The notes under the pieces are model-generated. The model worked only from the letters and a program-made list of their open reading frames with translations. It ran no database searches and was not told where the DNA came from. From positions 12,192 to 76,191 of the forward strand of contig JAXDOD010000102.1 of assembly GCA_034669045.1 (NCBI GenBank): a stretch of 64,000 bases of DNA. The letters run 5' to 3'. The translations under genes and the position numbers were made by a program. Origin of the DNA: Alphaproteobacteria bacterium (GTDB taxonomy: Bacteria > Pseudomonadota > Alphaproteobacteria > Rhizobiales > Xanthobacteraceae). How positions within the stretch are numbered: position 1 is the stretch's first letter; each line of letters starts with the position of its first letter. This document shows positions 1-64,000 of the stretch, piece after piece.

Positions 1-1
1 T

Positions 2-604
2 CATCCGCTGATCCCGCTGACGCTCTACAACAAGTTCAAGGGCCTATGCGAGCCCGAACTGTGGAAGCACAAGGCGGATGATTTCACCTGCGTGGTCATT
101 CGGCCGGCCACCGTCTGCGGCTACAGCCCGCGCACGCGGCTCGATCTCTCCGTCAATATCCTCACCAACCACGCGGTGACCAAAAGCACGATCACAGTGT
201 ACGGGGGCAATCAGATGCGCCCGAATCTTCATGTCGAGGACATGGTGGACGCCTATCAGCTCATGCTGGAGGCGCCGCATGAAAAGATCCACGGCGAAGT
301 CTTCAACATCGGCTTTCAGAACCACTCCATCGCCGAAATCGCCAATGTGGTGAAGGCGGTCGTCGAGGAGGAAATGCCTGAAAAAGGCAACATCAAGATC
401 GTCACCACGCCGACCAACGACATGCGTTCCTATCACGTCAATTCTGACAAGGTGCGGCGCGTGCTTGGTTTCGTGCCCAAGCGCTCGATCGAAGATGCAG
501 TGCGTGACCTGACGCGCGCCTTCCGCAACCAACTGCTGCCGAACAGCTTCGACGACGACTGGTATTACAACGTCCGCACGATGAAGAAGATCGGCGCAAA
601 ATGA
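2..604 (+). CDS. NAD-dependent epimerase/dehydratase (extended SDR), C-terminal part; 5-prime end lies outside the window
   Basis: The frame is open from nt 2 (HPLIPLTLYNKFKGLCE, which contains YxxxK) to TGA at 602-604. The C-terminal half resembles sugar epimerases (RPATVCGYSPR, VEDMVDAY, FNIG). The stop overlaps the next start (ATGA). Confidence 0.7.
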   Translation, partial: HPLIPLTLYNKFKGLCEPELWKHKADDFTCVVIRPATVCGYSPRTRLDLSVNILTNHAVTKSTITVYGGNQMRPNLHVEDMVDAYQLMLEAPHEKIHGEVFNIGFQNHSIAEIANVVKAVVEEEMPEKGNIKIVTTPTNDMRSYHVNSDKVRRVLGFVPKRSIEDAVRDLTRAFRNQLLPNSFDDDWYYNVRTMKKIGAK

Positions 605-1614
605 GCGCGGCGCAAAAGACCGCAATTGTCACCGGTGGCGCCGGGTTCATCGGCAGTCACATGGTCGACCTCCTGATCGACCGCGGCTACAAGGTGCGGG
701 TGATCGACAATCTCGTGGGCGGACGTGAAGCGAACCTCGCCCGGCACAAGAATGATCCGAGCCTCACGTTCGCCGCCTCCGATATCCGCGATTATCAGCC
801 CGACCATCCGCTCTTCGATGGGGTCGATTGCGTCATTCACTTTGCGGGCATCGGCGACATCGTGCCGTCGATCGAACGGCCGATGGACTATATGTCGGCG
901 AACGTGCAGGGCACCGTTCACATGCTGGAATGCGCCCGGCGCGCGGGCGTCAAGAAGTTCGTCTACGCGGCGTCCTCATCCTGCTATGGCCTGGCGGCGA
1001 CGCCGACCGGCGAAGATCACCCGATCGACGCGCAGTACCCCTATGCATTGAGCAAGTATCAGGGCGAGCAGGCGGCGTTCCACTGGCATAAGGTCTACAA
1101 GCTGCCGGTCAATTCCATCCGGATCTTCAACGCCTACGGCACGCGTTCCCGCACCTCGGGCGCCTATGGCGCGGTGTTCGGGGTGTTTCTGAAACAGAAG
1201 CTCGCGAACAGGCCCTTCACGGTTGTCGGCGACGGGACGCAGACCCGGGACTTTCTCTACGTCACAGACGTCGCAGACGCGTTCCTGCGGGCGGCGGAAA
1301 CCGACCGGAGCGGCGAAATCTGGAATCTTGGCGCCGGCAACCCTCAGTCGGTCAACCGTCTGGTGGAGCTTCTCGGCGGGCCGGTCGCGCATATTCCGAA
1401 ACGCCCGGGCGAGCCGAGCTGCACCTGGGCCGACATCACCAAGATCGAGCGCGACCTCGGCTGGAGGCAGCAGGTTAGTTTCGAGGACGGTGTCGGACGC
1501 ATCGTCGCCGACATCGACTACTGGCGCGACGCGCCCTTGTGGGATGCGGCCTCCATCGCGCAGGCCACCGCAGGGTGGTTCAAGGCCCTGTCACCCCAGG
1601 GGGCGCCACAATGA
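601..1614 (+). CDS. NAD-dependent sugar epimerase/dehydratase (UDP-glucose 4-epimerase family SDR)
   Basis: Rossmann motif [15 protein letters not shown], catalytic PYALSKYQGE (YxxxK), RIFNAYG and TRDFLYVTDV. ATGA overlaps at both ends. Confidence 0.85.
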   Translation: MSAAQKTAIVTGGAGFIGSHMVDLLIDRGYKVRVIDNLVGGREANLARHKNDPSLTFAASDIRDYQPDHPLFDGVDCVIHFAGIGDIVPSIERPMDYMSANVQGTVHMLECARRAGVKKFVYAASSSCYGLAATPTGEDHPIDAQYPYALSKYQGEQAAFHWHKVYKLPVNSIRIFNAYGTRSRTSGAYGAVFGVFLKQKLANRPFTVVGDGTQTRDFLYVTDVADAFLRAAETDRSGEIWNLGAGNPQSVNRLVELLGGPVAHIPKRPGEPSCTWADITKIERDLGWRQQVSFEDGVGRIVADIDYWRDAPLWDAASIAQATAGWFKALSPQGAPQ

Positions 1615-3164
1615 TGGACGAGGCAAGCCGCAAGATCGTCAGCCACAAGATCAAGACTCCGCAGGAACTTGCTGCGCTCCTTGGCGTGAGACCGCGCGAA
1701 AAGAAGGTGATCATGTGTCATGGCACCTTCGACCTCGTGCATCCGGGACATGTGCGGCACTTGCTGTATGCAAAGAGCATGGCCGATGTCCTGGTGGCCA
1801 GCCTCACCAGCGACGAACACATTACCAAGGCCAATTTTCGACCGTTCGTGCCGCAGGAACTGCGCGCCTTCAATCTTGCCGCGCTGGAATGCGTCGATTA
1901 CGTGGTCATCGACACCCAACCGACGCCGCTGCGCAATATCGGCATCATTCAGCCGGATTATTTCGCCAAGGGTTACGAATACACCAAAGATGGTCTTCAC
2001 CCTCGCACCTCCGAAGAGAAGACGCTGATCGAGACTTACGGTGGGGAAATCATTTTCACGCCGGGCGACATCGTCTACTCGTCATCGCACATCATCGAGA
2101 CCGAACCGCCGGCGATCTCGACCGAAAAACTGATGATGCTGCTCGAAGCCGAGCTTCTCGACTTCGGCGACCTGCGCAAAAGCCTCAACGACCTCAAAGG
2201 GATCAAAGTCCACGTCATCGGCGACACAATCATCGACACCTATACGCAATGCACAATGATTGGGGGCATGACCAAGACGCCGACGATGAGCGTGCGTTTG
2301 GAAGAGCAGCAGGACTTCGTCGGCGGAGCCGGTATCGTCGCCAAGCATCTTAAATCGGCCGGCGCCCAAGTTACGTTCTCGACCGTCCTCGGCGACGATA
2401 CGCTTGCGGAATTCACCCTCAAGGACCTCGCCGCCTCCGGCGTCAACTGCCTGCCGATCATCGACCGCACCCGGCCGACCACGAACAAGAACGCCATTAT
2501 CGCCGGGGGATATCGGCTGCTGAAGGTCGACAAGGTCGACAATCGCTCGATCTCGGAGCGAATCCTCAAGAACCTCGAGGATCAAATCCACGAAACTGCA
2601 GCCGATATCGTGCTGTTCAGCGACTTCCGTCATGGCATCTACAATCGAGACACGATCCCGCAGCTCACCGCGGCGTTGCCGAAGACCTGTTTCCGTGTCG
2701 CCGACAGCCAAGTCGCGAGCCGGTGGGGCAACATTCTCGAGTTTCAGGGCTTCGACTTGATCACGCCGAACGAGCGGGAAGCGCGCTTTGCGCTCGGGGA
2801 CCAGGATTCCGTCATCAGACCGCTCGGGCTCAAGCTCTATCGCGAGGCCGCGTGCAAGACGCTCATTCTGAAGCTCGGCGAGCGGGGCCTCATGACCTTT
2901 CTGGCGCGTTCGGATGAGGACGTACGCTCGTTTTTCGTGCTCGACAGCTTTGCTGGCCAGATCGTCGACGCGGTCGGCTCGGGCGACGCACTGCTCGCCT
3001 ATGCAGCGCTCGCCTTGCTGTCATCCCAAAATTCGGTCATCGCCTCTGTGCTTGGATCCATCGCGGCTGCGGTGGAGTGCGAGTTTGACGGCAATATTCC
3101 AGTCGGGCCGCAGGACGTCCTTGCCAAGCTCGAACGGATCGAACGGCACGTCAACTTCCGCTGA
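1611..3164 (+). CDS. Bifunctional cytidylyltransferase-like nucleotidyltransferase (N-terminal) / pfkB-family sugar kinase (C-terminal); HldE-like with reversed domain order
   Basis: The N-terminal part has CHGTFDLVHPGHVRHLLYAK (HxGH nucleotidyltransferase motif). The C-terminal roughly 300 aa have ribokinase/pfkB features, including DAVGSGDALLAYAA. I chose the ATG at 1611 because it gives an ATGA overlap with the upstream stop. The track ORF start at 1539 lies inside the previous gene. Confidence 0.8.
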   Translation: MMDEASRKIVSHKIKTPQELAALLGVRPREKKVIMCHGTFDLVHPGHVRHLLYAKSMADVLVASLTSDEHITKANFRPFVPQELRAFNLAALECVDYVVIDTQPTPLRNIGIIQPDYFAKGYEYTKDGLHPRTSEEKTLIETYGGEIIFTPGDIVYSSSHIIETEPPAISTEKLMMLLEAELLDFGDLRKSLNDLKGIKVHVIGDTIIDTYTQCTMIGGMTKTPTMSVRLEEQQDFVGGAGIVAKHLKSAGAQVTFSTVLGDDTLAEFTLKDLAASGVNCLPIIDRTRPTTNKNAIIAGGYRLLKVDKVDNRSISERILKNLEDQIHETAADIVLFSDFRHGIYNRDTIPQLTAALPKTCFRVADSQVASRWGNILEFQGFDLITPNEREARFALGDQDSVIRPLGLKLYREAACKTLILKLGERGLMTFLARSDEDVRSFFVLDSFAGQIVDAVGSGDALLAYAALALLSSQNSVIASVLGSIAAAVECEFDGNIPVGPQDVLAKLERIERHVNFR

Positions 3165-3187
3165 GCGCCTGCTTGAGACCATTCCCG

Positions 3188-4123
3188 ATGCGGCTACTCA
3201 TCGTTGGATACGGCGTGCAGGGTAAGAAACGTTTTCGGGTCGCCGGAGCGGACGCGGTCGGGGTTGTCGATCCAGTGGCCCCGGAAGCGAACTGGCGCGA
3301 CATCCACGAAGCTCCCACGGAATGTTATGACGCGGCTCTCGTCTGCACGCCGGATGAGCCGAAGTCCGCGCTCCTGCATTTTCTCCTCGGCCAGGGCAAG
3401 CATGTGCTGGTGGAAAAACCGCTGCATGCGGAAGGCGAGCGCGACCTGGTCGAGCTGGAGGCGCTCGCGCGCAAGACCGGCGCGGTCTGTTACACCGCAT
3501 ACAATCACCGCTTCGAGCCGCATTATGTGCGCATGCGCGAGCTCGTGCGTTCAGGCGAGCTGGGCCGCATCTATCGCTGCCGGATGTTCTATGGCAATGG
3601 AACCGCGCGTCTGGTGCGCGACTCGGCCTGGCGCGACCAGGGCGCGGGCGTGCTGCCGGACCTCGGCTCGCACCTGCTCGACACCGCGCGCTTCTGGTTC
3701 GGCGATCTCGGCGGGGATTTCGATGTCACGTCGGCCAGCAGGTTCGAGAATCGCGCGCCCGACCACGTCGTGGTCGCCTCGGAGTCGACAAACCCAAAAC
3801 TCGAGTTCGAGATGACGCTGCTGTCGTGGCGCAACCATTTCACCTGCGACGTATTGGCCGAGAACGGCACCGCCCACATCGAATCGCTGTGCAAGTGGGG
3901 ACCGACCACATTCACGCACCGCAGTCGTGTACTGCCGAGCGGCCGACCGAAGGAAGAGTCAGTGACGCTCGTGCAGGAAGACCCGACCTGGGCCATCGAG
4001 TACCAGCATTTCAAACGGCTTGCCGCCGATCGCATACCGACCGACCTGTCGAATGATCGCTGGCTGTTGCGGATCCTCGGGAAGCTCTCCACCACCGCAA
4101 CCACGGCGAGCGTTGCCCGATGA
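3188..4123 (+). CDS. Gfo/Idh/MocA family NAD(P)-dependent oxidoreductase
   Basis: N-terminal Rossmann MRLLIVGYGVQGKKR and the family EKP motif (HVLVEKPLH). I prefer the ATG at 3188 over the TTG at 3173. Confidence 0.8.
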   Translation: MRLLIVGYGVQGKKRFRVAGADAVGVVDPVAPEANWRDIHEAPTECYDAALVCTPDEPKSALLHFLLGQGKHVLVEKPLHAEGERDLVELEALARKTGAVCYTAYNHRFEPHYVRMRELVRSGELGRIYRCRMFYGNGTARLVRDSAWRDQGAGVLPDLGSHLLDTARFWFGDLGGDFDVTSASRFENRAPDHVVVASESTNPKLEFEMTLLSWRNHFTCDVLAENGTAHIESLCKWGPTTFTHRSRVLPSGRPKEESVTLVQEDPTWAIEYQHFKRLAADRIPTDLSNDRWLLRILGKLSTTATTASVAR

Positions 4124-5400
4124 CCGTGCCTCTTACAATCGGCTATGTGGGGATGACCCATCTGGGCCTGTGCTCTGTCGTTGCTGCGGCCAGCAAGGGC
4201 TTCGCCACGCTGGGCTTCGACCGCGATACCGCATTGATCGAGCGCCTCACCGCCGGCACGCTGCCGGTGCGGGAACCCGAACTCGACGATCTGCTGCGCG
4301 AGCACCGCGCGCGCGTGAGCTTTACGGACAGCGCCGACCGGCTCGCAGCCTGCGACTTGATCTATGTGGCGCCCGACGTGCCGACCGACCACGCCGGCGG
4401 CAGCGATCTGAGCGGCCTCGGCGAACTCCTCGAACTCGCGCTCGCGCATGCCAGACCGGATGCGGTCGTGGTGGTGCTGAGCCAGGTTCCGCCGGGCTTC
4501 ACCCGCGCTCGCCAGCAACCCGGCCGGCAAATTTTCTACCAGGTCGAGACCCTGGTTTTCGGTCGAGCGGTCGAACGGGCGACGCGGCCGGAGCGTTTCA
4601 TCGTGGGCTGTCCGGCTCCGCACGATCCGCTGCCGCCTGCCCTCGACACGTTCTTGCGGGCCTTCGGCTGCCCTATTCTTCCGATGGGTCTGGAAAGCGC
4701 CGAACTGACCAAGATTTCCATCAACTGCTGCCTCGTCGCCTCGCTCAGCGTCGCTAATACGCTGGCGGAACTCTGCGAACGAATCGGGGCGGATTGGTCG
4801 GAGATCGTCCCTGCCCTGAAGCTCGACCGCCGGATCGGGGCTCACTCCTACCTCTCGCCCGGCCTGGGACTCGCGGGTGGCAATCTGGAACGGGACCTGG
4901 CAACGGTTCTGCAGTTCTCGCGGGACCATGGTACCGAAGCCGGAGTGATCGCGGCTTTCGTCGCCAACAGCGCGCACCGCAAGGACTGGGCCTTGCGCAC
5001 GCTGCAGGAGGCGCTCCTGGCGCGTTCTCCGAAGGCCACGGTCGCGATCCTCGGCCTCGCCTATAAGGAAAACACCCACTCGGTGAAGAACTCGCCCTCG
5101 CTCGCCCTGATCCGCCACCTGGGTCCCTGGCCGCTGCGGATCTTCGACCCGGTCGTGCCGGCCACGGCCGCTCCCCATTCCGCCATAACGGGCACCACGT
5201 CGGCGCTGGAGGCCGTCCAGGACGCGGATGCCCTGGTGGTCATGACCGCATGGCCGGAATTCCGAACCCTGTCCGTGACGGACTTGGCCAAGGCGATGCG
5301 CGGCCGGCTGGTCCTGGACCCCTACCGCGTGTTCGACGGCTCTGCCGCACGGGCCGCCGGCCTCGATTATCGCACCCTCGGCGTATCCGCATCATGCTGA
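4120..5400 (+). CDS. Nucleotide-sugar dehydrogenase (UDP-glucose/GDP-mannose dehydrogenase family)
   Basis: N-terminal IGYVGMTHLGLCSVVAAASKG, a central helical domain, and C-terminal LGLAYKENTHSVKNSPSLALIRHL, typical of the UDPG/MGDP dehydrogenase family. ATGA overlap with the upstream gene. Confidence 0.8.
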   Translation: MTVPLTIGYVGMTHLGLCSVVAAASKGFATLGFDRDTALIERLTAGTLPVREPELDDLLREHRARVSFTDSADRLAACDLIYVAPDVPTDHAGGSDLSGLGELLELALAHARPDAVVVVLSQVPPGFTRARQQPGRQIFYQVETLVFGRAVERATRPERFIVGCPAPHDPLPPALDTFLRAFGCPILPMGLESAELTKISINCCLVASLSVANTLAELCERIGADWSEIVPALKLDRRIGAHSYLSPGLGLAGGNLERDLATVLQFSRDHGTEAGVIAAFVANSAHRKDWALRTLQEALLARSPKATVAILGLAYKENTHSVKNSPSLALIRHLGPWPLRIFDPVVPATAAPHSAITGTTSALEAVQDADALVVMTAWPEFRTLSVTDLAKAMRGRLVLDPYRVFDGSAARAAGLDYRTLGVSASC

Positions 5401-6278
5401 CGCACCAGAACGTCGCTCCCACGCCGCCACACCGGGCCGTTGTCATCGGGGCCGGCGGTTTTGTCGGTTCCACGATCGTGAAGGAACTCGCCGCCGCCAG
5501 GGTTCCGACGCTCGGCCTCACGCGCAAGGAGGTCGATCTCCTCGCCCCGGATGGGTCCGAACTCCTCAAGACCATGCTGGCTCCATCGGATGCGGTCGTG
5601 TTCGTGTCGGCACTCGCGCCGGCGCGGAACGTGGCGCAACTGATGACGAACTTGCGCATGGTGGAGGCCGCCTGCCTCGCCTTTGCCGCGGTGCAGCCCG
5701 CTCACCTGCTCTACATCAGCTCCGATGCTGTCTATGCGGACGACGCCAATCCCGTGACCGAACGCTCTCCGGTTGCGCCATCGACCCCGCACGGCATGAT
5801 GCATGCGGCGCGCGAACTGATGTTCCGCTCGGAATACCGCGGCCCGTTCGCCGTCCTGCGGCCGACGCTGATCTACGGCACCCGCGATCCGCATTCCGGC
5901 TACGGCCCGAACCGCTTCCGCCGACAGGCCGCCAAGGGCGAGCCGATCACCGTGTTCGGGGAAGGCGAGGAGAAGCGCGACCACATCGCGGTCGAAGACG
6001 TGGCGCGCCTTGCCCGGCTCATTCTGTTCAACCGCAGCAGCGGTGCGCTCAACGCGGTCACCGGAGTCGCGACCTCATTCCACGACATCGCGCAGATGGT
6101 GGCGGCGCAGTTCGCCCAACCTGTGGAGGTGCAGCCGGTGCCGCGTCCGGGCCCGCGGCCGCACCTCCTGCACCGTTTCTTCGATATCACAGAGTGCTAC
6201 AAGGCGTTTCCGGACTTTCGGTTCGAATCGCTCGCCGAAGGACTCGCGAGAGTTCATCGCGAGGCACTGACGTCATAA
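5394..6278 (+). CDS. SDR-fold NAD-dependent epimerase/dehydratase family protein (atypical active-site motif)
   Basis: VVIGAGGFVGSTIVKEL Rossmann motif. The ATG at 5394 overlaps the upstream stop. The first 48 codons of the track ORF lie inside the previous gene. The expected YxxxK position reads HGMMH. Confidence 0.7.
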   Translation: MLTHQNVAPTPPHRAVVIGAGGFVGSTIVKELAAARVPTLGLTRKEVDLLAPDGSELLKTMLAPSDAVVFVSALAPARNVAQLMTNLRMVEAACLAFAAVQPAHLLYISSDAVYADDANPVTERSPVAPSTPHGMMHAARELMFRSEYRGPFAVLRPTLIYGTRDPHSGYGPNRFRRQAAKGEPITVFGEGEEKRDHIAVEDVARLARLILFNRSSGALNAVTGVATSFHDIAQMVAAQFAQPVEVQPVPRPGPRPHLLHRFFDITECYKAFPDFRFESLAEGLARVHREALTS

Positions 6279-6443
6279 TTATGATGCGGCCAAACTGTCA
6301 CCGTCAAACGTGTCCACAGGAAAGGATCCAACAAGCGAACAACAACGGCGGCGCGTTGTCAGAGGTCCTTGTGATCAATCTTTCGCATTACGATCGATAT
6401 TTGCGATAGGTATAACTTCGTTGCCAAACCCGGGAGATCGTAA

Positions 6444-7031
6444 ATGCTGGAACAGTCCGATTTGGAGCGGTCAGACATCATCATTCGTCAGCGAGACGGC
6501 ATCGTCATTGCGGCGATACCGCAGTTCGGGTTGTTTGCGCAGGCTGGAGCGTTGCAGGCAGCGCTTGAAGCGCTGGAGAGCAAGAAGGAAGCGTTCGCTG
6601 CCGATTTGGCAGCGTTTGAACATTTCAATGCTCGCCCCGCCAATGAGGCACGAAAATCCGAATCTATTCGATGGCAAGACATCAAGCAATTTGCCGTCAA
6701 GGCAGCAATCGTCTTCGGCTTGTTCATTGCTTTTGTATTATTCTTGACCATTCAGGCGCATCAGATCATCCGCTCCACAGCCAACGACATTCAAGCCAGG
6801 ATCGAGAGAGTGCCGACAATCGGCGGGCGCAAATTCTGGGAAAATGCTGAGCAGGCATTGGAGCGCCTGTCAGATGCGCGCAACGACCTTCCTGCGGAAA
6901 AAAAACAAAAGCTGCTCACGGAAATACGAACGATCGCGGAGCGGTGGCGCCCCTTCGTAAACGAAGCTCTGAAGATTTTTCCCCTCTCACCCGCGGTGGA
7001 GCGACAGCAGACCTCTCCGGGCGACCGGTGA
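6444..7031 (+). CDS. Hypothetical protein with one predicted transmembrane helix
   Basis: 195-aa ORF at the high/low G+C boundary. It has one hydrophobic segment (AAIVFGLFIAFVLFLTI) flanked by helical, charged regions. I recognise no family motif. Confidence 0.45.
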   Translation: MLEQSDLERSDIIIRQRDGIVIAAIPQFGLFAQAGALQAALEALESKKEAFAADLAAFEHFNARPANEARKSESIRWQDIKQFAVKAAIVFGLFIAFVLFLTIQAHQIIRSTANDIQARIERVPTIGGRKFWENAEQALERLSDARNDLPAEKKQKLLTEIRTIAERWRPFVNEALKIFPLSPAVERQQTSPGDR

Positions 7032-7319
7032 CACAATGACCATCCTCTTTATTGTTCCTGCTCGATCCGCAACCGAAGACAACAAGCCGGTTGGGGCCGC
7101 GGGAGATCCGCAGGGCGATTTGACTTGAAGAGGGCACATTTTCGTCCAAGACTGCCTGACATATTGCAGTTTGATGCCGGACCTAATAAGCAAGTGCGAC
7201 CACTACGATTCACGAAGCCAATGAATGCCTGACCGAGGAAATTCGGGTTGCGAGTCCGGCTGACGCGAATCGGTATTTCTCGCTATTGAGATTTCATTAG
7301 GATTTCGAAGGCAGCAGCG

Positions 7320-8045
7320 ATGGTCTCGTCCTCCGTTCCCTACTCCGTAACATTTGTGGTTCCGGCGCTCAACGAAGAAGCCGTGATCGAGAACGTGGTG
7401 CGCGACTGCGTGGCAACTATCGAGCCGCTCGTCCAGAACTACGAAATCATTCTGGTCGACGACGGCAGCACGGATTCTACCGGTGAGATCATGGACCGCC
7501 TCGCACGCGAGTTGCCGCATGTGCGGGTTCTCCACAATCGCCCTAATCTCGGGCTGGGAGCGGCATACTGGCGTGGTGTTGCGGAAGCCAAGCTGGACTA
7601 TGTAATGATGCTGTGCGGGGATGGCGCCATGCCGGCTTCGAGCTTGCCCGCCATATTGTCGAAGATTGGTACTGCCGACATCGTCATTCCCGACATTACA
7701 AATCTGAAGGTCCTGAAAACTCCATTCCGCTATTTTGTGTCCTGCACATACACAAAGATCTTGAATGTGTTGTCAGGGCATCGCATCGGCTACTACAATG
7801 GCCTTCCCGTGCACCGCAGAGCGCTTCTCCAGCAAGTGACCCTTAGCAGTTCAGGATTCGGTTACTCGGCCGAGATCATCATCAAGCTGTTGCGATCGGG
7901 ATGCTCCTATGTGGAGGTTGCCGTCCCGGCAACCGAGGTAAAACACAAGTCCTTCGCGTTTCGCCTTCACAACGTGATGAGTGTGGCCAAGACGGTAGTC
8001 AAACTTGCAATCGCGGTCACTCGCGCACCGGCGATCAAGAGGTAG
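7320..8045 (+). CDS. Family 2 glycosyltransferase, DPM1/ArnC/GtrB-like (candidate polyprenyl-phosphate sugar synthase)
   Basis: FVVPALNEE..., YEIILVDDGSTDST, NLGLGAAYWRG and MLCGDG are the classic GT2 (GT-A) N-terminal motifs. The size (241 aa) is similar to DPM1. Confidence 0.85.
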   Translation: MVSSSVPYSVTFVVPALNEEAVIENVVRDCVATIEPLVQNYEIILVDDGSTDSTGEIMDRLARELPHVRVLHNRPNLGLGAAYWRGVAEAKLDYVMMLCGDGAMPASSLPAILSKIGTADIVIPDITNLKVLKTPFRYFVSCTYTKILNVLSGHRIGYYNGLPVHRRALLQQVTLSSSGFGYSAEIIIKLLRSGCSYVEVAVPATEVKHKSFAFRLHNVMSVAKTVVKLAIAVTRAPAIKR

Positions 8046-8117
8046 GCCGGAGGCAGTCAGATCGCCAGGTTGACGAAACCCGAATCAAATGCACATTCCT
8101 GATATCGCTGGACCCAA

Positions 8118-8777
8118 GTGATGAAAGAAGTGAACCTTCTCGCCAAGCTTCCACGCGGCAAACGCAACGTCAATGCGCGCGCAGAGGCTAAAACGCCCGA
8201 AATTGTCGCCGCCTCGCGCGAATACGGACAACTCTACTTTGATGGTCCGCGGAGCTACGGCTATGGCGGCTATCGCTATGACGGGCGCTGGGTCCCCGTC
8301 GCCCAGGATATGGTTGCACACTTCAACCTGCGCCCCGGCGATCGAGTGCTTGATGTGGGATGCGCCAAGGGCTTTCTCGTCAAGGACTTGATGAAAGCGT
8401 GTCCGGGGCTTGAGGCTTTTGGTCTCGATATCTCCGAATATGCGCTGATGAATTGCGAGCCCGAAGTGGCCGGCCGTCTACACCTGGGCAATGCAACGAA
8501 GCTTCCGTTTCCCGACAACAGCTTCAAGGCGGTGATCTCCCTCAACACGATTCATAATCTTGACCGGCCTGATCTCATCACGGCATTGCGTGAGATCGAG
8601 CGCTTGGCTCCGGGACGCGGCTTCGTCCAGATTGATTCGTATCGCACGCCTGAGCAAAAGGCGTTGTTCCTGGAGTGGGTTCTGACCGCGCATTACCACG
8701 ACTATCCCGAGGGCTGGATCGACCTGTTCAACGAGGCCGGATACACCGGAGATTACTACTGGACCATCGTCGAATGA
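8118..8777 (+). CDS. Class I SAM-dependent methyltransferase
   Basis: Motif I VLDVGCAKGFLVKDL, with a downstream acidic loop and post-I motifs. The start is GTG at 8118 or ATG at 8121. Confidence 0.8.
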   Translation: MMKEVNLLAKLPRGKRNVNARAEAKTPEIVAASREYGQLYFDGPRSYGYGGYRYDGRWVPVAQDMVAHFNLRPGDRVLDVGCAKGFLVKDLMKACPGLEAFGLDISEYALMNCEPEVAGRLHLGNATKLPFPDNSFKAVISLNTIHNLDRPDLITALREIERLAPGRGFVQIDSYRTPEQKALFLEWVLTAHYHDYPEGWIDLFNEAGYTGDYYWTIVE

Positions 8778-8790
8778 CTGGCTGGGAGCG

Positions 8791-10890
8791 ATGTCGCACG
8801 TCACCTTGAAAGGCTCAGAACGTCCCGCTGGCGAAAGGCAAGGTCCATTTGGCATCTTGTACTTTTCCGCACCACGGCCACTGATCTACGGCTATCTCGC
8901 TGTTTTGAATCTGATTTACTTGTTTGTCGCGGTTCATACCCCCATTACCGTCTACACAGGCGCTCCCCACGACGACACCCTGTTTATGACGCTTGGGGAA
9001 CACCTGTCCCAAGGCGAGTGGCTCGGTCCATACAATCAGTTCACTCTGGTGAAGGGGCCAGGATTTCCTTTATTCCTTGCGGTCGCCTACTGGTTGGGAA
9101 TCTCGGTTACATTCGCCGCGGCTCTGCTCCATTGCTTTGCGACCACGATCTTCACCGTTGTGTCTCACCGCTTTATCAAGTCGATCCCGTTGTCTGCGTT
9201 GCTTTTCACGTTCCTGTTATGGCATCCAATTAGCTTGAGCGTCTTCCTCCTGCGCGTCTTTAGAGACTGGATTTATCCTAGCCAGGTGCTGCTCTTTCTG
9301 GCGCTGACGCTCGGCGCGTTGTTCTATCCCTTGCAACGACAAAGAATGATGTTCGCGTTGTCCGCAGGGCTCGTTGGCGGTTGGTTATGGCTGACCCGCG
9401 AGGAGGGAATTTGGCTCCTTCCACCGCTGGGCATATTGTTCTCTGGTGCGGTCCTGATTTCAGTTCGACAGCGACGAGTGATGCAGCTTGCGACTATTGC
9501 CACGATCATCCTGTTGTCGTCTTCCCTGGTCCATATCGGGTTTAGAGCAGGAAATTGGCTGGCTTACGGGTCCTTCGTCGGGGTCGACTTCAAGGAAGGA
9601 AATTTTCAACGCGCACTGCGAGCCATTCATGGTGTTCGCTCCGGGGGAATTGAGCCTTACATGTCGCTCACGGCAGCCGCGCGCGAGCGCGTTTATGCGG
9701 TCAGCCCGAGCTTTGCGTTGTTGAAGCCCTATTTTGAGGGGGCGCCTGCCGCGGGATGGGCAAAAATCAGTTGTACGGTTTACAAGAAACCTTGCGATGA
9801 GATCGGTGTCGGATTTTTCATCTTTGCCATCAGGGATGCTGCCGCAGGCGTCGGTCGCTATGCGACTCCGGCGGGAGCTTCAGCCTTTTTCGGACAGATT
9901 GCGGACGAAATATCTGCCGCATGCAAGCGCGGTGCGCTTGAATGCAAGCCTCAACTCATCAGCGAAATGCCGGCCGTAAGTTTGGAACAGATCGTGGGGC
10001 GACTACCGGCCCACTTCTATAGAGCGGCGAAAATGCTTTTGCTGCTCAACCCGCCCACTCACCTTAACGGAAGCGCCGGAGACGAGGACTCGTTTGCGAG
10101 ATATACGCGCTTCCTGGGCTATCCATTGCACACCAGACCGCCAAATATTCCGCTCGCTACTTATGTTTTTTCAGGTTGGTACTATTTGGCAGGCGACAAT
10201 TGGATTTCGTTCAGCGTAAGAGATCCCGAAGGCACGCTCGCCGAATTGAGAGTGTCTCGAGTAGGTAGTCCGGATATTGAAAGCATGACGAAGGATTCTG
10301 CCGCACATCATCAACGTTTTTCTGCGCGAACGCGTTGCAAGGACGACTGCATCGTACAAATCGAGGGCGCTGACGGCGCGAAGCTTGAAAAGAAACTTGG
10401 GGAATTCCGAAGTGCGTTCGGTGCTCACATTGGCAAGGGCCAAATGCACATCGACCACGTCCGCAATTATCCAAATCCCGCGTATTCGCCCTACAAGTTC
10501 GAGCGGCTTTCCGACAAGATTCGCTTGTTCGTTCTGCGGAACTACCAATTTGCCCTTATGCCATTGCTGATCGTGGGCTGCATTGGATTTACAATGGCTA
10601 GTCTGCGCTACGGGGGGTATGCTGTGTCGAATCTTTGCTACCTCGTCGCACTCGTATCCTACGGCTTCGTCTTCTCTCGCATGATGCTCCTCATTGTGAT
10701 GGGGGTTACGTCGAACACGACCGTCATACTGGCCCAAAACTACGCTGCCCCTGTCTATTTCCACATGGTGTGCGCGGCAGTGTTTTCGATCGCAGCATGG
10801 TTTCAGCTATTCGCGCATAGCCCGCGAGAGGTTGTCATTCGCGATTTTGGCGACTCAAGAGGAGAAGCCCGGCTAGAGACCGTCGGATGA
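8791..10890 (+). CDS. Large polytopic membrane protein; candidate GT-C-type (ArnT/PMT-like) periplasmic glycosyltransferase
   Basis: 699 aa. It has an N-terminal bundle of hydrophobic helices with an acidic first loop (GAPHDDTLFMTLGE), a soluble domain of roughly 300 aa, then 3-4 C-terminal TM helices. The function is inferred from topology plus adjacency to a DPM1-like GT2. No diagnostic motif was verified. Confidence 0.55.
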   Translation: MSHVTLKGSERPAGERQGPFGILYFSAPRPLIYGYLAVLNLIYLFVAVHTPITVYTGAPHDDTLFMTLGEHLSQGEWLGPYNQFTLVKGPGFPLFLAVAYWLGISVTFAAALLHCFATTIFTVVSHRFIKSIPLSALLFTFLLWHPISLSVFLLRVFRDWIYPSQVLLFLALTLGALFYPLQRQRMMFALSAGLVGGWLWLTREEGIWLLPPLGILFSGAVLISVRQRRVMQLATIATIILLSSSLVHIGFRAGNWLAYGSFVGVDFKEGNFQRALRAIHGVRSGGIEPYMSLTAAARERVYAVSPSFALLKPYFEGAPAAGWAKISCTVYKKPCDEIGVGFFIFAIRDAAAGVGRYATPAGASAFFGQIADEISAACKRGALECKPQLISEMPAVSLEQIVGRLPAHFYRAAKMLLLLNPPTHLNGSAGDEDSFARYTRFLGYPLHTRPPNIPLATYVFSGWYYLAGDNWISFSVRDPEGTLAELRVSRVGSPDIESMTKDSAAHHQRFSARTRCKDDCIVQIEGADGAKLEKKLGEFRSAFGAHIGKGQMHIDHVRNYPNPAYSPYKFERLSDKIRLFVLRNYQFALMPLLIVGCIGFTMASLRYGGYAVSNLCYLVALVSYGFVFSRMMLLIVMGVTSNTTVILAQNYAAPVYFHMVCAAVFSIAAWFQLFAHSPREVVIRDFGDSRGEARLETVG

Positions 10891-10990
10891 CGGACCGAGG
10901 TTTGCTCAAGGGTCCACTGCGGGAGTAAAATGCAACTCCGAGCCGCAAGAGCGAACGAGCCGCAAGAGCGAAGTGGAATGGGATGCCATT

Positions 10991-12121
10991 ATGAATTTCG
11001 TCTGCCTCGTTTGTCAAAATTCCACATTACAGCCGATCCCGGAATTCTCCTCTTTGCCGCGTGTCACGTCCGACTGTAAGCCGTGGCCGAACAGTGGCGT
11101 AGTCGCGGTCTGCGAATCTTGTGGAATGATTCAAAAGCCGGCCGACAAGAAGTGGCTTCAGGAAATTCGTGAAGTCTACGATGCGTACGAGCTCTTTTAT
11201 CAAGGCGACGGCTCCGAACAGCCAATATTTTCTCCCAGCGGCGCGTCAGCGCCGCGCTCGCGTCTGCTAATCGATTACCTGGTCGAGCGTTTAAGTCGCT
11301 ACGGTTCGCACGGACGCTTGATCGACATCGGCTGTGGGACGGGCGCAGCACTAAGAAATTTTGCCACCGCCTTGCCGGGATGGTCCTTGGACGGCAGCGA
11401 GCTTTCTGACAAGGCCCTGGCAAGCCTTCGGTCGATAAAAGGTTTTTGTGAACTCTACACCATGCCGCTCGCTCAAATTCCGCAACGCTATGATGTCGCC
11501 ACGATGATACACTCGCTGGAGCACATTGTGGATCCGGCCGCCGCCGTGCGTGACGCACTACTGTTGCTGAAATCGGACGGCTCACTTTTCGTGCAAGTGC
11601 CCGACATTGAGACCTCCCCATTCGACCTGCTCGTTGTGGACCATCGCTCGCATTTCACCCGCAAGACTCTGGGAATGCTGGTCGCGCGCCAAGGAGCTGG
11701 AGTCGATGTCTTGGTGAATACGGTTCTCCCGAAGGAAATTACGTTCGTTGGCCGCCGCGGCACCTCACCGCCAGCCTCGGCATTGCCGTCAGACGGAATT
11801 CGCATCGTCGATTCGACAGTGAGGTGGCTTCATGCTGTGCTTTCAGCAGCATCAGAGGCCTCCCGATCGTCAAGCTTCGGTATCTTTGGCTCGTCGATTT
11901 CAGCGATGTGGCTTTACGGCGCGCTGCGCGAACGCGTGTGCTTTTTTCTGGATGAGGACAAGTCGCGCATTGGGCGGGACATCGACGGCAAGCCGATCTT
12001 GGCGCCGGCGGATGTGCCGGCCAACAGCACAGTTTTCGTTCCTCTTGTGCCTGCCGTGGCCGGCCCGCTCGTGCAACGGCTGTCACGTTTGCAGGCCACA
12101 TTCGTCGTACCTCCACAATGA
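10991..12121 (+). CDS. SAM-dependent methyltransferase with N-terminal Cys4 zinc ribbon and C-terminal extra domain (NDP-hexose C-methyltransferase-like architecture)
   Basis: CLVCQ...x...CESCG zinc ribbon, motif I LIDIGCGTGAALRNF, and a C-terminal Rossmann-like segment FGIFGSSISAMWLYG...LDEDKSRIGRDIDGKPI. I prefer the ATG at 10991; an alternative GTG is at 10973. Confidence 0.7.
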   Translation: MNFVCLVCQNSTLQPIPEFSSLPRVTSDCKPWPNSGVVAVCESCGMIQKPADKKWLQEIREVYDAYELFYQGDGSEQPIFSPSGASAPRSRLLIDYLVERLSRYGSHGRLIDIGCGTGAALRNFATALPGWSLDGSELSDKALASLRSIKGFCELYTMPLAQIPQRYDVATMIHSLEHIVDPAAAVRDALLLLKSDGSLFVQVPDIETSPFDLLVVDHRSHFTRKTLGMLVARQGAGVDVLVNTVLPKEITFVGRRGTSPPASALPSDGIRIVDSTVRWLHAVLSAASEASRSSSFGIFGSSISAMWLYGALRERVCFFLDEDKSRIGRDIDGKPILAPADVPANSTVFVPLVPAVAGPLVQRLSRLQATFVVPPQ

Positions 12122-12291
12122 TGCGCGGCCTTCCTGGTCAGCATCGGCTGGACGGTGCATGCACAACAGGCAATTCTGCTGGACGGCTACCGTCGGAGCC
12201 CTTAAAAGGCTAGCCGCGACAGTACACCCAGTCATGCAGAAGGGCTCGACGCCGCAGCGGCGGCTTACGATGGGCACTTTAGGTTGCAGGA

Positions 12292-13137
12292 ATGATTCCG
12301 ATGCATGAACCCTCTGCAAGAAACTTTTTTGACGTGGCGGCTGCCCGCGTGCGGTGCGCGCGCTTCCGAAAGCGCATTCTGGACGTATCCATGCAGGTTC
12401 AGGCGATCCATATCGGGTCGGCGTATTCCTGCACTGAAATCGTCGACTGCATCTATTTTGGTTTGATGCGTCGCAATCCGGATGGTTCGTCGCCTGACAC
12501 ATTCATGATGTCCAAGGGCCACGGCTGCGTGATCCAATACGTTGTTCTCGAACAACTCGGCATTCTTAGCCGTGATGATCTTGACAAATTCTGCACGTCC
12601 GAAGGCAGGCTCGGCGTCCATCCCGACTATGGAAATCCGGGTATCGTGGCATCAACAGGCGCGCTCGGGCACGGACTCTCGATGGCGGTGGGTATGGCGC
12701 TTGCTGAACGGGCACGTGAGACCAGTGGCAACATCTATGTCGTTCTGAGCGACGGAGAATATCAGGAAGGTTCGACCTGGGAGGCCACATTGATGGCGTC
12801 GTCACTGGGGGCGACGAACTTGATCGCATTCATGGACAACAACGACTATCAGACGCTTGGCCGAACCTCTGAAACACATCCGTCGTTTTACCCGCTGGTT
12901 GACAAGTTCCTGGCGTTTGGCTGGGAAGCCGTCGAGGTTGACGGCCACGATTCGGCGGCTATCTTTCAGGCAGTCACGGAAAAACAGGGGCAAAAACCGC
13001 TCATGGTGGTCGCCAAGACCATCAAGGGCAAAGGCGTCAGCTACATGGAAAACGTGCCGATCTGGCATTACCGCTCGCCCAACCAGAAGGAATATGAGCA
13101 AGCATCCGAGGAATTGCAGAAGGCGATATCTTCATGA
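12292..13137 (+). CDS. Transketolase, N-terminal (ThDP-binding) subunit; split transketolase pair 1
   Basis: HIGSAYSCTEIV, SKGHG, GALGHGLSMAVGMAL and VLSDGEYQEGSTWEA (GDG-type ThDP motif). ATGA overlap with the partner gene. Confidence 0.9.
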   Translation: MIPMHEPSARNFFDVAAARVRCARFRKRILDVSMQVQAIHIGSAYSCTEIVDCIYFGLMRRNPDGSSPDTFMMSKGHGCVIQYVVLEQLGILSRDDLDKFCTSEGRLGVHPDYGNPGIVASTGALGHGLSMAVGMALAERARETSGNIYVVLSDGEYQEGSTWEATLMASSLGATNLIAFMDNNDYQTLGRTSETHPSFYPLVDKFLAFGWEAVEVDGHDSAAIFQAVTEKQGQKPLMVVAKTIKGKGVSYMENVPIWHYRSPNQKEYEQASEELQKAISS

Positions 13138-14054
13138 GGAACACGTTTTCTGAGGCACTCTATCTGGCCGCGAACGCGAATCCTGACCTCTATGTCGTCG
13201 TTGCGGATATCTCTCCTGCCGGCAGCATGGTCAAGTTTCGACAACAGTATCCCGACCGGTTTATCAATGTCGGAGTTGCTGAACAGTCCATGATCGGTAT
13301 CTGCGCCGGTCTCGCGCTGAAGGGGTGCCAGCCCTTTGCGTACACAATTGCCACCTTTACACTTTATCGCCCGTTCGAAATGGTCCGCGACGATCTATGC
13401 TACCAGAACCTGCCGGTGACGATCGTCGGCATGGGTGCGGGCGTTATCTATTCAAACCTCGGCAGCACACATCACGCGCAGGAGGACATCGCGATTGCGG
13501 GCGCCCTCCCCAACATGCAGATCATTGCTCCGTGCGATCCAATGGAATGCACCGAAGCCACGCGATATTGCGCCCAGCAAAAGAAGGGACCGGTATATTT
13601 GCGCCTTGGGAAAGCTGGAGAACCCAACTTCACAGACAAGGCGATTGATCCTTGGCTGTTCGGGAAGATTCGCTACATCAAGCACGGGTCCGATGTTTGT
13701 ATCTTGTCCTACGGCGTGATCATGCAGAAGGCCATGAAGCTCGCGGAATCTTTTGAAGCGCAAGGCAAATCGGTCTCGGTCGTTTCCTGCCACACTCTCA
13801 AGCCGCTCGACACGGCGGGAATCGAGCAGGCGTTGCGCGAGCACAAACACGTTATCGTCATCGAAGAGCACGCACCGCAAGGCGGACTCGCGCCGCGGGC
13901 GAAGCAGATCGCATGGGACATCCGCGCGCAATGCCGGCTCGATACTTTCACCCTGCAGGATGCTTTCATTCACAACTACGGCAGCCACGACGATCTACTT
14001 GCCGCGCATGGCCTCGATCTTAATGTGATTTCCGCTCAGGTCGGAGCGACGTGA
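13134..14054 (+). CDS. Transketolase, C-terminal (pyrimidine-binding) subunit; split transketolase pair 1
   Basis: RFINVGVAEQSMIGICAGLAL, THHAQEDIAIAGALPNM and the C-terminal TK domain VIVIEEHAPQGGL. Confidence 0.9.
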   Translation: MRNTFSEALYLAANANPDLYVVVADISPAGSMVKFRQQYPDRFINVGVAEQSMIGICAGLALKGCQPFAYTIATFTLYRPFEMVRDDLCYQNLPVTIVGMGAGVIYSNLGSTHHAQEDIAIAGALPNMQIIAPCDPMECTEATRYCAQQKKGPVYLRLGKAGEPNFTDKAIDPWLFGKIRYIKHGSDVCILSYGVIMQKAMKLAESFEAQGKSVSVVSCHTLKPLDTAGIEQALREHKHVIVIEEHAPQGGLAPRAKQIAWDIRAQCRLDTFTLQDAFIHNYGSHDDLLAAHGLDLNVISAQVGAT

Positions 14055-14171
14055 ATGCGATCGCGATTGAGCATGCCGTAACAGCCTGATTGTGCAGACT
14101 GATGCTGAGTTGATTGGGCCTCCCACTCCAAAGACCGAGCATATTCCGCCAGCGAGCTGAGGCCGCGACAA

Positions 14172-15134
14172 ATGCAAAATTGGCTTGGCGTGGTTATCAA
14201 AGTCGCGTTGACCGCGTTGATCCTAGGATTCTTCCTGTTGCATTTGGATGTGCGGGCGATCGGGCGATCCCTCGCAAGCGTTAACGGGTGGGCGGCCGTC
14301 GGCGCGTTTTTTGTGGTCCTCGCTCAAACCCTATTTGCGGCAAAGCGATTGAATTTGGTCGTCAACCGATTTCAGGTGCCAATTCCGTTTACTGACGCGT
14401 TTCGCATTACTCTTGAGGGCATGTTCTTCAGCCACACTTTTTTATCATTCATTGGAGGTGATGCGTTGCGTATCTGGCGCATCCGAAAGGCCGGACTGCC
14501 GTTGATTGATGCAACTTCCGCCATCTTGATCGATCGCTTGATTGGAATCCTCGTCAATCACCTTTGTCTGCTTGCAAGCCTTCCCTGGCTGTTGTCGCGG
14601 ATATCAGAACGTTCGGTGAATTATGCCCTTATTCTGCTCGCGGTCGCCGGAGTAGCCGGATTTGCGGTGATCTTATTCCTTGGTTCGCTGAGGGGACGAG
14701 GCGGATATCTTCATGAGCTGCGGGAACGTCTCCCGGTTAAACGGGTGGCGATGCTTTTGATTGAAGCCTCGACTGTAGGGCGGTATTTTCTTACCTACTA
14801 TCCTCAGCTCCTCCAGGTTGGGCTGGTCAGTGTGTTCATTGCATTGGGCAATGCTCTCGCTTTCGGCATCATCTTGCTTGGCATGGGCGTTGATGCCCCG
14901 TTGGCGTTGGGCTGCGCGCTCCTTGTGCCGGCGGTCTTGGAAATCGCGATGGTTCCTATTTCGATAGCAGGCTGGGGGCTCCGCGAAGGGGCCGCGGTCG
15001 TGGCATTTGGAGCGCTTGGTTTGCAGTCCGATGTGGCATTCGGATCAAGTCTTGCTTATGGCTTGATCGTTGGCGGGGTGAGTTTGCTGGGAGGCATAAT
15101 CTGGGTCGCTGACCGAAAGCCAAAGCCCGTTTAG
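14172..15134 (+). CDS. Flippase-like membrane protein (lysylphosphatidylglycerol-synthase TM region / UPF0104 family)
   Basis: 320 aa, about 8 TM helices. It has the N-terminal KVALTALILGFFLLHLD pattern and the GGDALRIW motif typical of this family. Confidence 0.6.
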   Translation: MQNWLGVVIKVALTALILGFFLLHLDVRAIGRSLASVNGWAAVGAFFVVLAQTLFAAKRLNLVVNRFQVPIPFTDAFRITLEGMFFSHTFLSFIGGDALRIWRIRKAGLPLIDATSAILIDRLIGILVNHLCLLASLPWLLSRISERSVNYALILLAVAGVAGFAVILFLGSLRGRGGYLHELRERLPVKRVAMLLIEASTVGRYFLTYYPQLLQVGLVSVFIALGNALAFGIILLGMGVDAPLALGCALLVPAVLEIAMVPISIAGWGLREGAAVVAFGALGLQSDVAFGSSLAYGLIVGGVSLLGGIIWVADRKPKPV

Positions 15135-15166
15135 ACATATGGACCAGCCATGGGATCACAATCATC

Positions 15167-16075
15167 GTGACGGGCGTATTGTTGACGGGAGCAAGTTCGT
15201 TTTTTGGCTCGTACCTGACCGAACATTTTTTGCGTGCCGGGAAATCGGTAACCGCGACATTTCGCACCGGCAATGCGGTAGTTGAACGGCTGCGTGCGCT
15301 CGGCAAAACTCTGGAACTGGAACTTGTTGAACTTGACATCGGAGATGCTGCGGGTTTCGCGCGCCTCCCCTCCACCGCCGCGACAGTCGTGCACGTCGCC
15401 GGCGTATCTAGCGTTGATGGCGTGTCAGATGATGAGATGTTTACCTGCAACGTCATCGGCACCCGCAATGTCCTGAACTATTCGCTGTCGGCCGGCGCTC
15501 GGAGAATGATCTTTGCTTCCAGCCTGTCGGTGCATGGAAGGATTGACGTTTCCGTCGTTGACGAGAACACCCCAGTCAACAACCCCAGCCCGTATGGCGC
15601 CAGCAAATACAAAGCTGAGCGTCTGTTGGCCGGCAAAGCCGCCGAGCTACCGTGCATCTGCGTGCGCCTGCCGGGGGTGTTGGGGCGGGGAGCGCATCGC
15701 GCGTGGGTTCCCACAATGCTCGAACGCATAAGGGCTCGCAAGGACGTAACGATTTTCAATCCGGAAGCAGCGTTCAACAATGCCGCTCATATCCGCGACC
15801 TGGCGCGTTTTTTCGACGGGCTCACCCAGCGAGACTGGCGAGGTTTCTTTGCATTTCCCGTTGGCGCAGCGGGGGCAATCCCGATCCGTCAAGTCGCCGA
15901 CCGTTTGATGATGGGCACGAATTTGCACGGTCGGATCATTACGGTGCACGCACCTCAGTCGAGTTTTACGGTATCGTCCGATTGCGCTCGCTCTTTCGGC
16001 TACGACCCAATGGAGATTACCGCGATGCTCGATCTCTACGTCGCAGAAAGCCTGTTACCCGATGATCGTTCATGA
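15167..16075 (+). CDS. NAD-dependent epimerase/dehydratase (SDR)
   Basis: LLTGASSFFGSYL and catalytic PYGASKYKAERLL (YxxxK). GTG start at 15167. Confidence 0.75.
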   Translation: MTGVLLTGASSFFGSYLTEHFLRAGKSVTATFRTGNAVVERLRALGKTLELELVELDIGDAAGFARLPSTAATVVHVAGVSSVDGVSDDEMFTCNVIGTRNVLNYSLSAGARRMIFASSLSVHGRIDVSVVDENTPVNNPSPYGASKYKAERLLAGKAAELPCICVRLPGVLGRGAHRAWVPTMLERIRARKDVTIFNPEAAFNNAAHIRDLARFFDGLTQRDWRGFFAFPVGAAGAIPIRQVADRLMMGTNLHGRIITVHAPQSSFTVSSDCARSFGYDPMEITAMLDLYVAESLLPDDRS

Positions 16076-16087
16076 GGGCAGGACGTA

Positions 16088-17275
16088 CTAGGCGCGGCTT
16101 CGCAGGAAACGATCTGTCTGCAGACGATTAGTTCGGCCGATCAAAAGATTGCGCATCGGCATCTCGACGCAAGCCCATATCAGATAGGACAGCGTGTAGA
16201 GTGCACAGAAATAGGTGCCAGCCTGCACCCATAGCGGCACGGTCGCGCTCGTGTAGGCCCAATGAATTTGCAGCAGCGGGAAGTGAATGAGGTACATTGA
16301 ATACGAGATTTCGCCGAGGAATACGAGCGGAGCCAGTGACATCAATCTGCTGACCCACCCAACATCGCAGGCGAGGACGAAAATGAGAAGTGCGGCCGGA
16401 ATCGCATAGTGGAAGGATTGATAGTACCAGGACCAGAAGGCTCGGGAGATATCTTCGGTTCCGTCGCTGGTGAGCGTGTATAAAAGGATGAGGAGCGCCG
16501 CGACTTCAAAGATCGTACCGATGAACCGATTGATTCTGAGTCGTGCGGCATAGGTCTGCCATGCCAGCGCCGCGCACATGCCAATCACGAACTCCGACAG
16601 TCGCGCCAAGGGAAATTGATACAGGAGGAGCGCGGTTCCCGTACGCCTGCTGGAGTCAGCGTGTGGAATGGCGAAGATTTCGCAAATTATGATCAAGACG
16701 CCGGCCACGCAGAGGGACAGGGCAAGCTTCCACCACCACGTGCGGCGAAAATCAGCAATCAACAGCGGGAATAAGAGGTAGAACATGAACTCGGTGGATA
16801 TGCTCCAGCTCGGTCCGTTGATCGCAACGTTGCCGAACGTCCACGGGCTCCAGGCGTGGAGCATGCCGACGTTGATCAGCGCGTGCGCAAGCGCGTCGCC
16901 GTCGAGGAAAAAACCGCCCCAGATCAGCCACACCGCGAATGCCGACGTTGCAATGTGCGCCGGCCAGATCCTTGCGAAGCGAGCCAGGAGAAAGCGCCAT
17001 GTCTTGTTCGCGCTTGGGAGTTCTGGATAGACGTAGGCCAGAATGAAGCCGGACAGCACGAAGAAGATCGAGACGCCGCCGCCGAGCGCGTACCTGTTCG
17101 CGAAGCCGGCGGGGATGCCGAAGTGGCCCTGAGCATGCAGGGCCACGATCATCATCGCCGCGAAAAAGCGAAGCGAGGTCAGGGCGCGCAGTTGCGCCTT
17201 CGGTTGAACCACATGGATGCTCTTGGCAATGATGTCGTTCGGAAATAGCGACAGTTGATTGACGACTATACTCAC
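16088..17275 (-). CDS. Acyltransferase family 3 integral membrane O-acyl(acetyl)transferase
   Basis: LTSLRFFAAMMIVALHAQGHF N-terminal signature and about 10 TM helices. The size (395 aa) is typical of OafA/NolL/WecH-type O-acetyltransferases. Confidence 0.85.
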   Translation of the reverse strand: MSIVVNQLSLFPNDIIAKSIHVVQPKAQLRALTSLRFFAAMMIVALHAQGHFGIPAGFANRYALGGGVSIFFVLSGFILAYVYPELPSANKTWRFLLARFARIWPAHIATSAFAVWLIWGGFFLDGDALAHALINVGMLHAWSPWTFGNVAINGPSWSISTEFMFYLLFPLLIADFRRTWWWKLALSLCVAGVLIIICEIFAIPHADSSRRTGTALLLYQFPLARLSEFVIGMCAALAWQTYAARLRINRFIGTIFEVAALLILLYTLTSDGTEDISRAFWSWYYQSFHYAIPAALLIFVLACDVGWVSRLMSLAPLVFLGEISYSMYLIHFPLLQIHWAYTSATVPLWVQAGTYFCALYTLSYLIWACVEMPMRNLLIGRTNRLQTDRFLRSRA

Positions 17276-17296
17276 AACCCGTCCCCCTACTTAAGG

Positions 17297-18073
17297 TCAC
17301 ACCGCCCGCCTCTGCATGACAATGACGTCCTGATGATCGTCCCATGCGAACTCCTGGAACGAGAGGACGCGAACATCGTTCTTGGTTTCGACCAGCTTCA
17401 TCAGCCACGATGGTGAGCACGCACTGAGACCGTATCCCGGCAGGAACGGATAGTCAGCATACCCGAACCCCTTGGCTTGAAAATCCCGCCGTGCCGGCGC
17501 CCACAATTCGGGCTCTATCCACTGGCCATGGCTCTGTTGCCGGTCATGCCGTCGGCCATGAGTCGTCATCACAAGAACGCCGTCGGTGGACAGGGACGCT
17601 AAGAACCAGTCCACGGCCCGCCGAAACGAGGCCTCGTCGAAATGCGTCACCAGGGATCCCACGAAGATCAGATCGAACGTGCGCTCCGGCGCCAACTCGA
17701 AATGAGGATTCGGTCGTATTCCCAGGGCCTCGAACCGAGCAATGACGAATGCCTCTTTCTGCCGGTCGAGGTCGGACACATAGAGTTCGGCGTCAGGGAA
17801 CAGGCTCTGCAGATGCCGGGTGACCCGCCCTCCGCCGCAGGGAAGGTCGAGGATCGATCCGACCACGCTCTTCTTTCCCAGCAGCAAAGCGCCGATAATC
17901 ATATCAATGGCAGAGCGCCCTACATTGAAGTAGTGCTGGCGTCCACCTTCAAGCCCTTTGACGAACATGTCGTCATGGTCTGAAATATCCTGAACCGTTG
18001 GTCGTTCAAGATAAGCCTGATAAAGCTGTGCCAGGGCAATGAGCGGATGGACGGCTGGATTGATTGCGGACAT
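17297..18073 (-). CDS. Class I SAM-dependent methyltransferase
   Basis: Motif I ILDLPCGGGRVTRHL, then YVSDLD and FDLIFVGSLVTHF. Confidence 0.75.
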   Translation of the reverse strand: MSAINPAVHPLIALAQLYQAYLERPTVQDISDHDDMFVKGLEGGRQHYFNVGRSAIDMIIGALLLGKKSVVGSILDLPCGGGRVTRHLQSLFPDAELYVSDLDRQKEAFVIARFEALGIRPNPHFELAPERTFDLIFVGSLVTHFDEASFRRAVDWFLASLSTDGVLVMTTHGRRHDRQQSHGQWIEPELWAPARRDFQAKGFGYADYPFLPGYGLSACSPSWLMKLVETKNDVRVLSFQEFAWDDHQDVIVMQRRAV

Positions 18074-18478
18074 CGGGAACTGTCGCGCTTGTTACCCATT
18101 CCAACGATACAGAAACACCGCTGCGACACTTGCCGATGCGATGGTGAAATCAACTACGCTTCCGTGCCTCACGCCGTACACGTCGTCCCTCCTCATCGCC
18201 TGCGCCAGATGCTCCAGCGAGTGATGCCCCTAACATATTCACGCCGACCTGCAAGAGGTTGTGGCGCCGCTCTGCTGAAGCATATCCGCAATAAGCTTCG
18301 CAGCCAACCCCGTACGGCGAAATTAGGCAACTCTCAACCGCAAAAGATCCGCTCGGCCGTTCGGCGGAAAGGGCCAAGTCATATTCGGCTCGTTCTACAG
18401 CCTGCCGCTGCGGATGGCGTTGCGCGGCTGCGGCCCGGACGCTTTGATGGGTGTCGGCGCCGCCAAGTTGCTGGAAAT

Positions 18479-19045
18479 CTAGGGACAGCCGACCGGACCC
18501 AGAGGAGCATAGAGATTTCTCGGGCTGACGACGGCCAGAATTAGCTTTTTTCCTGCATCGCAAGCAAAACTACCATTGTACCCCATGTTCTTTCCAGACG
18601 AATCCGCAAGCTTGAAATATGCGGCAACATCCGAACGGCTACCGGTGGATACGACGTGCAACAGATTCTTCCCATCACCGAAGAGCAGGATTGTCAAAGG
18701 TCCTCCAGCGGCCTTACTGTCCAAAACCCAGCCCAAGACTTGAACCTGCCCTGAATCAATTCGACGAATTTGATCGACGTTGCCCTTGACGTCGGGGGAT
18801 AATTCCAAACCCGCCGATTTGGCCGCCGATGTCAATGTCGCTTCGTCAGTGACCGTGGACCGGGCTAGCGCCAAGATTTTGTCACCCGATGCCGTTGAAG
18901 TAGTATTTGGCTGTACCTGTTGCGGGCTCCCGCTCTCGCCGGCCTGACGATCCAGAATCCACTGAGTCACAAAAAACGCACCGAGGAGACAAGCCAATCC
19001 CATGCCAATTTTCAGAGCGTTCATGAAAATCCTGTAGCCCACCAA
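18479..19045 (-). CDS. Hypothetical exported / membrane-anchored protein
   Basis: N-terminal signal-anchor (MNALKIGMGLACLLGAFFV), an S/T/P-rich linker and a beta-rich C-terminal domain. I recognise no family. Confidence 0.4.
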   Translation of the reverse strand: MVGYRIFMNALKIGMGLACLLGAFFVTQWILDRQAGESGSPQQVQPNTTSTASGDKILALARSTVTDEATLTSAAKSAGLELSPDVKGNVDQIRRIDSGQVQVLGWVLDSKAAGGPLTILLFGDGKNLLHVVSTGSRSDVAAYFKLADSSGKNMGYNGSFACDAGKKLILAVVSPRNLYAPLGPVGCP

Positions 19046-19185
19046 ATCGAAGTTTCAGAGCTGTGGACGCCACCGCTAGATATTAAATTCGCCGAAACGA
19101 TGTTTGCAACACATAAATTTGCTGTTAATGGAGGCGTCCACACCATAGCGTTGCTGGTGAATCGCTGGACACTCTTACAGTCTGT

Positions 19186-20004
19186 TTGATGTTGGGCGCG
19201 GCAGCGCTTCACGCCTCCTGGCACGCTCTCATCAAGTCTTCTGGCAATCAGCTAACGGCGCTTGCCGGAATGGGCCTGATCAGCGCCATCATTGCAGCCG
19301 CCTTTCTTCCGTTCGTCGAATTGCCGCCGACGGCGATCTGGCCAGTTCTGGCCTTGTCGTTGGTCCTTCATTCCGGCTACCGCTTTTCGCTCGCGTTGGC
19401 TTACGCCGACAGCGATCTCAGCCAAGCCTATCCTCTGGCAAGAGGTCTCGTGCCGATTTTTGCGATGGCAACCGGTATCTGGCTTTTGAGCCAGACGCCA
19501 TCGATGTCACAACTCCTCGGCATCGGAACCATATCAGCCGGCGTGTGCTGGCTGACCAGCGAAGCGGTCCGGAACATCCAGGCCAAGCTGCTGTTGGCGG
19601 CCGCCGGCGTCGGTCTCACGGTGGCGGGCTACTCTGTCCTCGATTCCTACGGCGCTCGCGTGTCCGGCGATTGGATGTCCTACACGGTGTGGCTGGTTGT
19701 CCTCGATAGCGGCACCTTCACGCTTCTGGTCTTTGCTTTGAGGAGGAGACGCTTTCTTGCGGAGCTCGCGGCAATAAAGGAACGAACAGCCATATCTGGG
19801 CTGCTCGGATTAGTGTCGTTCACGGTCTTCATCTGGGCGCTGAGCCGCAACCCGGTCGGCGCCGTATCAGCACTCCGGGAAACCAGCATTCTCTTTGCGA
19901 CGTTGATCGGCATATTCTGGTACAAAGAACGGCTGGACTTTGGTCGGCTCTCGGCTGCCGGCTTGATCACTCTCGGCATCGCCCTTGTCTCAATTTCAAA
20001 ATAG
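19186..20004 (+). CDS. EamA/DMT superfamily transporter
   Basis: Two repeated 5-TM halves rich in G/A/L, with the typical EamA pattern (PLARGLVPIF, ALRETSILFATLIG). The start is TTG at 19186 or ATG at 19189. Confidence 0.75.
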   Translation: MMLGAAALHASWHALIKSSGNQLTALAGMGLISAIIAAAFLPFVELPPTAIWPVLALSLVLHSGYRFSLALAYADSDLSQAYPLARGLVPIFAMATGIWLLSQTPSMSQLLGIGTISAGVCWLTSEAVRNIQAKLLLAAAGVGLTVAGYSVLDSYGARVSGDWMSYTVWLVVLDSGTFTLLVFALRRRRFLAELAAIKERTAISGLLGLVSFTVFIWALSRNPVGAVSALRETSILFATLIGIFWYKERLDFGRLSAAGLITLGIALVSISK

Positions 20005-20133
20005 CCAGTCGGTCCCCCGTTCAAGGCGATCTCCGGAATGGACAATTCTCGAGGTATGGGATAGTCATCGTCCATCGCCAGCGACCTCGGCAAGCACCCG
20101 CAACATCTTGGTTCAACAACAGCAATTGGCCCT

Positions 20134-21240
20134 ATGCGAGTCCGCTACTCCCCCCTTGCGCAACAGTTTGCAGAAGTGGATGAAGTGTTCGATGAATTGC
20201 GCGCACTGGTCGCGAGCGGCGATTTCACGCTTGGAAAACCGGTGCACGAGTTCGAGGCACAATTTGCCGAAACGCTGGGCGTCAAACACGCCGTCGGTGT
20301 AGGTTCCGGAACTGATGCTCTCAAAATTCCGCTGCGAGCGCTCGGCATCGGGCACGGTGACGAAGTCATTACCGCGGCGAATACATTCTACGCAACCGTT
20401 GGAGCTATCGCCGAGGTTGGTGCCAAGCCGGTTTTTGTCGACTGCGACGACACCTTCTGTCTCGACGTCTCCAAGCTGGAACAAGCGATCACACCACGCA
20501 CCAAGGCGCTCATGCCGGTGCATCTCACTGGCGACGTCGCCGAAATGCCGCGCATCATGGATATCGCCCGGCATCACGGATTGCACGTTGTCGAAGACGG
20601 CTGCCAGAGCCTGATGGGCGAGTACAACGGGCAGCGTGTTGGGACTTGGGGTGACGCCACGGCATTTTCGATGCATCCTCTGAAGATCATCAACGTATGG
20701 GGAGACGCAGGAATTGTCGTCACGAACGACGACGAGATGAACCGCCGCGTGCGGCTGCTGCGCAATCACGGACTGCGCAATCGCGACGAAATGGAGATCC
20801 TTGGTTACAATTCGCGGCTCGATTCGACTCAGGCAGTGGTCGGCAAATGGATCGTACGCAAACTGGCCGATATCGTAGAGAAGCGAATTGAAGCTGCGGC
20901 TTATTATGATCGCAGCTTTCGGACAATTCCGCAGATCCGCGTGCCGGTGCGGCGCAATGAGACAAGGCACGTCTACCTGCTTTACATCCTGTTCGTCGAG
21001 GAACGCGACCGCCTCCTCGAATACTGCATTGATCATGGCATCGAAGCCAAGATCCACTATCCAATCCCGCTGCACTTGCAGAAGGCGCTCCAGTATCTCG
21101 GCTATAAGCTTGGTGACTTCCCGGTCGCAGAGCGGCACTGCCGTGAGACCATCAGCTTTCCGGTCGATCAGCATTTGAACAGAGCCGAACAGGACTACGT
21201 GATCGAGACTGTCAGAAACTTTTACCTGGGAAGCAAATGA
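20134..21240 (+). CDS. DegT/DnrJ/EryC1/StrS family PLP-dependent sugar aminotransferase
   Basis: FEAQFAETLGVKHAVGVGSGTDAL, AFSMHPLKIINVWGDAG (lysine region), NSRLDSTQA and HYPIPLHLQ. Confidence 0.9.
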   Translation: MRVRYSPLAQQFAEVDEVFDELRALVASGDFTLGKPVHEFEAQFAETLGVKHAVGVGSGTDALKIPLRALGIGHGDEVITAANTFYATVGAIAEVGAKPVFVDCDDTFCLDVSKLEQAITPRTKALMPVHLTGDVAEMPRIMDIARHHGLHVVEDGCQSLMGEYNGQRVGTWGDATAFSMHPLKIINVWGDAGIVVTNDDEMNRRVRLLRNHGLRNRDEMEILGYNSRLDSTQAVVGKWIVRKLADIVEKRIEAAAYYDRSFRTIPQIRVPVRRNETRHVYLLYILFVEERDRLLEYCIDHGIEAKIHYPIPLHLQKALQYLGYKLGDFPVAERHCRETISFPVDQHLNRAEQDYVIETVRNFYLGSK

Positions 21241-22349
21241 TGACAGAGTTCAAGGTGCCCTTTATCGACCTTCAACAGCGGTTCGTCGAAGAAAAAACGG
21301 AACTCCTTGCCTGCATCGAGCGCATACTTTCGCAGGGCCACTTCGTACTGACGCAGGAGGTAGGCGAGTTCGAGCAACGCATCACCGAATTCACGGGCGC
21401 GAAACACTGTGTGAGTTGCGGCAACGGTACCGACGCTCTCATGCTCGGGCTGTGGGCGCTCGGGGTCGGCAAGGGTGACGAAGTCATTACCACGCCGATT
21501 TCATTCGTCGCTTCGACCGGATCGATCGTGCACGTCGGAGCGACTCCCGTTTACGCCGATGTCCGCGAGGACCAGAACATCGATCCGGCAGAGATCGAGA
21601 AGAAAATCACGTCGCGCACCAAGGCTATCATGCCCGTGCATTGGGCCGGCCGCATTGCCGATATGGATGCGATCATGGAGATTGCGCGCCGCCACAATCT
21701 TTTGGTGATCGAGGACGCGGCGCAATCGATGGGGGCCTTCTACAACGGGCGTCACGGCGGTACATTTGGAAATGTCGGGACGTTTTCGGCACACCCGCTC
21801 AAGAATCTGAATGCGCTGGGCGATGGCGGATTTCTGGTGACCGACGACGATGAAGTGGCAAGGAAGATCCGGCTCTATCGCAACCACGGCCTGCAGGATC
21901 GTGATACCTGCGTCCTTTATGGGGTCAATTCGCGGCTGGATTCCCTGAATGCGGAAGTGCTGATGTTCCGGCTTGGCCGCTTACACGAAGTGATCGAGCG
22001 ACGCAGGCACAACGTGAACCTCTATCGCTCGCGCATCAGGGCGAAAGAAATCTATATCCCGCCGTGCAAGGAATCTGAGAAGAACGCGTTCGTCATGTTG
22101 ATCACTCAGGCTGAACGCCGCGACGAGCTGCAGATTTTCCTGCAAAAGCGCGGCATTCAATCGCTGGTCTATTATGGAACGCCCTTGCATCTGCATCCCG
22201 CCGCGCAGAAATTCGGCCACAAGCGGGGCGATTTTCCAAAAGCCGAGCAGCAGGCCGACCGCGTTCTTGCGCTGCCTCATCACCAGCAACTTTCGGCGGA
22301 TCAGATCGCGTACGTGGCGGACGCCGTGAACGAATTCTATCGCGCATGA
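21237..22349 (+). CDS. DegT/DnrJ/EryC1/StrS family PLP-dependent sugar aminotransferase (second, tandem paralog)
   Basis: FEQRITEFTGAKHCVSCGNGTDAL, FSAHPLKNLNALGDGG, NSRLDSLNA and YGTPLHLHP. Overlaps the upstream stop. Confidence 0.9.
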   Translation: MMTEFKVPFIDLQQRFVEEKTELLACIERILSQGHFVLTQEVGEFEQRITEFTGAKHCVSCGNGTDALMLGLWALGVGKGDEVITTPISFVASTGSIVHVGATPVYADVREDQNIDPAEIEKKITSRTKAIMPVHWAGRIADMDAIMEIARRHNLLVIEDAAQSMGAFYNGRHGGTFGNVGTFSAHPLKNLNALGDGGFLVTDDDEVARKIRLYRNHGLQDRDTCVLYGVNSRLDSLNAEVLMFRLGRLHEVIERRRHNVNLYRSRIRAKEIYIPPCKESEKNAFVMLITQAERRDELQIFLQKRGIQSLVYYGTPLHLHPAAQKFGHKRGDFPKAEQQADRVLALPHHQQLSADQIAYVADAVNEFYRA

Positions 22350-23050
22350 GGTCGTGGCGTGACCACGTCTCGGTCCTGGTCATTGCGCCGCACGCTTTGG
22401 ATGAGGTGCTCGGGTGCGGGGGAACGATTGCCGTCCACGCCGCTGCCGGGTCACAGGTTCATATCCTCGTTTTGTGCGGCGACGGCACCGGTCATGACGC
22501 CAGGCGCCGAGATGCGGCGCGGCAGGCCGCGGACCTGCTCGGTGCGCAGCCTCCGTGTTTCGCGGGATTTCCGGAAAATCGCAGCGATACCGTGCCGCTC
22601 TGCGAAATGGTCGGAGTTATCGAGCGTGCGGTTTCCCAACTGAGACCGAGCGTTGTGTACGTAAGCAATGGCAGCAATCTCAATATCGATCATCAAACCG
22701 CATTTCGTGCCGCTGCCACCGCTCTGCGTCCTGTCCCTGACAGCCCCGTGGTCGAATTCTACGGCTATGAAATTCCTTCCAGCACCGATTGGGCTCCGCC
22801 CGGTCTGGGCAATGCATTTCATCCCTCGCGCTTTATCGAGATCACGACGGTTCTGAGTCGCAAACTCAAGGCGCTCGAAGCTTATTCTTTCGACATGAGA
22901 GCCGAGCCGCACGCACGATCACTCGCCTCGCTGAAGAATCTCGCCCACGCTCGAGGGGCGACGGTGGGCGTTTCGGCGGCCGAGGCATTCACTGTTCTGC
23001 GGGTAGTCGTACGCGAGGTTGAGGTAACGCCCCCCGCATCGGTGGAATGA
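22346..23050 (+). CDS. PIG-L / LmbE family N-acetylsugar deacetylase
   Basis: VIAPHALDEVLGCGGTIA (a variant of the family AHPDDE..GxGG motif) and a downstream HxxH-type region (NIDHQTAF). ATGA overlap with the upstream gene. Confidence 0.75.
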   Translation: MRSWRDHVSVLVIAPHALDEVLGCGGTIAVHAAAGSQVHILVLCGDGTGHDARRRDAARQAADLLGAQPPCFAGFPENRSDTVPLCEMVGVIERAVSQLRPSVVYVSNGSNLNIDHQTAFRAAATALRPVPDSPVVEFYGYEIPSSTDWAPPGLGNAFHPSRFIEITTVLSRKLKALEAYSFDMRAEPHARSLASLKNLAHARGATVGVSAAEAFTVLRVVVREVEVTPPASVE

Positions 23051-23098
23051 TACATTTCACCAATCGCCGCATGGCAGATCGTGAACTGAGTGCGGACT

Positions 23099-23800
23099 TC
23101 ACAGCAACTTGCAAGCCCGCGCCCGAGCTATGGCTGTCGTGGTGGGGCCATCGCAGATGGTCCCGTCAAGCAACAACTCGTCAATTTGATTGTTCGATAT
23201 GATTCGAATGCCGTCAATTCCCTCGCTCGCTTGCGGCTCACCAGTGTTGGTGATCCGAGCCGCAAAGACATGCAGGTTTTCCGACGTGAGTGCAGTGCTT
23301 GTATAAACACGCCCAAGAGGAAACAATTCGGCGACCACCGCGCCCATTTCCTCGTCAAGTTCGCGTCGCGCCTCCTCGCCTGGGTCGGCTCCCGGAGGAA
23401 TCAGTCCTTGTGGGGCCTCGAAGAACCACCGGCGCGGCGCGTGTCGAAAAATATGAATAAGAGCAATCGCTCCGTCGAGAATAGGTAGCACTACCGCTCC
23501 TTCGGTCGTCACGATGCGGTTATAGAGACCGAGACGTCCATCGGAAAACCTGACGGCATCGCGCACGACGTAGCCAATAAAATGATCCTCCGCCAACAGC
23601 CCGACACGCAAGTCGGCCGTGGTATGACCAGCTTGCTTTCGTTCGGAGTGGACATGCTTCTGGGCTTCGGAAATCTTCGCAGGATCGAGGAGGATCTCTA
23701 TCGGACAACCCGTCGGGTTGCTGAACAGCTCCGGTTTGATCGAAAAGAGCCTGCGGTATTGATCAAGGAAGAACTCGTCGTCGTGCATCGGCGCCTTCAT
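23099..23800 (-). CDS. Nudix hydrolase
   Basis: Nudix box QGLIPPGADPGEEARRELDEEMGAV (REUxEExGU core is intact). Confidence 0.8.
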   Translation of the reverse strand: MKAPMHDDEFFLDQYRRLFSIKPELFSNPTGCPIEILLDPAKISEAQKHVHSERKQAGHTTADLRVGLLAEDHFIGYVVRDAVRFSDGRLGLYNRIVTTEGAVVLPILDGAIALIHIFRHAPRRWFFEAPQGLIPPGADPGEEARRELDEEMGAVVAELFPLGRVYTSTALTSENLHVFAARITNTGEPQASEGIDGIRIISNNQIDELLLDGTICDGPTTTAIARARACKLL

Positions 23801-23803
23801 GAT

Positions 23804-23980
23804 CTACTGCTGCTGAGTCGCGACACCGGCCTGCTTTTTTTTGTCCTTTCGGCGCAATTTCAAAATCAGCAAATCAAAACCCAATTTGCATGCGGCAATC
23901 GTCAGGACTGCCAGCCCGCTAAACAGCGCTATCAACATCAATAGTGCCATTCCGATGGCAAACATATCGTCCATGTTCAT
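23804..23980 (-). CDS. Small single-pass membrane protein (about 58 aa), hypothetical
   Basis: MNMDDMFAIGMALLMLIALFSGLAVLTIAAC... followed by a polybasic tail RRKDKKKQ. It sits between the AlgJ-like gene and the Nudix gene on the same strand. The ATG at 23980 avoids overlap with the upstream stop. It is short, so the coding call is uncertain. Confidence 0.35.
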   Translation of the reverse strand: MNMDDMFAIGMALLMLIALFSGLAVLTIAACKLGFDLLILKLRRKDKKKQAGVATQQQ

Positions 23981-23988
23981 CCTTTGGG

Positions 23989-25017
23989 TCAACTCTTGGG
24001 AATGCAAGAAGCGTAACGTTCGGTGGGGGCAAATACAACGATATCGGGATTGTGTGACAAGACGTCGCTCAGATCAAATGCACAGCGGGCATGATACATC
24101 CACACCAGCCTTCCTCCGTTGACCCAAATAGAGGGGAAGTAATTCTGTGTGAAAGAATCGCCGATGACAAGCACCGTGGGAGCGTCTAGACGCTCATAGG
24201 TGGATAGATCGAAAATCGGCTGATGGTCACGAACGTCGTTCGCCACCCCAAGAAATCGCGCGAGATCACCGCCGTTCCTTTCGCGGTAACCCTGGAACGA
24301 GCGATTGATGTCGATTCTCCACTCCGGGTGGCCCAGGGCCGCAACGATTTCGTCGCGCGTGACCGCTGCTCCGAACCCGTTCCAGTGCGTATCGGTGCGT
24401 AGATAGACCGGGTTCAGGGCGTTCGCCGCCAAGAGCGCGGGACGAACATCCAGTACCGGCACGCCGCGCTCAGAGAGTAGCTTCAGGGTAATGTCGTATT
24501 CAGTGATGTTTGACGGGTTGGACGCCCAGAGCGGCAATTTATCGAGGCTGATCGTTGATTTGTTTGGAACAATGGTCAGAAGAAATTTGATATTCCTTTC
24601 TGACAACTGCCTGTGGAGGTTTGCGACGAAATCCGAAAACGGACGCAAGATCTGCATGCGAGCCACAAGGCCCAGGGATTGTTCGAGCGCTTCGTCTCCG
24701 ACATAGAACAGCCAATGATCTCGCCCAATGACAACGAGCCGGTTGGTTGGGGAGGATAGAGCGTAGCGAACAAGGGCATTTGCGTGGATGATCTGGTCAC
24801 GAAAACCGAAATGATCGGAAAGGAATCCATCAATTGCCCGGGGAAGCGCAACCCAATTATCCCACGATTGTGGAAAACTCGGCAGGCGGCGAAGATTGCG
24901 CGCCTCCGCGCTTGAAGTCCGTTCAAGCGGTCTCGTTATTTGTCCAAAGAGCGGAAACAACAGGAGGCCGACGACAATGACGATCCATCCGCGGCGATGG
25001 CGAGCGAGAATGCCCAT
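23989..25017 (-). CDS. AlgJ/AlgX-type (SGNH-like) polysaccharide O-acetyltransferase component
   Basis: N-terminal signal anchor, the YLRTDTHWN (DxHW) motif and the VIGDSF motif characteristic of the AlgJ/AlgX family. It lies directly downstream of an MBOAT gene. Confidence 0.75.
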   Translation of the reverse strand: MGILARHRRGWIVIVVGLLLFPLFGQITRPLERTSSAEARNLRRLPSFPQSWDNWVALPRAIDGFLSDHFGFRDQIIHANALVRYALSSPTNRLVVIGRDHWLFYVGDEALEQSLGLVARMQILRPFSDFVANLHRQLSERNIKFLLTIVPNKSTISLDKLPLWASNPSNITEYDITLKLLSERGVPVLDVRPALLAANALNPVYLRTDTHWNGFGAAVTRDEIVAALGHPEWRIDINRSFQGYRERNGGDLARFLGVANDVRDHQPIFDLSTYERLDAPTVLVIGDSFTQNYFPSIWVNGGRLVWMYHARCAFDLSDVLSHNPDIVVFAPTERYASCIPKS

Positions 25018-25020
25018 CGC

Positions 25021-26463
25021 TCAAAACCTGAAATATAGAAATGGGCTGTACGATCCGGCCGCGATCGCGAAACCGGACAAGACGAAAAAAGTCGTGATGA
25101 TGAGCGAATCGGTCGCCGCCAGGACCGGCTGCTGAAGCCGCAGAGGAACATAACGTTTTAAATGCATTTTGGTCCCGTCCCAGGCTGTGACCGCGAGCAT
25201 TGCACCAATTACCATGGCACCCAACGTAACTGGATACAAAGTTAGATTTGTCGAGAAGCTGATCGGTCCCAGCCCATGGAGTCCAATCATGCCGCTGAAC
25301 ATATCCAGCGCGCCAGACATGTCCTTAGCGCGGAACCAGACCCATCCGGACATGACCACGAGCATGGCATAGAGCCAGGAAACAGTTGCGGGCACAACTC
25401 TCAGCAACCGCGAAACGCCGGCGCGTTCGATGACCAAAAAGAAGCCGTGGTGAATGCCCCAGACCACGAAATTCCAACTTGCTCCATGCCACAGTCCGCA
25501 TAGGAAGAACACCGTGCAGAGATTTGCATAGGTTCGAAATTCGGAGCCCCGGTTGCCCCCCAATGGAATATAGACATAGTCGCGAAACCAAGCCGACAAG
25601 CTGATGTGCCAACGGCGCCAGAATTCAGTTATCGAACGAGACGTGTAGGGAAGGCGAAAGTTACGCGGGAAGCGGATGCCGAGCCCCAGTGCGAGGCCGA
25701 CAGCCATGTTTGAGTAGCCCATAAAATCGAAATAGATCTGCAAGGTGTATGCCGCGAGCCCAAGCCAAGCCTCCATAAGGGTGACGGCCTGGGTGTGACT
25801 GAAGACAGACTCGGCAATGCGAGCCGTCTCATCGGCAATCAAAACCTTTTGTGCCAAGCCGATGATGAATATCCGCATGCCAGCGGAGGCTCGGCCCATT
25901 GTCGTTCTGCGTTCCCGCAGTTGCCGGTACACCGTGTTGTAACGGACGATCGGTCCTGCCACCAGTTGCGGGAACATCGACAGATAGACGGCTGCTTCCA
26001 GCGGGTCGCGATTGGCGACAACTTTTCGACGGCTGATGTCGATCAAGTAGGAAATGGAGTGAAAGGCAACAAAAGAAATGCCTAGCGGCAATGGGATTCC
26101 TAGAATGCCGATGCTTTTTGGGGGGCTCAGTACGGTGCTGTTAAGAGTTTGAATGAAGAAATCTGCATATTTGAAAATACCGAGCGCCACGAGATTAAGT
26201 ATCACGCCAACGGCCGTTGCCGCCGTTCTCTGCCAGCCTTCGAGGGGATCAATGACAAGTGCGATGCCGTAATTGGAAAAAATCATCAGCAGCATGAAAG
26301 CGACGAACCAGGGCTCACCCCATGCATAAAAAAGCAAGGACGCCAGCAACATGAACAGATTCTTCGTGTAAGTCGTCGGCAGCATGAAATAGACGGTCAG
26401 GAAAACAGGCAAGAAATAAAACAAGAAAATAATGGAAGAAAATACCACGCCGCTCCCCACCAC
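25021..26463 (-). CDS. MBOAT family membrane-bound O-acyltransferase (AlgI/PatA/DltB-like)
   Basis: FWRRWHISLSAWFRDYVYIPLGGNRG and LWHGASWNFVVWG (conserved His region); polytopic. Confidence 0.9.
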   Translation of the reverse strand: MVGSGVVFSSIIFLFYFLPVFLTVYFMLPTTYTKNLFMLLASLLFYAWGEPWFVAFMLLMIFSNYGIALVIDPLEGWQRTAATAVGVILNLVALGIFKYADFFIQTLNSTVLSPPKSIGILGIPLPLGISFVAFHSISYLIDISRRKVVANRDPLEAAVYLSMFPQLVAGPIVRYNTVYRQLRERRTTMGRASAGMRIFIIGLAQKVLIADETARIAESVFSHTQAVTLMEAWLGLAAYTLQIYFDFMGYSNMAVGLALGLGIRFPRNFRLPYTSRSITEFWRRWHISLSAWFRDYVYIPLGGNRGSEFRTYANLCTVFFLCGLWHGASWNFVVWGIHHGFFLVIERAGVSRLLRVVPATVSWLYAMLVVMSGWVWFRAKDMSGALDMFSGMIGLHGLGPISFSTNLTLYPVTLGAMVIGAMLAVTAWDGTKMHLKRYVPLRLQQPVLAATDSLIITTFFVLSGFAIAAGSYSPFLYFRF

Positions 26464-26511
26464 CGCCGGTGCGCGAGCACCCTACCGCCGAACAGATAAC
26501 AAGACAACCTG

Positions 26512-26576
26512 GAAATTCCGCAGAAAGAAATTCCGACAAAAATGCGTGCGCATTACCGACTGCCGGAATGTTCCGG
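26512..26576. promoter_or_regulatory. Repeat cluster upstream of the MBOAT operon: GAAATTCCG x2 (26512-26520, 26527-26535) and inverted repeat CCGGAA-TG-TTCCGG (26563-26576)
   Basis: Read directly from the sequence. It lies in the 150-nt gap between the rmlA stop and the MBOAT start on the minus strand. Confidence 0.2.
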
Positions 26577-26613
26577 GACCGGGTCATCGCCGCGACCGAG
26601 GGCAGTCGGCTCC

Positions 26614-27483
26614 CTACAAACTTTTTACGATGCGATGGAGATAGCTCGCGTAGCTGCTCTTGCCGGGGGTCCTCAACAATGGGTCGATCTGATCAATCGT
26701 GACATAGCCTAGCCGTAGCGCAATCTCCTCAGGGCAGGAGATCTTCAGGCCTTGACGGCGCTCCAGGGTCGCCACGAATTCGGATGCTTCGAGAAGCGAG
26801 TCTATGGTGCCGGTATCGAGCCAGGCATAGCCGCGTCCCATCTGCTCGACGTGGAGGTCGCCGGCTTCGAGATAGCGGCGATTGACGTCGGTAATCTCCA
26901 GCTCACCCCGACCTGAAGGTTTCACTTCTGCAGCGTAGCGGACAACCGAATTGTCATAGAAGTAGAGCCCGGTGACTGCCCAGTTGGATTTCGGCTGGGC
27001 TGGTTTTTCCTCGATCGATATCGCTTTTCCAGAAGAATCGAATTCGACCACTCCGTAGCGTTTTGCATCGAGCACCTCATAAGCGAACAAGGTGGCCCCA
27101 GCCTGACGCTGTTTGGCTGAGTTCAGAAGCTCCGGCAGGCCGTGGCCATGAAAGATATTGTCGCCGAGGATGAGCGCACATCGGTCCGAGCCGATGAAGT
27201 CGCGTCCGATAATGAAGGCTTGGGCCAGACCTTCCGGCTGCGGTTGCGCTGCATAGCTGATCGACACGCCGAAATGCCGCCCGTCGCCTAATAGCGCTTG
27301 AAACAGAGCTTGGTCGTGTGGCGTCGTGATAACGAGGATGTCACGGATTTCAGCAAGCAACAGAACCGACAGAGGATAATAGATCATCGGCTTGTCGTAG
27401 ACCGGCAATAATTGCTTGGAAACGGCAACGGTGATCGGATATAGACGCGTGCCGCTCCCGCCCGCCAAAATAATCCCCTTCAT
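26614..27483 (-). CDS. rmlA: Glucose-1-phosphate thymidylyltransferase
   Basis: [18 protein letters not shown]...[17 protein letters not shown], with near-canonical RmlA sequence throughout. Confidence 0.95.
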
Positions 27484-28385
27484 GTAGGACTTCCCTGCAA
27501 TTCAAAGAGTTGTTCGAGACAGGTCTCAAGAGATTTCCGCCACATTGGCAGGCGTATCGCGAACACGCGGTCGAGCTTCGAACAATCGAGCCGTGAATTT
27601 TGGGGTCGGCGCGCCCGGGTAGGATATTCACTCGTTGAAATGGCATGCACGCGACAGGCTCGCCCGCGTTTTGCCGCCGACCACTCCATGATGGCGCTCG
27701 CGAAGCGGCACCACGTGGTCTCGCCCGATCCGGTCGCGTGATAGGTTCCGCACAGCGTCGAGCGGTCCGCCTTCTCGATCAACCTGTCGCCGACCGCCGC
27801 AATGGCAACAGCAAGATCGGCGGCAAACGTGGGAGCCCCCCATTGATCATCGACGACTTTGACCTCGTCGCGCTCGGCCGCCAGGCGCAACATCGTCTTG
27901 ACGAAGTTGTGGCCGTCCGGGCTGCACACCCAGCTCGTGCGCACGATCACATGATCGTTCGTTTCGGCGGCGACGGCCATTTCGCCGGCCAGCTTCGAAT
28001 GCCCGTAGACGCCAAGCGGCCCCGGCTCATCCGTTTCGACATAGGGCGAGGTCTTGGCGCCGTCGAAGACGTAGTCGGTCGAAATATGGATCAATGGGGC
28101 GGCCGCGGCGCGGGCCGCCGCAGCAACATGGCGCGCCCCGTCACGGTTGACCAGGAACGCCTGATCGGCATCGTCTTCCGCCTTGTCGACGGCCGTATAG
28201 GCCGCCGCGTTGATGACGAGGTCGGGATGGAATTGGGAAACCGCGGCCAGGACGGAATTTCGATCGGTGATGTCGACTTTTGAGCGGCCGGCGGCGGCGA
28301 CAACGGTTCCCCGCGCGCTATAGGTGCGGGCCAGCGCTTGGGCGACCTGCCCATTTTCTCCAATGATCAAGACTCGAGGCGTCAT
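27480..28385 (-). CDS. rmlD: dTDP-4-dehydrorhamnose reductase
   Basis: [18 protein letters not shown]..., [24 protein letters not shown] and YGHSKLAGE. The ATG at 28385 lies 4 nt after the rmlB stop. The longer track ORF (to 28571) runs antisense-free but inside rmlB. Confidence 0.9.
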
Positions 28386-28389
28386 TTTG

Positions 28390-29442
28390 TCAGACGTTGA
28401 TGAGGCCGAGGCGATCGCCGCTGTAGACGCTCTCGCGCAATGGTTGCCACCATGCCCGGTTCTCGAAATACCAGAGGACGGTCCTGCCCAGGCCAGTCTC
28501 GAAAGACTCCTGCGCGCTCCAGCCAAGTTCCCGTTCGATCTTGGAAGGATCGATCGCATAACGGCGATCATGACCAGGACGATCCGGCACGAACGTGATC
28601 AGCTCGCGGCGGCGGCCGGCACGCGGCACGAGTTCGTCCACCAGATCGCAGATCGTTTGCACGACCTCAAGATTGGTGCGTTCGCTGGAACCACCGACGT
28701 TGTATTTGTGCCCAATGCGGCCCTTGGTCAGGATGACCGCCAACGCCCGAACGTGGTCGTCGACATAGAGCCAGTCGCGGATATGTTGTCCATCGCCGTA
28801 GACCGGAAGCGCCTTTCCTTCGAGCGCGTTCAGAATGACCAGCGGAACAAGCTTTTCCGGAAAATGATAGGGCCCATAATTGTTGGAACAGTTGGAAATG
28901 ATTGTCGGCAGCCCGTAGGTCTCATACCAGGCGCTGACCAGATGATCGCTCGCAGCCTTGCTGGCGGAATAGGGAGATCTCGGACTATACGGCATCTCCT
29001 CATTGAACTGGCCCGTCGGTCCAAGCGACCCGTAGACCTCGTCGGTCGAAATATGAAGAAACTTGAATCGCTCGCGCGATGGGGGCGACAGGCGCGACCA
29101 ATATCCGCGAGCCGCCTCCAGCATCGTATGCGTGCCGAGCACGTTGGTCCGGACGAAGTCATCAGAGCCGCTGATCGAGCGATCGACATGGCTCTCGGCC
29201 GCAAGGTGCATGACCGCATCCGGGGCAAAGTCACGGAAGAGCGCGTCGAGAGCTGCTCGATCGCAGACGTCGGCGCGGGCGAAACGGTAATTCGCACTGT
29301 CCTTAAGGGAGTCGAGCGAGCGAAGATTCGCTGCGTAGGTCAGCTTGTCGACATTCAGGACCGTCCAGTACTCGGTCTGTACGAGATATCTGCAGACGGC
29401 TGATCCGATAAAGCCGGCTCCTCCCGTGACTAGGACGCGCAT
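28390..29442 (-). CDS. rmlB: dTDP-glucose 4,6-dehydratase
   Basis: [37 protein letters not shown] and [11 protein letters not shown]. Confidence 0.95.
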
Positions 29443-29462
29443 CTCTCAATCCAGGAATTGCT

Positions 29463-30023
29463 TCATTCGAAATAGACGCGAAGGTCTCGGAGTCTGGGCT
29501 GCGCTTTGTCTTTCTCCGATAATTGTGACGTCATCCCTGCCAGCGGCCACCTGATCCCGAGCTCCGGGTCGTTCCACAGAAGACCGAGATCGTTCTCGCG
29601 CGAGTAGTAATTGCTGACTTTGTACAAGACCTCCGTATCAGGTTCAAGGGTGCAGAACCCATGGGCGAAACCCAGAGGAATCAACAGTTGATGCCCGTTC
29701 TCCGCTGACAAATCCGCCGCGACGTGACGCCCGAACGAAGGCGAGGACCGGCGAATGTCGAGCGCGACGTCGAAGATCCGCCCGCGAACCACGCGCACAA
29801 GCTTGTCCTGGGCAAAGGGAGGCGACTGGAAATGCAGCCCCCTGACCGTGCCGACTTCGTTCGAAAGCGAATGATTTTCCTGGATGAAGGTCAAAAAGAT
29901 GCCGGCCGCTTCGAACTCGCTTTTCCGGTAGGTCTCGGAAAAAAATCCACGATTGTCGCGGACTCTCGACGGCTTGATGAGCTTGACAGACGGAATTTCC
30001 AGCGAATCAATTTGGATCGGCAT
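29463..30023 (-). CDS. rmlC: dTDP-4-dehydrorhamnose 3,5-epimerase
   Basis: [37 protein letters not shown] and GFAHGF. Confidence 0.95.
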
Positions 30024-30065
30024 GTTGTGCGCTCATTCTCGGATTCCGCCCGGTGCCCAGATCAT

Positions 30066-30093
30066 TAATTCCAAGAGGCAATAATTCCAAGAG
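30066..30093. promoter_or_regulatory. Two perfect 12-bp direct repeats TAATTCCAAGAG, spaced 16 bp start to start (candidate regulator binding sites)
   Basis: Copies at 30066-30077 and 30082-30093, in an AT-rich patch of the divergent promoter region. Confidence 0.25.
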
Positions 30094-30115
30094 TATAGAC
30101 TTGTCACGCCTCCGG

Positions 30116-30131
30116 CGTGCAATATTGCACG
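30116..30131. promoter_or_regulatory. Perfect 16-bp palindrome CGTGCAATATTGCACG in the rmlC / sulfotransferase divergent intergenic region (candidate operator)
   Basis: Read directly from the sequence. The reverse complement is identical. It is centred about 210 nt upstream of the GTG at 30337. Confidence 0.3.
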
Positions 30132-30336
30132 TCAAAAGCATGATTGGAGGCTGTGAACTGCCCTCCGGCAGCACCGGCTGTCGCGGCCGTTTTCCACAGA
30201 GCGGGACGGGACTGGCGTTCGGCGCCGCGATCGACCGCAACCTGGGCGGAAGCTCTCTATGCTGGCACACTGGCCCTGCCCCGTCAGGTTCTCAACTGTA
30301 ATGCCCCCAATTTAATCGTTTGGAAGGGAAGACGAA

Positions 30337-33300
30337 GTGGCCGCGAAGCCAAAAATAGGCGCAGGGTTCAAGGCGAGACCGAAGGCGGCCCCCCGGGCCG
30401 GGTCGCGGACCTGCGTCATCGTCGCCGGCATGCATCGATCCGGCACATCCGCCGTCGCACGGGTCGTGAACCTCCTGGGCGCCGATATCGCGCGCGACCT
30501 GTGGCCTGCATCTCCCGGCGACAATGACCTGGGTTTCTGGGAGGCGACCAGGGTCATCGAGATTCACGAAGCGCTGCTGGCCGCGATCGGCAGCAGCTAC
30601 GACGATCCACTGCCGCTCTCCCGCAACTGGATCAAGACCACCGCGGCCCGCAAAGCCAAGCGCCAGATCGCCGATCACATCGAACAGGAATTCCGCACCA
30701 GCCGCGCGTTCGTCGTGAAGGATCCGCGCATCACCCGACTGCTGCCCTTGTGGCTCGAAGTCCTGGACGGTCTCAACATCGAGGCGAAAATCGTCATCCC
30801 CTTGCGCAACCCTCTCGAGGTCGCCGAATCGCTGCGCAGGCGAAATGCCTTCGCCCACGACAAGTCGCTGCTGATGTATGCCGACGCCAACCTGGCCACC
30901 GAGTTTGCAAGCCGCGGCCGTGATCGAATCTTCGTTTCATACAAAGCGCTCCTGACCGACTGGCGGCCGTTTGCCGGCAAGCTCATGACGATTGTCGGCC
31001 TGCGGCCGCGCCGGAACCATGAGACTGCGATCAAGGCATTCCTGACCAACGACCTGCATCGCAACCGGTATACGCACGACGACCTTGCCCGCCTGACGGG
31101 CGTGGGACGCATGGCGGTCGAGATTTTTGATCGTATGACCGAGGCTGCTCGCTCGGGCGAGAAACCCGCGCTGCAAGAGTCATTCGATGCCCTGCGTTCG
31201 ACGCTGATGGAAGGTTCGACGCTGTTCAAAGGCCTGATGCACGCGGACACCAAAAAGGCCCGGGACATGGAAACCGACCTTCGCGCCGAAATCGGAAGGC
31301 TGGTCGTCGACCGTGACGCGCAACGCACCCAGTTCGAAGCTGCGAGAGCCGAAGCCGCCGCCGCCCGAACAGGACACGAGACCCTCGCGAAGGACCGTGA
31401 CGCGTTCCTCGCCGAACGCGCGACCATCCTCAAGGAGCGCGAGGCCTTCATCAAGGAACGCGACTTCATCCTCAAGGAGCGCGATGCGTTCCTGGCCGAG
31501 CGCGACGCCTTGATCAAGCAACATCAGGCGGTCGAACGCGCCCACGAAGCCCTGACCAAGGAGCGCGGCGCTTTTCTCAAGGAGCGCAGCGTTCTCTTGA
31601 AGCAACAAGACGCGTTCCTCGCCGAACGCAGCACGATGTTGCAGGACCACAAAACATTTCTGACCGAGCGGGACGCCATCCTCAAGGAGCGGGATGCCGT
31701 GCTCAAAGAGTACGATACCTTCGCACGAGCTCACGCCGGCTTTGTCACCGAGCGCAAGACGCTGTTCAAGGAGCGGGATGCGCTTCTGGCAGAGCGCGAT
31801 GTCATTCTCGAAGAACACAAGGCCTTTCGCGCCGAGCGCACATCGATGCTCAAGGAGCACGACAAGTTCCTTGCCGAGCGCGACGCCATCCTCAAGGAAC
31901 GCGATGCCGTGATGGCCGAGCGCGACGTGTTCCTAAACGAGCGCAAGACGCTGTTCAAGGAACGGGACGCGCTTGTGGCCGAGCGCGACGTCGTCCTTGA
32001 TGAACACAAGGCGTTCCGCGCCGAGCGTGACTCGATGCTCAAGGAGCATGACAAGTTCCTGGCCGAGCGCGACGTCATTCTCGAAGAACACAGGGCGTTC
32101 CTCGCCGAGCGCAACTCCATGCTGAAGGAGCACGACAAATTCCTCGCCGAGCGCGAGGCCATCCTCAAAGAACGCAATGCCGTCATGGCCGAGCGCGACG
32201 TGTTCCAATCGGAGCGCAAGACGCTGTTCAAGGAGCGGGGTGCGCTTCTGGCCGAGCGCGATGTCATTCTCGAAGAACACAAGGCGTTCCTCGCCGAGCG
32301 CAGCTCGATGCTGAAGGAGCACGACAAGTTCCTCGCCGAGCGCGACGCCATCCTCAAGGAACGCAATGCCGTCATGGCCGAGCACGACGTGTTCCAATCG
32401 GAGCGCAAGACGCTGTTCAAGGAACGGGACGCGCTTGTGGCGGAGCGCGATGTCATTCTCGAAGAACACAAGGCGTTTCTCGCCGAGCGCAGCTCGATGC
32501 TCAAGGAGCACGACAAGTTCCTCGCCGAGCGCGACGCCATCCTCAAGGAACGGGATGCCTTCATCGCCGAGCGCGATGTTTTCATGAACGAACGCAAGAC
32601 GCTCTTCGAGGAGCGCGATGCCGTGCTCGGGCAGCACACGGCATTTCTGGTCGAGCGTGATGCAATCCTGAAAGAGCACGCCACCTTCTCCGCCGAGCGC
32701 GACGCCATCCTCAAGGAACGGGACGCCTTCCTGGCCGAGCGCCACGTCATTCTCAACGAGCGCAAGACCTTTCTCACCGAGCGCGACTCGATGTTCCAGG
32801 AGCATGACAGGTTCCGCGCCGAGCGCGACGGCATCCTCAAGGAGCGCGATGCCTTCTTGGCCGAGCGGGGGGTCTTCCAATCCGAGCGCAAGACGCTCTT
32901 CAAGGAAAGGGACGCGATTCTGGCGGAGCGCCATCACATTCTCGGCGAACACAAGACCTTCCTCGCCGAGCGCGATTGCATGCTGAAGGAGCACGACAAG
33001 TTTCTCTCCGAGCGGGACGCCATCCTCAGGGAACGCGATGCCTTGATCAAGCAATACGAGGCAGCCGGACAGGCGCGCGCCAGCCTCGTCGAGGAACGCA
33101 AGGTCCTCCTTGAGGAGCGCAAGACCCTGTTCAAAGAACGCGACGTCGCTCTCGCCGAGCGACAAGCGGTCCTCAAGCAATACAGCGATCAACGGGCAGA
33201 ATATGATGTCTTGCGAGAGACGCATCAGCTCATTGTCGCTGAGCGCGACACGCTTCAAAAGATGCAGCAGCTACTGATGGAGGCGCGGGCGGAACTTGAA

Positions 33301-33516
33301 AGCACGGCTGCAGCTTTGCGAGCGGAACAAGAAACCCTCGCGGCGGAAAGAAATCGGCTTCTGGACGAACGCGCGGTCTTGCATGCAGATGTTGAAGGGC
33401 TGCGCAAGGAGCGCAATGATCTCGAAGCCGAGCGCGATGCTCTGGTCCACGAGCGCGAAGAACGCCGCGGCTGGCCGATGACAGGCCTTCGCCGCAAGTT
33501 CGGGCGCGCTCAATGA
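30337..33516 (+). CDS. Sulfotransferase-domain protein fused to a 686-residue heptad-repeat helical rod (candidate glycan chain terminator / molecular ruler)
   Basis: N-terminal roughly 300 aa: VIVAGMHRSGTSAVARV (PAPS 5-prime phosphosulfate loop), VVKDPR and PLRNPLEVAESL (3-prime phosphate region). Residues 356-1041 form 98 consecutive heptads of consensus x-[FILVM]-[LFIM]-x-E-[RH]-[DKN]. The GTG start at 30337 is preceded by GGAAGGGAAG. Confidence 0.85.
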   Translation: MAAKPKIGAGFKARPKAAPRAGSRTCVIVAGMHRSGTSAVARVVNLLGADIARDLWPASPGDNDLGFWEATRVIEIHEALLAAIGSSYDDPLPLSRNWIKTTAARKAKRQIADHIEQEFRTSRAFVVKDPRITRLLPLWLEVLDGLNIEAKIVIPLRNPLEVAESLRRRNAFAHDKSLLMYADANLATEFASRGRDRIFVSYKALLTDWRPFAGKLMTIVGLRPRRNHETAIKAFLTNDLHRNRYTHDDLARLTGVGRMAVEIFDRMTEAARSGEKPALQESFDALRSTLMEGSTLFKGLMHADTKKARDMETDLRAEIGRLVVDRDAQRTQFEAARAEAAAARTGHETLAKDRDAFLAERATILKEREAFIKERDFILKERDAFLAERDALIKQHQAVERAHEALTKERGAFLKERSVLLKQQDAFLAERSTMLQDHKTFLTERDAILKERDAVLKEYDTFARAHAGFVTERKTLFKERDALLAERDVILEEHKAFRAERTSMLKEHDKFLAERDAILKERDAVMAERDVFLNERKTLFKERDALVAERDVVLDEHKAFRAERDSMLKEHDKFLAERDVILEEHRAFLAERNSMLKEHDKFLAEREAILKERNAVMAERDVFQSERKTLFKERGALLAERDVILEEHKAFLAERSSMLKEHDKFLAERDAILKERNAVMAEHDVFQSERKTLFKERDALVAERDVILEEHKAFLAERSSMLKEHDKFLAERDAILKERDAFIAERDVFMNERKTLFEERDAVLGQHTAFLVERDAILKEHATFSAERDAILKERDAFLAERHVILNERKTFLTERDSMFQEHDRFRAERDGILKERDAFLAERGVFQSERKTLFKERDAILAERHHILGEHKTFLAERDCMLKEHDKFLSERDAILRERDALIKQYEAAGQARASLVEERKVLLEERKTLFKERDVALAERQAVLKQYSDQRAEYDVLRETHQLIVAERDTLQKMQQLLMEARAELESTAAALRAEQETLAAERNRLLDERAVLHADVEGLRKERNDLEAERDALVHEREERRGWPMTGLRRKFGRAQ
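31402..33459 (+). repeat. Coding tandem array: 98 consecutive 21-nt (heptad) units with no register break
   Basis: I parsed the translation by hand. 355 N-terminal residues + 686 + an 18-residue tail = 1059 aa, which is consistent with the nt coordinates. Confidence 0.85.
31859..33181 (+). repeat. Higher-order 189-nt (9-heptad, 63-aa) repeats within the heptad array
   Basis: The anchor string (A/C)(C/T)GACAA(G/A)TT, encoding (E)HDKF, starts at 31859, 32048, 32132, 32321 and 32510. The related ATGACAGGTT starts at 32804, and ACGACAAG starts at 32993. Spacings are 189, 84, 189, 189, 294 and 189 nt. Copies 32132-32320 and 32321-32509 differ at roughly a dozen positions by manual alignment. Confidence 0.8.
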
Positions 33517-33631
33517 ACGGATGATTGTTGGCGGGAGCCGATTGCTTGCGCTGCAAAAAGCGGATTATAACCCATGTAAGTTCATCCTAGCTATTTCTTC
33601 CACGACGCCGGGACCACTCACACGATCAGCA

Positions 33632-34144
33632 ATGATGCCGCGCAAACACGATCCCAGCTTGAACTTGATGTCGGTGTCGGCACGAACGATCTCGGGGGAT
33701 GGACCATCGCCCAATCCCGGCAATCTGGCAAAGCCTGCCGGCAAACCGCCGACCGACACGCGATCTCACCTGTCGGCAGGCGGCCTGATGGTTGCGGCCG
33801 ATTTGCTCGCCACCTCGGCCGATCTGGGCCCGCAGGCGGACCCCGGTTCCGCACGGACAGCCGAGCACGAGGCGCTTCAGGCGCAAAAGGACAGGATCGA
33901 GCAGGACCTTCATGCAACACGACAGAAGCTTGCTGAGCTCACGCTCGAACACGAGACCCTGCTTCGAGTTTTCCGACAGCAGATAACGACGACGGCACGG
34001 ACGGTTCGCGAATTGACCAACGAGCGCAACGTCCTTCAGCACCATCTCGAAAACATTTTCAAATCGCCTTCGTGGCGGCTGACGGCACCTCTGCGGCTGG
34101 CCAAGGCCCAATTCAAACGCCTATGGGGATCTCAAGGCCGATGA
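33632..34144 (+). CDS. Hypothetical coiled-coil protein with conserved C-terminal SPSWRLTAPLR motif
   Basis: Low-complexity N-terminus, a coiled coil of roughly 70 aa (EHEALQAQKDRIEQDLHATRQKLAELTLEHETLL...), then FKSPSWRLTAPLRLAK. The start is uncertain (ATG at 33521 or 33632). Confidence 0.5.
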   Translation: MMPRKHDPSLNLMSVSARTISGDGPSPNPGNLAKPAGKPPTDTRSHLSAGGLMVAADLLATSADLGPQADPGSARTAEHEALQAQKDRIEQDLHATRQKLAELTLEHETLLRVFRQQITTTARTVRELTNERNVLQHHLENIFKSPSWRLTAPLRLAKAQFKRLWGSQGR

Positions 34145-34288
34145 CGATACTATCGATGCAAGATCGGGCGCTGGTCATTCCCCCGCAACACCGTCCCTTC
34201 TGCTCCAAAACGTCAAGGCGATATGCAAATTCAAAGGGTTCGACAACCAAACAGACCTTAACCGCCGCGATATCATCCTTCAAACAAG

Positions 34289-37114
34289 ATGCTCGATAAT
34301 TCCACCAGAGATTCCTACCGGTCGCGCGACGAGCTATCCGTTGATTGCGCGCTGCTTGAGGAAAGCGAAATCTTCGACGCCGACGCCTACAGCGCCGCCA
34401 CCGGCATCGATCCGGCCAGTGCCGCCAAGCACTATCTGGCGGAGGGTTGGCTGCAAGGGCACGAGCCCTGCCCCGGCTTCGAGGGACGGTTTCTGTATCC
34501 ATATTATCGATCGGTTGGATTCAGCGGTTGCCCGGCAATGACGTACCTCACCCTGCGCGCCGCGGGGTGGCCGGTGTTTCCGAACCGGGCGGCAGTCGAG
34601 CATCTGGCTGAGTTCATCCGGTCGAACAATCTCTTCGATGCCGCCGCGTACCGTGCCCGTCTGGACGGCAGCGATCTGGACCCATTGTTTCATTACATCG
34701 TCGTTGGCGAACGAATGGGCCATGCTCCCAGCGCAGGCTTCGATGCCGCCTATTACGGCGAGCGTCACTTGGACGTCGCTCAGTCCGGGATGAGCTATCT
34801 CCAGCATTATGTGACGAGCGGCCGATCCGAAGGCCGGCCCTGTGTCAGTCTGGCGTCGCAACTCGAGTTTGATCGAACTCGCTTGCGACCTGACCGCAAG
34901 ACCGTCCTGCTCGTCAGCCACCAGGCATCGCGAACGGGCGCACCGATTCTCGCCTACAACATCGCGATGCACTTGGGTCAGAGATGCAATGTCGTCGCAT
35001 TGCTTCTCACGGGCGGCGATCTGGTCTATGCATTCGAGGCCTGTTGTGCTGCCGTCATCGGGCCCCTCCCCAGCCAGGACCTGCACCCTGTCGACGCCGA
35101 ATATCTCGTGCGGCGCATATTGGCGACCTATGATGTCTCGTTTGCGATCGTCAACAGCATCGAGTCCCGGTCCATATTGAGACCGTTGGCCTTTGCCCTG
35201 GTTCCCACCGTGACCTTGGTGCACGAGTTTCCCGCCCATCTCGGGGAAAAAGGCGAGATGGGCCGATCATTGGAGTGGGCGACCCAATCGGTCTTCTCCT
35301 CAAGCACGGTGCTATCATTACTCCGCGCGGAATATCCCAACATCGACAATTGGCCCGTGCACGTCCTCCCCCAAGGCCAATCGGCGCTGCCGTCGCCAGC
35401 ACACGCGCATGAACAGGACGGGGAGCAGCAATCCACGCGCAAGGCCATGCGTCCGGAAGGCTTCGAAGACGCCACTGTGGTGCTCGGATGTGGAACGATC
35501 TTCTTCCGCAAGGGCATCGATCTCTTCGTATCGTGCGCCGCGGCGACAGCGGCTATTCGCACGAAAAAGCCGGTGCGTTTCGTCTGGATTGGGAAGCGCC
35601 TGGACGAGGAAGACGACGGCGGTTATTTCGACCACATCTCGAATCTTATCGCCGCCGCGGGCGTTGCAGACCGAGTGGCCATCCTGGACGAAGTGGTTGA
35701 TTTGGAGCCGGCATATGCTTCAGCCGACGTGTTCTTTCTGAGCTCCCGGCGCGATGCCCTTCCAAACGTCGCCATCGATTCTGCCTTGCGGGGGCTACCG
35801 GTCATTTCTTTCGCAGATTCGGGCGGAGTGTCCGAGATCTTCGGCGCAGCCCCGGAAACCGCAATGAGTGTCGTGCCCGGCCCCGATGTCGAGGCGGCAG
35901 CGCGATTGATCGCCAAGCTGGCTGACGACGAAGCCTTGCGTCGCGATCTGGGCGACGCCACGCGGCGGATCGCAGCGGCGACCTTCGACATGGGCCGTTA
36001 TGTGCGGCAGATCGAACATCTGGGCGACGAAGCCAGAGAGATCATGCGTCAGCGCGGTGAGGATTTTGAAACAATTCGCCGCGACTCCATGTTCGACATG
36101 ATCGGGTTTCTCGGCCGCGAAGGTATGGAGACCACGCGGGACGAGGCAATCCGCCTGTTCCTCGGAAGAGCTGCCGCGCTTGGTACGTCGAGGATTCCAA
36201 CGGCGAATTTCTATTACCGCCGGCCATGCGCCGGATTTCATCCGCAGATTTACGCAGAAAAGAACGCGGACCGCTATGACACCGCCAAGATCAATCCGCT
36301 TGCGCATTTCATTCGGAGCGGCAAGCCGGAAGGGCCGTGGTATCATCAAGTCCTGCGGCCACCTAAATTCGACGAGATCACGGCGAGCGCGCCGAACCTG
36401 CGCATCGGGTTACACGCCCACTTTCACTACCCCGAACTTGCTGCCGGCTTGCTCGCGAAGCTGCTCGCGAATCGAGCGCGCTGCGACCTATTGTTGACGA
36501 CGAGCACGCCGGTGAAGGCCGAAACATTGCGCGCCGCCACAGCCGGTTATGAGGCGGGAAGCGTGACCATCCGCGTGGTCCCGAACCGCGGACGCGACAT
36601 CGGGCCTTTCCTGACCGCATTCGATGACGCCATCGAGGATTATGAGATCGTCGGCCATGTTCACAGCAAACGCAGCCTGTTTGCGGGCGGACTTCTGGGA
36701 GAGTCTTGGCGCGACTTTCTCTGGCAGAACCTCATCGGCGATCTATTCCCGATGTTGGATATCATCATCGGGCATTTCGAGGCGGACAAGACATTGGGGC
36801 TGGTATTTCCCGAAGACTTTCATCTTCCCGACTGGGACAAGAATCGTGCCATGGCTGAAAGGCTGGCACGACGAATGGGCATTCAAGCTTCGCTGCCGGC
36901 TTTTTTTGATTTTCCGGTCGGCACCATGTTCTGGGCGCGCGCCAAGGCTCTGCAACCGCTGTTCGATCTCAAGCTTGGCTGGAATGACTATCCGGAGGAA
37001 CCATTGCCGATCGATGGTACGCTCTTGCATGCCCTCGAGAGGCTTGTGCCGTTTGCGGCTCAGCACGCCGGCTATCGTTTCGCGACCACCCATCTCCCTG
37101 GCGTGACCTGGTGA
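34289..37114 (+). CDS. Multidomain glycosyltransferase: N-terminal repeat motifs + GT4-like domain + C-terminal rhamnan synthesis protein F (RgpF)-like domain
   Basis: GT4-like: VLLVSHQASRTGAPILAYNIA ... FLSSRRDALPNVAIDSALRGLPVI. RgpF-like: IGLHAHFHYPEL, VVPNRGRDIGPFL, VGHVHSKRS, WRDFLWQNLIG and FPVGTMFWARAKAL. The N-terminus has repeated FDAxAY...HY...G...EG motifs. Confidence 0.85.
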   Translation: MLDNSTRDSYRSRDELSVDCALLEESEIFDADAYSAATGIDPASAAKHYLAEGWLQGHEPCPGFEGRFLYPYYRSVGFSGCPAMTYLTLRAAGWPVFPNRAAVEHLAEFIRSNNLFDAAAYRARLDGSDLDPLFHYIVVGERMGHAPSAGFDAAYYGERHLDVAQSGMSYLQHYVTSGRSEGRPCVSLASQLEFDRTRLRPDRKTVLLVSHQASRTGAPILAYNIAMHLGQRCNVVALLLTGGDLVYAFEACCAAVIGPLPSQDLHPVDAEYLVRRILATYDVSFAIVNSIESRSILRPLAFALVPTVTLVHEFPAHLGEKGEMGRSLEWATQSVFSSSTVLSLLRAEYPNIDNWPVHVLPQGQSALPSPAHAHEQDGEQQSTRKAMRPEGFEDATVVLGCGTIFFRKGIDLFVSCAAATAAIRTKKPVRFVWIGKRLDEEDDGGYFDHISNLIAAAGVADRVAILDEVVDLEPAYASADVFFLSSRRDALPNVAIDSALRGLPVISFADSGGVSEIFGAAPETAMSVVPGPDVEAAARLIAKLADDEALRRDLGDATRRIAAATFDMGRYVRQIEHLGDEAREIMRQRGEDFETIRRDSMFDMIGFLGREGMETTRDEAIRLFLGRAAALGTSRIPTANFYYRRPCAGFHPQIYAEKNADRYDTAKINPLAHFIRSGKPEGPWYHQVLRPPKFDEITASAPNLRIGLHAHFHYPELAAGLLAKLLANRARCDLLLTTSTPVKAETLRAATAGYEAGSVTIRVVPNRGRDIGPFLTAFDDAIEDYEIVGHVHSKRSLFAGGLLGESWRDFLWQNLIGDLFPMLDIIIGHFEADKTLGLVFPEDFHLPDWDKNRAMAERLARRMGIQASLPAFFDFPVGTMFWARAKALQPLFDLKLGWNDYPEEPLPIDGTLLHALERLVPFAAQHAGYRFATTHLPGVTW

Positions 37115-37298
37115 CGCAGTCCATCCTGGCGGGCACGCGTTTCGTCCATATGGTGTCGGGCTACTGGCGATTCGGCCGGCGCCCGGATATGTATTTTCGT
37201 CTTCCGTCCGCTCTTGCACATGATTCCCGGTTGATCGCGACCGGACGTCACGTGCCAGGGCATTGACCGCACCCAGTGAGAAGACGTTGAACGGTACG

Positions 37299-38264
37299 AT
37301 GGGTAATCTCAGGAAATCATTTTCCGAAGCGCGATGTCTCGTAATCGGCGGGGGCGGGTTCATCGGTATCAATCTCAGCAACGCGCTCGCGCGGGCGGGC
37401 GCCCAGGTTGATGCGTATGGCCGCCGTCTGTCGATTCGCGACAGCCTGATCTCCGGCGTGCGCTGGACCAGCGCCGATTTCGCCGATCGAGCCAAGCTGG
37501 CGGAAGCCGTCGAGCACGCCGACTTTGTCTTTCACCTCGTGAGCTCGAGCACGCCGTCGAGCGCGAATGCCGATCCGGCGGCCGACGTGATGGACAATCT
37601 CGTTACGACGCTCCATCTGCTCGACATTTGCCGGGTCCAGTCGTTCGGCCGCCTGGTGTTCATCTCCTCGGGCGGCACGGTCTACGGCATTCCCTCGATG
37701 ATTCCCGTGCCGGAGACCGCGCCGACCGATCCTATCTCTGCGCACGGCGTCCAGAAGCTCGCCGTCGAAAAGTATCTCGCGCTCTATCGGCACCTGTATG
37801 ATCTGGACTATCTCGTGCTCCGCGTCGCAAACCCGTATGGACCGATGCAAATCGCACGCAAGAGCCAGGGTGTGGTTGCGGCATTGATGATGCGCGCGCT
37901 GGCCGACGAGCCGGTCGAGATTTGGGGTTCCGGCGACGTGGTACGGGATTTCATCCATGTGCAGGATGTGGTGCGCGCGATCCTCATGGCCTCGCTCCAT
38001 CCGGGACCATCGCGTCTGTTCAATCTGGGCTCCGGCATGGGCACCAGCATCAAGACCGTGATCGACGACATCGAACGGGTGGTGGGCCGGGGTCCGCTGA
38101 AGCGGATTCACTTGCCCGCGCGCGCGGTCGACGTGCCCTCGAACGTTCTCGATATTCGCCGTATCCGCGAGGAGGTCGGCTGGCAGCCCGAGATCGAATG
38201 GATGGATGGGCTGCGCAAGACCATGGAATGGACGATGAACGCAAAGGAAAATGGGCTGATCTGA
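37299..38264 (+). CDS. NAD-dependent epimerase/dehydratase (SDR)
   Basis: CLVIGGGGFIGINL, ISSGGTVYG and LRVANPYGP. The expected YxxxK position reads HGVQK. I prefer the ATG at 37299 over the TTG at 37263. Confidence 0.75.
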   Translation: MGNLRKSFSEARCLVIGGGGFIGINLSNALARAGAQVDAYGRRLSIRDSLISGVRWTSADFADRAKLAEAVEHADFVFHLVSSSTPSSANADPAADVMDNLVTTLHLLDICRVQSFGRLVFISSGGTVYGIPSMIPVPETAPTDPISAHGVQKLAVEKYLALYRHLYDLDYLVLRVANPYGPMQIARKSQGVVAALMMRALADEPVEIWGSGDVVRDFIHVQDVVRAILMASLHPGPSRLFNLGSGMGTSIKTVIDDIERVVGRGPLKRIHLPARAVDVPSNVLDIRRIREEVGWQPEIEWMDGLRKTMEWTMNAKENGLI

Positions 38265-38386
38265 TTCTCGACCGTCCGGACTACGCCGAGTTATTTGATG
38301 AGCGCGGCCATCCGCGGCAGCAACGAATCAGCGAATACGCGGCTCCGTCTTGTTCTTGTGCGCCCGCAAAAAAGCCTGGAAGACGA

Positions 38387-39331
38387 ATGCGGTTTTCAGT
38401 CGTCATACCTGTTTACAACCGGCAGCAGCCCGGCCAGCGCGCAGCGCGCAGCGCGCTGGCCCAGAACATCGAGGGCTTGGAGATCATCCTTGTCGACGAT
38501 GGCTCAAAGCCGCCGTTTCATCTGACACCCGATCTCGCCGCCAACCCGAACGTCATCCTGCTGCGACACGACGAAAACCGCGGCGCGGGTGCCGCCCGCA
38601 ATACCGGCGTCGCCGCGGCGCGCGGCGAATGGATCGCGTTTCTCGACTCCGACGACTATTGGCTCGCCGATACGTTGCGGCCGCGGCTGCAGGTCGCCGA
38701 GACACAGTGGAAGAATGACCCGGACCGGATGACGGTCCATGTGGCGGGCTTCGTCATCGACAACCGCCGGACCGGCCGGCGTGACGCCCGGATTCCGCGC
38801 CACAGCGAGCAGCTCATCCATTTCGCGAGCGGCTGCTGGTACTGTCCCGGCTCGACAGCCGTGTTTCGCAAGAGCATTTTCGACCGCATCGGCCCGTTCG
38901 ACCCCTTGCTGCGGCGGCTCGAGGACTTCGACTGGTTCCTGCGCTTTGGCTTGGCAGGGGGACGACTGGACGTGTGGGATGGCCTCGCCGCGGTCGTCGA
39001 AACCGGCCAGAAGCCTCGACTTGCGATCCTGGAGGACAGCGCGCGCCGCTTGCGCCAGAAATTCGTCGAGCAAGCCGGTCCGCAACGCGTGGCGCCCGAG
39101 CTCATTCGCATGCTCGACGCCTATCTCGACATCGAACGCGCATCGGTCTTTATCGCGCAGAAGCGTCCGCTCAACATGGTGCTTTGCATTGCGAGGTCGC
39201 TGTGGCGGGTTCCGCGTCTCACGCTGCAAGTCGAGCGTTTCTGGCGCCGCACAGCGGTGCCGCAGCGGCTCGAGCCGCCGGCGCCCTTCTACTCCGCACC
39301 CGCGGCCGAAACGCCTCAAAAAGCATGCTGA
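38387..39331 (+). CDS. Family 2 glycosyltransferase
   Basis: MRFSVVIPVYNRQQ..., EIILVDDGSKPP, ENRGAGAARNTG and FLDSDDYW (DxD). The ATG at 38387 is in frame with the longer track ORF, whose N-terminal part overlaps the upstream SDR gene. Confidence 0.85.
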   Translation: MRFSVVIPVYNRQQPGQRAARSALAQNIEGLEIILVDDGSKPPFHLTPDLAANPNVILLRHDENRGAGAARNTGVAAARGEWIAFLDSDDYWLADTLRPRLQVAETQWKNDPDRMTVHVAGFVIDNRRTGRRDARIPRHSEQLIHFASGCWYCPGSTAVFRKSIFDRIGPFDPLLRRLEDFDWFLRFGLAGGRLDVWDGLAAVVETGQKPRLAILEDSARRLRQKFVEQAGPQRVAPELIRMLDAYLDIERASVFIAQKRPLNMVLCIARSLWRVPRLTLQVERFWRRTAVPQRLEPPAPFYSAPAAETPQKAC

Positions 39332-40239
39332 AAGTCGCCGTTATCACGCCGACCATCGACCGCGCGGAGTTTCTGCCGGACGCGATTGCCAGCGTCCCGC
39401 ACGACGACAGCGTTGAGATCGAGCATGTCATGATCCACGACGGGTCGGACGCCTTCGTATCGTCGGTGCAGGAACGCTTCCCGCACGTCCGCGTGCTGCG
39501 CGGCGAAGATCGCGGCGCGGGCGCTGCCGTGACACGCGGACTGCAATCGGCGGCAGCGGATTTCTACATCGAGCTCAACAGTGACGACCGCTTGGTGCCG
39601 GGATGCTTCGCACGATTGGCCGAACGCGTCCGCGCGCGCCCCGACGTCCTGATCTGGACCGGGGGGACCCGTGTCTTCATGACCGGCAACGATGGCCGCG
39701 AGGTGGAGCTTCGGCGCCTGCAGTCCGCCAGCGACACGGCGCTCACGCTCCCCAATGTGCTCGACGATCTCCCACTCGTGCATGCGCGGTTTTTCCATCG
39801 CAGCGTATTCGACCGCATCGGCTATTTCAGTCCGCAGTTCGAGCAATGTTCAGACCGCGAGTTCATGATCCGCGCGGTCATGGCCGGCATCCCTGAAGCC
39901 CCGCTCGACCACATGGTTTCGGAGTTCCGCGTCCACGAGGGATCGCAGACCACCCGCTCCACCCGCGGTCGCGTTCCGGCCTATATGGCCGAGCACTGCC
40001 GCGTCGCCGACTCGTGGCTGGCGCGGCGTGACCTGCCGCCGGGACGGCGAAGGAGCTTCGCCAATTGGCGGGCGCGCGAACTCCTGCGCCTGCTCTGCTA
40101 CCAGCTCATGGCCGGGTCGCTTCCACAGGCCGCCAAGACCTTCGGCGTCGAGACCTTCAAGCACCCGACCTGGCCGTTGCGGGCACTCACCATCGTGGCA
40201 GCGATGAGGCGGCGGGCTCGCACGAGCGAACCGTCTTAA
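39325..40239 (+). CDS. Family 2 glycosyltransferase
   Basis: MLKVAVITPTIDRAEFL..., HVMIHDGSD, DRGAGAAVTRG and ELNSDDRL (DxD-like). The start overlaps the upstream stop. Confidence 0.8.
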   Translation: MLKVAVITPTIDRAEFLPDAIASVPHDDSVEIEHVMIHDGSDAFVSSVQERFPHVRVLRGEDRGAGAAVTRGLQSAAADFYIELNSDDRLVPGCFARLAERVRARPDVLIWTGGTRVFMTGNDGREVELRRLQSASDTALTLPNVLDDLPLVHARFFHRSVFDRIGYFSPQFEQCSDREFMIRAVMAGIPEAPLDHMVSEFRVHEGSQTTRSTRGRVPAYMAEHCRVADSWLARRDLPPGRRRSFANWRARELLRLLCYQLMAGSLPQAAKTFGVETFKHPTWPLRALTIVAAMRRRARTSEPS

Positions 40240-40495
40240 ATTCTCCCGAAAAGCCCCGCAGGCGGTCCCAAGCCTCTCAAAAGCCATGGTGCGGAGAGGC
40301 CACCAGCCGGGTTCCCGCAGATCTGTCCGGGGTCCGAGCGTGAGCTTGTTTGCGCTGCAAAATCCTGATAGTTGTCCCGCCACGCGCGGCCGGGGTCGGC
40401 ATCGGATTCACGGCCATTCGACGGGCTTATCGCTGATCTTTCGTTGTTCGTGTCGGCCCCGGTCCCTTGAGCCTCGGCCTGCGCACTGACGCAAA

Positions 40496-41359
40496 TTGGG
40501 AAAGGAAGAGCGGAGGGTGGACGCCGTTCTCAAACCGAATACGCAGGTCATATCGCCCGTCGCGATATCCCACGCATGGCGGGCCCGCCGGGACATCATT
40601 GACGGTCTCAAACTCTGGCCGGTATGGACCGCGCTGGCCTGGCACGACATCCGCATCCGTTACATCCGCACGATGCTCGGCCCGCTCTGGATCACGGTGT
40701 CCATGGGCGTCACCGTTCTGGCGCTGGGACTGGTCTTCAGCGGCGTTTTCAAGACGCGGCTTAGCGAATACCTGCCGTTCCTCACGGCCGGCCTGTTGAT
40801 CTGGGGTTTCATCAGCAGCGTCCTGACTGAATCGGCGACCACGTTTTCCAACGCCGTGACGGTCATCCTGTCGATCTCAGCGCCCTATTCGATGCACATC
40901 TACCGTGCGGTGCTGCGGCAGCTCATCATCTTCGGCCACAACGTGCTCGTGTTCGCAGCCGTCGTGCTGTTCGTCGGCGTACCGGTGACGTCGGCAACGC
41001 TGCTGTTCATTCCCGGAATGCTGCTGATCACCATTGTCATGACCTGGATCAATCTTCTGGTCGCAATGGTCGGCTGCCGCTTCCGCGATCTCCAGCCGAT
41101 CATCGCTTCGGTCCTCCAGCTCGTGTTCTTCTTGACCCCGTTGATCTGGGACCGGGGCGTTCTGCCGGCTGGCGCGAGCCATGCGTGGATCGACGCCAAC
41201 CCGTTCTATCATCTGATCGAGATTGCGCGCGCACCTCTCCTGGGCAAGGTGCCAGGACAGCTAACGATTATCTATGTCATCGCTCTTGCGGTGGTCGGCT
41301 GGGGCCTGACCTACCTCGTGTTCATCCGATTCCGCCGGCGTATTCCTTACTGGCTGTAA
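40496..41359 (+). CDS. wzm: ABC-2 type polysaccharide export permease (Wzm/KpsM/TagG family)
   Basis: Six TM helices with an ABC-2 signature-like N-terminus (LWPVWTALAWHDIRIRYIRTMLGPLWI). The start is TTG at 40496 or, more likely, GTG at 40517, which is preceded by GGAAGAGCGGAGG. Confidence 0.85.
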   Translation: MGKEERRVDAVLKPNTQVISPVAISHAWRARRDIIDGLKLWPVWTALAWHDIRIRYIRTMLGPLWITVSMGVTVLALGLVFSGVFKTRLSEYLPFLTAGLLIWGFISSVLTESATTFSNAVTVILSISAPYSMHIYRAVLRQLIIFGHNVLVFAAVVLFVGVPVTSATLLFIPGMLLITIVMTWINLLVAMVGCRFRDLQPIIASVLQLVFFLTPLIWDRGVLPAGASHAWIDANPFYHLIEIARAPLLGKVPGQLTIIYVIALAVVGWGLTYLVFIRFRRRIPYWL

Positions 41360-41364
41360 CAGAC

Positions 41365-42171
41365 ATGTCATACATCCACCTGGACAGGGTTTCCGTCGAA
41401 ATTCCGATCTACAGCGGCCTGGACCGGTCGCTGAAGCTGAGCCTGTTCCGGTCGGCGGCGGATACGGGCCTGCTCCGGTCGGCCGGCGGCACCATTGGCC
41501 GCGACCGGCGCGATCGCATCGTCATCCGCGCACTCGATGAGATCACGCTGCAGATTTCCGACGGCGACCGGATCGCGCTGATCGGCCGCAACGGCGCGGG
41601 CAAGACCACGCTGCTGCGGGTGCTTGCCGATGTCATGGAGCCGGTGAGCGGCACGATCAAGATTTCCGGGCGCGTCTCGACTCTTTTCAACGTATCCGGT
41701 CTGATGGACCCCGAGCTGCCGGGCTACGACAACGTATTCTTCGCGGGCGGGCTCATCGGCATATCGCGCAGCCGGCTGAAGAAGCTGATGCCGGACATCG
41801 AGGCATTTGCGGAGCTCGGCGACTATCTTCGGATGCCGGTGCGAACCTATTCCGCGGGCATGATGATCCGGCTTGGCTTCGCGATCGCCACCTGCATCGA
41901 TCCGGATATCCTGCTGATGGACGAGGTCATCGGCGCCGGCGACACGCATTTCGTCGACAAGGCCATCCGGCGCGCGCAGGAACTTTACAAGCAATCCAAC
42001 ATTCTGATCGCTGCATCGCATTCCCCCACATTGCTCCAGGGGCTGTGCAACAAGGCGATCCTGCTGGAGGGTGGCAAAGTCGTCAGCATGGGGTCGTTCG
42101 AGTCCGTCACGAAATTCTATGAGGACAATCCCTGGTCGGCAGGGACCGCGCCCCAGCAAGCCGCCGAGTAG
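41365..42171 (+). CDS. wzt: ABC polysaccharide export ATP-binding protein (Wzt/KpsT/TagH family), NBD only
   Basis: Walker A GRNGAGKTTLL, signature YSAGMMIRLGF, Walker B ILLMDEV and H-loop AASHS. Its 268 aa leave no room for a C-terminal carbohydrate-binding domain. Confidence 0.9.
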   Translation: MSYIHLDRVSVEIPIYSGLDRSLKLSLFRSAADTGLLRSAGGTIGRDRRDRIVIRALDEITLQISDGDRIALIGRNGAGKTTLLRVLADVMEPVSGTIKISGRVSTLFNVSGLMDPELPGYDNVFFAGGLIGISRSRLKKLMPDIEAFAELGDYLRMPVRTYSAGMMIRLGFAIATCIDPDILLMDEVIGAGDTHFVDKAIRRAQELYKQSNILIAASHSPTLLQGLCNKAILLEGGKVVSMGSFESVTKFYEDNPWSAGTAPQQAAE

Positions 42172-42260
42172 CCGCTCTGCTCGAGCCACAATCGACTGAT
42201 CTACCCCTCGAGTTTTTTGTAGAGCTGGCCCAGCTCGGCGGCCTTGAGCAACCGGCCGAC

Positions 42261-43235
42261 ATGCCGCAGCGTCTCAATAAGGCCCCGTCAGGATCAGCCG
42301 CGCGCATGACTTCGATACAACAATTCACCGTCGACGATTTCCTGTCCGCGCTGGACATGCCGCCCGGTTCCGCCGCTCTGATCGCTCCGCAAGTGGCAAA
42401 GTACGATCTGAGCTATCGGCGCCTGGGCGTGGAGGAGCGCGCCGCGCTCGTTCGCGAGGTTCTTGCCCGCCTCGACTCCTTCAGCAAGGTCGGCGCTCAC
42501 CGATACCAGATCTGGGATCAATCATGGTCCGAGCTGGCGGGGCGCTTCGCGGCGAGCGGTGGCGCGCTCTCGTCGCTGGAGCCTTCATTCATCGGCGCAT
42601 CGCCGGTCGTTCGCCTCGGCGACGACTACGCGCGGCCGGCCGATCCGCGGTTCGAGCTCTACTGGTTCCGTATCCTTCGGCTTTGGCTGTTCAAGACCTA
42701 CCTGGCTGAGTTCGACCGCGTGCTCGAATTCGGGTGCGGCAGCGGCTACAACCTGGCCGCCCTGGCGGAGCTCTACCCGGAGAAGGAGTTGGTCGGCCTC
42801 GACTGGTCCGAAGCCGCGGTCGCGCTGGTCGGCCGCATCGGCGCAACCCAAGACCGCCGGCTGATCGGGCGGCAATTCGATTTCTTCGATCCCGATCCAT
42901 CTCTGGCGCTCGGGAAGACGTCCGCGGTCATGACCTTCGCGGCCCTCGAACAGACCGGCACCAGGTTCACGCGGTTCCTCGACTGGCTGCTGGAACGAAA
43001 GCCCGGCCTCGTCATCAATATGGAGCCGGCGCTCGAGCTCTACGACGCCGACCGCCCGTTCGACCAACTCGCGGTCCGCTATCACACCGGCCGGGACTAT
43101 CTCAGCGGCTATTTTCCCGGCATCCGGGAGCTTGCAAACGAAGGCAAGGCCCAGATACTAAAGCTGTTGAGGCCCCGGTTTGGAAGCCTCTATCACGAAG
43201 GCTATTCGCTTCTCATCTGGCGGCCGGTCGATTGA
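42261..43235 (+). CDS. Class I SAM-dependent methyltransferase
   Basis: Motif [16 protein letters not shown], then LVGLDWS and VMTFAALEQ. An alternative start is at 42306. Confidence 0.7.
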
Positions 43236-43300
43236 ATGCCGGACCGACCCCGGCCGGCCTCGAAGGTTCATCGACATCGCAACGGCATGACGGGTATTCA

Positions 43301-44248
43301 ATGGCGCGCGTTCTGGTCACTGGCGGAGCCGGCTTCATCGGATCGCACCTGTGCGACCGGCTGGTGCGCGACGGCCATGATGTCCTGTGCGTCGACAACT
43401 ATTTCAGCGGCCACCGCCAGAATGTCTTCCACTTGAGTGGAAACAAGCATTTCGAGCTGCTCCGCCATGACGTGACCTTCCCGCTCTACGTGGAGGTCGA
43501 CGATATCTATAATCTCGCCTGCCCGGCCTCGCCGATCTACTACCAGTTCGACCCCGTCCAGACCACCAAGACGAGCGTGCACGGGGCAATCAACATGCTG
43601 GGGCTGGCAAAGCGCACGCGCGCGAAGATCTTCCAGGCCTCGACCAGCGAAGTCTACGGCGATCCGACGGTGCACCCGCAGACCGAAGACTACAAAGGCA
43701 ACGTCAGCACGACCGGGCCGCGCGCCTGTTACGACGAAGGCAAGCGCTGCGCGGAAACGCTGTTTTTCGACTACAATCGCCAGCACAGGCTGCGCATCAA
43801 GGTGGCGCGGATCTTCAACACGTATGGCCCCCGGATGCATCCGAACGACGGCCGGGTGGTATCGAACTTCATCGTACAGGCGCTCCGGAACGAACCCATC
43901 ACCATCTATGGCGACGGCCGGCAAACCCGAGCGTTCTGCTATGTCGACGACCTGATTGAAGCCTTCCAGCGCTTGATGGCCACGGCCGACGAATTCACCG
44001 GACCGGTCAACCTGGGCAACCCGGTCGAATTCACCATCGCGGAGCTTGCGGAACTGGTGCGCGACATCACCAATACCCGGTCGACGTTCGTCACCAAGCC
44101 GTTGCCGGCCGACGATCCCAAGCAACGGTGTCCGGATATTGCGCTCGCGAGGAAAGTCCTGAATTGGCAACCTTTGGTGCCGTTGCGGGTCGGATTGGAA
44201 CGAACAGTGGCCTATTTCTCCGAACTCCTGGCAGGCGGCAAGCTGTGA
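43301..44248 (+). CDS. uxs: UDP-glucuronate decarboxylase (UDP-xylose synthase) family SDR
   Basis: [48 protein letters not shown] and [10 protein letters not shown]. The ATG at 43301 lies inside a longer spurious track ORF. Confidence 0.88.
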
Positions 44249-44373
44249 ATCCGACCCGGGATCGCCTAAGACATTCGCCCGCGGCGGCACTTGAAATGGC
44301 GCAGGTCGCGCGCGCCAGCAGCCGGCGGCGGCCCCGGCCCGGTGCCGCGATCTAGTGTAGGAAGGGCGGATTC

Positions 44374-45459
44374 ATGATCATCACTCAGACGCCGTTCCGC
44401 ATTTCCTTTTTTGGCGGCGGCACCGATTTTCCCGCCTGGTATCGAACGAATGGTGGCGCAGTGCTCTCGACCACCATCGACAAATATTGCTATCTCACGT
44501 GCCGGCATTTCCCGCCGTTCTTCCCCAATGCATTCCGGATCGTCTGGTCGCACATCGAGCCGGTCTCCTCGATCAGTGAAATCCTGCATCCCGCCGTGCG
44601 CGAAGGCCTGCGGATGATGGGCTTCACCGATCGCGAGGGCCTCGAGATTCACCATCAGGGCGACCTGCCGGCGCGGGCGGGGATGGGATCGAGCGCCGCC
44701 TTTGCCAATGGCCTCATCCTCAGCCTGCATGGCCTCAAGGGCGAGCAGGTTGACAGGGAAACGCTCTACCGCGAGGCGATCGAGCTCGAACAGAGCTGGC
44801 TCAAGGACGACGTCGGCTCGCAGGACCAGGTCGCGACCGCTTGCGGCGGGCTCAACACCATCTCGTTCGGCCCAGGCGATGCCATCAAGGTTGCGCCGCT
44901 CCGCTTGCCGGAACGGCGCATCGAGATGCTGGAGCAGCAGCTCATGCTGTTCTACACGGGAACGAGCCGCCTTGGCCCCGACATCGCCAAGAAGACGCTT
45001 TCGCATCTCTCCGAACACGCCGACGACCTCCGCCATATGCGCAAGATGGTCGACCGGGGCATCGACATTCTCACCGGCGACGGCAACCTGAGCGCCTTCG
45101 GCGGCCTGCTCGACGAGGCCTGGCGCTACAAGCGGCGCCTCAGCAGCAGCATCAGCAACAGCCGCATCGACGACATCTATGCCCGCGCCATGGCGCACGG
45201 CGCGCTCGGCGGCAAGCTCCTGGGCGCGGGCGGAACGGGCTTCATGCTGTTCTACGTCCCGCTCGAAAGGCAGAAAGCCATTCGCGATGCCTTGCCGTCG
45301 TGCCTCCACGTCCCGTTCAAGCTCGACGACAAAGGCGCGTCGATCATCGCCAACAACAGCAACACCATGGCGCGCACGGAAATGCCGGCGTTGTCCAGTT
45401 CGCCAAGCGACGATGGCATGCCCCTGAATGCCCTACCCTCCTTGACCAAGATCGGCTGA
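44374..45459 (+). CDS. hddA: GHMP-family sugar kinase, D-glycero-alpha-D-manno-heptose 7-phosphate kinase (HddA)-like
   Basis: MIITQTPFRISFFGGGTDFP... N-terminus typical of HddA-type kinases, plus the GHMP motif PARAGMGSSAAF. Confidence 0.75.
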   Translation: MIITQTPFRISFFGGGTDFPAWYRTNGGAVLSTTIDKYCYLTCRHFPPFFPNAFRIVWSHIEPVSSISEILHPAVREGLRMMGFTDREGLEIHHQGDLPARAGMGSSAAFANGLILSLHGLKGEQVDRETLYREAIELEQSWLKDDVGSQDQVATACGGLNTISFGPGDAIKVAPLRLPERRIEMLEQQLMLFYTGTSRLGPDIAKKTLSHLSEHADDLRHMRKMVDRGIDILTGDGNLSAFGGLLDEAWRYKRRLSSSISNSRIDDIYARAMAHGALGGKLLGAGGTGFMLFYVPLERQKAIRDALPSCLHVPFKLDDKGASIIANNSNTMARTEMPALSSSPSDDGMPLNALPSLTKIG

Positions 45460-45497
45460 GCGCGCGCAACGGCGCCTTCCCGCCAGCGAGGATTCCG

Positions 45498-46007
45498 ATG
45501 AAAGTGTCGAAGGCCAAGCTCGACGGTGTCCTGGTCATCGAACCGCCGACGCAGTTCGAGGACTACCGCGGCGAATATGTGGAGATCTACAACGATGCGC
45601 TCTACAGAGCCGCGGGCGTGTCCTTCGACTTCGTGCAGGACGACATTTCGGTGTCCTCGCAGCACGTGCTTCGCGGCATCCACGGCGACGCGCGAACCGC
45701 CAAGCTGGTGTCGTGCCTCCATGGAAAGTTCTATCTGGTCGTCGTGAACTGGGACGAGAGGTCGCCGCAGTATCGTCAGTGGGAGGCGTTCACGCTGTCC
45801 GACAAGAACCGTCTTCAGGTTCTGGTGCCGCCCAAGTTCGGCAATGGACATCTCGTTCTCTCGGAGATGGCGATCTTTCACTACAAACAAAGCACGCAAT
45901 ACGACCGCGCCAGCCAGTTCACGCTGGCCTGGAACGACCCGGCGCTCGGTATCTGGTGGCCACACAAGAATCCGATCGTCTCGCAAAGAGATGAGGGCGT
46001 ACGGTAG
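45498..46007 (+). CDS. RmlC-like cupin sugar-nucleotide 3,5-epimerase family protein
   Basis: DYRGEYVEIYN, VLRGIHGD, KLVSCLHGKFYLVVV and PPKFGNGH. The ATG at 45498 lies inside a longer track ORF. Confidence 0.8.
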   Translation: MKVSKAKLDGVLVIEPPTQFEDYRGEYVEIYNDALYRAAGVSFDFVQDDISVSSQHVLRGIHGDARTAKLVSCLHGKFYLVVVNWDERSPQYRQWEAFTLSDKNRLQVLVPPKFGNGHLVLSEMAIFHYKQSTQYDRASQFTLAWNDPALGIWWPHKNPIVSQRDEGVR

Positions 46008-46011
46008 CCGA

Positions 46012-48549
46012 TTATGCGTGCGGGGACGTCACGCGGCGCACGACCGCCCGGATGGTGCGGGACAGGCCGAGCGTGCGGAAATGCGCATGGACCTGCGCAA
46101 ACGGCCGCGCCAGTCGGCGCAGAGGGCGGGTCATTTTTCGTCTGATCGATGCCAGCGCACCCAATTCGGTTGCGGCATGGACCAGCGTCTCGAATTGCGA
46201 CGCCGCTACTCGTTCGCTCGGACGCGAGCGCAAGAGTTCCAGGCGCCGGCGCAATTCCTCGGGATACAGATGCTCGAACCGCGCAACGGCAAGAAACCCA
46301 TCGATGGCATCGTCATACCAGGTCGGCGAGCCGGACGTCGTGACGCTTCCCAGCCGATACCACATCGTAAGCAGGTCCCTGATCGCGTCCTGCCGATCCG
46401 CCCGATCGAGCGCAGGAACGACCTGATAGAGCTCCGAGAGCAGAATCGTCGGATACCTTTCGGCACATTCGCTGAAGGCGCCCACGATCTCGTCGCCGAG
46501 TTGCCGATCCCAGCCCGGCGCCCGGGCCAGCCGGCACAGCAATCGCAATCGCGTCCGCATCAGCGGCACGTTGTCGGGAAAGATCGCAAGCGACTTCCGA
46601 TAGCGCTCAAGAGCCATGCCCGGAGCATCGCGACGTTCCGCCAAAAGGCCGAGATAGCCGTGCGCTGCGGCGAGGAGCGCTTGTGCAGGCCGCCGCGATC
46701 GATCGATGCCGTCTCCACCGACGCCCGAATTCCTCGTCACCTCGCCGGACAAAACGAGCTGGTTGTACTCATAATAGGGAAAGACCTGATCGCGCTGGTG
46801 GAGAGTCATCGGGAGTGCCACGTCGGAATCCGTCGGCGACAGGAAGAGCCCGTCGAATTCGTCGATCAGATCCTGGAACCGCCCGTCCGCGTCGGGATTG
46901 GGTTTGGTGCTCTCGAAAATGCGCCAATGCGCGGCATTGAAGCGAAGCAGCAGCGATTTCGGAAACCGGGTCAGGCCTTGGTTAAGGAGCGCATAGGCGC
47001 GCTGGCGCCGCGTGCGCGCTCGCCTGTCCCGGTAGAGCAGCGCCAGATGCATGTTGATGGCGGCAGCATTGTTGTAATCGCGGTCATCCCATGACGGAGC
47101 CGGCAGGAGCCCGCTTTCGTATCGCTCGACTTTTTCGCGCACGTGCTCGCGTTCGAACATGACCCTGTCGATCGGCGGCGTGATCCATACCGAGCGCGGA
47201 CGGACCTGAACGGCCTCGCGCGGGCCTGTGCTCGTCCGCGGTGCCCGCCAGACCAGGGCGGAAAACGCAGCCACCTTCAGAAGACGCTCCATGTTCTTTT
47301 CGCGCGAGACCTGCCGCGCCGAGAAGACGCGTTTCGTATGCTCGTGGATCGTCGCCGGGTGGTACGGCGAACCCGGTCCGGCCGCATGGTGCTTCTCGAT
47401 GTGCGAGGCGATATCCGCCGCAATCTCGGTCTCGCGGAACGGAAAGCAGCCCGCCCCGATATTGGCGTAGCCGGACCCCTCGGGATAGAGCACGCAACAG
47501 GAGTGCGCGAGCGCGTCGAGCCACCGCGGTGAAGGCTGGCCGCTGTAACGATTGACAATGGGCACGAAACGAGCCCGCGCCAGCAGATCGAAATACCGCG
47601 CCTCCGGAATGTGTCCATCGACGATATGAATGCGATAGCGGGGTGACAGCCCGGCAAGCTGATAGAGAAAACGAGGCTTTTCCGAATGGAGGACATTGAG
47701 GGCGGCCCCGGTGAACAGGACGTCGATGTCTTTGTCGAGCCGCAGTGTCGGCTCGGGGAACGGCATGCACATCGGTTCGGTCAACAGGCTGGACAGGCAT
47801 GGAGCGCCGAGGGCGTGCTGCAGCTCGAAATGCTCCTGCGAGGTGCACGTCAGGCGCACGTCATGGGCCGCGAGATTGTCCGCCGCGCGGGACAAGAACA
47901 CGTCGGTGTCGTGACACCACAGCACCCGCGGCACGGTCACCCGCTCGAAATTCTTCGGCAGCATCCACTGCGGCGTCTGTGAGAAAATGAAATCGGGCCG
48001 CTCCTGCGCCACGAGACCATCGAGGAATGCGTCAAAAGGATCGTTCAGGTCGTTCGGCCAGGCATTCCGGTCGAACTGAGTCGCGTAATGGCTGACCTTG
48101 AACTGCCCATAGCGATGGACCGGCTGGCGGACACTCTGGTCGCCTTTGGTAAAGATCGGCAGGACCGCGGCCGGGGTAATGACCCGGATTTCCCCCGCCA
48201 CGATCAGCCGGCGCAGACGCACGGCCATCTCGGCTTCCGGCGAATTCGGCGGAATGCTTGCGAGCGCCGAAAGAGCATCGGCCGTGCGCTCGGCCAGCCA
48301 CAGCGCGAACGCCTTGATCAGCGCCCCTCGCGCGGACAGCACGGGGAAGCCTTCCAGCCGCTCCAGGCCTTGGGTCACCAGCCCTGCCATCACGACCGCG
48401 CAGGCCCGCAGTTCGCTGTCCTGCGGGGCGGTCTCCGAAACCAGCATGAAATCGCCGGCGGCCCAGGCGTGCTCAGGCGTCGGATAGGTCGACCGTATTT
48501 CCGCAAAGGAAAACCTGGACCGAAATCGGGGAGCGATCCGGATCGACAT
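46012..48549 (-). CDS. Large hypothetical protein (845 aa), translationally coupled to the heptose-activation genes; possible glycosyltransferase/TPR-like scaffold
   Basis: Long ORF with gene-like codon usage. The ATG at 48547-48549 forms an ATGA overlap with the upstream stop. The central segment (VLWCHDTDV...DVLFTG...ARFVPIVNRY) vaguely resembles CgeB/GT1-type C-terminal domains. The C-terminal third is helical-repeat-like. I recognise no firm motif. Confidence 0.6.
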   Translation of the reverse strand: MSIRIAPRFRSRFSFAEIRSTYPTPEHAWAAGDFMLVSETAPQDSELRACAVVMAGLVTQGLERLEGFPVLSARGALIKAFALWLAERTADALSALASIPPNSPEAEMAVRLRRLIVAGEIRVITPAAVLPIFTKGDQSVRQPVHRYGQFKVSHYATQFDRNAWPNDLNDPFDAFLDGLVAQERPDFIFSQTPQWMLPKNFERVTVPRVLWCHDTDVFLSRAADNLAAHDVRLTCTSQEHFELQHALGAPCLSSLLTEPMCMPFPEPTLRLDKDIDVLFTGAALNVLHSEKPRFLYQLAGLSPRYRIHIVDGHIPEARYFDLLARARFVPIVNRYSGQPSPRWLDALAHSCCVLYPEGSGYANIGAGCFPFRETEIAADIASHIEKHHAAGPGSPYHPATIHEHTKRVFSARQVSREKNMERLLKVAAFSALVWRAPRTSTGPREAVQVRPRSVWITPPIDRVMFEREHVREKVERYESGLLPAPSWDDRDYNNAAAINMHLALLYRDRRARTRRQRAYALLNQGLTRFPKSLLLRFNAAHWRIFESTKPNPDADGRFQDLIDEFDGLFLSPTDSDVALPMTLHQRDQVFPYYEYNQLVLSGEVTRNSGVGGDGIDRSRRPAQALLAAAHGYLGLLAERRDAPGMALERYRKSLAIFPDNVPLMRTRLRLLCRLARAPGWDRQLGDEIVGAFSECAERYPTILLSELYQVVPALDRADRQDAIRDLLTMWYRLGSVTTSGSPTWYDDAIDGFLAVARFEHLYPEELRRRLELLRSRPSERVAASQFETLVHAATELGALASIRRKMTRPLRRLARPFAQVHAHFRTLGLSRTIRAVVRRVTSPHA

Positions 48550-49811
48550 CAGCGATCGCTTCCGATGTCGTCGGGCCACGGCGTCAAACCGGTCGTGACC
48601 CCCGCTGCGAAGCGCCTGAGATCGCCGCCCTGGAACAGATGGCCGCGCACACCTGCGCTGCTCGCAGCCGCGAGGTCGGTCGGCCGGTCGCCGATAAGGA
48701 AACTCTGTTCCCGGCGCACCGGCCAATGCGCCATCAGGTCCTGCAGCATTCCACAGCCGGGTTTGCGCCAATCCGATTCATGACGGTATTCGCCGACTGC
48801 AGCTTCCGGATGATATGGACAATAGCGAAACGCGTCGACATGCGCGCCGATCTTTCCCAGCTCCTCATTGATCCACTCGTGCAGCAGCATCACCTGCGCC
48901 TCGGGATAAAGCCCGCGCGCGACGCCGGCTTGGTTGGTCACGACGAAGACGAAAAAGCCGCCGTCGTTGAGCGACTTGATCGTCTCCTTCGCGCCCGCGA
49001 TCCATTTGAACTGGTCGGGCCGGTGCACCCAGCCATCGTCGATATTGAGCACGCCGTCGCGATCCAGGAAGGCGGCGGCGCGCGTCGTTCGCTCCGGAAG
49101 AATGAGCTGGGCGCAATCGAGGTCCTCCGGCATGCCAATGTCGATGAAAAAGCCGCCGAAGCGCTGGCCGAACACGGCCCCGCGTTCGGCGAGGCCCGGC
49201 AGCACGTCGCGTTCGAGCGAGCATGGTCCCTGCCCGATTCTGGGGCCGATCGTCTGCAGAATCTCGCGCCGGAGCCAATACACGCCGCCATTGATGAGGC
49301 CCGGACCGGCGCATTCCGGCCGCTCGGCAAAGCGCACGATGCGCGAGCCCTGCAAGGCTACCGTGCCGTAGCGGCTGGCGTCGGCGACCTCACGCAACGC
49401 AAGCTTGGCGATCCACGGGCCATCGGACGGACCACAGGCGAGGTCGAGCAGGTTGATGTCGAACAGGCTGTCGCCGTTGAGCAGCAGGAATTCCTCATCA
49501 AGCGCGCCGGCCGCATGAGCGAGCGCGCCGGCGGTGCCGGCCGGCTCAGGCTCCAGCACATGCGTGATCTCGAGCTCGATGTCGTGGGCGATGCGACAAT
49601 GTCGCGGAAAGCGCTCGACCAGTGCCTGCGAACGGTATCCGCAGAGCAGGATCACCCGGCGGAAACCATGCCGGCCGACCTCCCGCAGCAGGTAATCCAG
49701 GAACGGCCGCCCGGCGACGTCGACCATCGGCTTGGGCAGACCACGCGTGCGCTCGCCGAGCCGCGTGCCGAGGCCGCCGACCAGGATCACGCACTGCTTG
49801 GAACGGGCCAT
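48549..49811 (-). CDS. Fusion protein: sugar-1-phosphate nucleotidyltransferase (HddC-like) + D,D-heptose 1,7-bisphosphate phosphatase (GmhB, HAD)
   Basis: N-terminal: CVILVGGLGTRLGERTRGLPKPMV. C-terminal: AAFLDRDGVLN, VVTNQAGVARG, CPYHPE, RKPGCGML and FLIGDRPTDL (HAD/GmhB motifs). The start is ATG at 49811 or TTG at 49835. Confidence 0.85.
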   Translation of the reverse strand: MARSKQCVILVGGLGTRLGERTRGLPKPMVDVAGRPFLDYLLREVGRHGFRRVILLCGYRSQALVERFPRHCRIAHDIELEITHVLEPEPAGTAGALAHAAGALDEEFLLLNGDSLFDINLLDLACGPSDGPWIAKLALREVADASRYGTVALQGSRIVRFAERPECAGPGLINGGVYWLRREILQTIGPRIGQGPCSLERDVLPGLAERGAVFGQRFGGFFIDIGMPEDLDCAQLILPERTTRAAAFLDRDGVLNIDDGWVHRPDQFKWIAGAKETIKSLNDGGFFVFVVTNQAGVARGLYPEAQVMLLHEWINEELGKIGAHVDAFRYCPYHPEAAVGEYRHESDWRKPGCGMLQDLMAHWPVRREQSFLIGDRPTDLAAASSAGVRGHLFQGGDLRRFAAGVTTGLTPWPDDIGSDR

Positions 49812-49827
49812 CGCGTGCACCGGCGTT

Positions 49828-50505
49828 TCACGCAAGCGCCTCCTCGACGAGTTCGCAGATCATGTGGCCGATGGCAATGTGCATCTCCTGGATCCGCGGC
49901 GTCCGCGCCGACGGCACGCAGATGCACTGGTCGCATAACGGCCGCATCCTGCCGCCGGATTCGCCGGCGAGCCCCACGGTGGCGATGCCGAGCTCGCGCG
50001 CCTGTTCGAGCGCGCGCAGAATGTTGCGGCTGGTACCGCTGGTGGAGATCGCCACCAGCACATCGCCGCCTCGCCCGATGCCTTTGACCTGGCGCGCGAA
50101 CACCTCGTCGAAACTGTAGTCGTTCCCGATCGCGGTCAGCGTCGAGCTGTTGGCGTTGAGCGCCATGGCGGCGAGCGGGCCGCGCTCGACCAGGTAGCGG
50201 CCCATCAATTCGGCGGCGAGATGCTGGGCGTCCGCCGCCGAGCCGCCGTTGCCGCAGAACATGATCTTGCCGCCGGTCCGCAGCGCCTGCGCCAGTGTTC
50301 CGGCGACCGCCTCGACGGTCTCGGCATGCCGGGTCAGCGCCTGGAAATTCCCCGCGATCTCCTCGAACGCCGAGCGCACGCGGTTCGTTTCCTTCGTCAC
50401 CTGCAAGCCTTTCTTTGTGATGGACGAGCTTCGTGCTGTCATTGCGGCACTCGCGCGCCCGAACTTGGCGGAAAGCCCGCGCCATTTCAAGCGCTGCACG
50501 ATCAC
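49828..50505 (-). CDS. gmhA: Phosphoheptose isomerase (SIS domain)
   Basis: KIMFCGNGGSAADAQHLAAEL, NDYSFDEVFARQV and VLVAISTSGTSRNIL. The start is GTG at 50505 (overlapping the upstream stop) or ATG at 50442. Confidence 0.85.
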   Translation of the reverse strand: MIVQRLKWRGLSAKFGRASAAMTARSSSITKKGLQVTKETNRVRSAFEEIAGNFQALTRHAETVEAVAGTLAQALRTGGKIMFCGNGGSAADAQHLAAELMGRYLVERGPLAAMALNANSSTLTAIGNDYSFDEVFARQVKGIGRGGDVLVAISTSGTSRNILRALEQARELGIATVGLAGESGGRMRPLCDQCICVPSARTPRIQEMHIAIGHMICELVEEALA

Positions 50506-51473
50506 GGCGCCTGCGCACGAACGAAGAACGACTGCGACCGGTTAAGCGCCAGCACCGCCTCGACCGCATCGGCCGGGAGGGGTCCAAGCGCGCTGGCCGC
50601 CGCGTTCTCATCGACTTCCGGCACGCTGAGCATCCCTGGAATGACCGCCGAGACCGCTGGAAAGGACAGGCAGAAGCGCAACGCCGCTTGCGTGTGGGAC
50701 GATCCCGGCGGATGCGGCACCGCCGCCAGAAGCTGCGCGGCGCCTTTGATCCACGCCTCGATCTGTGCCTGCGGCCAGTCGCGCCGGTGGTCCCCGGGCG
50801 GAAAAACGGTGTCGCCACGTATCGCACCCGATAGGAACCCGAAGCACAGCGGCGTGCGCGCGATAATGCCGACGCCTTGCTCGTGCGCCAACGTCAGCAG
50901 CCCGTTCTCGACCGCCCGCACGTCCATCATGTTGAGATTGACCTGCAGCGCCGACGGCCGCGCCGTTTGCAGGATTGCCAGCGCGTCCGCAGGCGACCGT
51001 GCCGACACTCCCCAGGCGCGGACCTTGCCCTGCCGCACCATCGTCTCCAGCATCTCCACCACGTCGCGACGGGCGAGCGTGTCGGGCTGCGCGTCGTGCA
51101 GCATGAACAGGTCGACGTAATCGGTCTGCAGCCGCCGCAGGCTCTGCTCGCAGGACTGCAGGATGTCCGGCGGCGCGAAGCTCGTTGTCTTGCCGCCCGC
51201 GACGTAGCCGGCCTTGGTCGCGATGACGACGCGGCTGCGCTCGGCGCGCAAGGCGCGGCCAATCAGCGTTTCGCTATGCCCGCGGCCGTAGATGCTCGAC
51301 GTATCGAAGAACGTGATGCCGAGATCGAGCGCGTGCCGCAACGCCGCCAGCGAGACCGCGTCGTCGGTGTCGCCATAGGAGGCCACGCCCTCGGTCCTGC
51401 CGCCGATGCCCCAGGCGCCGAATCCGATCTCCGAGATCTCGACGTCGCTGCGGCCCAGCCGGCGGTATTTCAT
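50502..51473 (-). CDS. Aldo/keto reductase
   Basis: MKYRRLGRSDVEISEIGFGAWGIGG, FFDTSSIYGRGHSE, VIATKAG and DLFMLHD. The ATG at 51473 lies inside a longer track ORF. Confidence 0.85.
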   Translation of the reverse strand: MKYRRLGRSDVEISEIGFGAWGIGGRTEGVASYGDTDDAVSLAALRHALDLGITFFDTSSIYGRGHSETLIGRALRAERSRVVIATKAGYVAGGKTTSFAPPDILQSCEQSLRRLQTDYVDLFMLHDAQPDTLARRDVVEMLETMVRQGKVRAWGVSARSPADALAILQTARPSALQVNLNMMDVRAVENGLLTLAHEQGVGIIARTPLCFGFLSGAIRGDTVFPPGDHRRDWPQAQIEAWIKGAAQLLAAVPHPPGSSHTQAALRFCLSFPAVSAVIPGMLSVPEVDENAAASALGPLPADAVEAVLALNRSQSFFVRAQAP

Positions 51474-51504
51474 TCGGACGATCCCGGCCCGGCAACGCGC
51501 GCGC

Positions 51505-53550
51505 TCAATAATGGCCGGCCAGTTCTTTTTCCGGGGCGCCGGCCCGCTTGTCATAGAGGTAGGCACCCTTCTTGTTGCCCCACCACACGACCTCGCGGCA
51601 CCAGGCCTGGAAGTCGTCATAGGGCTTGGAGGAGCGGTCGATGGTCTCGACCATCGGACGCACCACCAGCGTGGCCTCCTCGCCATTGCGCACCGCGTTC
51701 CAATAGCCGAGCAGGTCATAGTTCAGGCGCATGGTGAGGTCATCGCGGACGAACGGCTGGCGCACCAGCGCGCGGTTGAGCTTAACTGCCGCAGCCATGG
51801 CGTCGAGCGGCGCTGTGGGACTATGCGCGGTGACGAGGGCGAGCATCAGCCGGCCGGCCTCCTCGTAGAAGGCGTCGAACTTGCCTTCCGCGGTCAGCTT
51901 GATGAAGACGTATTCGTCGGTGGGCCAATAGATGCCGAGATAGTCCCTGGAATAGACGTATTCCGGCCCGCCCTGCTGGATCGACCGCGCTTCGTCCTCG
52001 AACAGCGCGACGATCGCCGCGATCGTCGGGAAGGCGCCGGCATCGGCGTTGATGAAGGCTTCGATCATGTCGCGATAGGCCAGGCCGGAAATGCCGTGCG
52101 CCAGCAGCAGCGGAATTTGGAACAGCTTGTCGAAATGCAGGAGCGCGGTCATCCAGCAGAAAATCCGCGTGCGGCGCCACTCCGCGTGCGGCATCGCCGC
52201 CGTCGCGATCACCAGATCCTGCACCTCGGGCACGTCGTCATCGAGCTCGACGCGCTCGCCGTGGATGTTGATGATTTTCGATTCGACCGAGATCATCCCG
52301 TATTTCGCCTGATACGCCGGGTCGCCCATTTCGGCATTCGGCAGGATGGCGAGATTGTTGAACTGGATGCGGTTGTGCTGGCCGCTCTCGATCAGGCGAT
52401 CGACGCCGCGCACGAAGGAGTCGTAGGTCTCGCCCGGCAGGCCGAGGATGAGATCGGAATAGGTTTCGACGCGGTCGCGCGTGAAGCGGCGCTGCAGCTC
52501 GAGATAAGTGTCGAGCGAGATGTTGTCGCGCTTGATCGCGGTGAGCGTAGGCGCATCGACGCTCTGCATCGACAGGGCGACGCCCTTGTTGAGACCGGCG
52601 TCGGAGAGGACCTTCTGCGTCTCGTACGCGCGTTCGGTGGCGTTCTTGGTGTTCTGCACCGAGAGCGCGATCGGATAGCCGGTCTCGCGCTTCACCTTGG
52701 CCACGTAGCGCGCGATGTCGACGTCGCGCTTCTTGATGCCAAAATTCGCGTCGCAGCAGAAGATGTATTCGACGCGCTTGTCCGCGAACCAGTCGACTTC
52801 CTCGAACAGCCGGTCGTCGCCGAACCGCGTGACCTTGGCCGCGGTCGCCGAGCCCCAGTCGCAGAACGTGCAGCGGAACGGGCAGCCGCGGTTGGTCTCC
52901 CACAGTCCGATCCAGCTCTCCTGCGGATTGGCCGCCATGAGACGGTCGAAAGCGCCTTCGAGGAACGGCGAGGGAATCTCGTCGAGGTCGTTGATGCGTG
53001 TACCGTTGGGGTTGCGCACGAACGTGCCGTCGGGCGCAAGAAAGCTCACGCCCGGTAGCGCGTCCCATGTGCGCCGAGGGAATTCTTCGAGAATGCGCAG
53101 GAAGATCGCTTCGCCCTCGTTGTGGACGGCGAGGTCCACCCAGGGATTGGCGCGCAGGAACGTCTCCGGCTGGTCGGGCACATGCGGTCCGCCGAACACG
53201 ATGAGCACGTTCGGATTGCGCGCCTTCAGGCGCCGCGCGATCTCCAGCGAGATGCGGCCGTTCCAAACATAGGTGCTGAACCCGACGAGATCGGCGTCGA
53301 CCAGTTCCTCGACGGCTTGCGCGATCCGCACCCGCTTGTAGAGCGGAAGCAGGAACCGGTAGCGCGACGGATCGGCTGCCTTCTTCTCGATATAGGACTG
53401 CAGGAGCGCGACCGAATAGGGCAGATAATTCTGGCCGGAGAACGAGTTATTGATCTGGACGAGCCCGACGGTCACGGGCGGGGAGCCGCCGCCGCGCGCC
53501 ATGGCTTTTGCCTGCGCCATCGGCCCTGTTGTCCCACCTGACCCTTCCAT
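51505..53550 (-). CDS. B12-binding-domain radical SAM protein (class B rSAM, methyltransferase-like)
   Basis: N-terminal cobalamin-binding-like domain (VGFSTYVWN...LIVFGGPHVP) and radical SAM cluster motif NRGCPFRCTFCDWG (CxxxCxxC). There is a C-terminal extension of roughly 250 aa. The start is uncertain (53586, 53550 or 53520). Confidence 0.85.
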   Translation of the reverse strand: MEGSGGTTGPMAQAKAMARGGGSPPVTVGLVQINNSFSGQNYLPYSVALLQSYIEKKAADPSRYRFLLPLYKRVRIAQAVEELVDADLVGFSTYVWNGRISLEIARRLKARNPNVLIVFGGPHVPDQPETFLRANPWVDLAVHNEGEAIFLRILEEFPRRTWDALPGVSFLAPDGTFVRNPNGTRINDLDEIPSPFLEGAFDRLMAANPQESWIGLWETNRGCPFRCTFCDWGSATAAKVTRFGDDRLFEEVDWFADKRVEYIFCCDANFGIKKRDVDIARYVAKVKRETGYPIALSVQNTKNATERAYETQKVLSDAGLNKGVALSMQSVDAPTLTAIKRDNISLDTYLELQRRFTRDRVETYSDLILGLPGETYDSFVRGVDRLIESGQHNRIQFNNLAILPNAEMGDPAYQAKYGMISVESKIINIHGERVELDDDVPEVQDLVIATAAMPHAEWRRTRIFCWMTALLHFDKLFQIPLLLAHGISGLAYRDMIEAFINADAGAFPTIAAIVALFEDEARSIQQGGPEYVYSRDYLGIYWPTDEYVFIKLTAEGKFDAFYEEAGRLMLALVTAHSPTAPLDAMAAAVKLNRALVRQPFVRDDLTMRLNYDLLGYWNAVRNGEEATLVVRPMVETIDRSSKPYDDFQAWCREVVWWGNKKGAYLYDKRAGAPEKELAGHY

Positions 53551-53678
53551 AGGTATTATTCCACCACGGCCCTGATTGCGTCTCACGCGGAAAGCGGGTT
53601 TGTCCCGGTTCCGGACCTGTTCACCCGCAGATCCGCAAACTACAACGCGCGGCGCATCAACTCAACTCGCGGCCGGCC

Positions 53679-54227
53679 CTATTCCGCCATCAGCGCCAGC
53701 GCGATCAGCGCGACATCGGCCAGCACGCAAAACTCCCCCTGGCGCATCGCATCGATGACGTCTTGGCGGGTGAGGAGTTCGATCTCGGTCTCTTCGAGGT
53801 CATCGGAATCGATCTCCCGCATCTTGACCCCGCCCCGGGCGGTGAAGAAATGGACGGTGGCGCCGCCCTGGCTCGCATGGGTCCGGAAGCTCTGGACCTG
53901 ACGCCATTGCGAGCAGCGATATCCGGTTTCCTCCATGAGCTCGCGTTGCGCGGCAGCCAGGGGCTCTTCGCCCGGCTCGACATGCCCGGCCGGCAGGGTG
54001 AGGGTGACCCTGCGGATGCCGTGCTTGTACTGGCGCTCGCAGATGAATTTGCCCTCGACGGTTTCCGCGAAGACGATCGAATAGACCGGCATTTCGACCT
54101 GGCAATAGTCGTCGACGATGCGGCCGTCGGGTAGCTCGACAGTCTCGAGGAACACCGCGATCCGCGGGTCGAGCCGGAAGAGTTCCCGGCGCGCGAGCGT
54201 CTTCCAGGGCTCGAGAGGTTTCGCCAT
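53679..54227 (-). CDS. Nudix hydrolase (sugar-nucleotide / ADP-ribose pyrophosphatase-like)
   Basis: Canonical Nudix box GHVEPGEEPLAAAQRELMEETGY. The ATG at 54227 lies inside a longer track ORF. Confidence 0.8.
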   Translation of the reverse strand: MAKPLEPWKTLARRELFRLDPRIAVFLETVELPDGRIVDDYCQVEMPVYSIVFAETVEGKFICERQYKHGIRRVTLTLPAGHVEPGEEPLAAAQRELMEETGYRCSQWRQVQSFRTHASQGGATVHFFTARGGVKMREIDSDDLEETEIELLTRQDVIDAMRQGEFCVLADVALIALALMAE

Positions 54228-54240
54228 CGGATCGGGGCTC

Positions 54241-55209
54241 CTAGGCCGGCAAACTCTGCCGCGGGGTCGCGGCATACCACTGCACCAGGTCGCGCAGGCC
54301 GTCCTCGAGCGCAATCGCCGGCGTAAAGCCGAGGAGGCGCTTGGCTTTCGACGTATCGACGACGCGCACCGGGATCGTCGTCGGCTTGGCGGCGTCGAAA
54401 CGCACCTCGGCGCCGCCGTGGCCGGCTGCGCCGAGAATGATCTCGACGAGCCGCCGGACAGTGACACCCGCGCCATAGCCGATGTTCACCGGGTCGCAAG
54501 CGGCGTGCTTTTCCATCGTCAGGAGACAGCCGCGCGCCAAATCCTCGACATGCAGGAAATCGCGCACCTCCTCGCCGGTGCCCCAGACCTCGAACGGGTT
54601 CATCTTGTCCACGGCTTTGCGCACTAGCGCCGGGATCACGTGGCTGGTGTCGGGCCGGAAATTATCGTGCCGGCCATAGATCGCGGTCGGCCGCACCAGC
54701 GCGACCTGGACGGCGGAGCGGCTCGCCACGAACTCGGCCATGCGTTCGAGGTAGCGGCGCATCCAGCCGTAGCCGAGATAGGACGGATGCACCGGCCCGC
54801 TCCACATCTCCTCCTCCCGGATCGGATGCTCGGAAGCCGGATAACCGGTGCTGCTCCCGAAGATCAATATCCGCTCGACCTGCGCCGTCCACGCCGCCTG
54901 CAGCACCTGCGAGGTCAGCACCAGGTTGCCGGTGATCGATCCCATCGCGTTGCTGGCGGCAAGGCCGGCGGCCCCGACCGAGCCGGCCGCGTGGAATACG
55001 AAGTCGACACCCTTCATGACGGCGACGCAGTCGGCCTGCCGGGTCAGGTCGGCCTGCACGGTCTCGATGCGCGGGTCCGTCACGAGCGGCGCCCGTTCAT
55101 GGACCGGGATGCGCACGCGCGCGCCCTGCCCCAGCAACGCCTTGACGATATGCGTGCCGACGAAGCCGCTCCCTCCCGTCACCAGCGACAGCCGATTTTC
55201 GAAGAACAT
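54241..55209 (-). CDS. NAD-dependent epimerase/dehydratase (SDR), paralog of 57651-58664
   Basis: LVTGGSGFVGTHIVKAL. It shares the HPSYLGxGW...RY.E block with the 57651-58664 product. Confidence 0.8.
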   Translation of the reverse strand: MFFENRLSLVTGGSGFVGTHIVKALLGQGARVRIPVHERAPLVTDPRIETVQADLTRQADCVAVMKGVDFVFHAAGSVGAAGLAASNAMGSITGNLVLTSQVLQAAWTAQVERILIFGSSTGYPASEHPIREEEMWSGPVHPSYLGYGWMRRYLERMAEFVASRSAVQVALVRPTAIYGRHDNFRPDTSHVIPALVRKAVDKMNPFEVWGTGEEVRDFLHVEDLARGCLLTMEKHAACDPVNIGYGAGVTVRRLVEIILGAAGHGGAEVRFDAAKPTTIPVRVVDTSKAKRLLGFTPAIALEDGLRDLVQWYAATPRQSLPA

Positions 55210-55227
55210 CCGGCCCTCGCTTGGCGG

Positions 55228-56133
55228 CTAGACCGCGCGGCGCGCTCCGGGCGCGGCCAGGCCGGGCGCCTGGTCAAGGAGCCGCTGCGCGGCGGCGCGG
55301 ATGCCCGAGGGGTCGAGCCCGATGCGTTTGCGGATATCGTGCACGGTTCCGTAGTAGCAGCAGAATGCGTCCGGCAGCCCGTGATAATACGCGTTGAGGC
55401 CGCCGGTTTCCGAGACCGCCTCATAGAGCCCATGAGCATCGTGCACCACCAGGATGCGCGTGTCGCGGAAGCGCTCGATCAGCGCCTTGTCGATCGGCTT
55501 GAGGGTATGGAAGTAGACGAGATTGACGGGAAGGTCGCGGCAGGCCTCGATCACGTTCGGCAGCAGCGGGCCGGCGGTCATCACGGTCACGGCGCCGCCG
55601 ACATTCTTGATGAGCGTGCCCTTGCCGAATTCGAGATTGGTCTCGATCGTGTGCGGGTTGTCGGAGAGCCGGAAATAGCTCGGACGCTGGTTGTTGTATT
55701 GCGACCGCAGCAGCGCATCGACTTCGCGCACCGACCCGGGCTGAATCACCTCCATGCCCGGCAGGAGGCGGAGCACCGCGAGGTCGGTCCAGGCGTGATG
55801 GGTCGCGCCGTCCCAGGCATAGTCGAAGGTCGCGCCGCAGGTGACGATATTGCCGCCGAACTCGTTGTAGCACATGTCGAGCTTGATCTGCTCGAGGCTG
55901 CGCTCGGTCATGAACGGCGCGATCGAGTGCACGAACGGGTGGAAGCCCTGCGAGCTCAGGCCCGCGGTCACGCTGATCAGCGTGTTCTCGCAGATGCCCA
56001 TGTTGTAGAAGCGGTTCGGATACTTGTCCTGGAAGTCCTTGAACAGGAAGAAGCTGATGTCGCCCAGGATGACGACGACGCGGTCGTCCTGCGCAGCAAG
56101 ATCGAGGCAGGTGTTCTTAAACTGCCGCCGCAT
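55228..56133 (-). CDS. Transketolase, C-terminal (pyrimidine-binding) subunit; split transketolase pair 2
   Basis: RFYNMGICENTLISVTAGLS, THHAWTDLAVLRLLPGM and the C-terminal TK domain. Confidence 0.85.
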   Translation of the reverse strand: MRRQFKNTCLDLAAQDDRVVVILGDISFFLFKDFQDKYPNRFYNMGICENTLISVTAGLSSQGFHPFVHSIAPFMTERSLEQIKLDMCYNEFGGNIVTCGATFDYAWDGATHHAWTDLAVLRLLPGMEVIQPGSVREVDALLRSQYNNQRPSYFRLSDNPHTIETNLEFGKGTLIKNVGGAVTVMTAGPLLPNVIEACRDLPVNLVYFHTLKPIDKALIERFRDTRILVVHDAHGLYEAVSETGGLNAYYHGLPDAFCCYYGTVHDIRKRIGLDPSGIRAAAQRLLDQAPGLAAPGARRAV

Positions 56134-56899
56134 CGAGCTCTCCCATCAGCGTCACGAGCTCGTCGGCCTTCGGCGACTTGCGGTGCCATTCATAGACGTT
56201 GTCGATCATGGTCCGGCAGCCATGCCCCTTGACGGTGTCCGCGACGATGACGCGAACCCCCTTGGCCGGTGTCGCCAGCGCGCCCTTGAGCGCCGCGACG
56301 TCGTGGCCCGGCACCTGGACCACGTCACAGCCGAAGGCGCGGAAGCGCTCGGCTGGATTGGGGATCGGCAGCGAGCGCTCCTGCGAATGGTTGTGGTCGT
56401 AGAGCACCGTGAGGTTGTCGAGCTTGAGGTTGGTGGCGACCATGATCGCTTCCCAGACCGAGCCTTCGTTCGATTCGCCGTCGCCGATCAGGGTGTAGAC
56501 GCGGCGCGGGCTACCGGAGATTTTCGCCGCGAGCGCGACGCCGACCGCAAGCCCGATGCCGTGGCCGAGCGAACCGGTCGAGGCCTCGACCCCCGGCACC
56601 TTCATGCGGTCCGGATGGCAGCCGAATTTCGACTGGTAGGCGCCGAAGCTTGCGACCTCGTCGAAGCCGAAATAGCCGCTGGCCGCGAGCACGCAATAGA
56701 AACCCAGCGATGCATGCCCCTTGCTGAGGATGAAGATGTCGCGCTCCGCCATGTCCGGCCGCTTGGGATCGTGGCGCATGGTCGAATACAGCGCGAACAG
56801 CATTTCCACGATCGAGAACGAGGTCGGGATGTGGCCGTGGCCCGACTTATGCGACGCCGACAGGATTTCCGAGCGGATACGCTTGCAGAGCGGGTCCAT
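56117..56899 (-). CDS. Transketolase, N-terminal (ThDP-binding) subunit; split transketolase pair 2
   Basis: GHGHIPTSFSIVEM, SKGHAS, GSLGHGIGLAVGVAL and LIGDGESNEGSVWEA. The ATG at 56897-56899 forms an ATGA overlap with the upstream stop. Confidence 0.85.
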   Translation of the reverse strand: MDPLCKRIRSEILSASHKSGHGHIPTSFSIVEMLFALYSTMRHDPKRPDMAERDIFILSKGHASLGFYCVLAASGYFGFDEVASFGAYQSKFGCHPDRMKVPGVEASTGSLGHGIGLAVGVALAAKISGSPRRVYTLIGDGESNEGSVWEAIMVATNLKLDNLTVLYDHNHSQERSLPIPNPAERFRAFGCDVVQVPGHDVAALKGALATPAKGVRVIVADTVKGHGCRTMIDNVYEWHRKSPKADELVTLMGELDAAAV

Positions 56900-57684
56900 C
56901 ACAGCACCGTGTAGGATATGCGGGCCGTCATGGGAAGCCGCTCGATCTTGAGATCGCTGAGCCCGAACACCTCGCGCAGCGCAATGGTCTCGCCGGGAAA
57001 GTAGGGATCGCATAGTTCGTCGAACACCAGCACGCTGCCTTTGAACAGGTGCGGCTTGATGGCCGCGAGCGCCGCCTTGGTCGGCTCGTAGATGTCGAAG
57101 TCGAGGATCGCGAGCGAAATCAGCGTCTCCGGATGCTGCTTGAGATAGGCCGGGATCGTGTCGGCCGCGTCGCCGCGCACCAGTTCGTATTTCTTGAGAT
57201 GCGGGATCGGATTGAGCGCTTCTTGCAAGGCCAAAAGCCGGTCGAGATATTGCTCGTAATTCTCGCTCACCGAGAACGAACCGTCGACCGAGTTGCAGAA
57301 CGTGCCGTCCTTCTCGCTCATGCCTTTGAAGCCGGCGAAGGTGTCGAAGCCGACAATCTTTCGATGGCGGTTGAACGGCTCGAAGATCCCGCGCAGCGCC
57401 GAGAGGACGGACAGCGACTGCCCCCAGCGCACGCCGAATTCCATGATCACGCCGTGGGTGTTGAGGATCTTCTTGTAGATCTCGTGGAAGAACAGCACGC
57501 GCGAGAGCGCCTTGGACGTGAGGAACAGGCCGAGGTTCGGCAGGATTTCGTCGTCAGGCAGCGGCGCCGCCTTGAACAGCTCCACGAAGGCGCGCGCCAC
57601 GTCCTTCTCGCTCTGGCTCGAGAGGATGATCGCGTCGTGCTTGTCGGTCTTTATTTCCGCCATGTGTGCCTGTTGGCCTTCCAC
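56899..57684 (-). CDS. TylF/MycF-like class I SAM-dependent (O-)methyltransferase
   Basis: VIMEFGVRWGQSLSVL, GFDTFAGF, LVRGDAADTI and LAILDFDIYEPT, as in macrocin-O-methyltransferase-type enzymes. Confidence 0.78.
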   Translation of the reverse strand: MEGQQAHMAEIKTDKHDAIILSSQSEKDVARAFVELFKAAPLPDDEILPNLGLFLTSKALSRVLFFHEIYKKILNTHGVIMEFGVRWGQSLSVLSALRGIFEPFNRHRKIVGFDTFAGFKGMSEKDGTFCNSVDGSFSVSENYEQYLDRLLALQEALNPIPHLKKYELVRGDAADTIPAYLKQHPETLISLAILDFDIYEPTKAALAAIKPHLFKGSVLVFDELCDPYFPGETIALREVFGLSDLKIERLPMTARISYTVL

Positions 57685-58664
57685 CAGTCGAAAGTCCGCC
57701 GCACCCCCGCCTCGATACCGACCGTGGGTGCCCAGCCGAGCGCGCGCCCGGCCTTGGAGCAGTCGAGCGCGCGCAGACGGATGGTCTGCGGCTGGTCGTC
57801 CTTATAGCGAAGCTCGCGCGGGTTGTGCGCGGCCTGATCCAGGCACCAGTCGACGACCTCGCCAACTTTCGTCATGCGTCCCGAGCCGATGTTGAAGACG
57901 TCGAACGTGATCTCGGCGGTGTTCAGCATTTTGACGATCGCCGCACCGACATCGTCCGCGTAGACCACGTCACGGACGACTTCGGGGCTCCCCCAGACTT
58001 CGAACGGATCGGCCCGGTCCGCCGCCTTGCGGATCGTCGCTGCGATGAAGTTCGATGCATCGGGATCGAACTTGGCGTAAGGCCCGAACACGTTGGCGAG
58101 GCGCGCGATCACGATCTCCATCCCGGCGCTGTGGTGCCAGAACGCGCAGGCCTTCTCGATGTAGCGCTTGGCCCAGCCGACCCCGAGATAGCTCGGGTGA
58201 GGGTCCTCATCGAGCGCCAGTTGATCCTCGCGGATGAAGCCATCGAACTCCTGATAGACCGTTGCGGTGCTCACATACACCACCCGCCGGACCCCCGCCA
58301 AGTGGAATGCGTCGAGCATGCGCAGGTCCATCACCACGTTGTCGGTCACCTGCTTCCACGGCTCGCTCTGCGCCATGCGCGCCCCGCCGGTGACCGCCGC
58401 GGCCATCACGGCGCAATCGCAGCCGGCCGCGACCGAAGTACAATCGGCGGCCTCGCGCAGGTCGGCCTCGACGTATTCGACCGCGGGATGTTCGACGAAC
58501 GCGCCGGCGCGATTGCGATAGGGAACCCGGATGCGCGCGTCCGGCGCGACCGCCAGGACCTGCCGCACAACCGCCGATCCCGTCATGCCGGTGCCGCCGG
58601 CGACGAGGACACGCTTGCCGCTCAGATCCATCGGGTCATCATCAGCGGGTCGGGAAGGTTTCAC
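57651..58664 (-). CDS. NAD-dependent epimerase/dehydratase (SDR; candidate 4-reductase/epimerase for a GDP-linked 4-keto sugar)
   Basis: VLVAGGTGMTGSAVVRQ. It sits directly downstream of the 4,6-dehydratase. The start is 58664 or ATG at 58631. Confidence 0.8.
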   Translation of the reverse strand: MKPSRPADDDPMDLSGKRVLVAGGTGMTGSAVVRQVLAVAPDARIRVPYRNRAGAFVEHPAVEYVEADLREAADCTSVAAGCDCAVMAAAVTGGARMAQSEPWKQVTDNVVMDLRMLDAFHLAGVRRVVYVSTATVYQEFDGFIREDQLALDEDPHPSYLGVGWAKRYIEKACAFWHHSAGMEIVIARLANVFGPYAKFDPDASNFIAATIRKAADRADPFEVWGSPEVVRDVVYADDVGAAIVKMLNTAEITFDVFNIGSGRMTKVGEVVDWCLDQAAHNPRELRYKDDQPQTIRLRALDCSKAGRALGWAPTVGIEAGVRRTFDWWKANRHTWRK

Positions 58665-59658
58665 CCCTGGCGATACGGGCGCGCCAGTAGTCCAGAAGGT
58701 CGCTCATCGTCTGCTCGAAGGGAATTTCGGGTTTCCAGCCGACGTGCCGGGCGAATTTCGTGGTGTCGGGCACCTGCAGGTCGGCATCGATCGGCCGCAG
58801 CCGCTGGGGATCCGCTTCGATCCGGATGTCCTTGCGCGTCGAAAGCGAGAGCAAACTCTTGAGCATGTCGCCCACGGTACAGGAGAAAGTGCCGCCGATA
58901 TTGTAGTAGGCACCGGGCACCGGCTTGACCGTGACCAGCATGTGATACGCGCGCACGGCGTCGCGCACGTCGGCCCAGGTGCGCATCGACTGCAGGTTCC
59001 CGGTCTTCACCACCGGCGGGATCAACCCTGCCTCGCTCATGGCGATCTGCTTGGCGAAGGTCGATTCGGCGAAGACGTCGCCGCGGCGCGGGCCGGTATG
59101 GGTGAACATGCGCGTCGTCATCACCGTCATGCCGTAGGCTTCCGCGTAGAAGCGGCCGATGAGGTCGGTGCCGACCTTGGAGATGGCGTAGGGCGAGGCC
59201 GGGTGGAACGTGCACTCCTCGCCGATCGGGAGCTTCTCCTTCGAGACCCGGCCGAAGACTTCCGAGGACGAGCATACATGGATGACCGGCTTGAGCCCTT
59301 CGGCGCCGCGGATCGCCTCCAGGAGCCGCGCGGTGCCCTGGATGTTGGTATCGTAGGTGTCGAGCGGCGAGGAAAAGCTGGTGGTCGGAAAGCTCTGCGC
59401 CGCGAGGTGGAAAACGTAGTCCGGCCGCGACTTGGCGACCACGTCGATGAGCGAGACGGTGTCGCGCAGTTCGCCGTAGACGAGTTCGATGCGGTCCTTG
59501 GCATTGATGCGCGGCATCAGGTGGCGGATGTTGTCGAGCGGGCTGCGCCAGCGGCACATCCCGTACACGTCCCAGTCCGTGTGCTCGATCAGGTAATCCG
59601 TCAGATGCGAGCCGACCATTCCGGTCATGCCGGTCACAAGCGCCCGTTTCCTGCTCAT
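58642..59658 (-). CDS. gmd: GDP-mannose 4,6-dehydratase family (Gmd; possibly GDP-heptose 4,6-dehydratase DmhA-like)
   Basis: ALVTGMTGMVGSHLTDYL, SSSEVFG, SPYAISKVGTDL and MTTRMFTHTGPRRG. ATGA overlap with ugd. Confidence 0.85.
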   Translation of the reverse strand: MSRKRALVTGMTGMVGSHLTDYLIEHTDWDVYGMCRWRSPLDNIRHLMPRINAKDRIELVYGELRDTVSLIDVVAKSRPDYVFHLAAQSFPTTSFSSPLDTYDTNIQGTARLLEAIRGAEGLKPVIHVCSSSEVFGRVSKEKLPIGEECTFHPASPYAISKVGTDLIGRFYAEAYGMTVMTTRMFTHTGPRRGDVFAESTFAKQIAMSEAGLIPPVVKTGNLQSMRTWADVRDAVRAYHMLVTVKPVPGAYYNIGGTFSCTVGDMLKSLLSLSTRKDIRIEADPQRLRPIDADLQVPDTTKFARHVGWKPEIPFEQTMSDLLDYWRARIARGETFPTR

Positions 59659-61061
59659 GACGGAATGGCGTCTCGCTTGCCGGCGCTGCGCGCGGGCGCC
59701 GACCGGCTCCTGGCGCGGTCATTTGGCGGTTCTTCGGTAGGCACGCGTCCGCGCGCCTGCGCGCGTCCGATGCCGGCGTAAATGAACCCTTTCTCGCGCA
59801 TCACCTCGGCGCGATAGACGTTGCGCAGGTCGACCAGGACGGGTTGCGCCATCACGGTCTTGAGCTGGTCGAAGTCGAGCGCGCGGAACTGCTCCCACTC
59901 GGTCACGATCACGAGCGCCTGCGCGCCTTTCGCACAGGCATAAGGCCCGTCGCAATAGGTCACGTCCGAGAGCACCAGCTTGGCCTGCTCCATGCCTTCC
60001 GGATCATAGGCGCGCACCTTGGCGCCCATGTCCTGCAACGCCGTGATCAGCGGGATCGAGGGCGCCTCGCGCATGTCGTCGGTCTTCGGCTTGAAGGTCA
60101 GCCCGAGTACGGCGATGGTCTTGCCCTGCACGCTGCCGCCGAGCGCGGCCACGACCTTGCGCGCCATCGCGCGCTTCCTGGCGTCATTGACTGCGACCAC
60201 GGTTTCGACGATCCGCAGCGGCGCCTCGTTGTCCTGCGCGGTCTTGATCAGCGCGACTGCGTCCTTTGGAAAGCAGGAGCCGCCGAAGCCCGGCCCGGCA
60301 TGGAGGAATTTTCCGCCGATGCGGTTGTCGAGCCCGATGCCGCGCGCCACGTCCTGCACGTCCGCGCCCACCCGCTCGCACAGTTCGGCGATCTCGTTGA
60401 TGAAGGTGATTTTCGTTGCCAGGAACGCGTTCGCCGAATACTTGATCAGTTCGGCGGTGCGCCGGTTGACCGTAAGGATCGGCGCCGCGTTGAGGTAGAG
60501 CGGGCGGTAGAGTTCCGCCACGACCTCCCCGGCGCGCGCATCCTCGGTACCGACGACGATACGGTCGGGATGCTTGAAGTCTTGGATCGCGGAGCCTTCC
60601 CGCAGGAATTCCGGGTTCGACACCACCGCAAAATCGGCGTCGGGCCGGGCCTGGCGGATGACGTTTTCGACCTGGTCGCCGGTGCCGACCGGCACGGTCG
60701 ACTTCGTGATCACGACCGTGAAGCCCTCGAGCGCCGCCGCGATCTCGCGCGCCGCGCCGTAGACATGGGTGAGATCGGCATGGCCGTCGCCGCGGCGCGA
60801 CGGCGTGCCGACCGCGATGAAGACCGCTTCGGCGCGGCGCACCGCCTCCGCCAGCCCGGTGCTGAAGGACAGCCGCCCCTCGCTCGAATTGCGCGCGACC
60901 AGACCCTCGAGGTCGGGCTCGTAGATCGGCATCACGCCGCGCGTGAGCGCGGCGATCTTGTCCGCGTCCTTGTCGACGCAGGTCACCTGGTGTCCGAAAT
61001 CGGCAAAGCAGGCGCCGGAGACGAGACCAACATAACCACTGCCGATCATTGCGATGCGCAT
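59655..61061 (-). CDS. ugd: UDP-glucose 6-dehydrogenase
   Basis: MRIAMIGSGYVGLVSGACFADFGHQV, GGSCFPKD and LGLTFKPKTDDMREAPS. There is an Arg/Ala-rich C-terminal tail of about 30 aa. Confidence 0.9.
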   Translation of the reverse strand: MRIAMIGSGYVGLVSGACFADFGHQVTCVDKDADKIAALTRGVMPIYEPDLEGLVARNSSEGRLSFSTGLAEAVRRAEAVFIAVGTPSRRGDGHADLTHVYGAAREIAAALEGFTVVITKSTVPVGTGDQVENVIRQARPDADFAVVSNPEFLREGSAIQDFKHPDRIVVGTEDARAGEVVAELYRPLYLNAAPILTVNRRTAELIKYSANAFLATKITFINEIAELCERVGADVQDVARGIGLDNRIGGKFLHAGPGFGGSCFPKDAVALIKTAQDNEAPLRIVETVVAVNDARKRAMARKVVAALGGSVQGKTIAVLGLTFKPKTDDMREAPSIPLITALQDMGAKVRAYDPEGMEQAKLVLSDVTYCDGPYACAKGAQALVIVTEWEQFRALDFDQLKTVMAQPVLVDLRNVYRAEVMREKGFIYAGIGRAQARGRVPTEEPPNDRARSRSAPARSAGKRDAIPS

Positions 61062-61472
61062 GGTCCGTGGTCTTTCTCGCCGCGCCGATGTCGTTCATCC
61101 GGCCCGGCAGGGGTCGGCCGGGGCCCGGCCCGGAGCCCGATAAGGCCCGATATTGTCCGATATTGCCCCAGAAGCTCTTGAATCGCCTTCTGTTTATGGC
61201 GCGCCGGACACACAAAACGACGATGCCGGGCCTGTCAAGATGCGCATCAGACGTGCTTGGACCGGCGCACCAACCAAATAACCCGGCGCCGGCAGGCCTC
61301 GGCAGTGGCGCCGGCGCGGCGCGGCCCGGCACGGACACAAAGCTGCCCGCTTTGGACGCCAGACGAGGCCGGGGATAGTCGGATGTTGCCGCTCGGCCTG
61401 CGACCCTTGTGTGTTAGAATATTCTTAATCGCTCGCTGCCCAAATCGATGGCCGAGGGCGCAGGGGAATTCA

Positions 61473-62036
61473 ATGGGGTGGGGTGAAGCCCGCGCGAACT
61501 TCAGGCGATGGGCCCGCGTGCCGGCCGTGCTCGTGGCCGGAGCGCTGACCGCAGGCTGCTTCCAGCCGCTCTATGGCGGGGGGACATCGCCGGACCAGCC
61601 GACCGTGCGCAGCGCATTGCGTTCGGTCGACGTGCTCGAAATCGCCGCCCCCGCGAATTCGTCCGAGGCCCGTATCGCAGTTCAGATGCGCAACGACCTG
61701 ATGTTCGGTTTTACCGCCGGCGCCGATCCGCAGCCGCCGACCCACCGGCTCAAAGTCCAGATCACCGGCGGGCGTTCCGTGGTCACCATCGACCGCCAGT
61801 CGGCCCTGCCGAACGTGGAGGCATACGGACTCAACTCCACCTATTCGTTGACCGAGATCGGCACCGGAAAGGTGGTCGTGACCGGGCGCGCCTCCACCAA
61901 CGTGTCCTACGACACGCTCGGCCAGCAGCGATTCGCCCGCATCAGCGGCATGCACGACGCGGAGCGCCGCGCCGCCAAGGTCATCTCCGACAACATCACG
62001 ACACGGCTGGCATCCTATTTCATCAGCGGGAGCTAG
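61473..62036 (+). CDS. Lipoprotein, LptE (LPS-assembly lipoprotein)-like
   Basis: Lipobox LTAGC followed by FQPLYGG. The length (187 aa) and pattern resemble alphaproteobacterial LptE. The ATG at 61473 lies inside a longer track ORF. The family assignment is from memory only. Confidence 0.5.
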   Translation: MGWGEARANFRRWARVPAVLVAGALTAGCFQPLYGGGTSPDQPTVRSALRSVDVLEIAAPANSSEARIAVQMRNDLMFGFTAGADPQPPTHRLKVQITGGRSVVTIDRQSALPNVEAYGLNSTYSLTEIGTGKVVVTGRASTNVSYDTLGQQRFARISGMHDAERRAAKVISDNITTRLASYFISGS

Positions 62037-62120
62037 CTCCCGTCATCCGCCCTCGATCTCCACCAAACGGCGTGTATCATGGCGGGGCGGTCCCAATGAT
62101 CGCCGATCCCGGCGGGTGCG

Positions 62121-63083
62121 ATGCGATTCCTGATTACCGGCACGGCCGGCTTCATCGGCTATCACGTGGCCAGCCGCCTGCTCGCCGAGGGCCACGCGGT
62201 GGTGGGCGTCGACGGCATCACCCCCTACTACGACCAGGCCCTCAAGCGCCGTCGCCATGCGAATCTCGCTCGTCTGCCGGATTTCGCCGCGCATGAGCTG
62301 ATGCTCGAAGACGCGCCGCGACTGGCGGAGTGCGTCGCCGCCGCCAAGGCCGACATCGCCATCCATCTCGCGGCGCAGGCCGGCGTGCGCTACAGCGCGG
62401 AGAACCCGCGCGCCTACATCGATTGCAACATCATCGGCACCTTCAATCTCCTTGAGGCGTTGCGCGCCCATCCGCCTCGTCACCTCCTCCTCGCCTCCAC
62501 CAGCTCGGTCTACGGCACCGGCCCGCAGCCGTTCGAGGAGACCCAGAACACCGACCGGCCGATCTCGCTCTATGCGGCCACCAAGAAAGCGACCGAGGCG
62601 ATGGCCTACAGCTTCGCCCATCTCCACCGTCTGCCGGTCACGGCCATGCGCCTGTTCACGGTCTACGGTCCCTGGGGGCGGCCCGACATGGCGCTGTTCA
62701 AGTTCACCAAAAGCATCATCGCCGGCGTACCGATCGAGGTCTACGGCGCAGGCAAGATGACGCGCGACTTCACGTATGTGGACGACGCGGTCGAGGCGAT
62801 CGCGCGGCTGGCCGGGCACGCTCCGGCCGTGGGCGTGCCCTACCGCGTGGTCAATGTCGGCGGCGGACATCCGATCGGGCTCGAGGACTTCATCGCCATC
62901 ATCGAGGATGCGGTCGGCAGCACGGCCATCCGCCGCGATCTGCCGATGCAGCCCGGCGACGTGCCGGCGACCTTCGCGAGCACTGCACTGCTGGAGCAGA
63001 TCACGGGCTTTCGGCCGGCGACCCCGGCCGAGGACGGCGTGCGCGCCTTCGTCGCCTGGTTTCGCGACTATTATGGCGTCTGA
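62121..63083 (+). CDS. NAD-dependent epimerase, UDP-glucuronate 4-epimerase-like
   Basis: MRFLITGTAGFIGYHV, ASTSSVYG, LYAATKKATEAMA and RLFTVYGPWGRPDMA. Confidence 0.85.
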   Translation: MRFLITGTAGFIGYHVASRLLAEGHAVVGVDGITPYYDQALKRRRHANLARLPDFAAHELMLEDAPRLAECVAAAKADIAIHLAAQAGVRYSAENPRAYIDCNIIGTFNLLEALRAHPPRHLLLASTSSVYGTGPQPFEETQNTDRPISLYAATKKATEAMAYSFAHLHRLPVTAMRLFTVYGPWGRPDMALFKFTKSIIAGVPIEVYGAGKMTRDFTYVDDAVEAIARLAGHAPAVGVPYRVVNVGGGHPIGLEDFIAIIEDAVGSTAIRRDLPMQPGDVPATFASTALLEQITGFRPATPAEDGVRAFVAWFRDYYGV

Positions 63084-63086
63084 GCG

Positions 63087-64000
63087 ATGACCGGTCCCGC
63101 CAGCGCCGCCAGCATGGTCCTCGTTCTCGCGCCGGTGCTTCTGGCAGCCTTGCTCAGCGCCGCCTTGATCACCGTGCTGGCGCCGTGGCTCAAGGCCTAT
63201 GCGCTTGCCCGCCCGAACGCGCGGTCTTCACACGCCGAGCCCACGCCGCAGGGCGGCGGCGCGGCCGTGGTCGCGGCGACCCTGCTTGCCGCCTGGGCCG
63301 GTTCAGCGATGTCGGGCGTGGCGTCCGATGCGGCGGCGCATGAATTTCTGATCGTGAGCGGTGCTGCCGCTCTCCTCGCGGCGGTCGGCGCCGTCGACGA
63401 CATCCGCGGGTTGCCGGTGTGGGCGCGCCTGGCTTTGCAAATCCTCGCGGTCGGCGTGGTGCTGGCCGCGCTGCCGGCGGACACGCGCCTCGTGCCGCTG
63501 CTGCCGTGGTGGATCGAGCGCGCCGCTCTGCTCGTCGGCGGCGTATGGGTGGTCAATCTCACCAACTTCATGGATGGCATCGACTGGATGACGGTCGCCG
63601 AGGTCGTGCCGGTCACCGCGGCGATCGCGCTGGTCGGGGTGCTGCTGGGTGCCGTCTCCGAGCTACCAACGCTCGCGGCGCTTGCGCTCCTGGGTGCCAT
63701 CCTCGGCTTTGCACCGTTCAACCGCCCGGTGGCGCGGCTCTTTCTCGGCGATGTCGGCAGCCTGCCGATCGGCCTCCTGCTATTCTGGCTGCTGCTGCAC
63801 CTTGCGGCACGCGGTCATCTCGCCGCCGCGCTGCTGCTTCCGCTCTACTATCTCGCCGACGCGACGCTCACGCTGTTGCGCCGCGCGCTCGCCAGGGAAC
63901 CGGTCTGGCAGGCGCACCGCAGCCATTTCTATCAGCGTGCCACCGATGGCGGCTTCACGGTGTCCGAAATCACCGCGCGCGTGTTCGCGACCAATGTCGC
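63087..64000 (+). CDS. Polyprenyl-phosphate N-acetylhexosamine-1-phosphate transferase (GT4 family MraY/WecA/WbpL-like), 3-prime end outside the window
   Basis: I translated this by hand because it is not in the ORF track (it has no stop in the window). It reads MTGPASAASMVLVLAPVLL..., VDDIRGL, VVNLTNFMDGIDW, FLGDVGSLPIG and HRSHFYQR. Confidence 0.85.
   Translation, partial: MTGPASAASMVLVLAPVLLAALLSAALITVLAPWLKAYALARPNARSSHAEPTPQGGGAAVVAATLLAAWAGSAMSGVASDAAAHEFLIVSGAAALLAAVGAVDDIRGLPVWARLALQILAVGVVLAALPADTRLVPLLPWWIERAALLVGGVWVVNLTNFMDGIDWMTVAEVVPVTAAIALVGVLLGAVSELPTLAALALLGAILGFAPFNRPVARLFLGDVGSLPIGLLLFWLLLHLAARGHLAAALLLPLYYLADATLTLLRRALAREPVWQAHRSHFYQRATDGGFTVSEITARVFATNV

Follow-up and report, generated by a model that had tools for sequence, protein, structure and literature searches.

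Of the ways in which bacteria control the length of their surface glycans, chain capping by enzymes that carry a coiled-coil ruler is understood best, and the only caps that, to our knowledge, have been demonstrated experimentally are methyl, methyl-phosphate and Kdo. The marker of such polymerase–terminator systems is a coiled coil that carries the terminating enzyme at its far end (PMC11231755). In WbdD of Escherichia coli O9a and Klebsiella pneumoniae O3, an N-terminal end-modifying enzyme is followed by an extended coiled coil and, at the C-terminus, by a short region close to the membrane or polymerase (PMC11231755), and the protein stands alone, its gene lying together with wzm/wzt and that of a separate polymerase (PMC11231755; PMC3482155). 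The protein described here, a sulfotransferase-like head on a long heptad stalk, appears to resemble WbdD in both respects; it most likely sulfates a growing sugar chain and may also measure and cap it.

The stalk gene occupies positions 30337–33516 on the + strand of the window, by which we mean the whole 64-kb stretch of DNA analyzed. It is complete, with a GTG start preceded by the ribosome-binding-like GGAAGGGAAG and a stop codon at 33514–33516, and the open reading frame of 1059 amino acids claimed in a first-pass annotation is real according to the ORF list and its translation. Two metagenome DNA scans for more alleles gave 0 matches and 2 chance matches to unrelated genes, and in a megablast search of 24 kb against plasmids, the matches were limited to generic sugar-nucleotide genes. 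Divergent from the stalk gene lie rmlA, rmlD, rmlB and rmlC for dTDP-L-rhamnose synthesis (26614–30023, − strand). On the + strand follow a two-module GT4–RgpF glycosyltransferase, the presumed rhamnan polymerase partner (34289–37114); an NAD-dependent epimerase/dehydratase (37263–38264); a GT2 glycosyltransferase (37922–39331; PF00535, E = 1.8e-28), whose real start is probably 3' of the listed TTG; a second GT2 (38974–40239); a Wzm-type ABC-2 permease (40496–41359; PF01061); and a Wzt-type ABC ATPase (41365–42171; PF00005) of about 268 residues, counted from Met61 of the listed ORF. The Wzt translation stops soon after the nucleotide-binding domain, without a C-terminal carbohydrate-binding module. 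A methyltransferase gene after wzt (42261–43235) could provide another end-group chemistry, and its presence counts against a sulfate terminator. At the window end, which cuts it, lies a WecA/WbpL-type polyprenyl-phosphate sugar-phosphate transferase (63084–64000, + strand; PF00953, E = 8.7e-28). The Pfam matches thus bear out the gene context read earlier from the sequence, including the lack of wzx, wzy and wzz, none of which was detected among the scanned ORFs of the window; the 64 kb also yielded no PAPS-synthesis gene, which likewise counts against a sulfate terminator. Judged by its gene content, the cluster is of the ABC-transporter-dependent, rhamnan type.

The head, at residues ~24–300 (30406–31236, + strand), is modeled as a PAPS-sulfotransferase-like alpha/beta fold. 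The AF2 model has a pLDDT of 92 and a pTM of 0.85, and its first 33 Foldseek matches in the PDB are all PAPS sulfotransferases, among them the CurM ST domain, TPST1/2 and the SULTs, with E values of 1e-5 to 1.6e-3 and probabilities of 0.99–1.00 at modest TM-scores of 0.35–0.54; guanylate kinase and PFKFB3 come further down, at ranks 34–41. The three motifs named in the first-pass annotation, GMHRSGTS, KDPR and RNPLEVAES, are present and fall in invariant or near-invariant columns of a 67-sequence family alignment, on which motif conservation was scored. The 5'-phosphosulfate-binding loop AGMHRSGTS (residues 30–38; 30424–30450, + strand) has H33, R34 and G36 invariant and G31, T37 and S38 at least 90% conserved, and in the head model, its GMHRSGTS part (residues 31–38) is flanked by a strand at 25–29 and a helix at 34–46. 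KDPR (residues 128–131; 30718–30729, + strand) is invariant in alignments A1 and A2, and its PR pairs with the one in PRLIKSHLP of human SULT1A3, a motif whose catalytic His is not conserved in the head. The 3'-phosphate-binding motif RNPLEVAES (residues 157–165; 30805–30831, + strand), with R157, P159 and S165 invariant, matches RNPKDVAVS of SULT1A3 (PDB 1cjm) position by position and is located where strand 149–156 meets helix 159–170 in the model.

For the sulfotransferase identity proposed earlier, fold and cofactor motifs therefore speak in favor, whereas the profile searches stayed under threshold: the head scored 19.0 bits against PF13469 (gathering score 27) and 16.3 bits against PF00685 (cut-off 22), and an NCBIfam search of the stalk protein gave no match. 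PF13469 is matched by 17 of 67 homologs (best E = 1.1e-6), and some homologs reach its gathering score, such as the fusion protein L060 with 27.2 bits. Other searches returned hits that we set aside. The full-length protein matched only coiled-coil and GAGA_bind entries in Pfam, which were judged spurious, and both phmmer with the head and the first head-alignment profile found among PDB sequences just de novo helical bundles, matching the helical C-terminal part; the trimmed head profile placed SULT1A3 at the top, but with an E value of 0.076. As modeled, the head combines a PAPS-sulfotransferase fold with cofactor motifs that are intact.

The stalk begins with residues 277–355 (31165–31401, + strand), ahead of the regular heptads, where the head model predicts a helix over residues 277–349 at pLDDT 86–98. 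The rod proper spans the 686 residues 356–1041 (31402–33459, + strand) and holds 0 Pro and 9 Gly; its heptad consensus is A-[FLI]-L-[AK]-E-[RH]-[DK] and its dominant Fourier period 7.01. The earlier hand count of 98 consecutive heptads over these residues survived an exact parse in a single phase and a shuffle test: E[RH] occurs in one phase in 81 heptads, compared with a mean of 4.5 and a maximum of 10 in 1000 shuffles. Over residues ~341–1040, the hydrophobic 7-periodicity keeps its phase between −22 and −58 degrees, and the rod therefore contains no stutter or stammer. Large hydrophobics occupy the adjacent heptad positions 2 and 3, without the 3/4 spacing; the rod is a strict heptad repeat, yet it does not follow the canonical a/d pattern of coiled coils. 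A single-alpha-helix rod of the ER/K type was considered and judged unlikely, given that E5 and R6 have no charged partner at i+3 or i+4 and that ~35% of the rod residues are hydrophobic. An AF2 model computed from the single full-length sequence has low confidence (pLDDT 53) and interrupts the helix at several points. By extrapolation, and presuming one straight and continuous helix, the rod would be ~100 nm long. A cytoplasmic ruler of 100 nm would imply chains of about 200 or more sugars, an unusual length for an O antigen, and this counts against such a ruler. At the DNA level, the youngest tandem duplication consists of 2.9 copies of a 189-bp unit (32059–32615, + strand; Tandem Repeats Finder, 91% match), equal to 63 amino acids or nine heptads, and the same program finds a 273-bp (13-heptad) repeat at 31786–32370; every repeat period detected in the rod is a multiple of 21 bp.

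The rod gives way to the basic C-terminal tail RRGWPMTGLRRKFGRAQ (33466–33513, + strand, from the translation), which reads as a degenerate copy of the family end motif SxSWRxTAPLR with a basic end and is probably the membrane- or polymerase-proximal end of the protein. The motif is found in 85 of 120 homologs; the homolog P0002 ends in GSGSWKLTALLRKK. Related to this, a small ORF just downstream, orf207 (33521–34144, + strand), has a tail-like C-terminal part of ~95 residues that comprises a short coiled coil, a canonical SPSWRLTAPLR (34064–34096) and a basic tail, and that is ~30% identical to the tails of family members from end to end. Its GC3 is 0.64 as against 0.78 for the stalk gene, and it looks like the family tail copied without a head, which would make it an adaptor or else a remnant.

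The head defines a large and essentially unnamed family, with 3040 cluster representatives at E ≤ 1e-30 and members in Mesorhizobium genomes. The usual layout is the head, a coiled coil of variable length and a conserved SxSWRxTAPLR, the rods spanning from ~30 to more than 750 residues in both fused and unfused architectures. Many relatives carry head, coil and glycosyltransferases on one polypeptide: the single ORF of L003 consists of the head, a coiled coil and an ortholog of the window's GT4–RgpF, the two being 46% identical over 851 residues of its C-terminal part, and in L016, L060, L080, L035 and L038, head and coil are joined to WsaF-like, WbsX, GT4, GT2 or RgpF modules. The divergent rml arrangement recurs in L001 and L081, and the orthologs in this synteny measure 575 (P0002/L081), 748 (L001) and 1059 residues, each with its own repeat type. 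Head and polymerase are thus coupled in two ways, through Rosetta-stone fusions (L003 and others) and through the synteny kept in L001 and L081. Among related loci with full flanks, an ABC ATPase lies within 10 kb at 28 of 49 and a GT4/RgpF-like gene likewise at 28 of 49; the Wzt-like proteins near most relatives have no C-terminal extension, with L066 and L067 as possible exceptions. Of 80 relatives, 5 have APS kinase or cysN genes within 10 kb, and in L079, 11 bp separate the end of an APS kinase gene from the fusion gene downstream.

Since relatives fuse head and coil to glycosyltransferases, one of them the GT4–RgpF ortholog, a terminator of the WbdD/WbbB type is supported. We see about an even chance that the gene product is a stand-alone enzyme which, like WbdD, modifies and terminates chains, in this case in an ABC-transporter-dependent pathway for a rhamnose-containing polysaccharide. 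Under this model, the C-terminal tail would sit at the membrane beside the GT4–RgpF polymerase, and the stalk, which probably forms an oligomeric coiled coil, would keep the sulfotransferase distant from the site of polymerization, such that only undecaprenyl-linked chains grown long enough could reach the head. There, sulfate from PAPS would be put on the non-reducing end and stop elongation, and the product would then be exported by Wzm/Wzt. The length of the rod, and hence the modal chain length, could evolve via in-frame duplication of whole-heptad blocks. The analogy to terminators and rulers drawn in the first-pass annotation gains from the head–coil–polymerase fusions of relatives and loses from a Wzt that has no module to read the cap; because that module is absent, the cap-recognition step of the prototypes must be either missing or done differently. 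Full-text literature searches that paired a sulfotransferase with WbdD, a molecular ruler or Wzt turned up no description of such a terminator, and an earlier prediction in Mann, Kimber and Whitfield 2019 (Glycobiology) or in the 2020 JBC review is possible.

Other explanations of the same features have to be weighed. Were the head another P-loop-like transferase, for example an ATP-using kinase, any cap would be phosphate; the scores under threshold for sulfotransferase families, the guanylate kinase and PFKFB3 in the fold search and the catalytic His of cytosolic SULTs that is not conserved all fit this. However, those kinases rank behind 33 structural matches that are sulfotransferases throughout, the RNPxExxxS 3'-phosphate motif, specific to PAPS binders, is invariant, and several relatives are adjoined by APS kinase genes, and we consider such a head quite improbable. 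Even greater doubt attaches to the idea that an artefact or a degenerating gene accounts for the extreme rod, whether by mis-assembly of tandem repeats or by runaway expansion without a length-tied function. The repeat copies have diverged (86–91% match) rather than being identical, which argues against collapse and expansion errors; the frame is open throughout its 3.18 kb at 61% G+C and a GC3 of 0.78; the rod keeps its heptad phase and its E-R/H pair from one end to the other; and P0002, which comes from another sample, shares its heptad type. These points stand against the origin of the window as a JGI metagenome contig, the presence of the 189- and 273-bp repeats and the gene-call collection, in which the exact 1059-residue protein was sought and has no record.

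On the other hand, the head could be a decorating sulfotransferase that acts on internal residues or side branches, with a stalk that tethers, oligomerizes or scaffolds with the glycosyltransferase complex and a chain length set by the coupling of polymerization and export. We lean against this explanation and still regard it as a real possibility, as length control of the coupling type occurs in systems whose Wzt has no carbohydrate-binding module, Wzt is without such a module here and at most related loci, and the review PMC11625862 reports none of its bacterial polysaccharide sulfotransferases as a terminator. Yet, the order of catalytic head, coiled coil and membrane- or polymerase-proximal end, together with the head–coil–glycosyltransferase fusions, mirrors WbdD and WbbB (PMC11231755), and the rod length differs sharply among syntenic orthologs, something not obviously required of a mere tether.

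Returning to the capping of chains by sulfation, the boldest form of the proposal would make the stalk protein an extreme member of a large, unrecognized family of sulfotransferase terminators, with sulfate caps, a Wzt without a cap-reading module, by far the longest known ruler (~100 nm) and an exceptionally long sulfated rhamnan as the product; we put this forward tentatively and think it rather unlikely in full. If true, the coupling logic of sulfotransferase terminators would differ from that of the WbdD/WbbB prototypes, and the ~100-nm stalk, lengthened by duplications of 9- and 13-heptad blocks, would be built of an unusual heptad in which hydrophobic and ionic layers alternate. A sulfate cap would be a new addition to the capping chemistries and would tie the barely characterized sulfation of bacterial glycans to a defined mechanism. 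With its natural series of rod lengths and its fused and unfused architectures, the family makes the ruler hypothesis directly testable, and it raises the questions of how far the ruler principle stretches and how export is gated when Wzt is without a cap-binding module. Sulfated rhamnans of defined length could, in addition, be attractive for glycoengineering.

Compared with known systems, the head shares its fold and both PAPS-binding motifs with the CurM ST domain (4gbm), TPST1/2 and the cytosolic SULTs; identity to these solved sulfotransferases is only 10–15%, the SULT catalytic His is not conserved in the head, and none of them is stalked. The rhizobial polysaccharide sulfotransferases LpsS of Sinorhizobium meliloti and KpsS of Mesorhizobium loti, and likewise NodH, to which we liken the protein by description, are PAPS-dependent sulfation enzymes of bacterial surface glycans or glycolipids, and for none of them is a coiled-coil ruler or a role as terminator reported; NodH belongs to PF13469, to which the head shows a weak match (PMC11625862). 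WbdD carries a methyltransferase–kinase head in place of the putative sulfotransferase, with no sequence homology between the two, and its partner Wzt has a cap-binding module that the window's Wzt has not. The WbdD coiled coil is roughly fivefold shorter than the rod of the stalk protein and is canonical. WbbB (K. pneumoniae O12) and ORF6 (K. pneumoniae O7) terminate chains by beta-Kdo transfer (GT99) and by methyl-phosphate, respectively; unlike in both, the polymerase of the window is a separate gene. The K. pneumoniae O7 polymer contains rhamnose (PMC11231755), as the window's cluster suggests for its own product. WbbB and ORF6 unite terminator, coiled coil and polymerase glycosyltransferases in one polypeptide, and it is this layout that L003, L016, L060, L080 and L035 have, with the sulfotransferase head in the place of the terminator.

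The gene at 30337-33516 (+) is a genuine open reading frame by both the ORF list and its translation, starting with GTG just 3' of a purine-rich, ribosome-binding-like stretch and encoding 1059 amino acids. As the first-pass annotation had parsed by hand, residues 356-1041 form exactly 98 heptads, with the consensus A-[FLI]-L-[AK]-E-[RH]-[DK]. The large hydrophobic residues of this rod have a dominant Fourier period of 7.01, and the phase of the hydrophobic periodicity drifts by at most about 35 degrees across some 700 residues, which bears out the claim that the array runs without a stutter. E[RH] occurs in one register in 81 heptads (mean 4.5 and maximum 10 in 1000 shuffles), and the rod contains nine glycines and no proline. 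Its DNA is made of nested tandem repeats with periods of 21, 42, 84, 126, 189 and 273 bp, the youngest being 189-bp units of nine heptads that match at 91%; the periods are whole heptads, and the rod therefore grew recently by in-frame duplication of such units. One correction to the earlier description is needed: the large hydrophobic residues sit at the adjacent heptad positions 2 and 3, and the heptad is not of the canonical a/d coiled-coil pattern, judging from its sequence. A single-alpha-helix (ER/K) pattern was considered and is improbable, as the best-conserved residues, E5 and R/H6, have no intrahelical charged partner at i+3 or i+4. We infer an oligomer in which hydrophobic layers alternate with ionic ones; at 0.15 nm per residue, the 686-767 helical residues would span approximately 100 nm. 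The full-length model of the protein is of low confidence, and with its atypical heptad the rod may be either rigid or flexible.

The rod differs greatly even among orthologs that share the divergent rml arrangement, with total protein lengths of 575, 748 and 1059 aa, the last being the window protein. The shortest (P0002/L081) has the same ER[DE]-type heptad. The 748-aa ortholog at locus L001 (6110-8356) belongs to the closest genomic relative, with 56% head identity and the same rml/RgpF synteny; its rod of ~400 aa is built of a different 21-residue repeat, ELRRLVAEVENREERLTAADG, quite unlike the window's, so that each lineage seems to have lengthened its rod on its own. At 756 aa by a crude measure, the uninterrupted window rod is roughly three times as long as any found in 254 relatives.

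The N-terminal head had been proposed to be a sulfotransferase, and that assignment stands on fold and motifs but falls short on profile score. PF13469 matches the head at 19 bits, under the cut-off of 27; NCBIfam gave no match for the whole protein, and phmmer of the head against PDB sequences returned nothing relevant. The structural and family-level evidence is much stronger than that from these sequence methods. A homolog search gave 915 matches, and in an alignment of 67 family members, 17 of which do match PF13469 (best E 1e-6), all three motifs named earlier are invariant or nearly so. The AlphaFold model computed from this alignment has a pLDDT of 92 and a pTM of 0.85, and the top 33 PDB hits for it are PAPS-dependent sulfotransferases without exception, including the CurM sulfotransferase domain, TPST1/2 and cytosolic SULTs. 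The model shows GMHRSGTS as the loop joining strand 1 to helix 1, which is the 5'-phosphosulfate loop, and RNPLEVAES lies across a strand-helix junction; with a trimmed family profile, the latter pairs position by position with RNPKDVAVS in human SULT1A3. By structure and motifs the head fits the PAPS sulfotransferase superfamily, while missing the Pfam score threshold. The catalytic His of SULTs is not conserved in the family, and the invariant E69 is a candidate catalytic base.

The head family is large and nearly all of its members are unnamed: an exhaustive search found 3040 cluster representatives at E<=1e-30 and 12,147 at E<=1e-10, spread over Alpha- and Gammaproteobacteria, Planctomycetota, Actinomycetota, Cyanobacteria and other groups. 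Typically, the head is followed by a coiled coil, whose length varies widely, and then by a conserved SxSWRxTAPLR motif (85 of the 120 best matches have it) with a basic tail. In many members, polymerase-type glycosyltransferase modules continue C-terminally of the motif, in the sets WsaF-like+GT2, WbsX+GT4+GT2, WbsX+RgpF, GT4+RgpF, GT2+GT4 or a single GT4. Large single ORFs of 1200-1630 aa (L003 9746-14605; L016 9986-14230; L060 9965-14749; L080 9608-14500; L035 9938-13588) combine head, coiled coil and two or three such modules, often with SWRxTAPLR and 'WYL..NPL.HY' repeats, and as a group suggest a modular family of candidate terminator-polymerase enzymes. The most telling of them, in L003, a Methyloceanibacter MAG, joins in 1619 aa a head 50% identical to the window's, a coiled coil of ~350 aa and a region sharing 46% identity over 851 aa with the GT4-RgpF protein of the window, a Rosetta-stone fusion that links the sulfotransferase-stalk protein in function with the GT4-RgpF polymerase encoded next to it. 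Among 49 related loci with full flanks, an ABC ATPase lies within 10 kb in 28, and a GT4/RgpF-like gene likewise in 28. Two further architectures were seen: P0123 (681 aa) has a globular insert of ~200 aa with methyltransferase-like sequence features between the head and the coiled coil with motif, and P0128 (1473 aa) runs from WbsX through head and coil to GT2 modules; the family may therefore include mixed cap chemistries.

A small ORF between the main gene and the GT4-RgpF gene (33521-34144, +) has a C-terminal short coiled coil, a canonical SPSWRLTAPLR (34064-34096) and a basic tail. Over their full length, its last ~95 residues match the family tails at ~30% identity, whereas the main protein's own tail motif is degenerate. 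Its GC3 is 0.64 against 0.78 in the main gene, and the syntenic locus L001 lacks it. This headless product could be an adaptor co-assembling with the stalk, or what is left of an earlier 3' end.

Independent support for PAPS use by the head comes from related loci, 5 of 80 of which have APS kinase and/or cysN genes within 10 kb of the sulfotransferase-coiled-coil gene, the chance expectation being, by a rough estimate, well below one. The adjoining APS kinase/cysN(C) genes are at L079 9397-10062, L076 7324-8019, L074 1206-3113, L064 19268-20548 and the start of L073; that of L079 ends 11 bp 5' of a head-coil-RgpF fusion gene (10073-13135). By analogy with nodPQ and nodH, such neighbours suggest a dedicated PAPS supply. 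The 64-kb window itself has no PAPS-synthesis gene.

The entire window (61% G+C), part of a 281-kb JGI metagenome contig, is a polysaccharide island, and the gene order described earlier is confirmed: rmlC, rmlB, rmlD and rmlA diverge directly upstream of the main gene, and the small ORF, the two-module GT4+RgpF glycosyltransferase, an epimerase, two GT2s, wzm, wzt and a methyltransferase follow on the same strand; a PF00953 WecA/WbpL-type initiator gene is truncated by the window end, and wzx, wzy and wzz were not detected among the scanned ORFs of the window. Two separate split-transketolase pairs (12292-14054, + and 55228-57013, -), together with a B12-binding radical SAM enzyme, an MBOAT and AlgX-like O-acetylation pair and two adjacent DegT-type aminotransferases (51505-53586, -; 23989-26463, -; 20134-22349, +), point to several unusual sugars, and perhaps more than one glycan is encoded. 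For two large ORFs, family assignment is weak or absent: the 699-aa product of 8791-10890 (+) has no Pfam match at E<=1e-5, and the sole match of the 919-aa product of 46012-48771 (-) is a weak Glyco_trans_1_2.

The best-supported reading is that the main protein is a stand-alone, WbdD-like terminator, a model with its observed basis in the fold, motifs, heptad array, gene context and fusions. From these we infer the topology, the oligomeric state, terminal over internal sulfation and the ruler function: the basic C-terminal end would sit at the membrane and polymerase, with the stalk holding the sulfotransferase out in the cytoplasm; a chain reaching the head would receive sulfate on its non-reducing end and stop elongating, so that the modal length would follow from that of the rod. 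The transporter is what chiefly speaks against this reading. The window Wzt, ~268 aa long, ends directly after the nucleotide-binding domain and so has no carbohydrate-binding module (CBM), as is the case next to most relatives; either export is independent of cap recognition, or the enzyme does no more than decorate the polymer, an explanation that fits the CBM-less Wzt but that we consider less likely. Directly 3' of wzt, the methyltransferase gene (42261-43235, +), with a class I domain at residues 146-271 and an unannotated N-terminal 145 aa, could add O-methyl groups to this glycan, which makes it another candidate for supplying an end group.

Full-text searches found no literature pairing a sulfotransferase with WbdD, Wzt-type terminators or a molecular ruler, although a 2019 bioinformatic terminator census may already list candidates; coiled coils and O antigens both go unmentioned in a 2024 review on polysaccharide sulfotransferases (PMC11625862). 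The main protein resembles WbdD in architecture, and its fused relatives resemble WbbB and K. pneumoniae O7 ORF6, whose layout (PMC11231755) is reproduced by the L003 fusion; the main protein is homologous to none of these three. The prototype systems feature a CBM on Wzt, unlike the window's transporter. Relative to the known terminators, the novelty lies in the putative chemistry of the head, the extreme and unusually built rod and the CBM-less transporter.

Follow-up and report, generated by a model that had tools for sequence, protein, structure and literature searches.

Whole-heptad tandem duplication in the rod of a sulfotransferase-headed stalk protein from an ABC-transporter-dependent glycan locus

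The window analysed here, a stretch of 64,000 nucleotides of alphaproteobacterial DNA, contains a gene for a stalk protein with an N-terminal head of sulfotransferase fold followed by a rod of 104 heptads. In our sample this protein is the longest-rod member of a large sulfotransferase-headed family that lacks characterised members. The reading that we favor, with moderate confidence, is that whole-heptad duplications built a doubled stalk, that this stalk is a ruler topped by a sulfotransferase, and that its length changes on evolutionary time scales.

The gene begins with a GTG codon, and the printed heptads showed that the array reads in the same frame as the N-terminal domain. The gene, its parts and the small open reading frame (ORF) that adjoins it are as follows.

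30337-33516, + strand: stalk gene, GTG start, stop codon 33514-33516, 1059 aa (ORF listing)
30337-31284, + strand: sulfotransferase-fold domain, residues 1-316, with P-loop GMHRSGTS (weak Pfam matches, AF2, Foldseek)
31285-33471, + strand: rod of 104 heptads, residues 317-1045, 729 aa (heptad print-out, composition)
33472-33513, + strand: C-terminal tail GWPMTGLRRKFGRAQ (comparison with relatives)
33521-34144, + strand: small ORF, 207 aa, whose final ~80 residues comprise a rod end and an intact SPSWRLTAPLR (BLASTP)

In relatives of the stalk protein the rod is followed by the motif SWRxTxPLR and a basic tail. Comparison with P0001, P0003, P0006, P0020, P0044 and the paralog from the same genome showed that GWPMTGLRRKFGRAQ is a degenerate form of this ending. 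An intact motif of the SWRLTAPLR type sits instead on the separate, adjoining 207-aa ORF. This ORF is 36% identical to the C-terminus of P0001 (BLASTP, E=1e-7) and had no match in Pfam and NCBIfam profile searches.

The head scored below the Pfam gathering score for both Sulfotransfer_3 (19.0 bits, cut-off 27) and Sulfotransfer_1 (16.3 bits, cut-off 22), and precomputed PF13469 matches are present in many of its homologs. A sequence search of the PDB with the N-terminal domain returned chance matches to designed helical proteins and nothing else. An AF2 model of the head built from 35 sequences had a pLDDT of 91.2. When this model was compared with the PDB using Foldseek, the best matches were PAPS sulfotransferases (TPST, SULT, CurM-ST; probability 1.0, TM 0.45-0.5), and the best 25 matches were all PAP- or PAPS-binding sulfotransferases. 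The P-loop GMHRSGTS is almost invariant among the 35 homologs, and the conserved columns of their alignment are H33-S38, K128-R131 and R157-S165. The head as modelled has the fold of a PAPS-dependent sulfotransferase, and sulfotransferase activity is predicted. An APS kinase domain (229.6 bits) is encoded in a 738-aa ORF on another contig of the same genome (C130), and the organism is predicted to be able to make the donor PAPS. Other profile matches were set aside. A match of the whole protein to Pfam GAGA_bind (61 bits) and weak matches to APG6_N and KASH_CCD were rejected as products of composition or coiled-coil bias, and an NCBIfam FliH match was judged spurious, scoring 20 bits where the cut-off is 192.

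The rod consists of 104 consecutive heptads with no proline and 12 glycines, and the register is never broken. Its heptad consensus is (K/A)-E-(R/H)-(D/K)-(A/T/V)-(F/I/L/V/M)-(L/F). Position-specific composition showed hydrophobic residues at the adjacent positions 6 (97%) and 7 (86%), E at position 2 (88%) and R or H at position 3 (95%), so that Arg/His lies between the hydrophobics on the helix face. The rod lacks the canonical a/d pattern, its hydrophobic residues being adjacent and not spaced 3 and 4 apart. For these non-canonical heptads an oligomeric coiled coil is predicted, and the rod may or may not be straight. A single-alpha-helix (ER/K) domain was rejected since 28% of the residues are hydrophobic and lie in a strict stripe. 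A single-sequence AF2 model of the rod as a monomer was ~93% helix at low confidence, with four antiparallel helices of ~25-29 nm (pLDDT 66, pTM 0.23), and we did not take it as evidence either way on an extended rod. The breaks between its helices fall at glycines that are present in one copy of the repeat unit and missing from the others. If extended, a rod of this length would measure ~108 nm.

The initial annotation described the array as a nested 21-nt/189-nt repeat with a higher-order period of nine heptads. Tandem Repeats Finder, identity at fixed lags and the spacing of a recurring anchor all bore this out. The proposed (E)HDKF anchors are real, each lying one nucleotide before the position first given. 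HD[KR]F anchors occur at 31858, 32047, 32131, 32320, 32509, 32803 and 32992, and the spacings between them (189, 84, 189, 189, 294 and 189 nt) are all multiples of 21. The units that make up the array are listed below.

31663-31851, + strand: unit Ub, older, 71-75% identical to the core units (identity)
31852-32040, + strand: unit U1, 189 nt, 87-90% identical to U3 and U4 (Tandem Repeats Finder, identity)
32041-32124, + strand: partial unit of 84 nt, 4 heptads (Tandem Repeats Finder periods 84 and 273, heptad print-out)
32125-32313, + strand: unit U3, 189 nt, 94.2% identical to U4
32314-32502, + strand: unit U4, 189 nt, its first 50 nt identical to 32503-32552
32503-32691, + strand: unit U5, its first ~5 heptads U4-like and the rest diverged, 70% identical overall (identity, heptads)
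32797-32985, + strand: unit U7, diverged, 189 nt, 79-83% identical to U1, U3 and U4 (identity)
32986-33174, + strand: unit U8, the last, recognisable only by its start KEHDKFL SERDAIL (heptads, identity)

Tandem Repeats Finder reported a period of 189 at 32059-32615 (2.9 copies, 91% matches, 0% indels) and at 31749-32089 (1.8 copies, 86%), a period of 273, or 13 heptads, at 31786-32370 (2.1 copies, 86%), and many further rows at periods of 21, 42 and 84 nt. The 273-nt period arises because of the partial 84-nt unit, which duplicates the end of U1 together with a KEHDKFL heptad; identity at a lag of 84 is 84% at 31978-32041. Over the whole array 189 is the top in-frame lag, with 67% identity against 57-60% for most others, and in 63-nt windows from 32104 to 32356 the identity at this lag reaches 94-98%. 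Each of the longest exact internal matches (50, 41, 33, 32, 30 and 29 nt) has a lag divisible by 21; at other lags exact matches reach 9 nt at most. The two most similar units had been said to differ at about a dozen positions, and the count is exactly 11 of 189 nt, of which 7 changes are synonymous and 4 non-synonymous. Of the two diverged copies proposed near the end of the array, the one at 32797 holds as a unit, but the one at 32986 resembles the core units only in its opening heptads (60-67% identity over 189 nt).

The copies show graded identity (94, 88-90, 84, 80 and 72%). Together with the partial 84-nt unit, these graded ages indicate at least 4-5 separate whole-heptad duplications. 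The origin of the array by in-frame unequal exchange is supported by the graded copies, the whole-heptad register and the partial unit. Substitutions between the units (dN/dS of 0.14-0.60) show that they are translated and that purifying selection acts on them. The youngest pair, U3 and U4, has a dS of ~0.19, and homogenisation was not seen. Perfect repeat units, a hallmark of hypervariable loci, are absent from the array. This divergence of even the youngest copies and a longest exact tract of 50 nt indicate that the locus is not hypervariable. The near-identical units may serve as a substrate for recombination, as had been suggested, but the description of the locus as recombination-prone, in the sense of currently unstable, was not supported.

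We then compared the stalk protein with its relatives. We found 865 homologs of the N-terminal domain, and rod length was sampled in ~236 family members. The rod studied here is the longest among them; rod length in the family has a median of ~150 aa, a 95th percentile of ~415 and a spread of ~100-750 aa. Many family members are short, at 300-570 aa. The rod is about twice as long as those of the three nearest relatives (104 compared with 42-53 heptads). The higher-order period differs from one relative to the next, being 168 nt in L017 and 210 nt in L024; in L006, the paralog from the same genome, it is 84 nt. The idea of a fixed structural super-period of 63 aa was rejected since the relatives are built on units of 4, 8 or 10 heptads. 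In 34 members of the family the rod contains repeats that are at least 60% identical, at lags between 7 and 63 aa.

It had been proposed that relatives be compared for length differences in multiples of 21 nt, and such differences were found. L017 and L026, a sister-lineage pair, are 89% identical in nucleotides. At the 5' end of the gene, small indels accompany differing start calls in this pair; in the rest of the gene the only indels are one of 84 nt and one of 42 nt, both in the rod. Close relatives in the family differ by indels of 7, 14, 21 or 28 aa, and in a set of 43 close family pairs, each independent of the others, 17 of 37 rod indels are multiples of 7 aa (p=4e-6). As judged from sequence comparison, stalks in this family are as a rule built and rebuilt by whole-heptad duplication. 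We infer that stalk length changes stepwise over evolution and that the array, as it now stands, is rather stable and does not work as a switch. Searches of protein databases with full-length and fragment-sized queries yielded no ortholog of the stalk gene above 57% identity, and scans of genome contigs and metagenome contigs gave only matches of 52% identity or less. The genomes of 36 species of the same genus yielded no ortholog, and matches within the order are only 31-36% identical.

The stalk gene sits in an ABC-transporter-dependent glycan locus that encodes Wzm, Wzt and polymerising glycosyltransferases, with two GT2 genes in addition to the genes below.

26614-30023, - strand: rmlA, rmlD, rmlB and rmlC for dTDP-rhamnose synthesis, divergent from the stalk gene (ORFs, Pfam)
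34289-37114, + strand: GT4 + RgpF glycosyltransferase, 941 aa (Pfam RgpF 2.5e-53, Glycos_transf_1 9e-19)
40496-41359, + strand: Wzm permease of the ABC exporter (Pfam ABC2_membrane; NCBIfam galactan_ABC_perm 5.8e-73)
41368-42171, + strand: Wzt ATPase, 267 aa (Pfam ABC_tran only)

The same divergent arrangement of rml genes and stalk gene is found at the ortholog locus of L017. From its domains, the 941-aa GT4 + RgpF protein is probably a rhamnan polymerase. The Wzt of the locus lacks a carbohydrate-binding module (CBM); ABC_tran was its only Pfam domain, and the CBM-less model NF050108 matched it over its full length. In the genome, Wzt_C gave a sub-threshold match only, on another contig.

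The repeat count itself could be an artifact, produced by the collapse of identical extra units or by the merging of strain variants. Short-read assembly is known to handle repeats poorly, and this genome is fragmented into 192 contigs, is MAG-like and has an estimated contamination of 6.8%. However, the assembled copies differ at least once in every 50 nt or less and should therefore be resolvable by k-mers of 55 or more or by 150-nt reads. Frame and heptad register are unbroken through 3.18 kb, the graded divergence among copies is what a real history would give, and we found no orphan contig with the unit, nor the 189-nt unit anywhere else in the assembly. We regard a wrong copy number as very unlikely. 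A further possibility is that the array acts as an active length switch, with frequent exchange of 189-nt units producing subpopulations that differ in copy number and in glycan modal length. In E. coli, tandem direct repeats of less than 200 bp form the class that is deleted and expanded by RecA-independent template switching (PMC7145654), the exact tracts of 29 to 50 nt listed above are in register, and the sister-lineage pair L017 and L026 differs by 84 and 42 nt. Frequent exchange is disfavored because it would be expected to leave homogenised units, whereas the best pair here is just 94.2% identical, with its synonymous divergence, and the other pairs are 70-90% identical. Switching repeat arrays, in contrast to this one, have perfect units. 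We consider such a switch highly improbable.

Another explanation is that the rod acts as a spacer or scaffold instead of a ruler. It would merely oligomerise the sulfotransferase, dock it to the polymerase or fold back, sulfation would occur along the chain, and changes in repeat number would be near-neutral drift of a kind tolerated by any helical filler. Several observations are consistent with this: the locus has a galactan-type Wzt with no CBM, like cap-free systems, the heptads are non-canonical, the AF2 monomer folds back into a four-helix arrangement (at low confidence), and family members range widely in rod length, many of them being short proteins. The breaks in that model, however, occur at glycines that other copies of the unit do not have. 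The order of head, rod and polymerase is kept in hundreds of homologs, as it is in WbbB and K. pneumoniae O7 ORF6 (PMC11231755). Furthermore, the register is kept through all 104 heptads and nearly half of the family rod indels are whole heptads, as would be expected if selection maintains a supercoiled rod without interruption, and dN/dS between units is below 1. A spacer is possible but unlikely in our view.

In-frame tandem duplications of whole-heptad blocks (9, 4 and 13 heptads) lengthened the rod to 104 heptads. Under the ruler reading that we favor, the stalk would keep the sulfotransferase head at a distance from its membrane-proximal end. By analogy, the GT4-RgpF polymerase would be placed at that end, and only chains that reach the head would be sulfated and probably terminated. 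Each 63-aa unit would add ~9 nm of reach, and this figure, already given in the initial annotation, is valid for alpha-helical rods in general (63 x 0.148 nm). The divergence of the copies suggests that such length changes would occur on evolutionary time scales. The CBM-less Wzt, the non-canonical heptads and the fold-back AF2 model count against this explanation, as do the degenerate C-terminal motif and the sulfotransferase Pfam matches below gathering score. A bolder version, which we think rather improbable, is that of an adjustable ruler. In that case, doubling of the rod to ~108 nm would yield an exceptionally long, sulfate-capped rhamnan, natural populations would still gain and lose 63-aa units and so produce glycan classes ~9 nm apart, and sulfation would be an uncharacterised terminating chemistry that operates without a cap-reading Wzt module.

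The array and its relatives offer clear sequence evidence on how the length of a probable ruler evolves, namely by whole-heptad tandem duplication that occurred independently in each lineage, and they include close relatives whose stalks are 2-4 heptads apart in length. They also present a terminator-like architecture that is paired here with a CBM-less exporter. If the stalk does act as a ruler, the repeat units would be natural cassettes for tests of stalk length against glycan length and for the engineering of glycans of defined length. If it does not, the layout of head, stalk and polymerase would be insufficient on its own to infer a ruler.

Coiled-coil rulers are the accepted means by which ABC-transporter-dependent pathways determine how long O-antigens and related glycans become. 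To our knowledge very few such rulers have been studied experimentally, and the caps in these cases are methyl, phospho-methyl or Kdo. Our literature searches found no experimentally tested member of the sulfotransferase-headed family. Full-text searches also produced no link between a sulfotransferase and a coiled-coil glycan terminator; the Mann 2019 work, reportedly a census of terminator chemistries, lay outside these searches.

In-frame internal repeats are gained and lost in the YscP needle ruler, phage tape-measure proteins and streptococcal M protein. As proposed for the stalk protein, the physical length of these proteins sets or reflects a dimension, and their repeats are in frame; unlike it, they belong to other pathways, and they are unrelated to it. 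Size variants of M protein arise within strains; in the stalk family, length variation was seen between relatives.

The closer comparison is with WbdD from E. coli O9a/O8 and K. pneumoniae O3/O5, a stand-alone terminator with a coiled-coil ruler. Like WbdD, the stalk protein has an N-terminal catalytic head, an extended predicted coiled coil and a short C-terminal region, its polymerase is a separate protein, and its locus is ABC-transporter dependent. The two differ in that WbdD has a methyltransferase/kinase head and a rod of ~20 nm, while the stalk protein has a head of sulfotransferase fold and a rod of ~729 aa that would reach ~108 nm if extended. Moreover, the rod here is made of higher-order tandem repeats with non-canonical heptads, the Wzt of this locus is CBM-less, and the stalk protein ends in a degenerate SWRxTxPLR tail. 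A Wzt carbohydrate-binding module accompanies every characterised terminated system (PMC11231755).

In WbbB from K. pneumoniae O12 and Raoultella terrigena and in ORF6 of K. pneumoniae O7, the terminator, coiled coil and polymerase are combined in one polypeptide. Members of the family studied here have the sulfotransferase head at the N-terminus and glycosyltransferase or methyltransferase modules C-terminal of the rod. In many homologs of the head, as in WbbB and O7 ORF6, a coiled coil links the head to modules further C-terminal, here of the GT2 or GT4 kind, in the same order (PMC11231755), so that the predicted coiled coil has the head at one end and the glycosyltransferase modules of these homologs at the opposite end. 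At this locus, unlike in WbbB and O7 ORF6, the GT4+RgpF polymerase is encoded by a separate gene, and the terminating chemistry would be sulfation in place of beta-Kdo or methyl-phosphate. In WbdD, insertions and truncations of the coiled coil shift modal chain length (PMC5082667, PMC11231755). By analogy with WbdD and WbbB, the stalk described here probably serves as a ruler (PMC11231755, PMC5082667).

The ORF at 30337-33516 (+ strand) contains the whole repeat region and is predicted to encode a stalk protein 1059 aa long. Residues 1-316, the head, gave weak matches to Pfam Sulfotransfer_3 and Sulfotransfer_1 that were under the cut-offs. The head has 865 homologs at an E of 1e-3 or better, and their alignment showed a nearly invariant P-loop (GMHRSGTS) together with further conserved motifs. 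An AF2 model of the head built from 35 sequences was confident (pLDDT 91.2), and its best matches in the PDB were all PAPS-dependent sulfotransferases (probability 1.0, TM 0.45-0.5), including TPST1/2, cytosolic SULTs, and the sulfotransferase domains of CurM and OLS. The organism can make PAPS, as an APS kinase gene is present in its genome. The stalk gene is absent from 36 of 36 same-genus species genomes, and searches sized for full-length proteins and for fragments found no database protein with more than 57% identity to the head.

When the protein is printed in sevens, residues 317-1045 form 104 heptads without a break, followed by the tail GWPMTGLRRKFGRAQ. This rod contains no proline and 12 glycines. 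Its heptad consensus, (K/A)-E-(R/H)-(D/K)-(A/T/V)-(F/I/L/V/M)-(L/F), is non-canonical; the two hydrophobic positions are adjacent, with Arg or His between them on the helix face. Modelled alone by AF2, the rod was about 93% helix, in a low-confidence fold-back of four long antiparallel helices (pLDDT 66, pTM 0.23). This fold-back breaks at three heptads, RAHAGFV, KERGALL, and AERGVFQ, and the last two lie inside younger units whose sister units lack that glycine (KERDALV, AERDVFQ). The fold-back is probably an artefact of single-chain modelling. Long antisense ORFs over the rod (30675-33258, - strand; 280, 226, 390, and 441 aa) were rejected as genes; the repetitive, GC-rich pattern of the codons keeps these shadow frames free of stops.

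The initial annotation had described a nested 21-nt/189-nt repeat in this rod, and several lines of evidence confirmed this architecture. A search for HD[KR]F anchors placed them at 31858, 32047, 32131, 32320, 32509, 32803, and 32992, which agrees with the earlier coordinates apart from a 1-base offset and gives successive distances of 189, 84, 189, 189, 294, and 189 nt. Tandem Repeats Finder reported a period of 189 nt at 32059-32615 (2.9 copies, 91% matches, no indels) and again at 31749-32089 (1.8 copies), a period of 273 nt at 31786-32370 (2.1 copies), and, below these three higher-order rows, many of period 21, 42, and 84 nt. At a lag of 189 nt, identity in 63-nt windows was 94-98% compared with about 45-65% for the remaining in-frame lags. 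The longest stretches matching exactly within the array were 50, 41, 33, 32, 30, and 29 nt, all at lags that are multiples of 21 nt, and at out-of-register lags an exact match never exceeded 9 nt. The 189-nt signal is thus well above the background likeness expected in any heptad array. Delimited from the KEHDKFL heptad, the units are as follows.

Units of the rod array
31663-31851, + strand: Ub, 71-75% identity to U1, U3, and U4
31852-32040, + strand: U1, 87-90% identity to U3 and U4
32041-32124, + strand: partial unit of 84 nt (4 heptads)
32125-32313, + strand: U3, 94.2% identity to U4
32314-32502, + strand: U4, 94.2% identity to U3
32503-32691, + strand: U5, resembles U4 over about five heptads and is diverged beyond
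32797-32985, + strand: U7, 79-83% identity to the core units
32986-33174, + strand: U8, recognisable in its first heptads only

The partial unit is the duplicated end of U1 plus the following heptad (84% identity at lag 84) and accounts for the 273-nt period. The duplicated blocks are of three sizes (9, 4, and 13 heptads), which together with the graded ages of the copies indicates at least four or five separate duplications. Reading frame and heptad register were kept intact through every one. The dN/dS between units was 0.14-0.60 (Nei-Gojobori), showing that the copies are translated and constrained. The stretches 32132-32320 and 32321-32509, said earlier to differ at about a dozen positions, differ at exactly 11 of 189. 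The youngest pair, U3 and U4, has 7 synonymous and 4 non-synonymous changes and a dS of about 0.19, so that this duplication is old and has not been homogenised since.

The proposal that the array is a substrate for recombination held in part. RecA-independent template switching can act on tandem direct repeats shorter than 200 bp (PMC7145654). Since all stretches of homology are in register, any exchange would be in frame. However, the units are not well described as recombination-prone given their 6% divergence and dS of about 0.19, with no exact tract longer than 50 nt. From these features, the array appears to be stable and not a switch. Three metagenomic family members (P0013, P0028, and P0107) have 28-aa rod units that are 96-100% identical; these would be much stronger candidates than the window's array for a copy number that varies today. 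The MAG-like assembly has 192 contigs, with 98% completeness and 6.8% contamination. Between assembled copies there is a difference at least every 50 nt, which lets k-mers of 55 or more separate them. The reading frame is unbroken through the array, and no repeat unit was found on an orphan contig among the 192; further identical copies beyond those assembled are possible.

The E-R-D type of heptad is common to only three relatives. P0001 (locus L017) is 684 aa long with 48 heptads, and its locus shares the divergent rmlD-rmlB-rmlC order with the window (RmlB 75% and RmlC 73% identical). P0122 (locus L026) has 42 heptads, which is the 48 of P0001 minus 6 heptads of indels. The third, a frameshifted gene in locus L024, reads through to about 710 aa, ends SRIWKLSAPLRKL, and is followed by an FD-repeat/GT4/RgpF gene as in the window. 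Both L024 genes (7001-11666; ENA ERZ25039502 contig_48582) are split over several frames, and these breaks are either indel errors of long-read assembly or pseudogenes. At about double the length, the rod in the window exceeds those of its nearest relatives by 50-60 heptads, which is about the size of the 189-nt-unit block (Ub to U8, 72 heptads). Higher-order periods elsewhere are 168 nt in L017 and 210 nt in L024. A different period in each lineage rules out a structural reason for 63 aa and indicates independent amplification. A paralog of 711 aa lies about 6 kb upstream of the window start (L006 268-2403, - strand; G000:C102:5545-6435), so that one contig encodes two stalked sulfotransferases. 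Its head is of the same sulfotransferase type (33% identity), and its rod repeats an 84-nt (28-aa) unit about 6.7 times at 87% identity. The tail, SRSWRVTKPLR, is intact and leads into a hydrophobic stretch, and a GT2 gene adjoins the paralog.

Comparing orthologs for differences in multiples of 21 nt, as suggested in the initial annotation, bore out the idea in a sister lineage. L017 and L026 stem from two sister samples, with 89% DNA identity between them. Small indels at the 5' end of the gene accompany different start calls, and downstream of these the gene has only two indels, one of 84 nt and one of 42 nt, which fall within the rod's repeats (6 heptads in sum, about 6 nm). Across 43 independent pairs whose heads share 78% identity or more, 17 of 37 rod indels were of whole heptads (7, 14, 21, 28, and 49 aa) versus one in seven expected (binomial p=4e-6), and some others add up to whole heptads, such as 23+40. 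Internal rod repeats (>=60% identity, lags 7 to 63 aa) occur in 34 family members. The median of the crude rod lengths was about 150 aa and their 95th percentile about 415 aa; at about 730-750 aa, the rod in the window is the longest among the members sampled. Stalk length in this family is therefore evolutionarily labile and heptad-quantised. We hold the duplication history and heptad-quantised evolution of the rod with high confidence.

The stalk gene is the first in a run of genes on the + strand.

Gene order around the stalk gene
Upstream, divergent: rmlA, rmlD, rmlB, rmlC
Downstream, + strand: 207-aa ORF, 941-aa GT4+RgpF glycosyltransferase, epimerase, two GT2, Wzm and Wzt, methyltransferase, dehydratase

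This is an ABC-transporter-dependent locus of the rhamnan or O-antigen type in a window rich in sugar-nucleotide genes. The Wzt (41368-42171, + strand, 267 aa) matches a CBM-less galactan-type Wzt model end to end. No Wzt_C domain was found in it, and the genome's sole Wzt_C-like match, on a different contig, scored below threshold. A CBM-less Wzt of galactan-export type thus shares an operon headed by a terminator-like stalk protein. The methyltransferase after Wzt (42261-43235, 324 aa) has no coiled coil. The 207-aa ORF (33521-34144, + strand) has a Pro-rich, low-complexity N-terminal half, and about 80 residues at its C-terminus match the C-terminal end of the P0001 rod, including SPSWRLTAPLR (36% identity). 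L017 and L024 lack a counterpart of this ORF; there the rod protein carries the intact motif, whereas the one in the window ends in a degenerate GWPMTGLRRK. The ORF may have arisen by duplication of the 3' end, or it may be an anchor module that was split off. In many family members (carriers include P0004, P0005, P0006, P0014, P0018, and P0020), a motif of ~38 aa, FDxxWYxxxYPDV...P..HY...G..EGR.P, is placed after the rod/SWRxTxPLR motif and before the glycosyltransferase domains; the N-terminus of the 941-aa protein (34289-34900, + strand) has three copies of it. Two ORFs in the polysaccharide island (8791-10890, + strand, 699 aa; 46012-48771, - strand, 919 aa) had no Pfam match at an E of 1e-5 or better.

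Glycan-terminating enzymes in ABC-transporter pathways have an extended coiled coil as their hallmark, and the coil is an established ruler in WbdD of E. coli O9a and WbbB of K. pneumoniae O12 (PMC11231755); insertions in the WbdD coil raise, and truncations lower, modal chain length (PMC5082667). By analogy, the rod could hold the sulfotransferase at a distance from a membrane-proximal polymerase so that sulfate would be added only to chains that are long enough, and sulfated chains would be terminated if sulfate blocks the acceptor hydroxyl. Each 63-residue unit would add about 9.3 nm at 0.148 nm per residue, in line with the ~9 nm first estimated, and the whole rod would span about 108 nm. 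All characterised terminated systems have a cap-binding module in Wzt (PMC11231755), so with a Wzt that lacks it one defining feature of the prototype fails. The system may instead be ruler-like but not capped in the standard way; alternatively, the sulfotransferase may be a decorating enzyme and not a terminator. The odds that the rod serves as a ruler are about even on this analogy, and an explanation combining duplication history, heptad-quantised evolution, and a ruler role is moderately probable. The architecture and evolutionary behaviour of the rod are the solid part, and the mechanism is argued by analogy.

Our literature search found no paper on a sulfotransferase head on a coiled-coil ruler or terminator; a 2019 census of terminator chemistry, outside the reach of the search, may list such heads. 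As a kind of system, the coiled-coil ruler/terminator is already known. In homologs of the head, an N-terminal head is joined via a rod to GT2, GT4, or methyltransferase modules, the same layout as in WbbB and K. pneumoniae O7 ORF6. The window resembles WbdD in having a stand-alone head and rod with a separate polymerase, but its rod, if extended, would be five times the length of that of WbdD and, unlike the WbdD and WbbB prototypes, its Wzt has no cap-binding module. Specific to this locus are the extreme length of the rod, a 9-heptad higher-order unit with a clear duplication history, and the pairing of the stalk protein with a CBM-less exporter and a putative split-off tail module.
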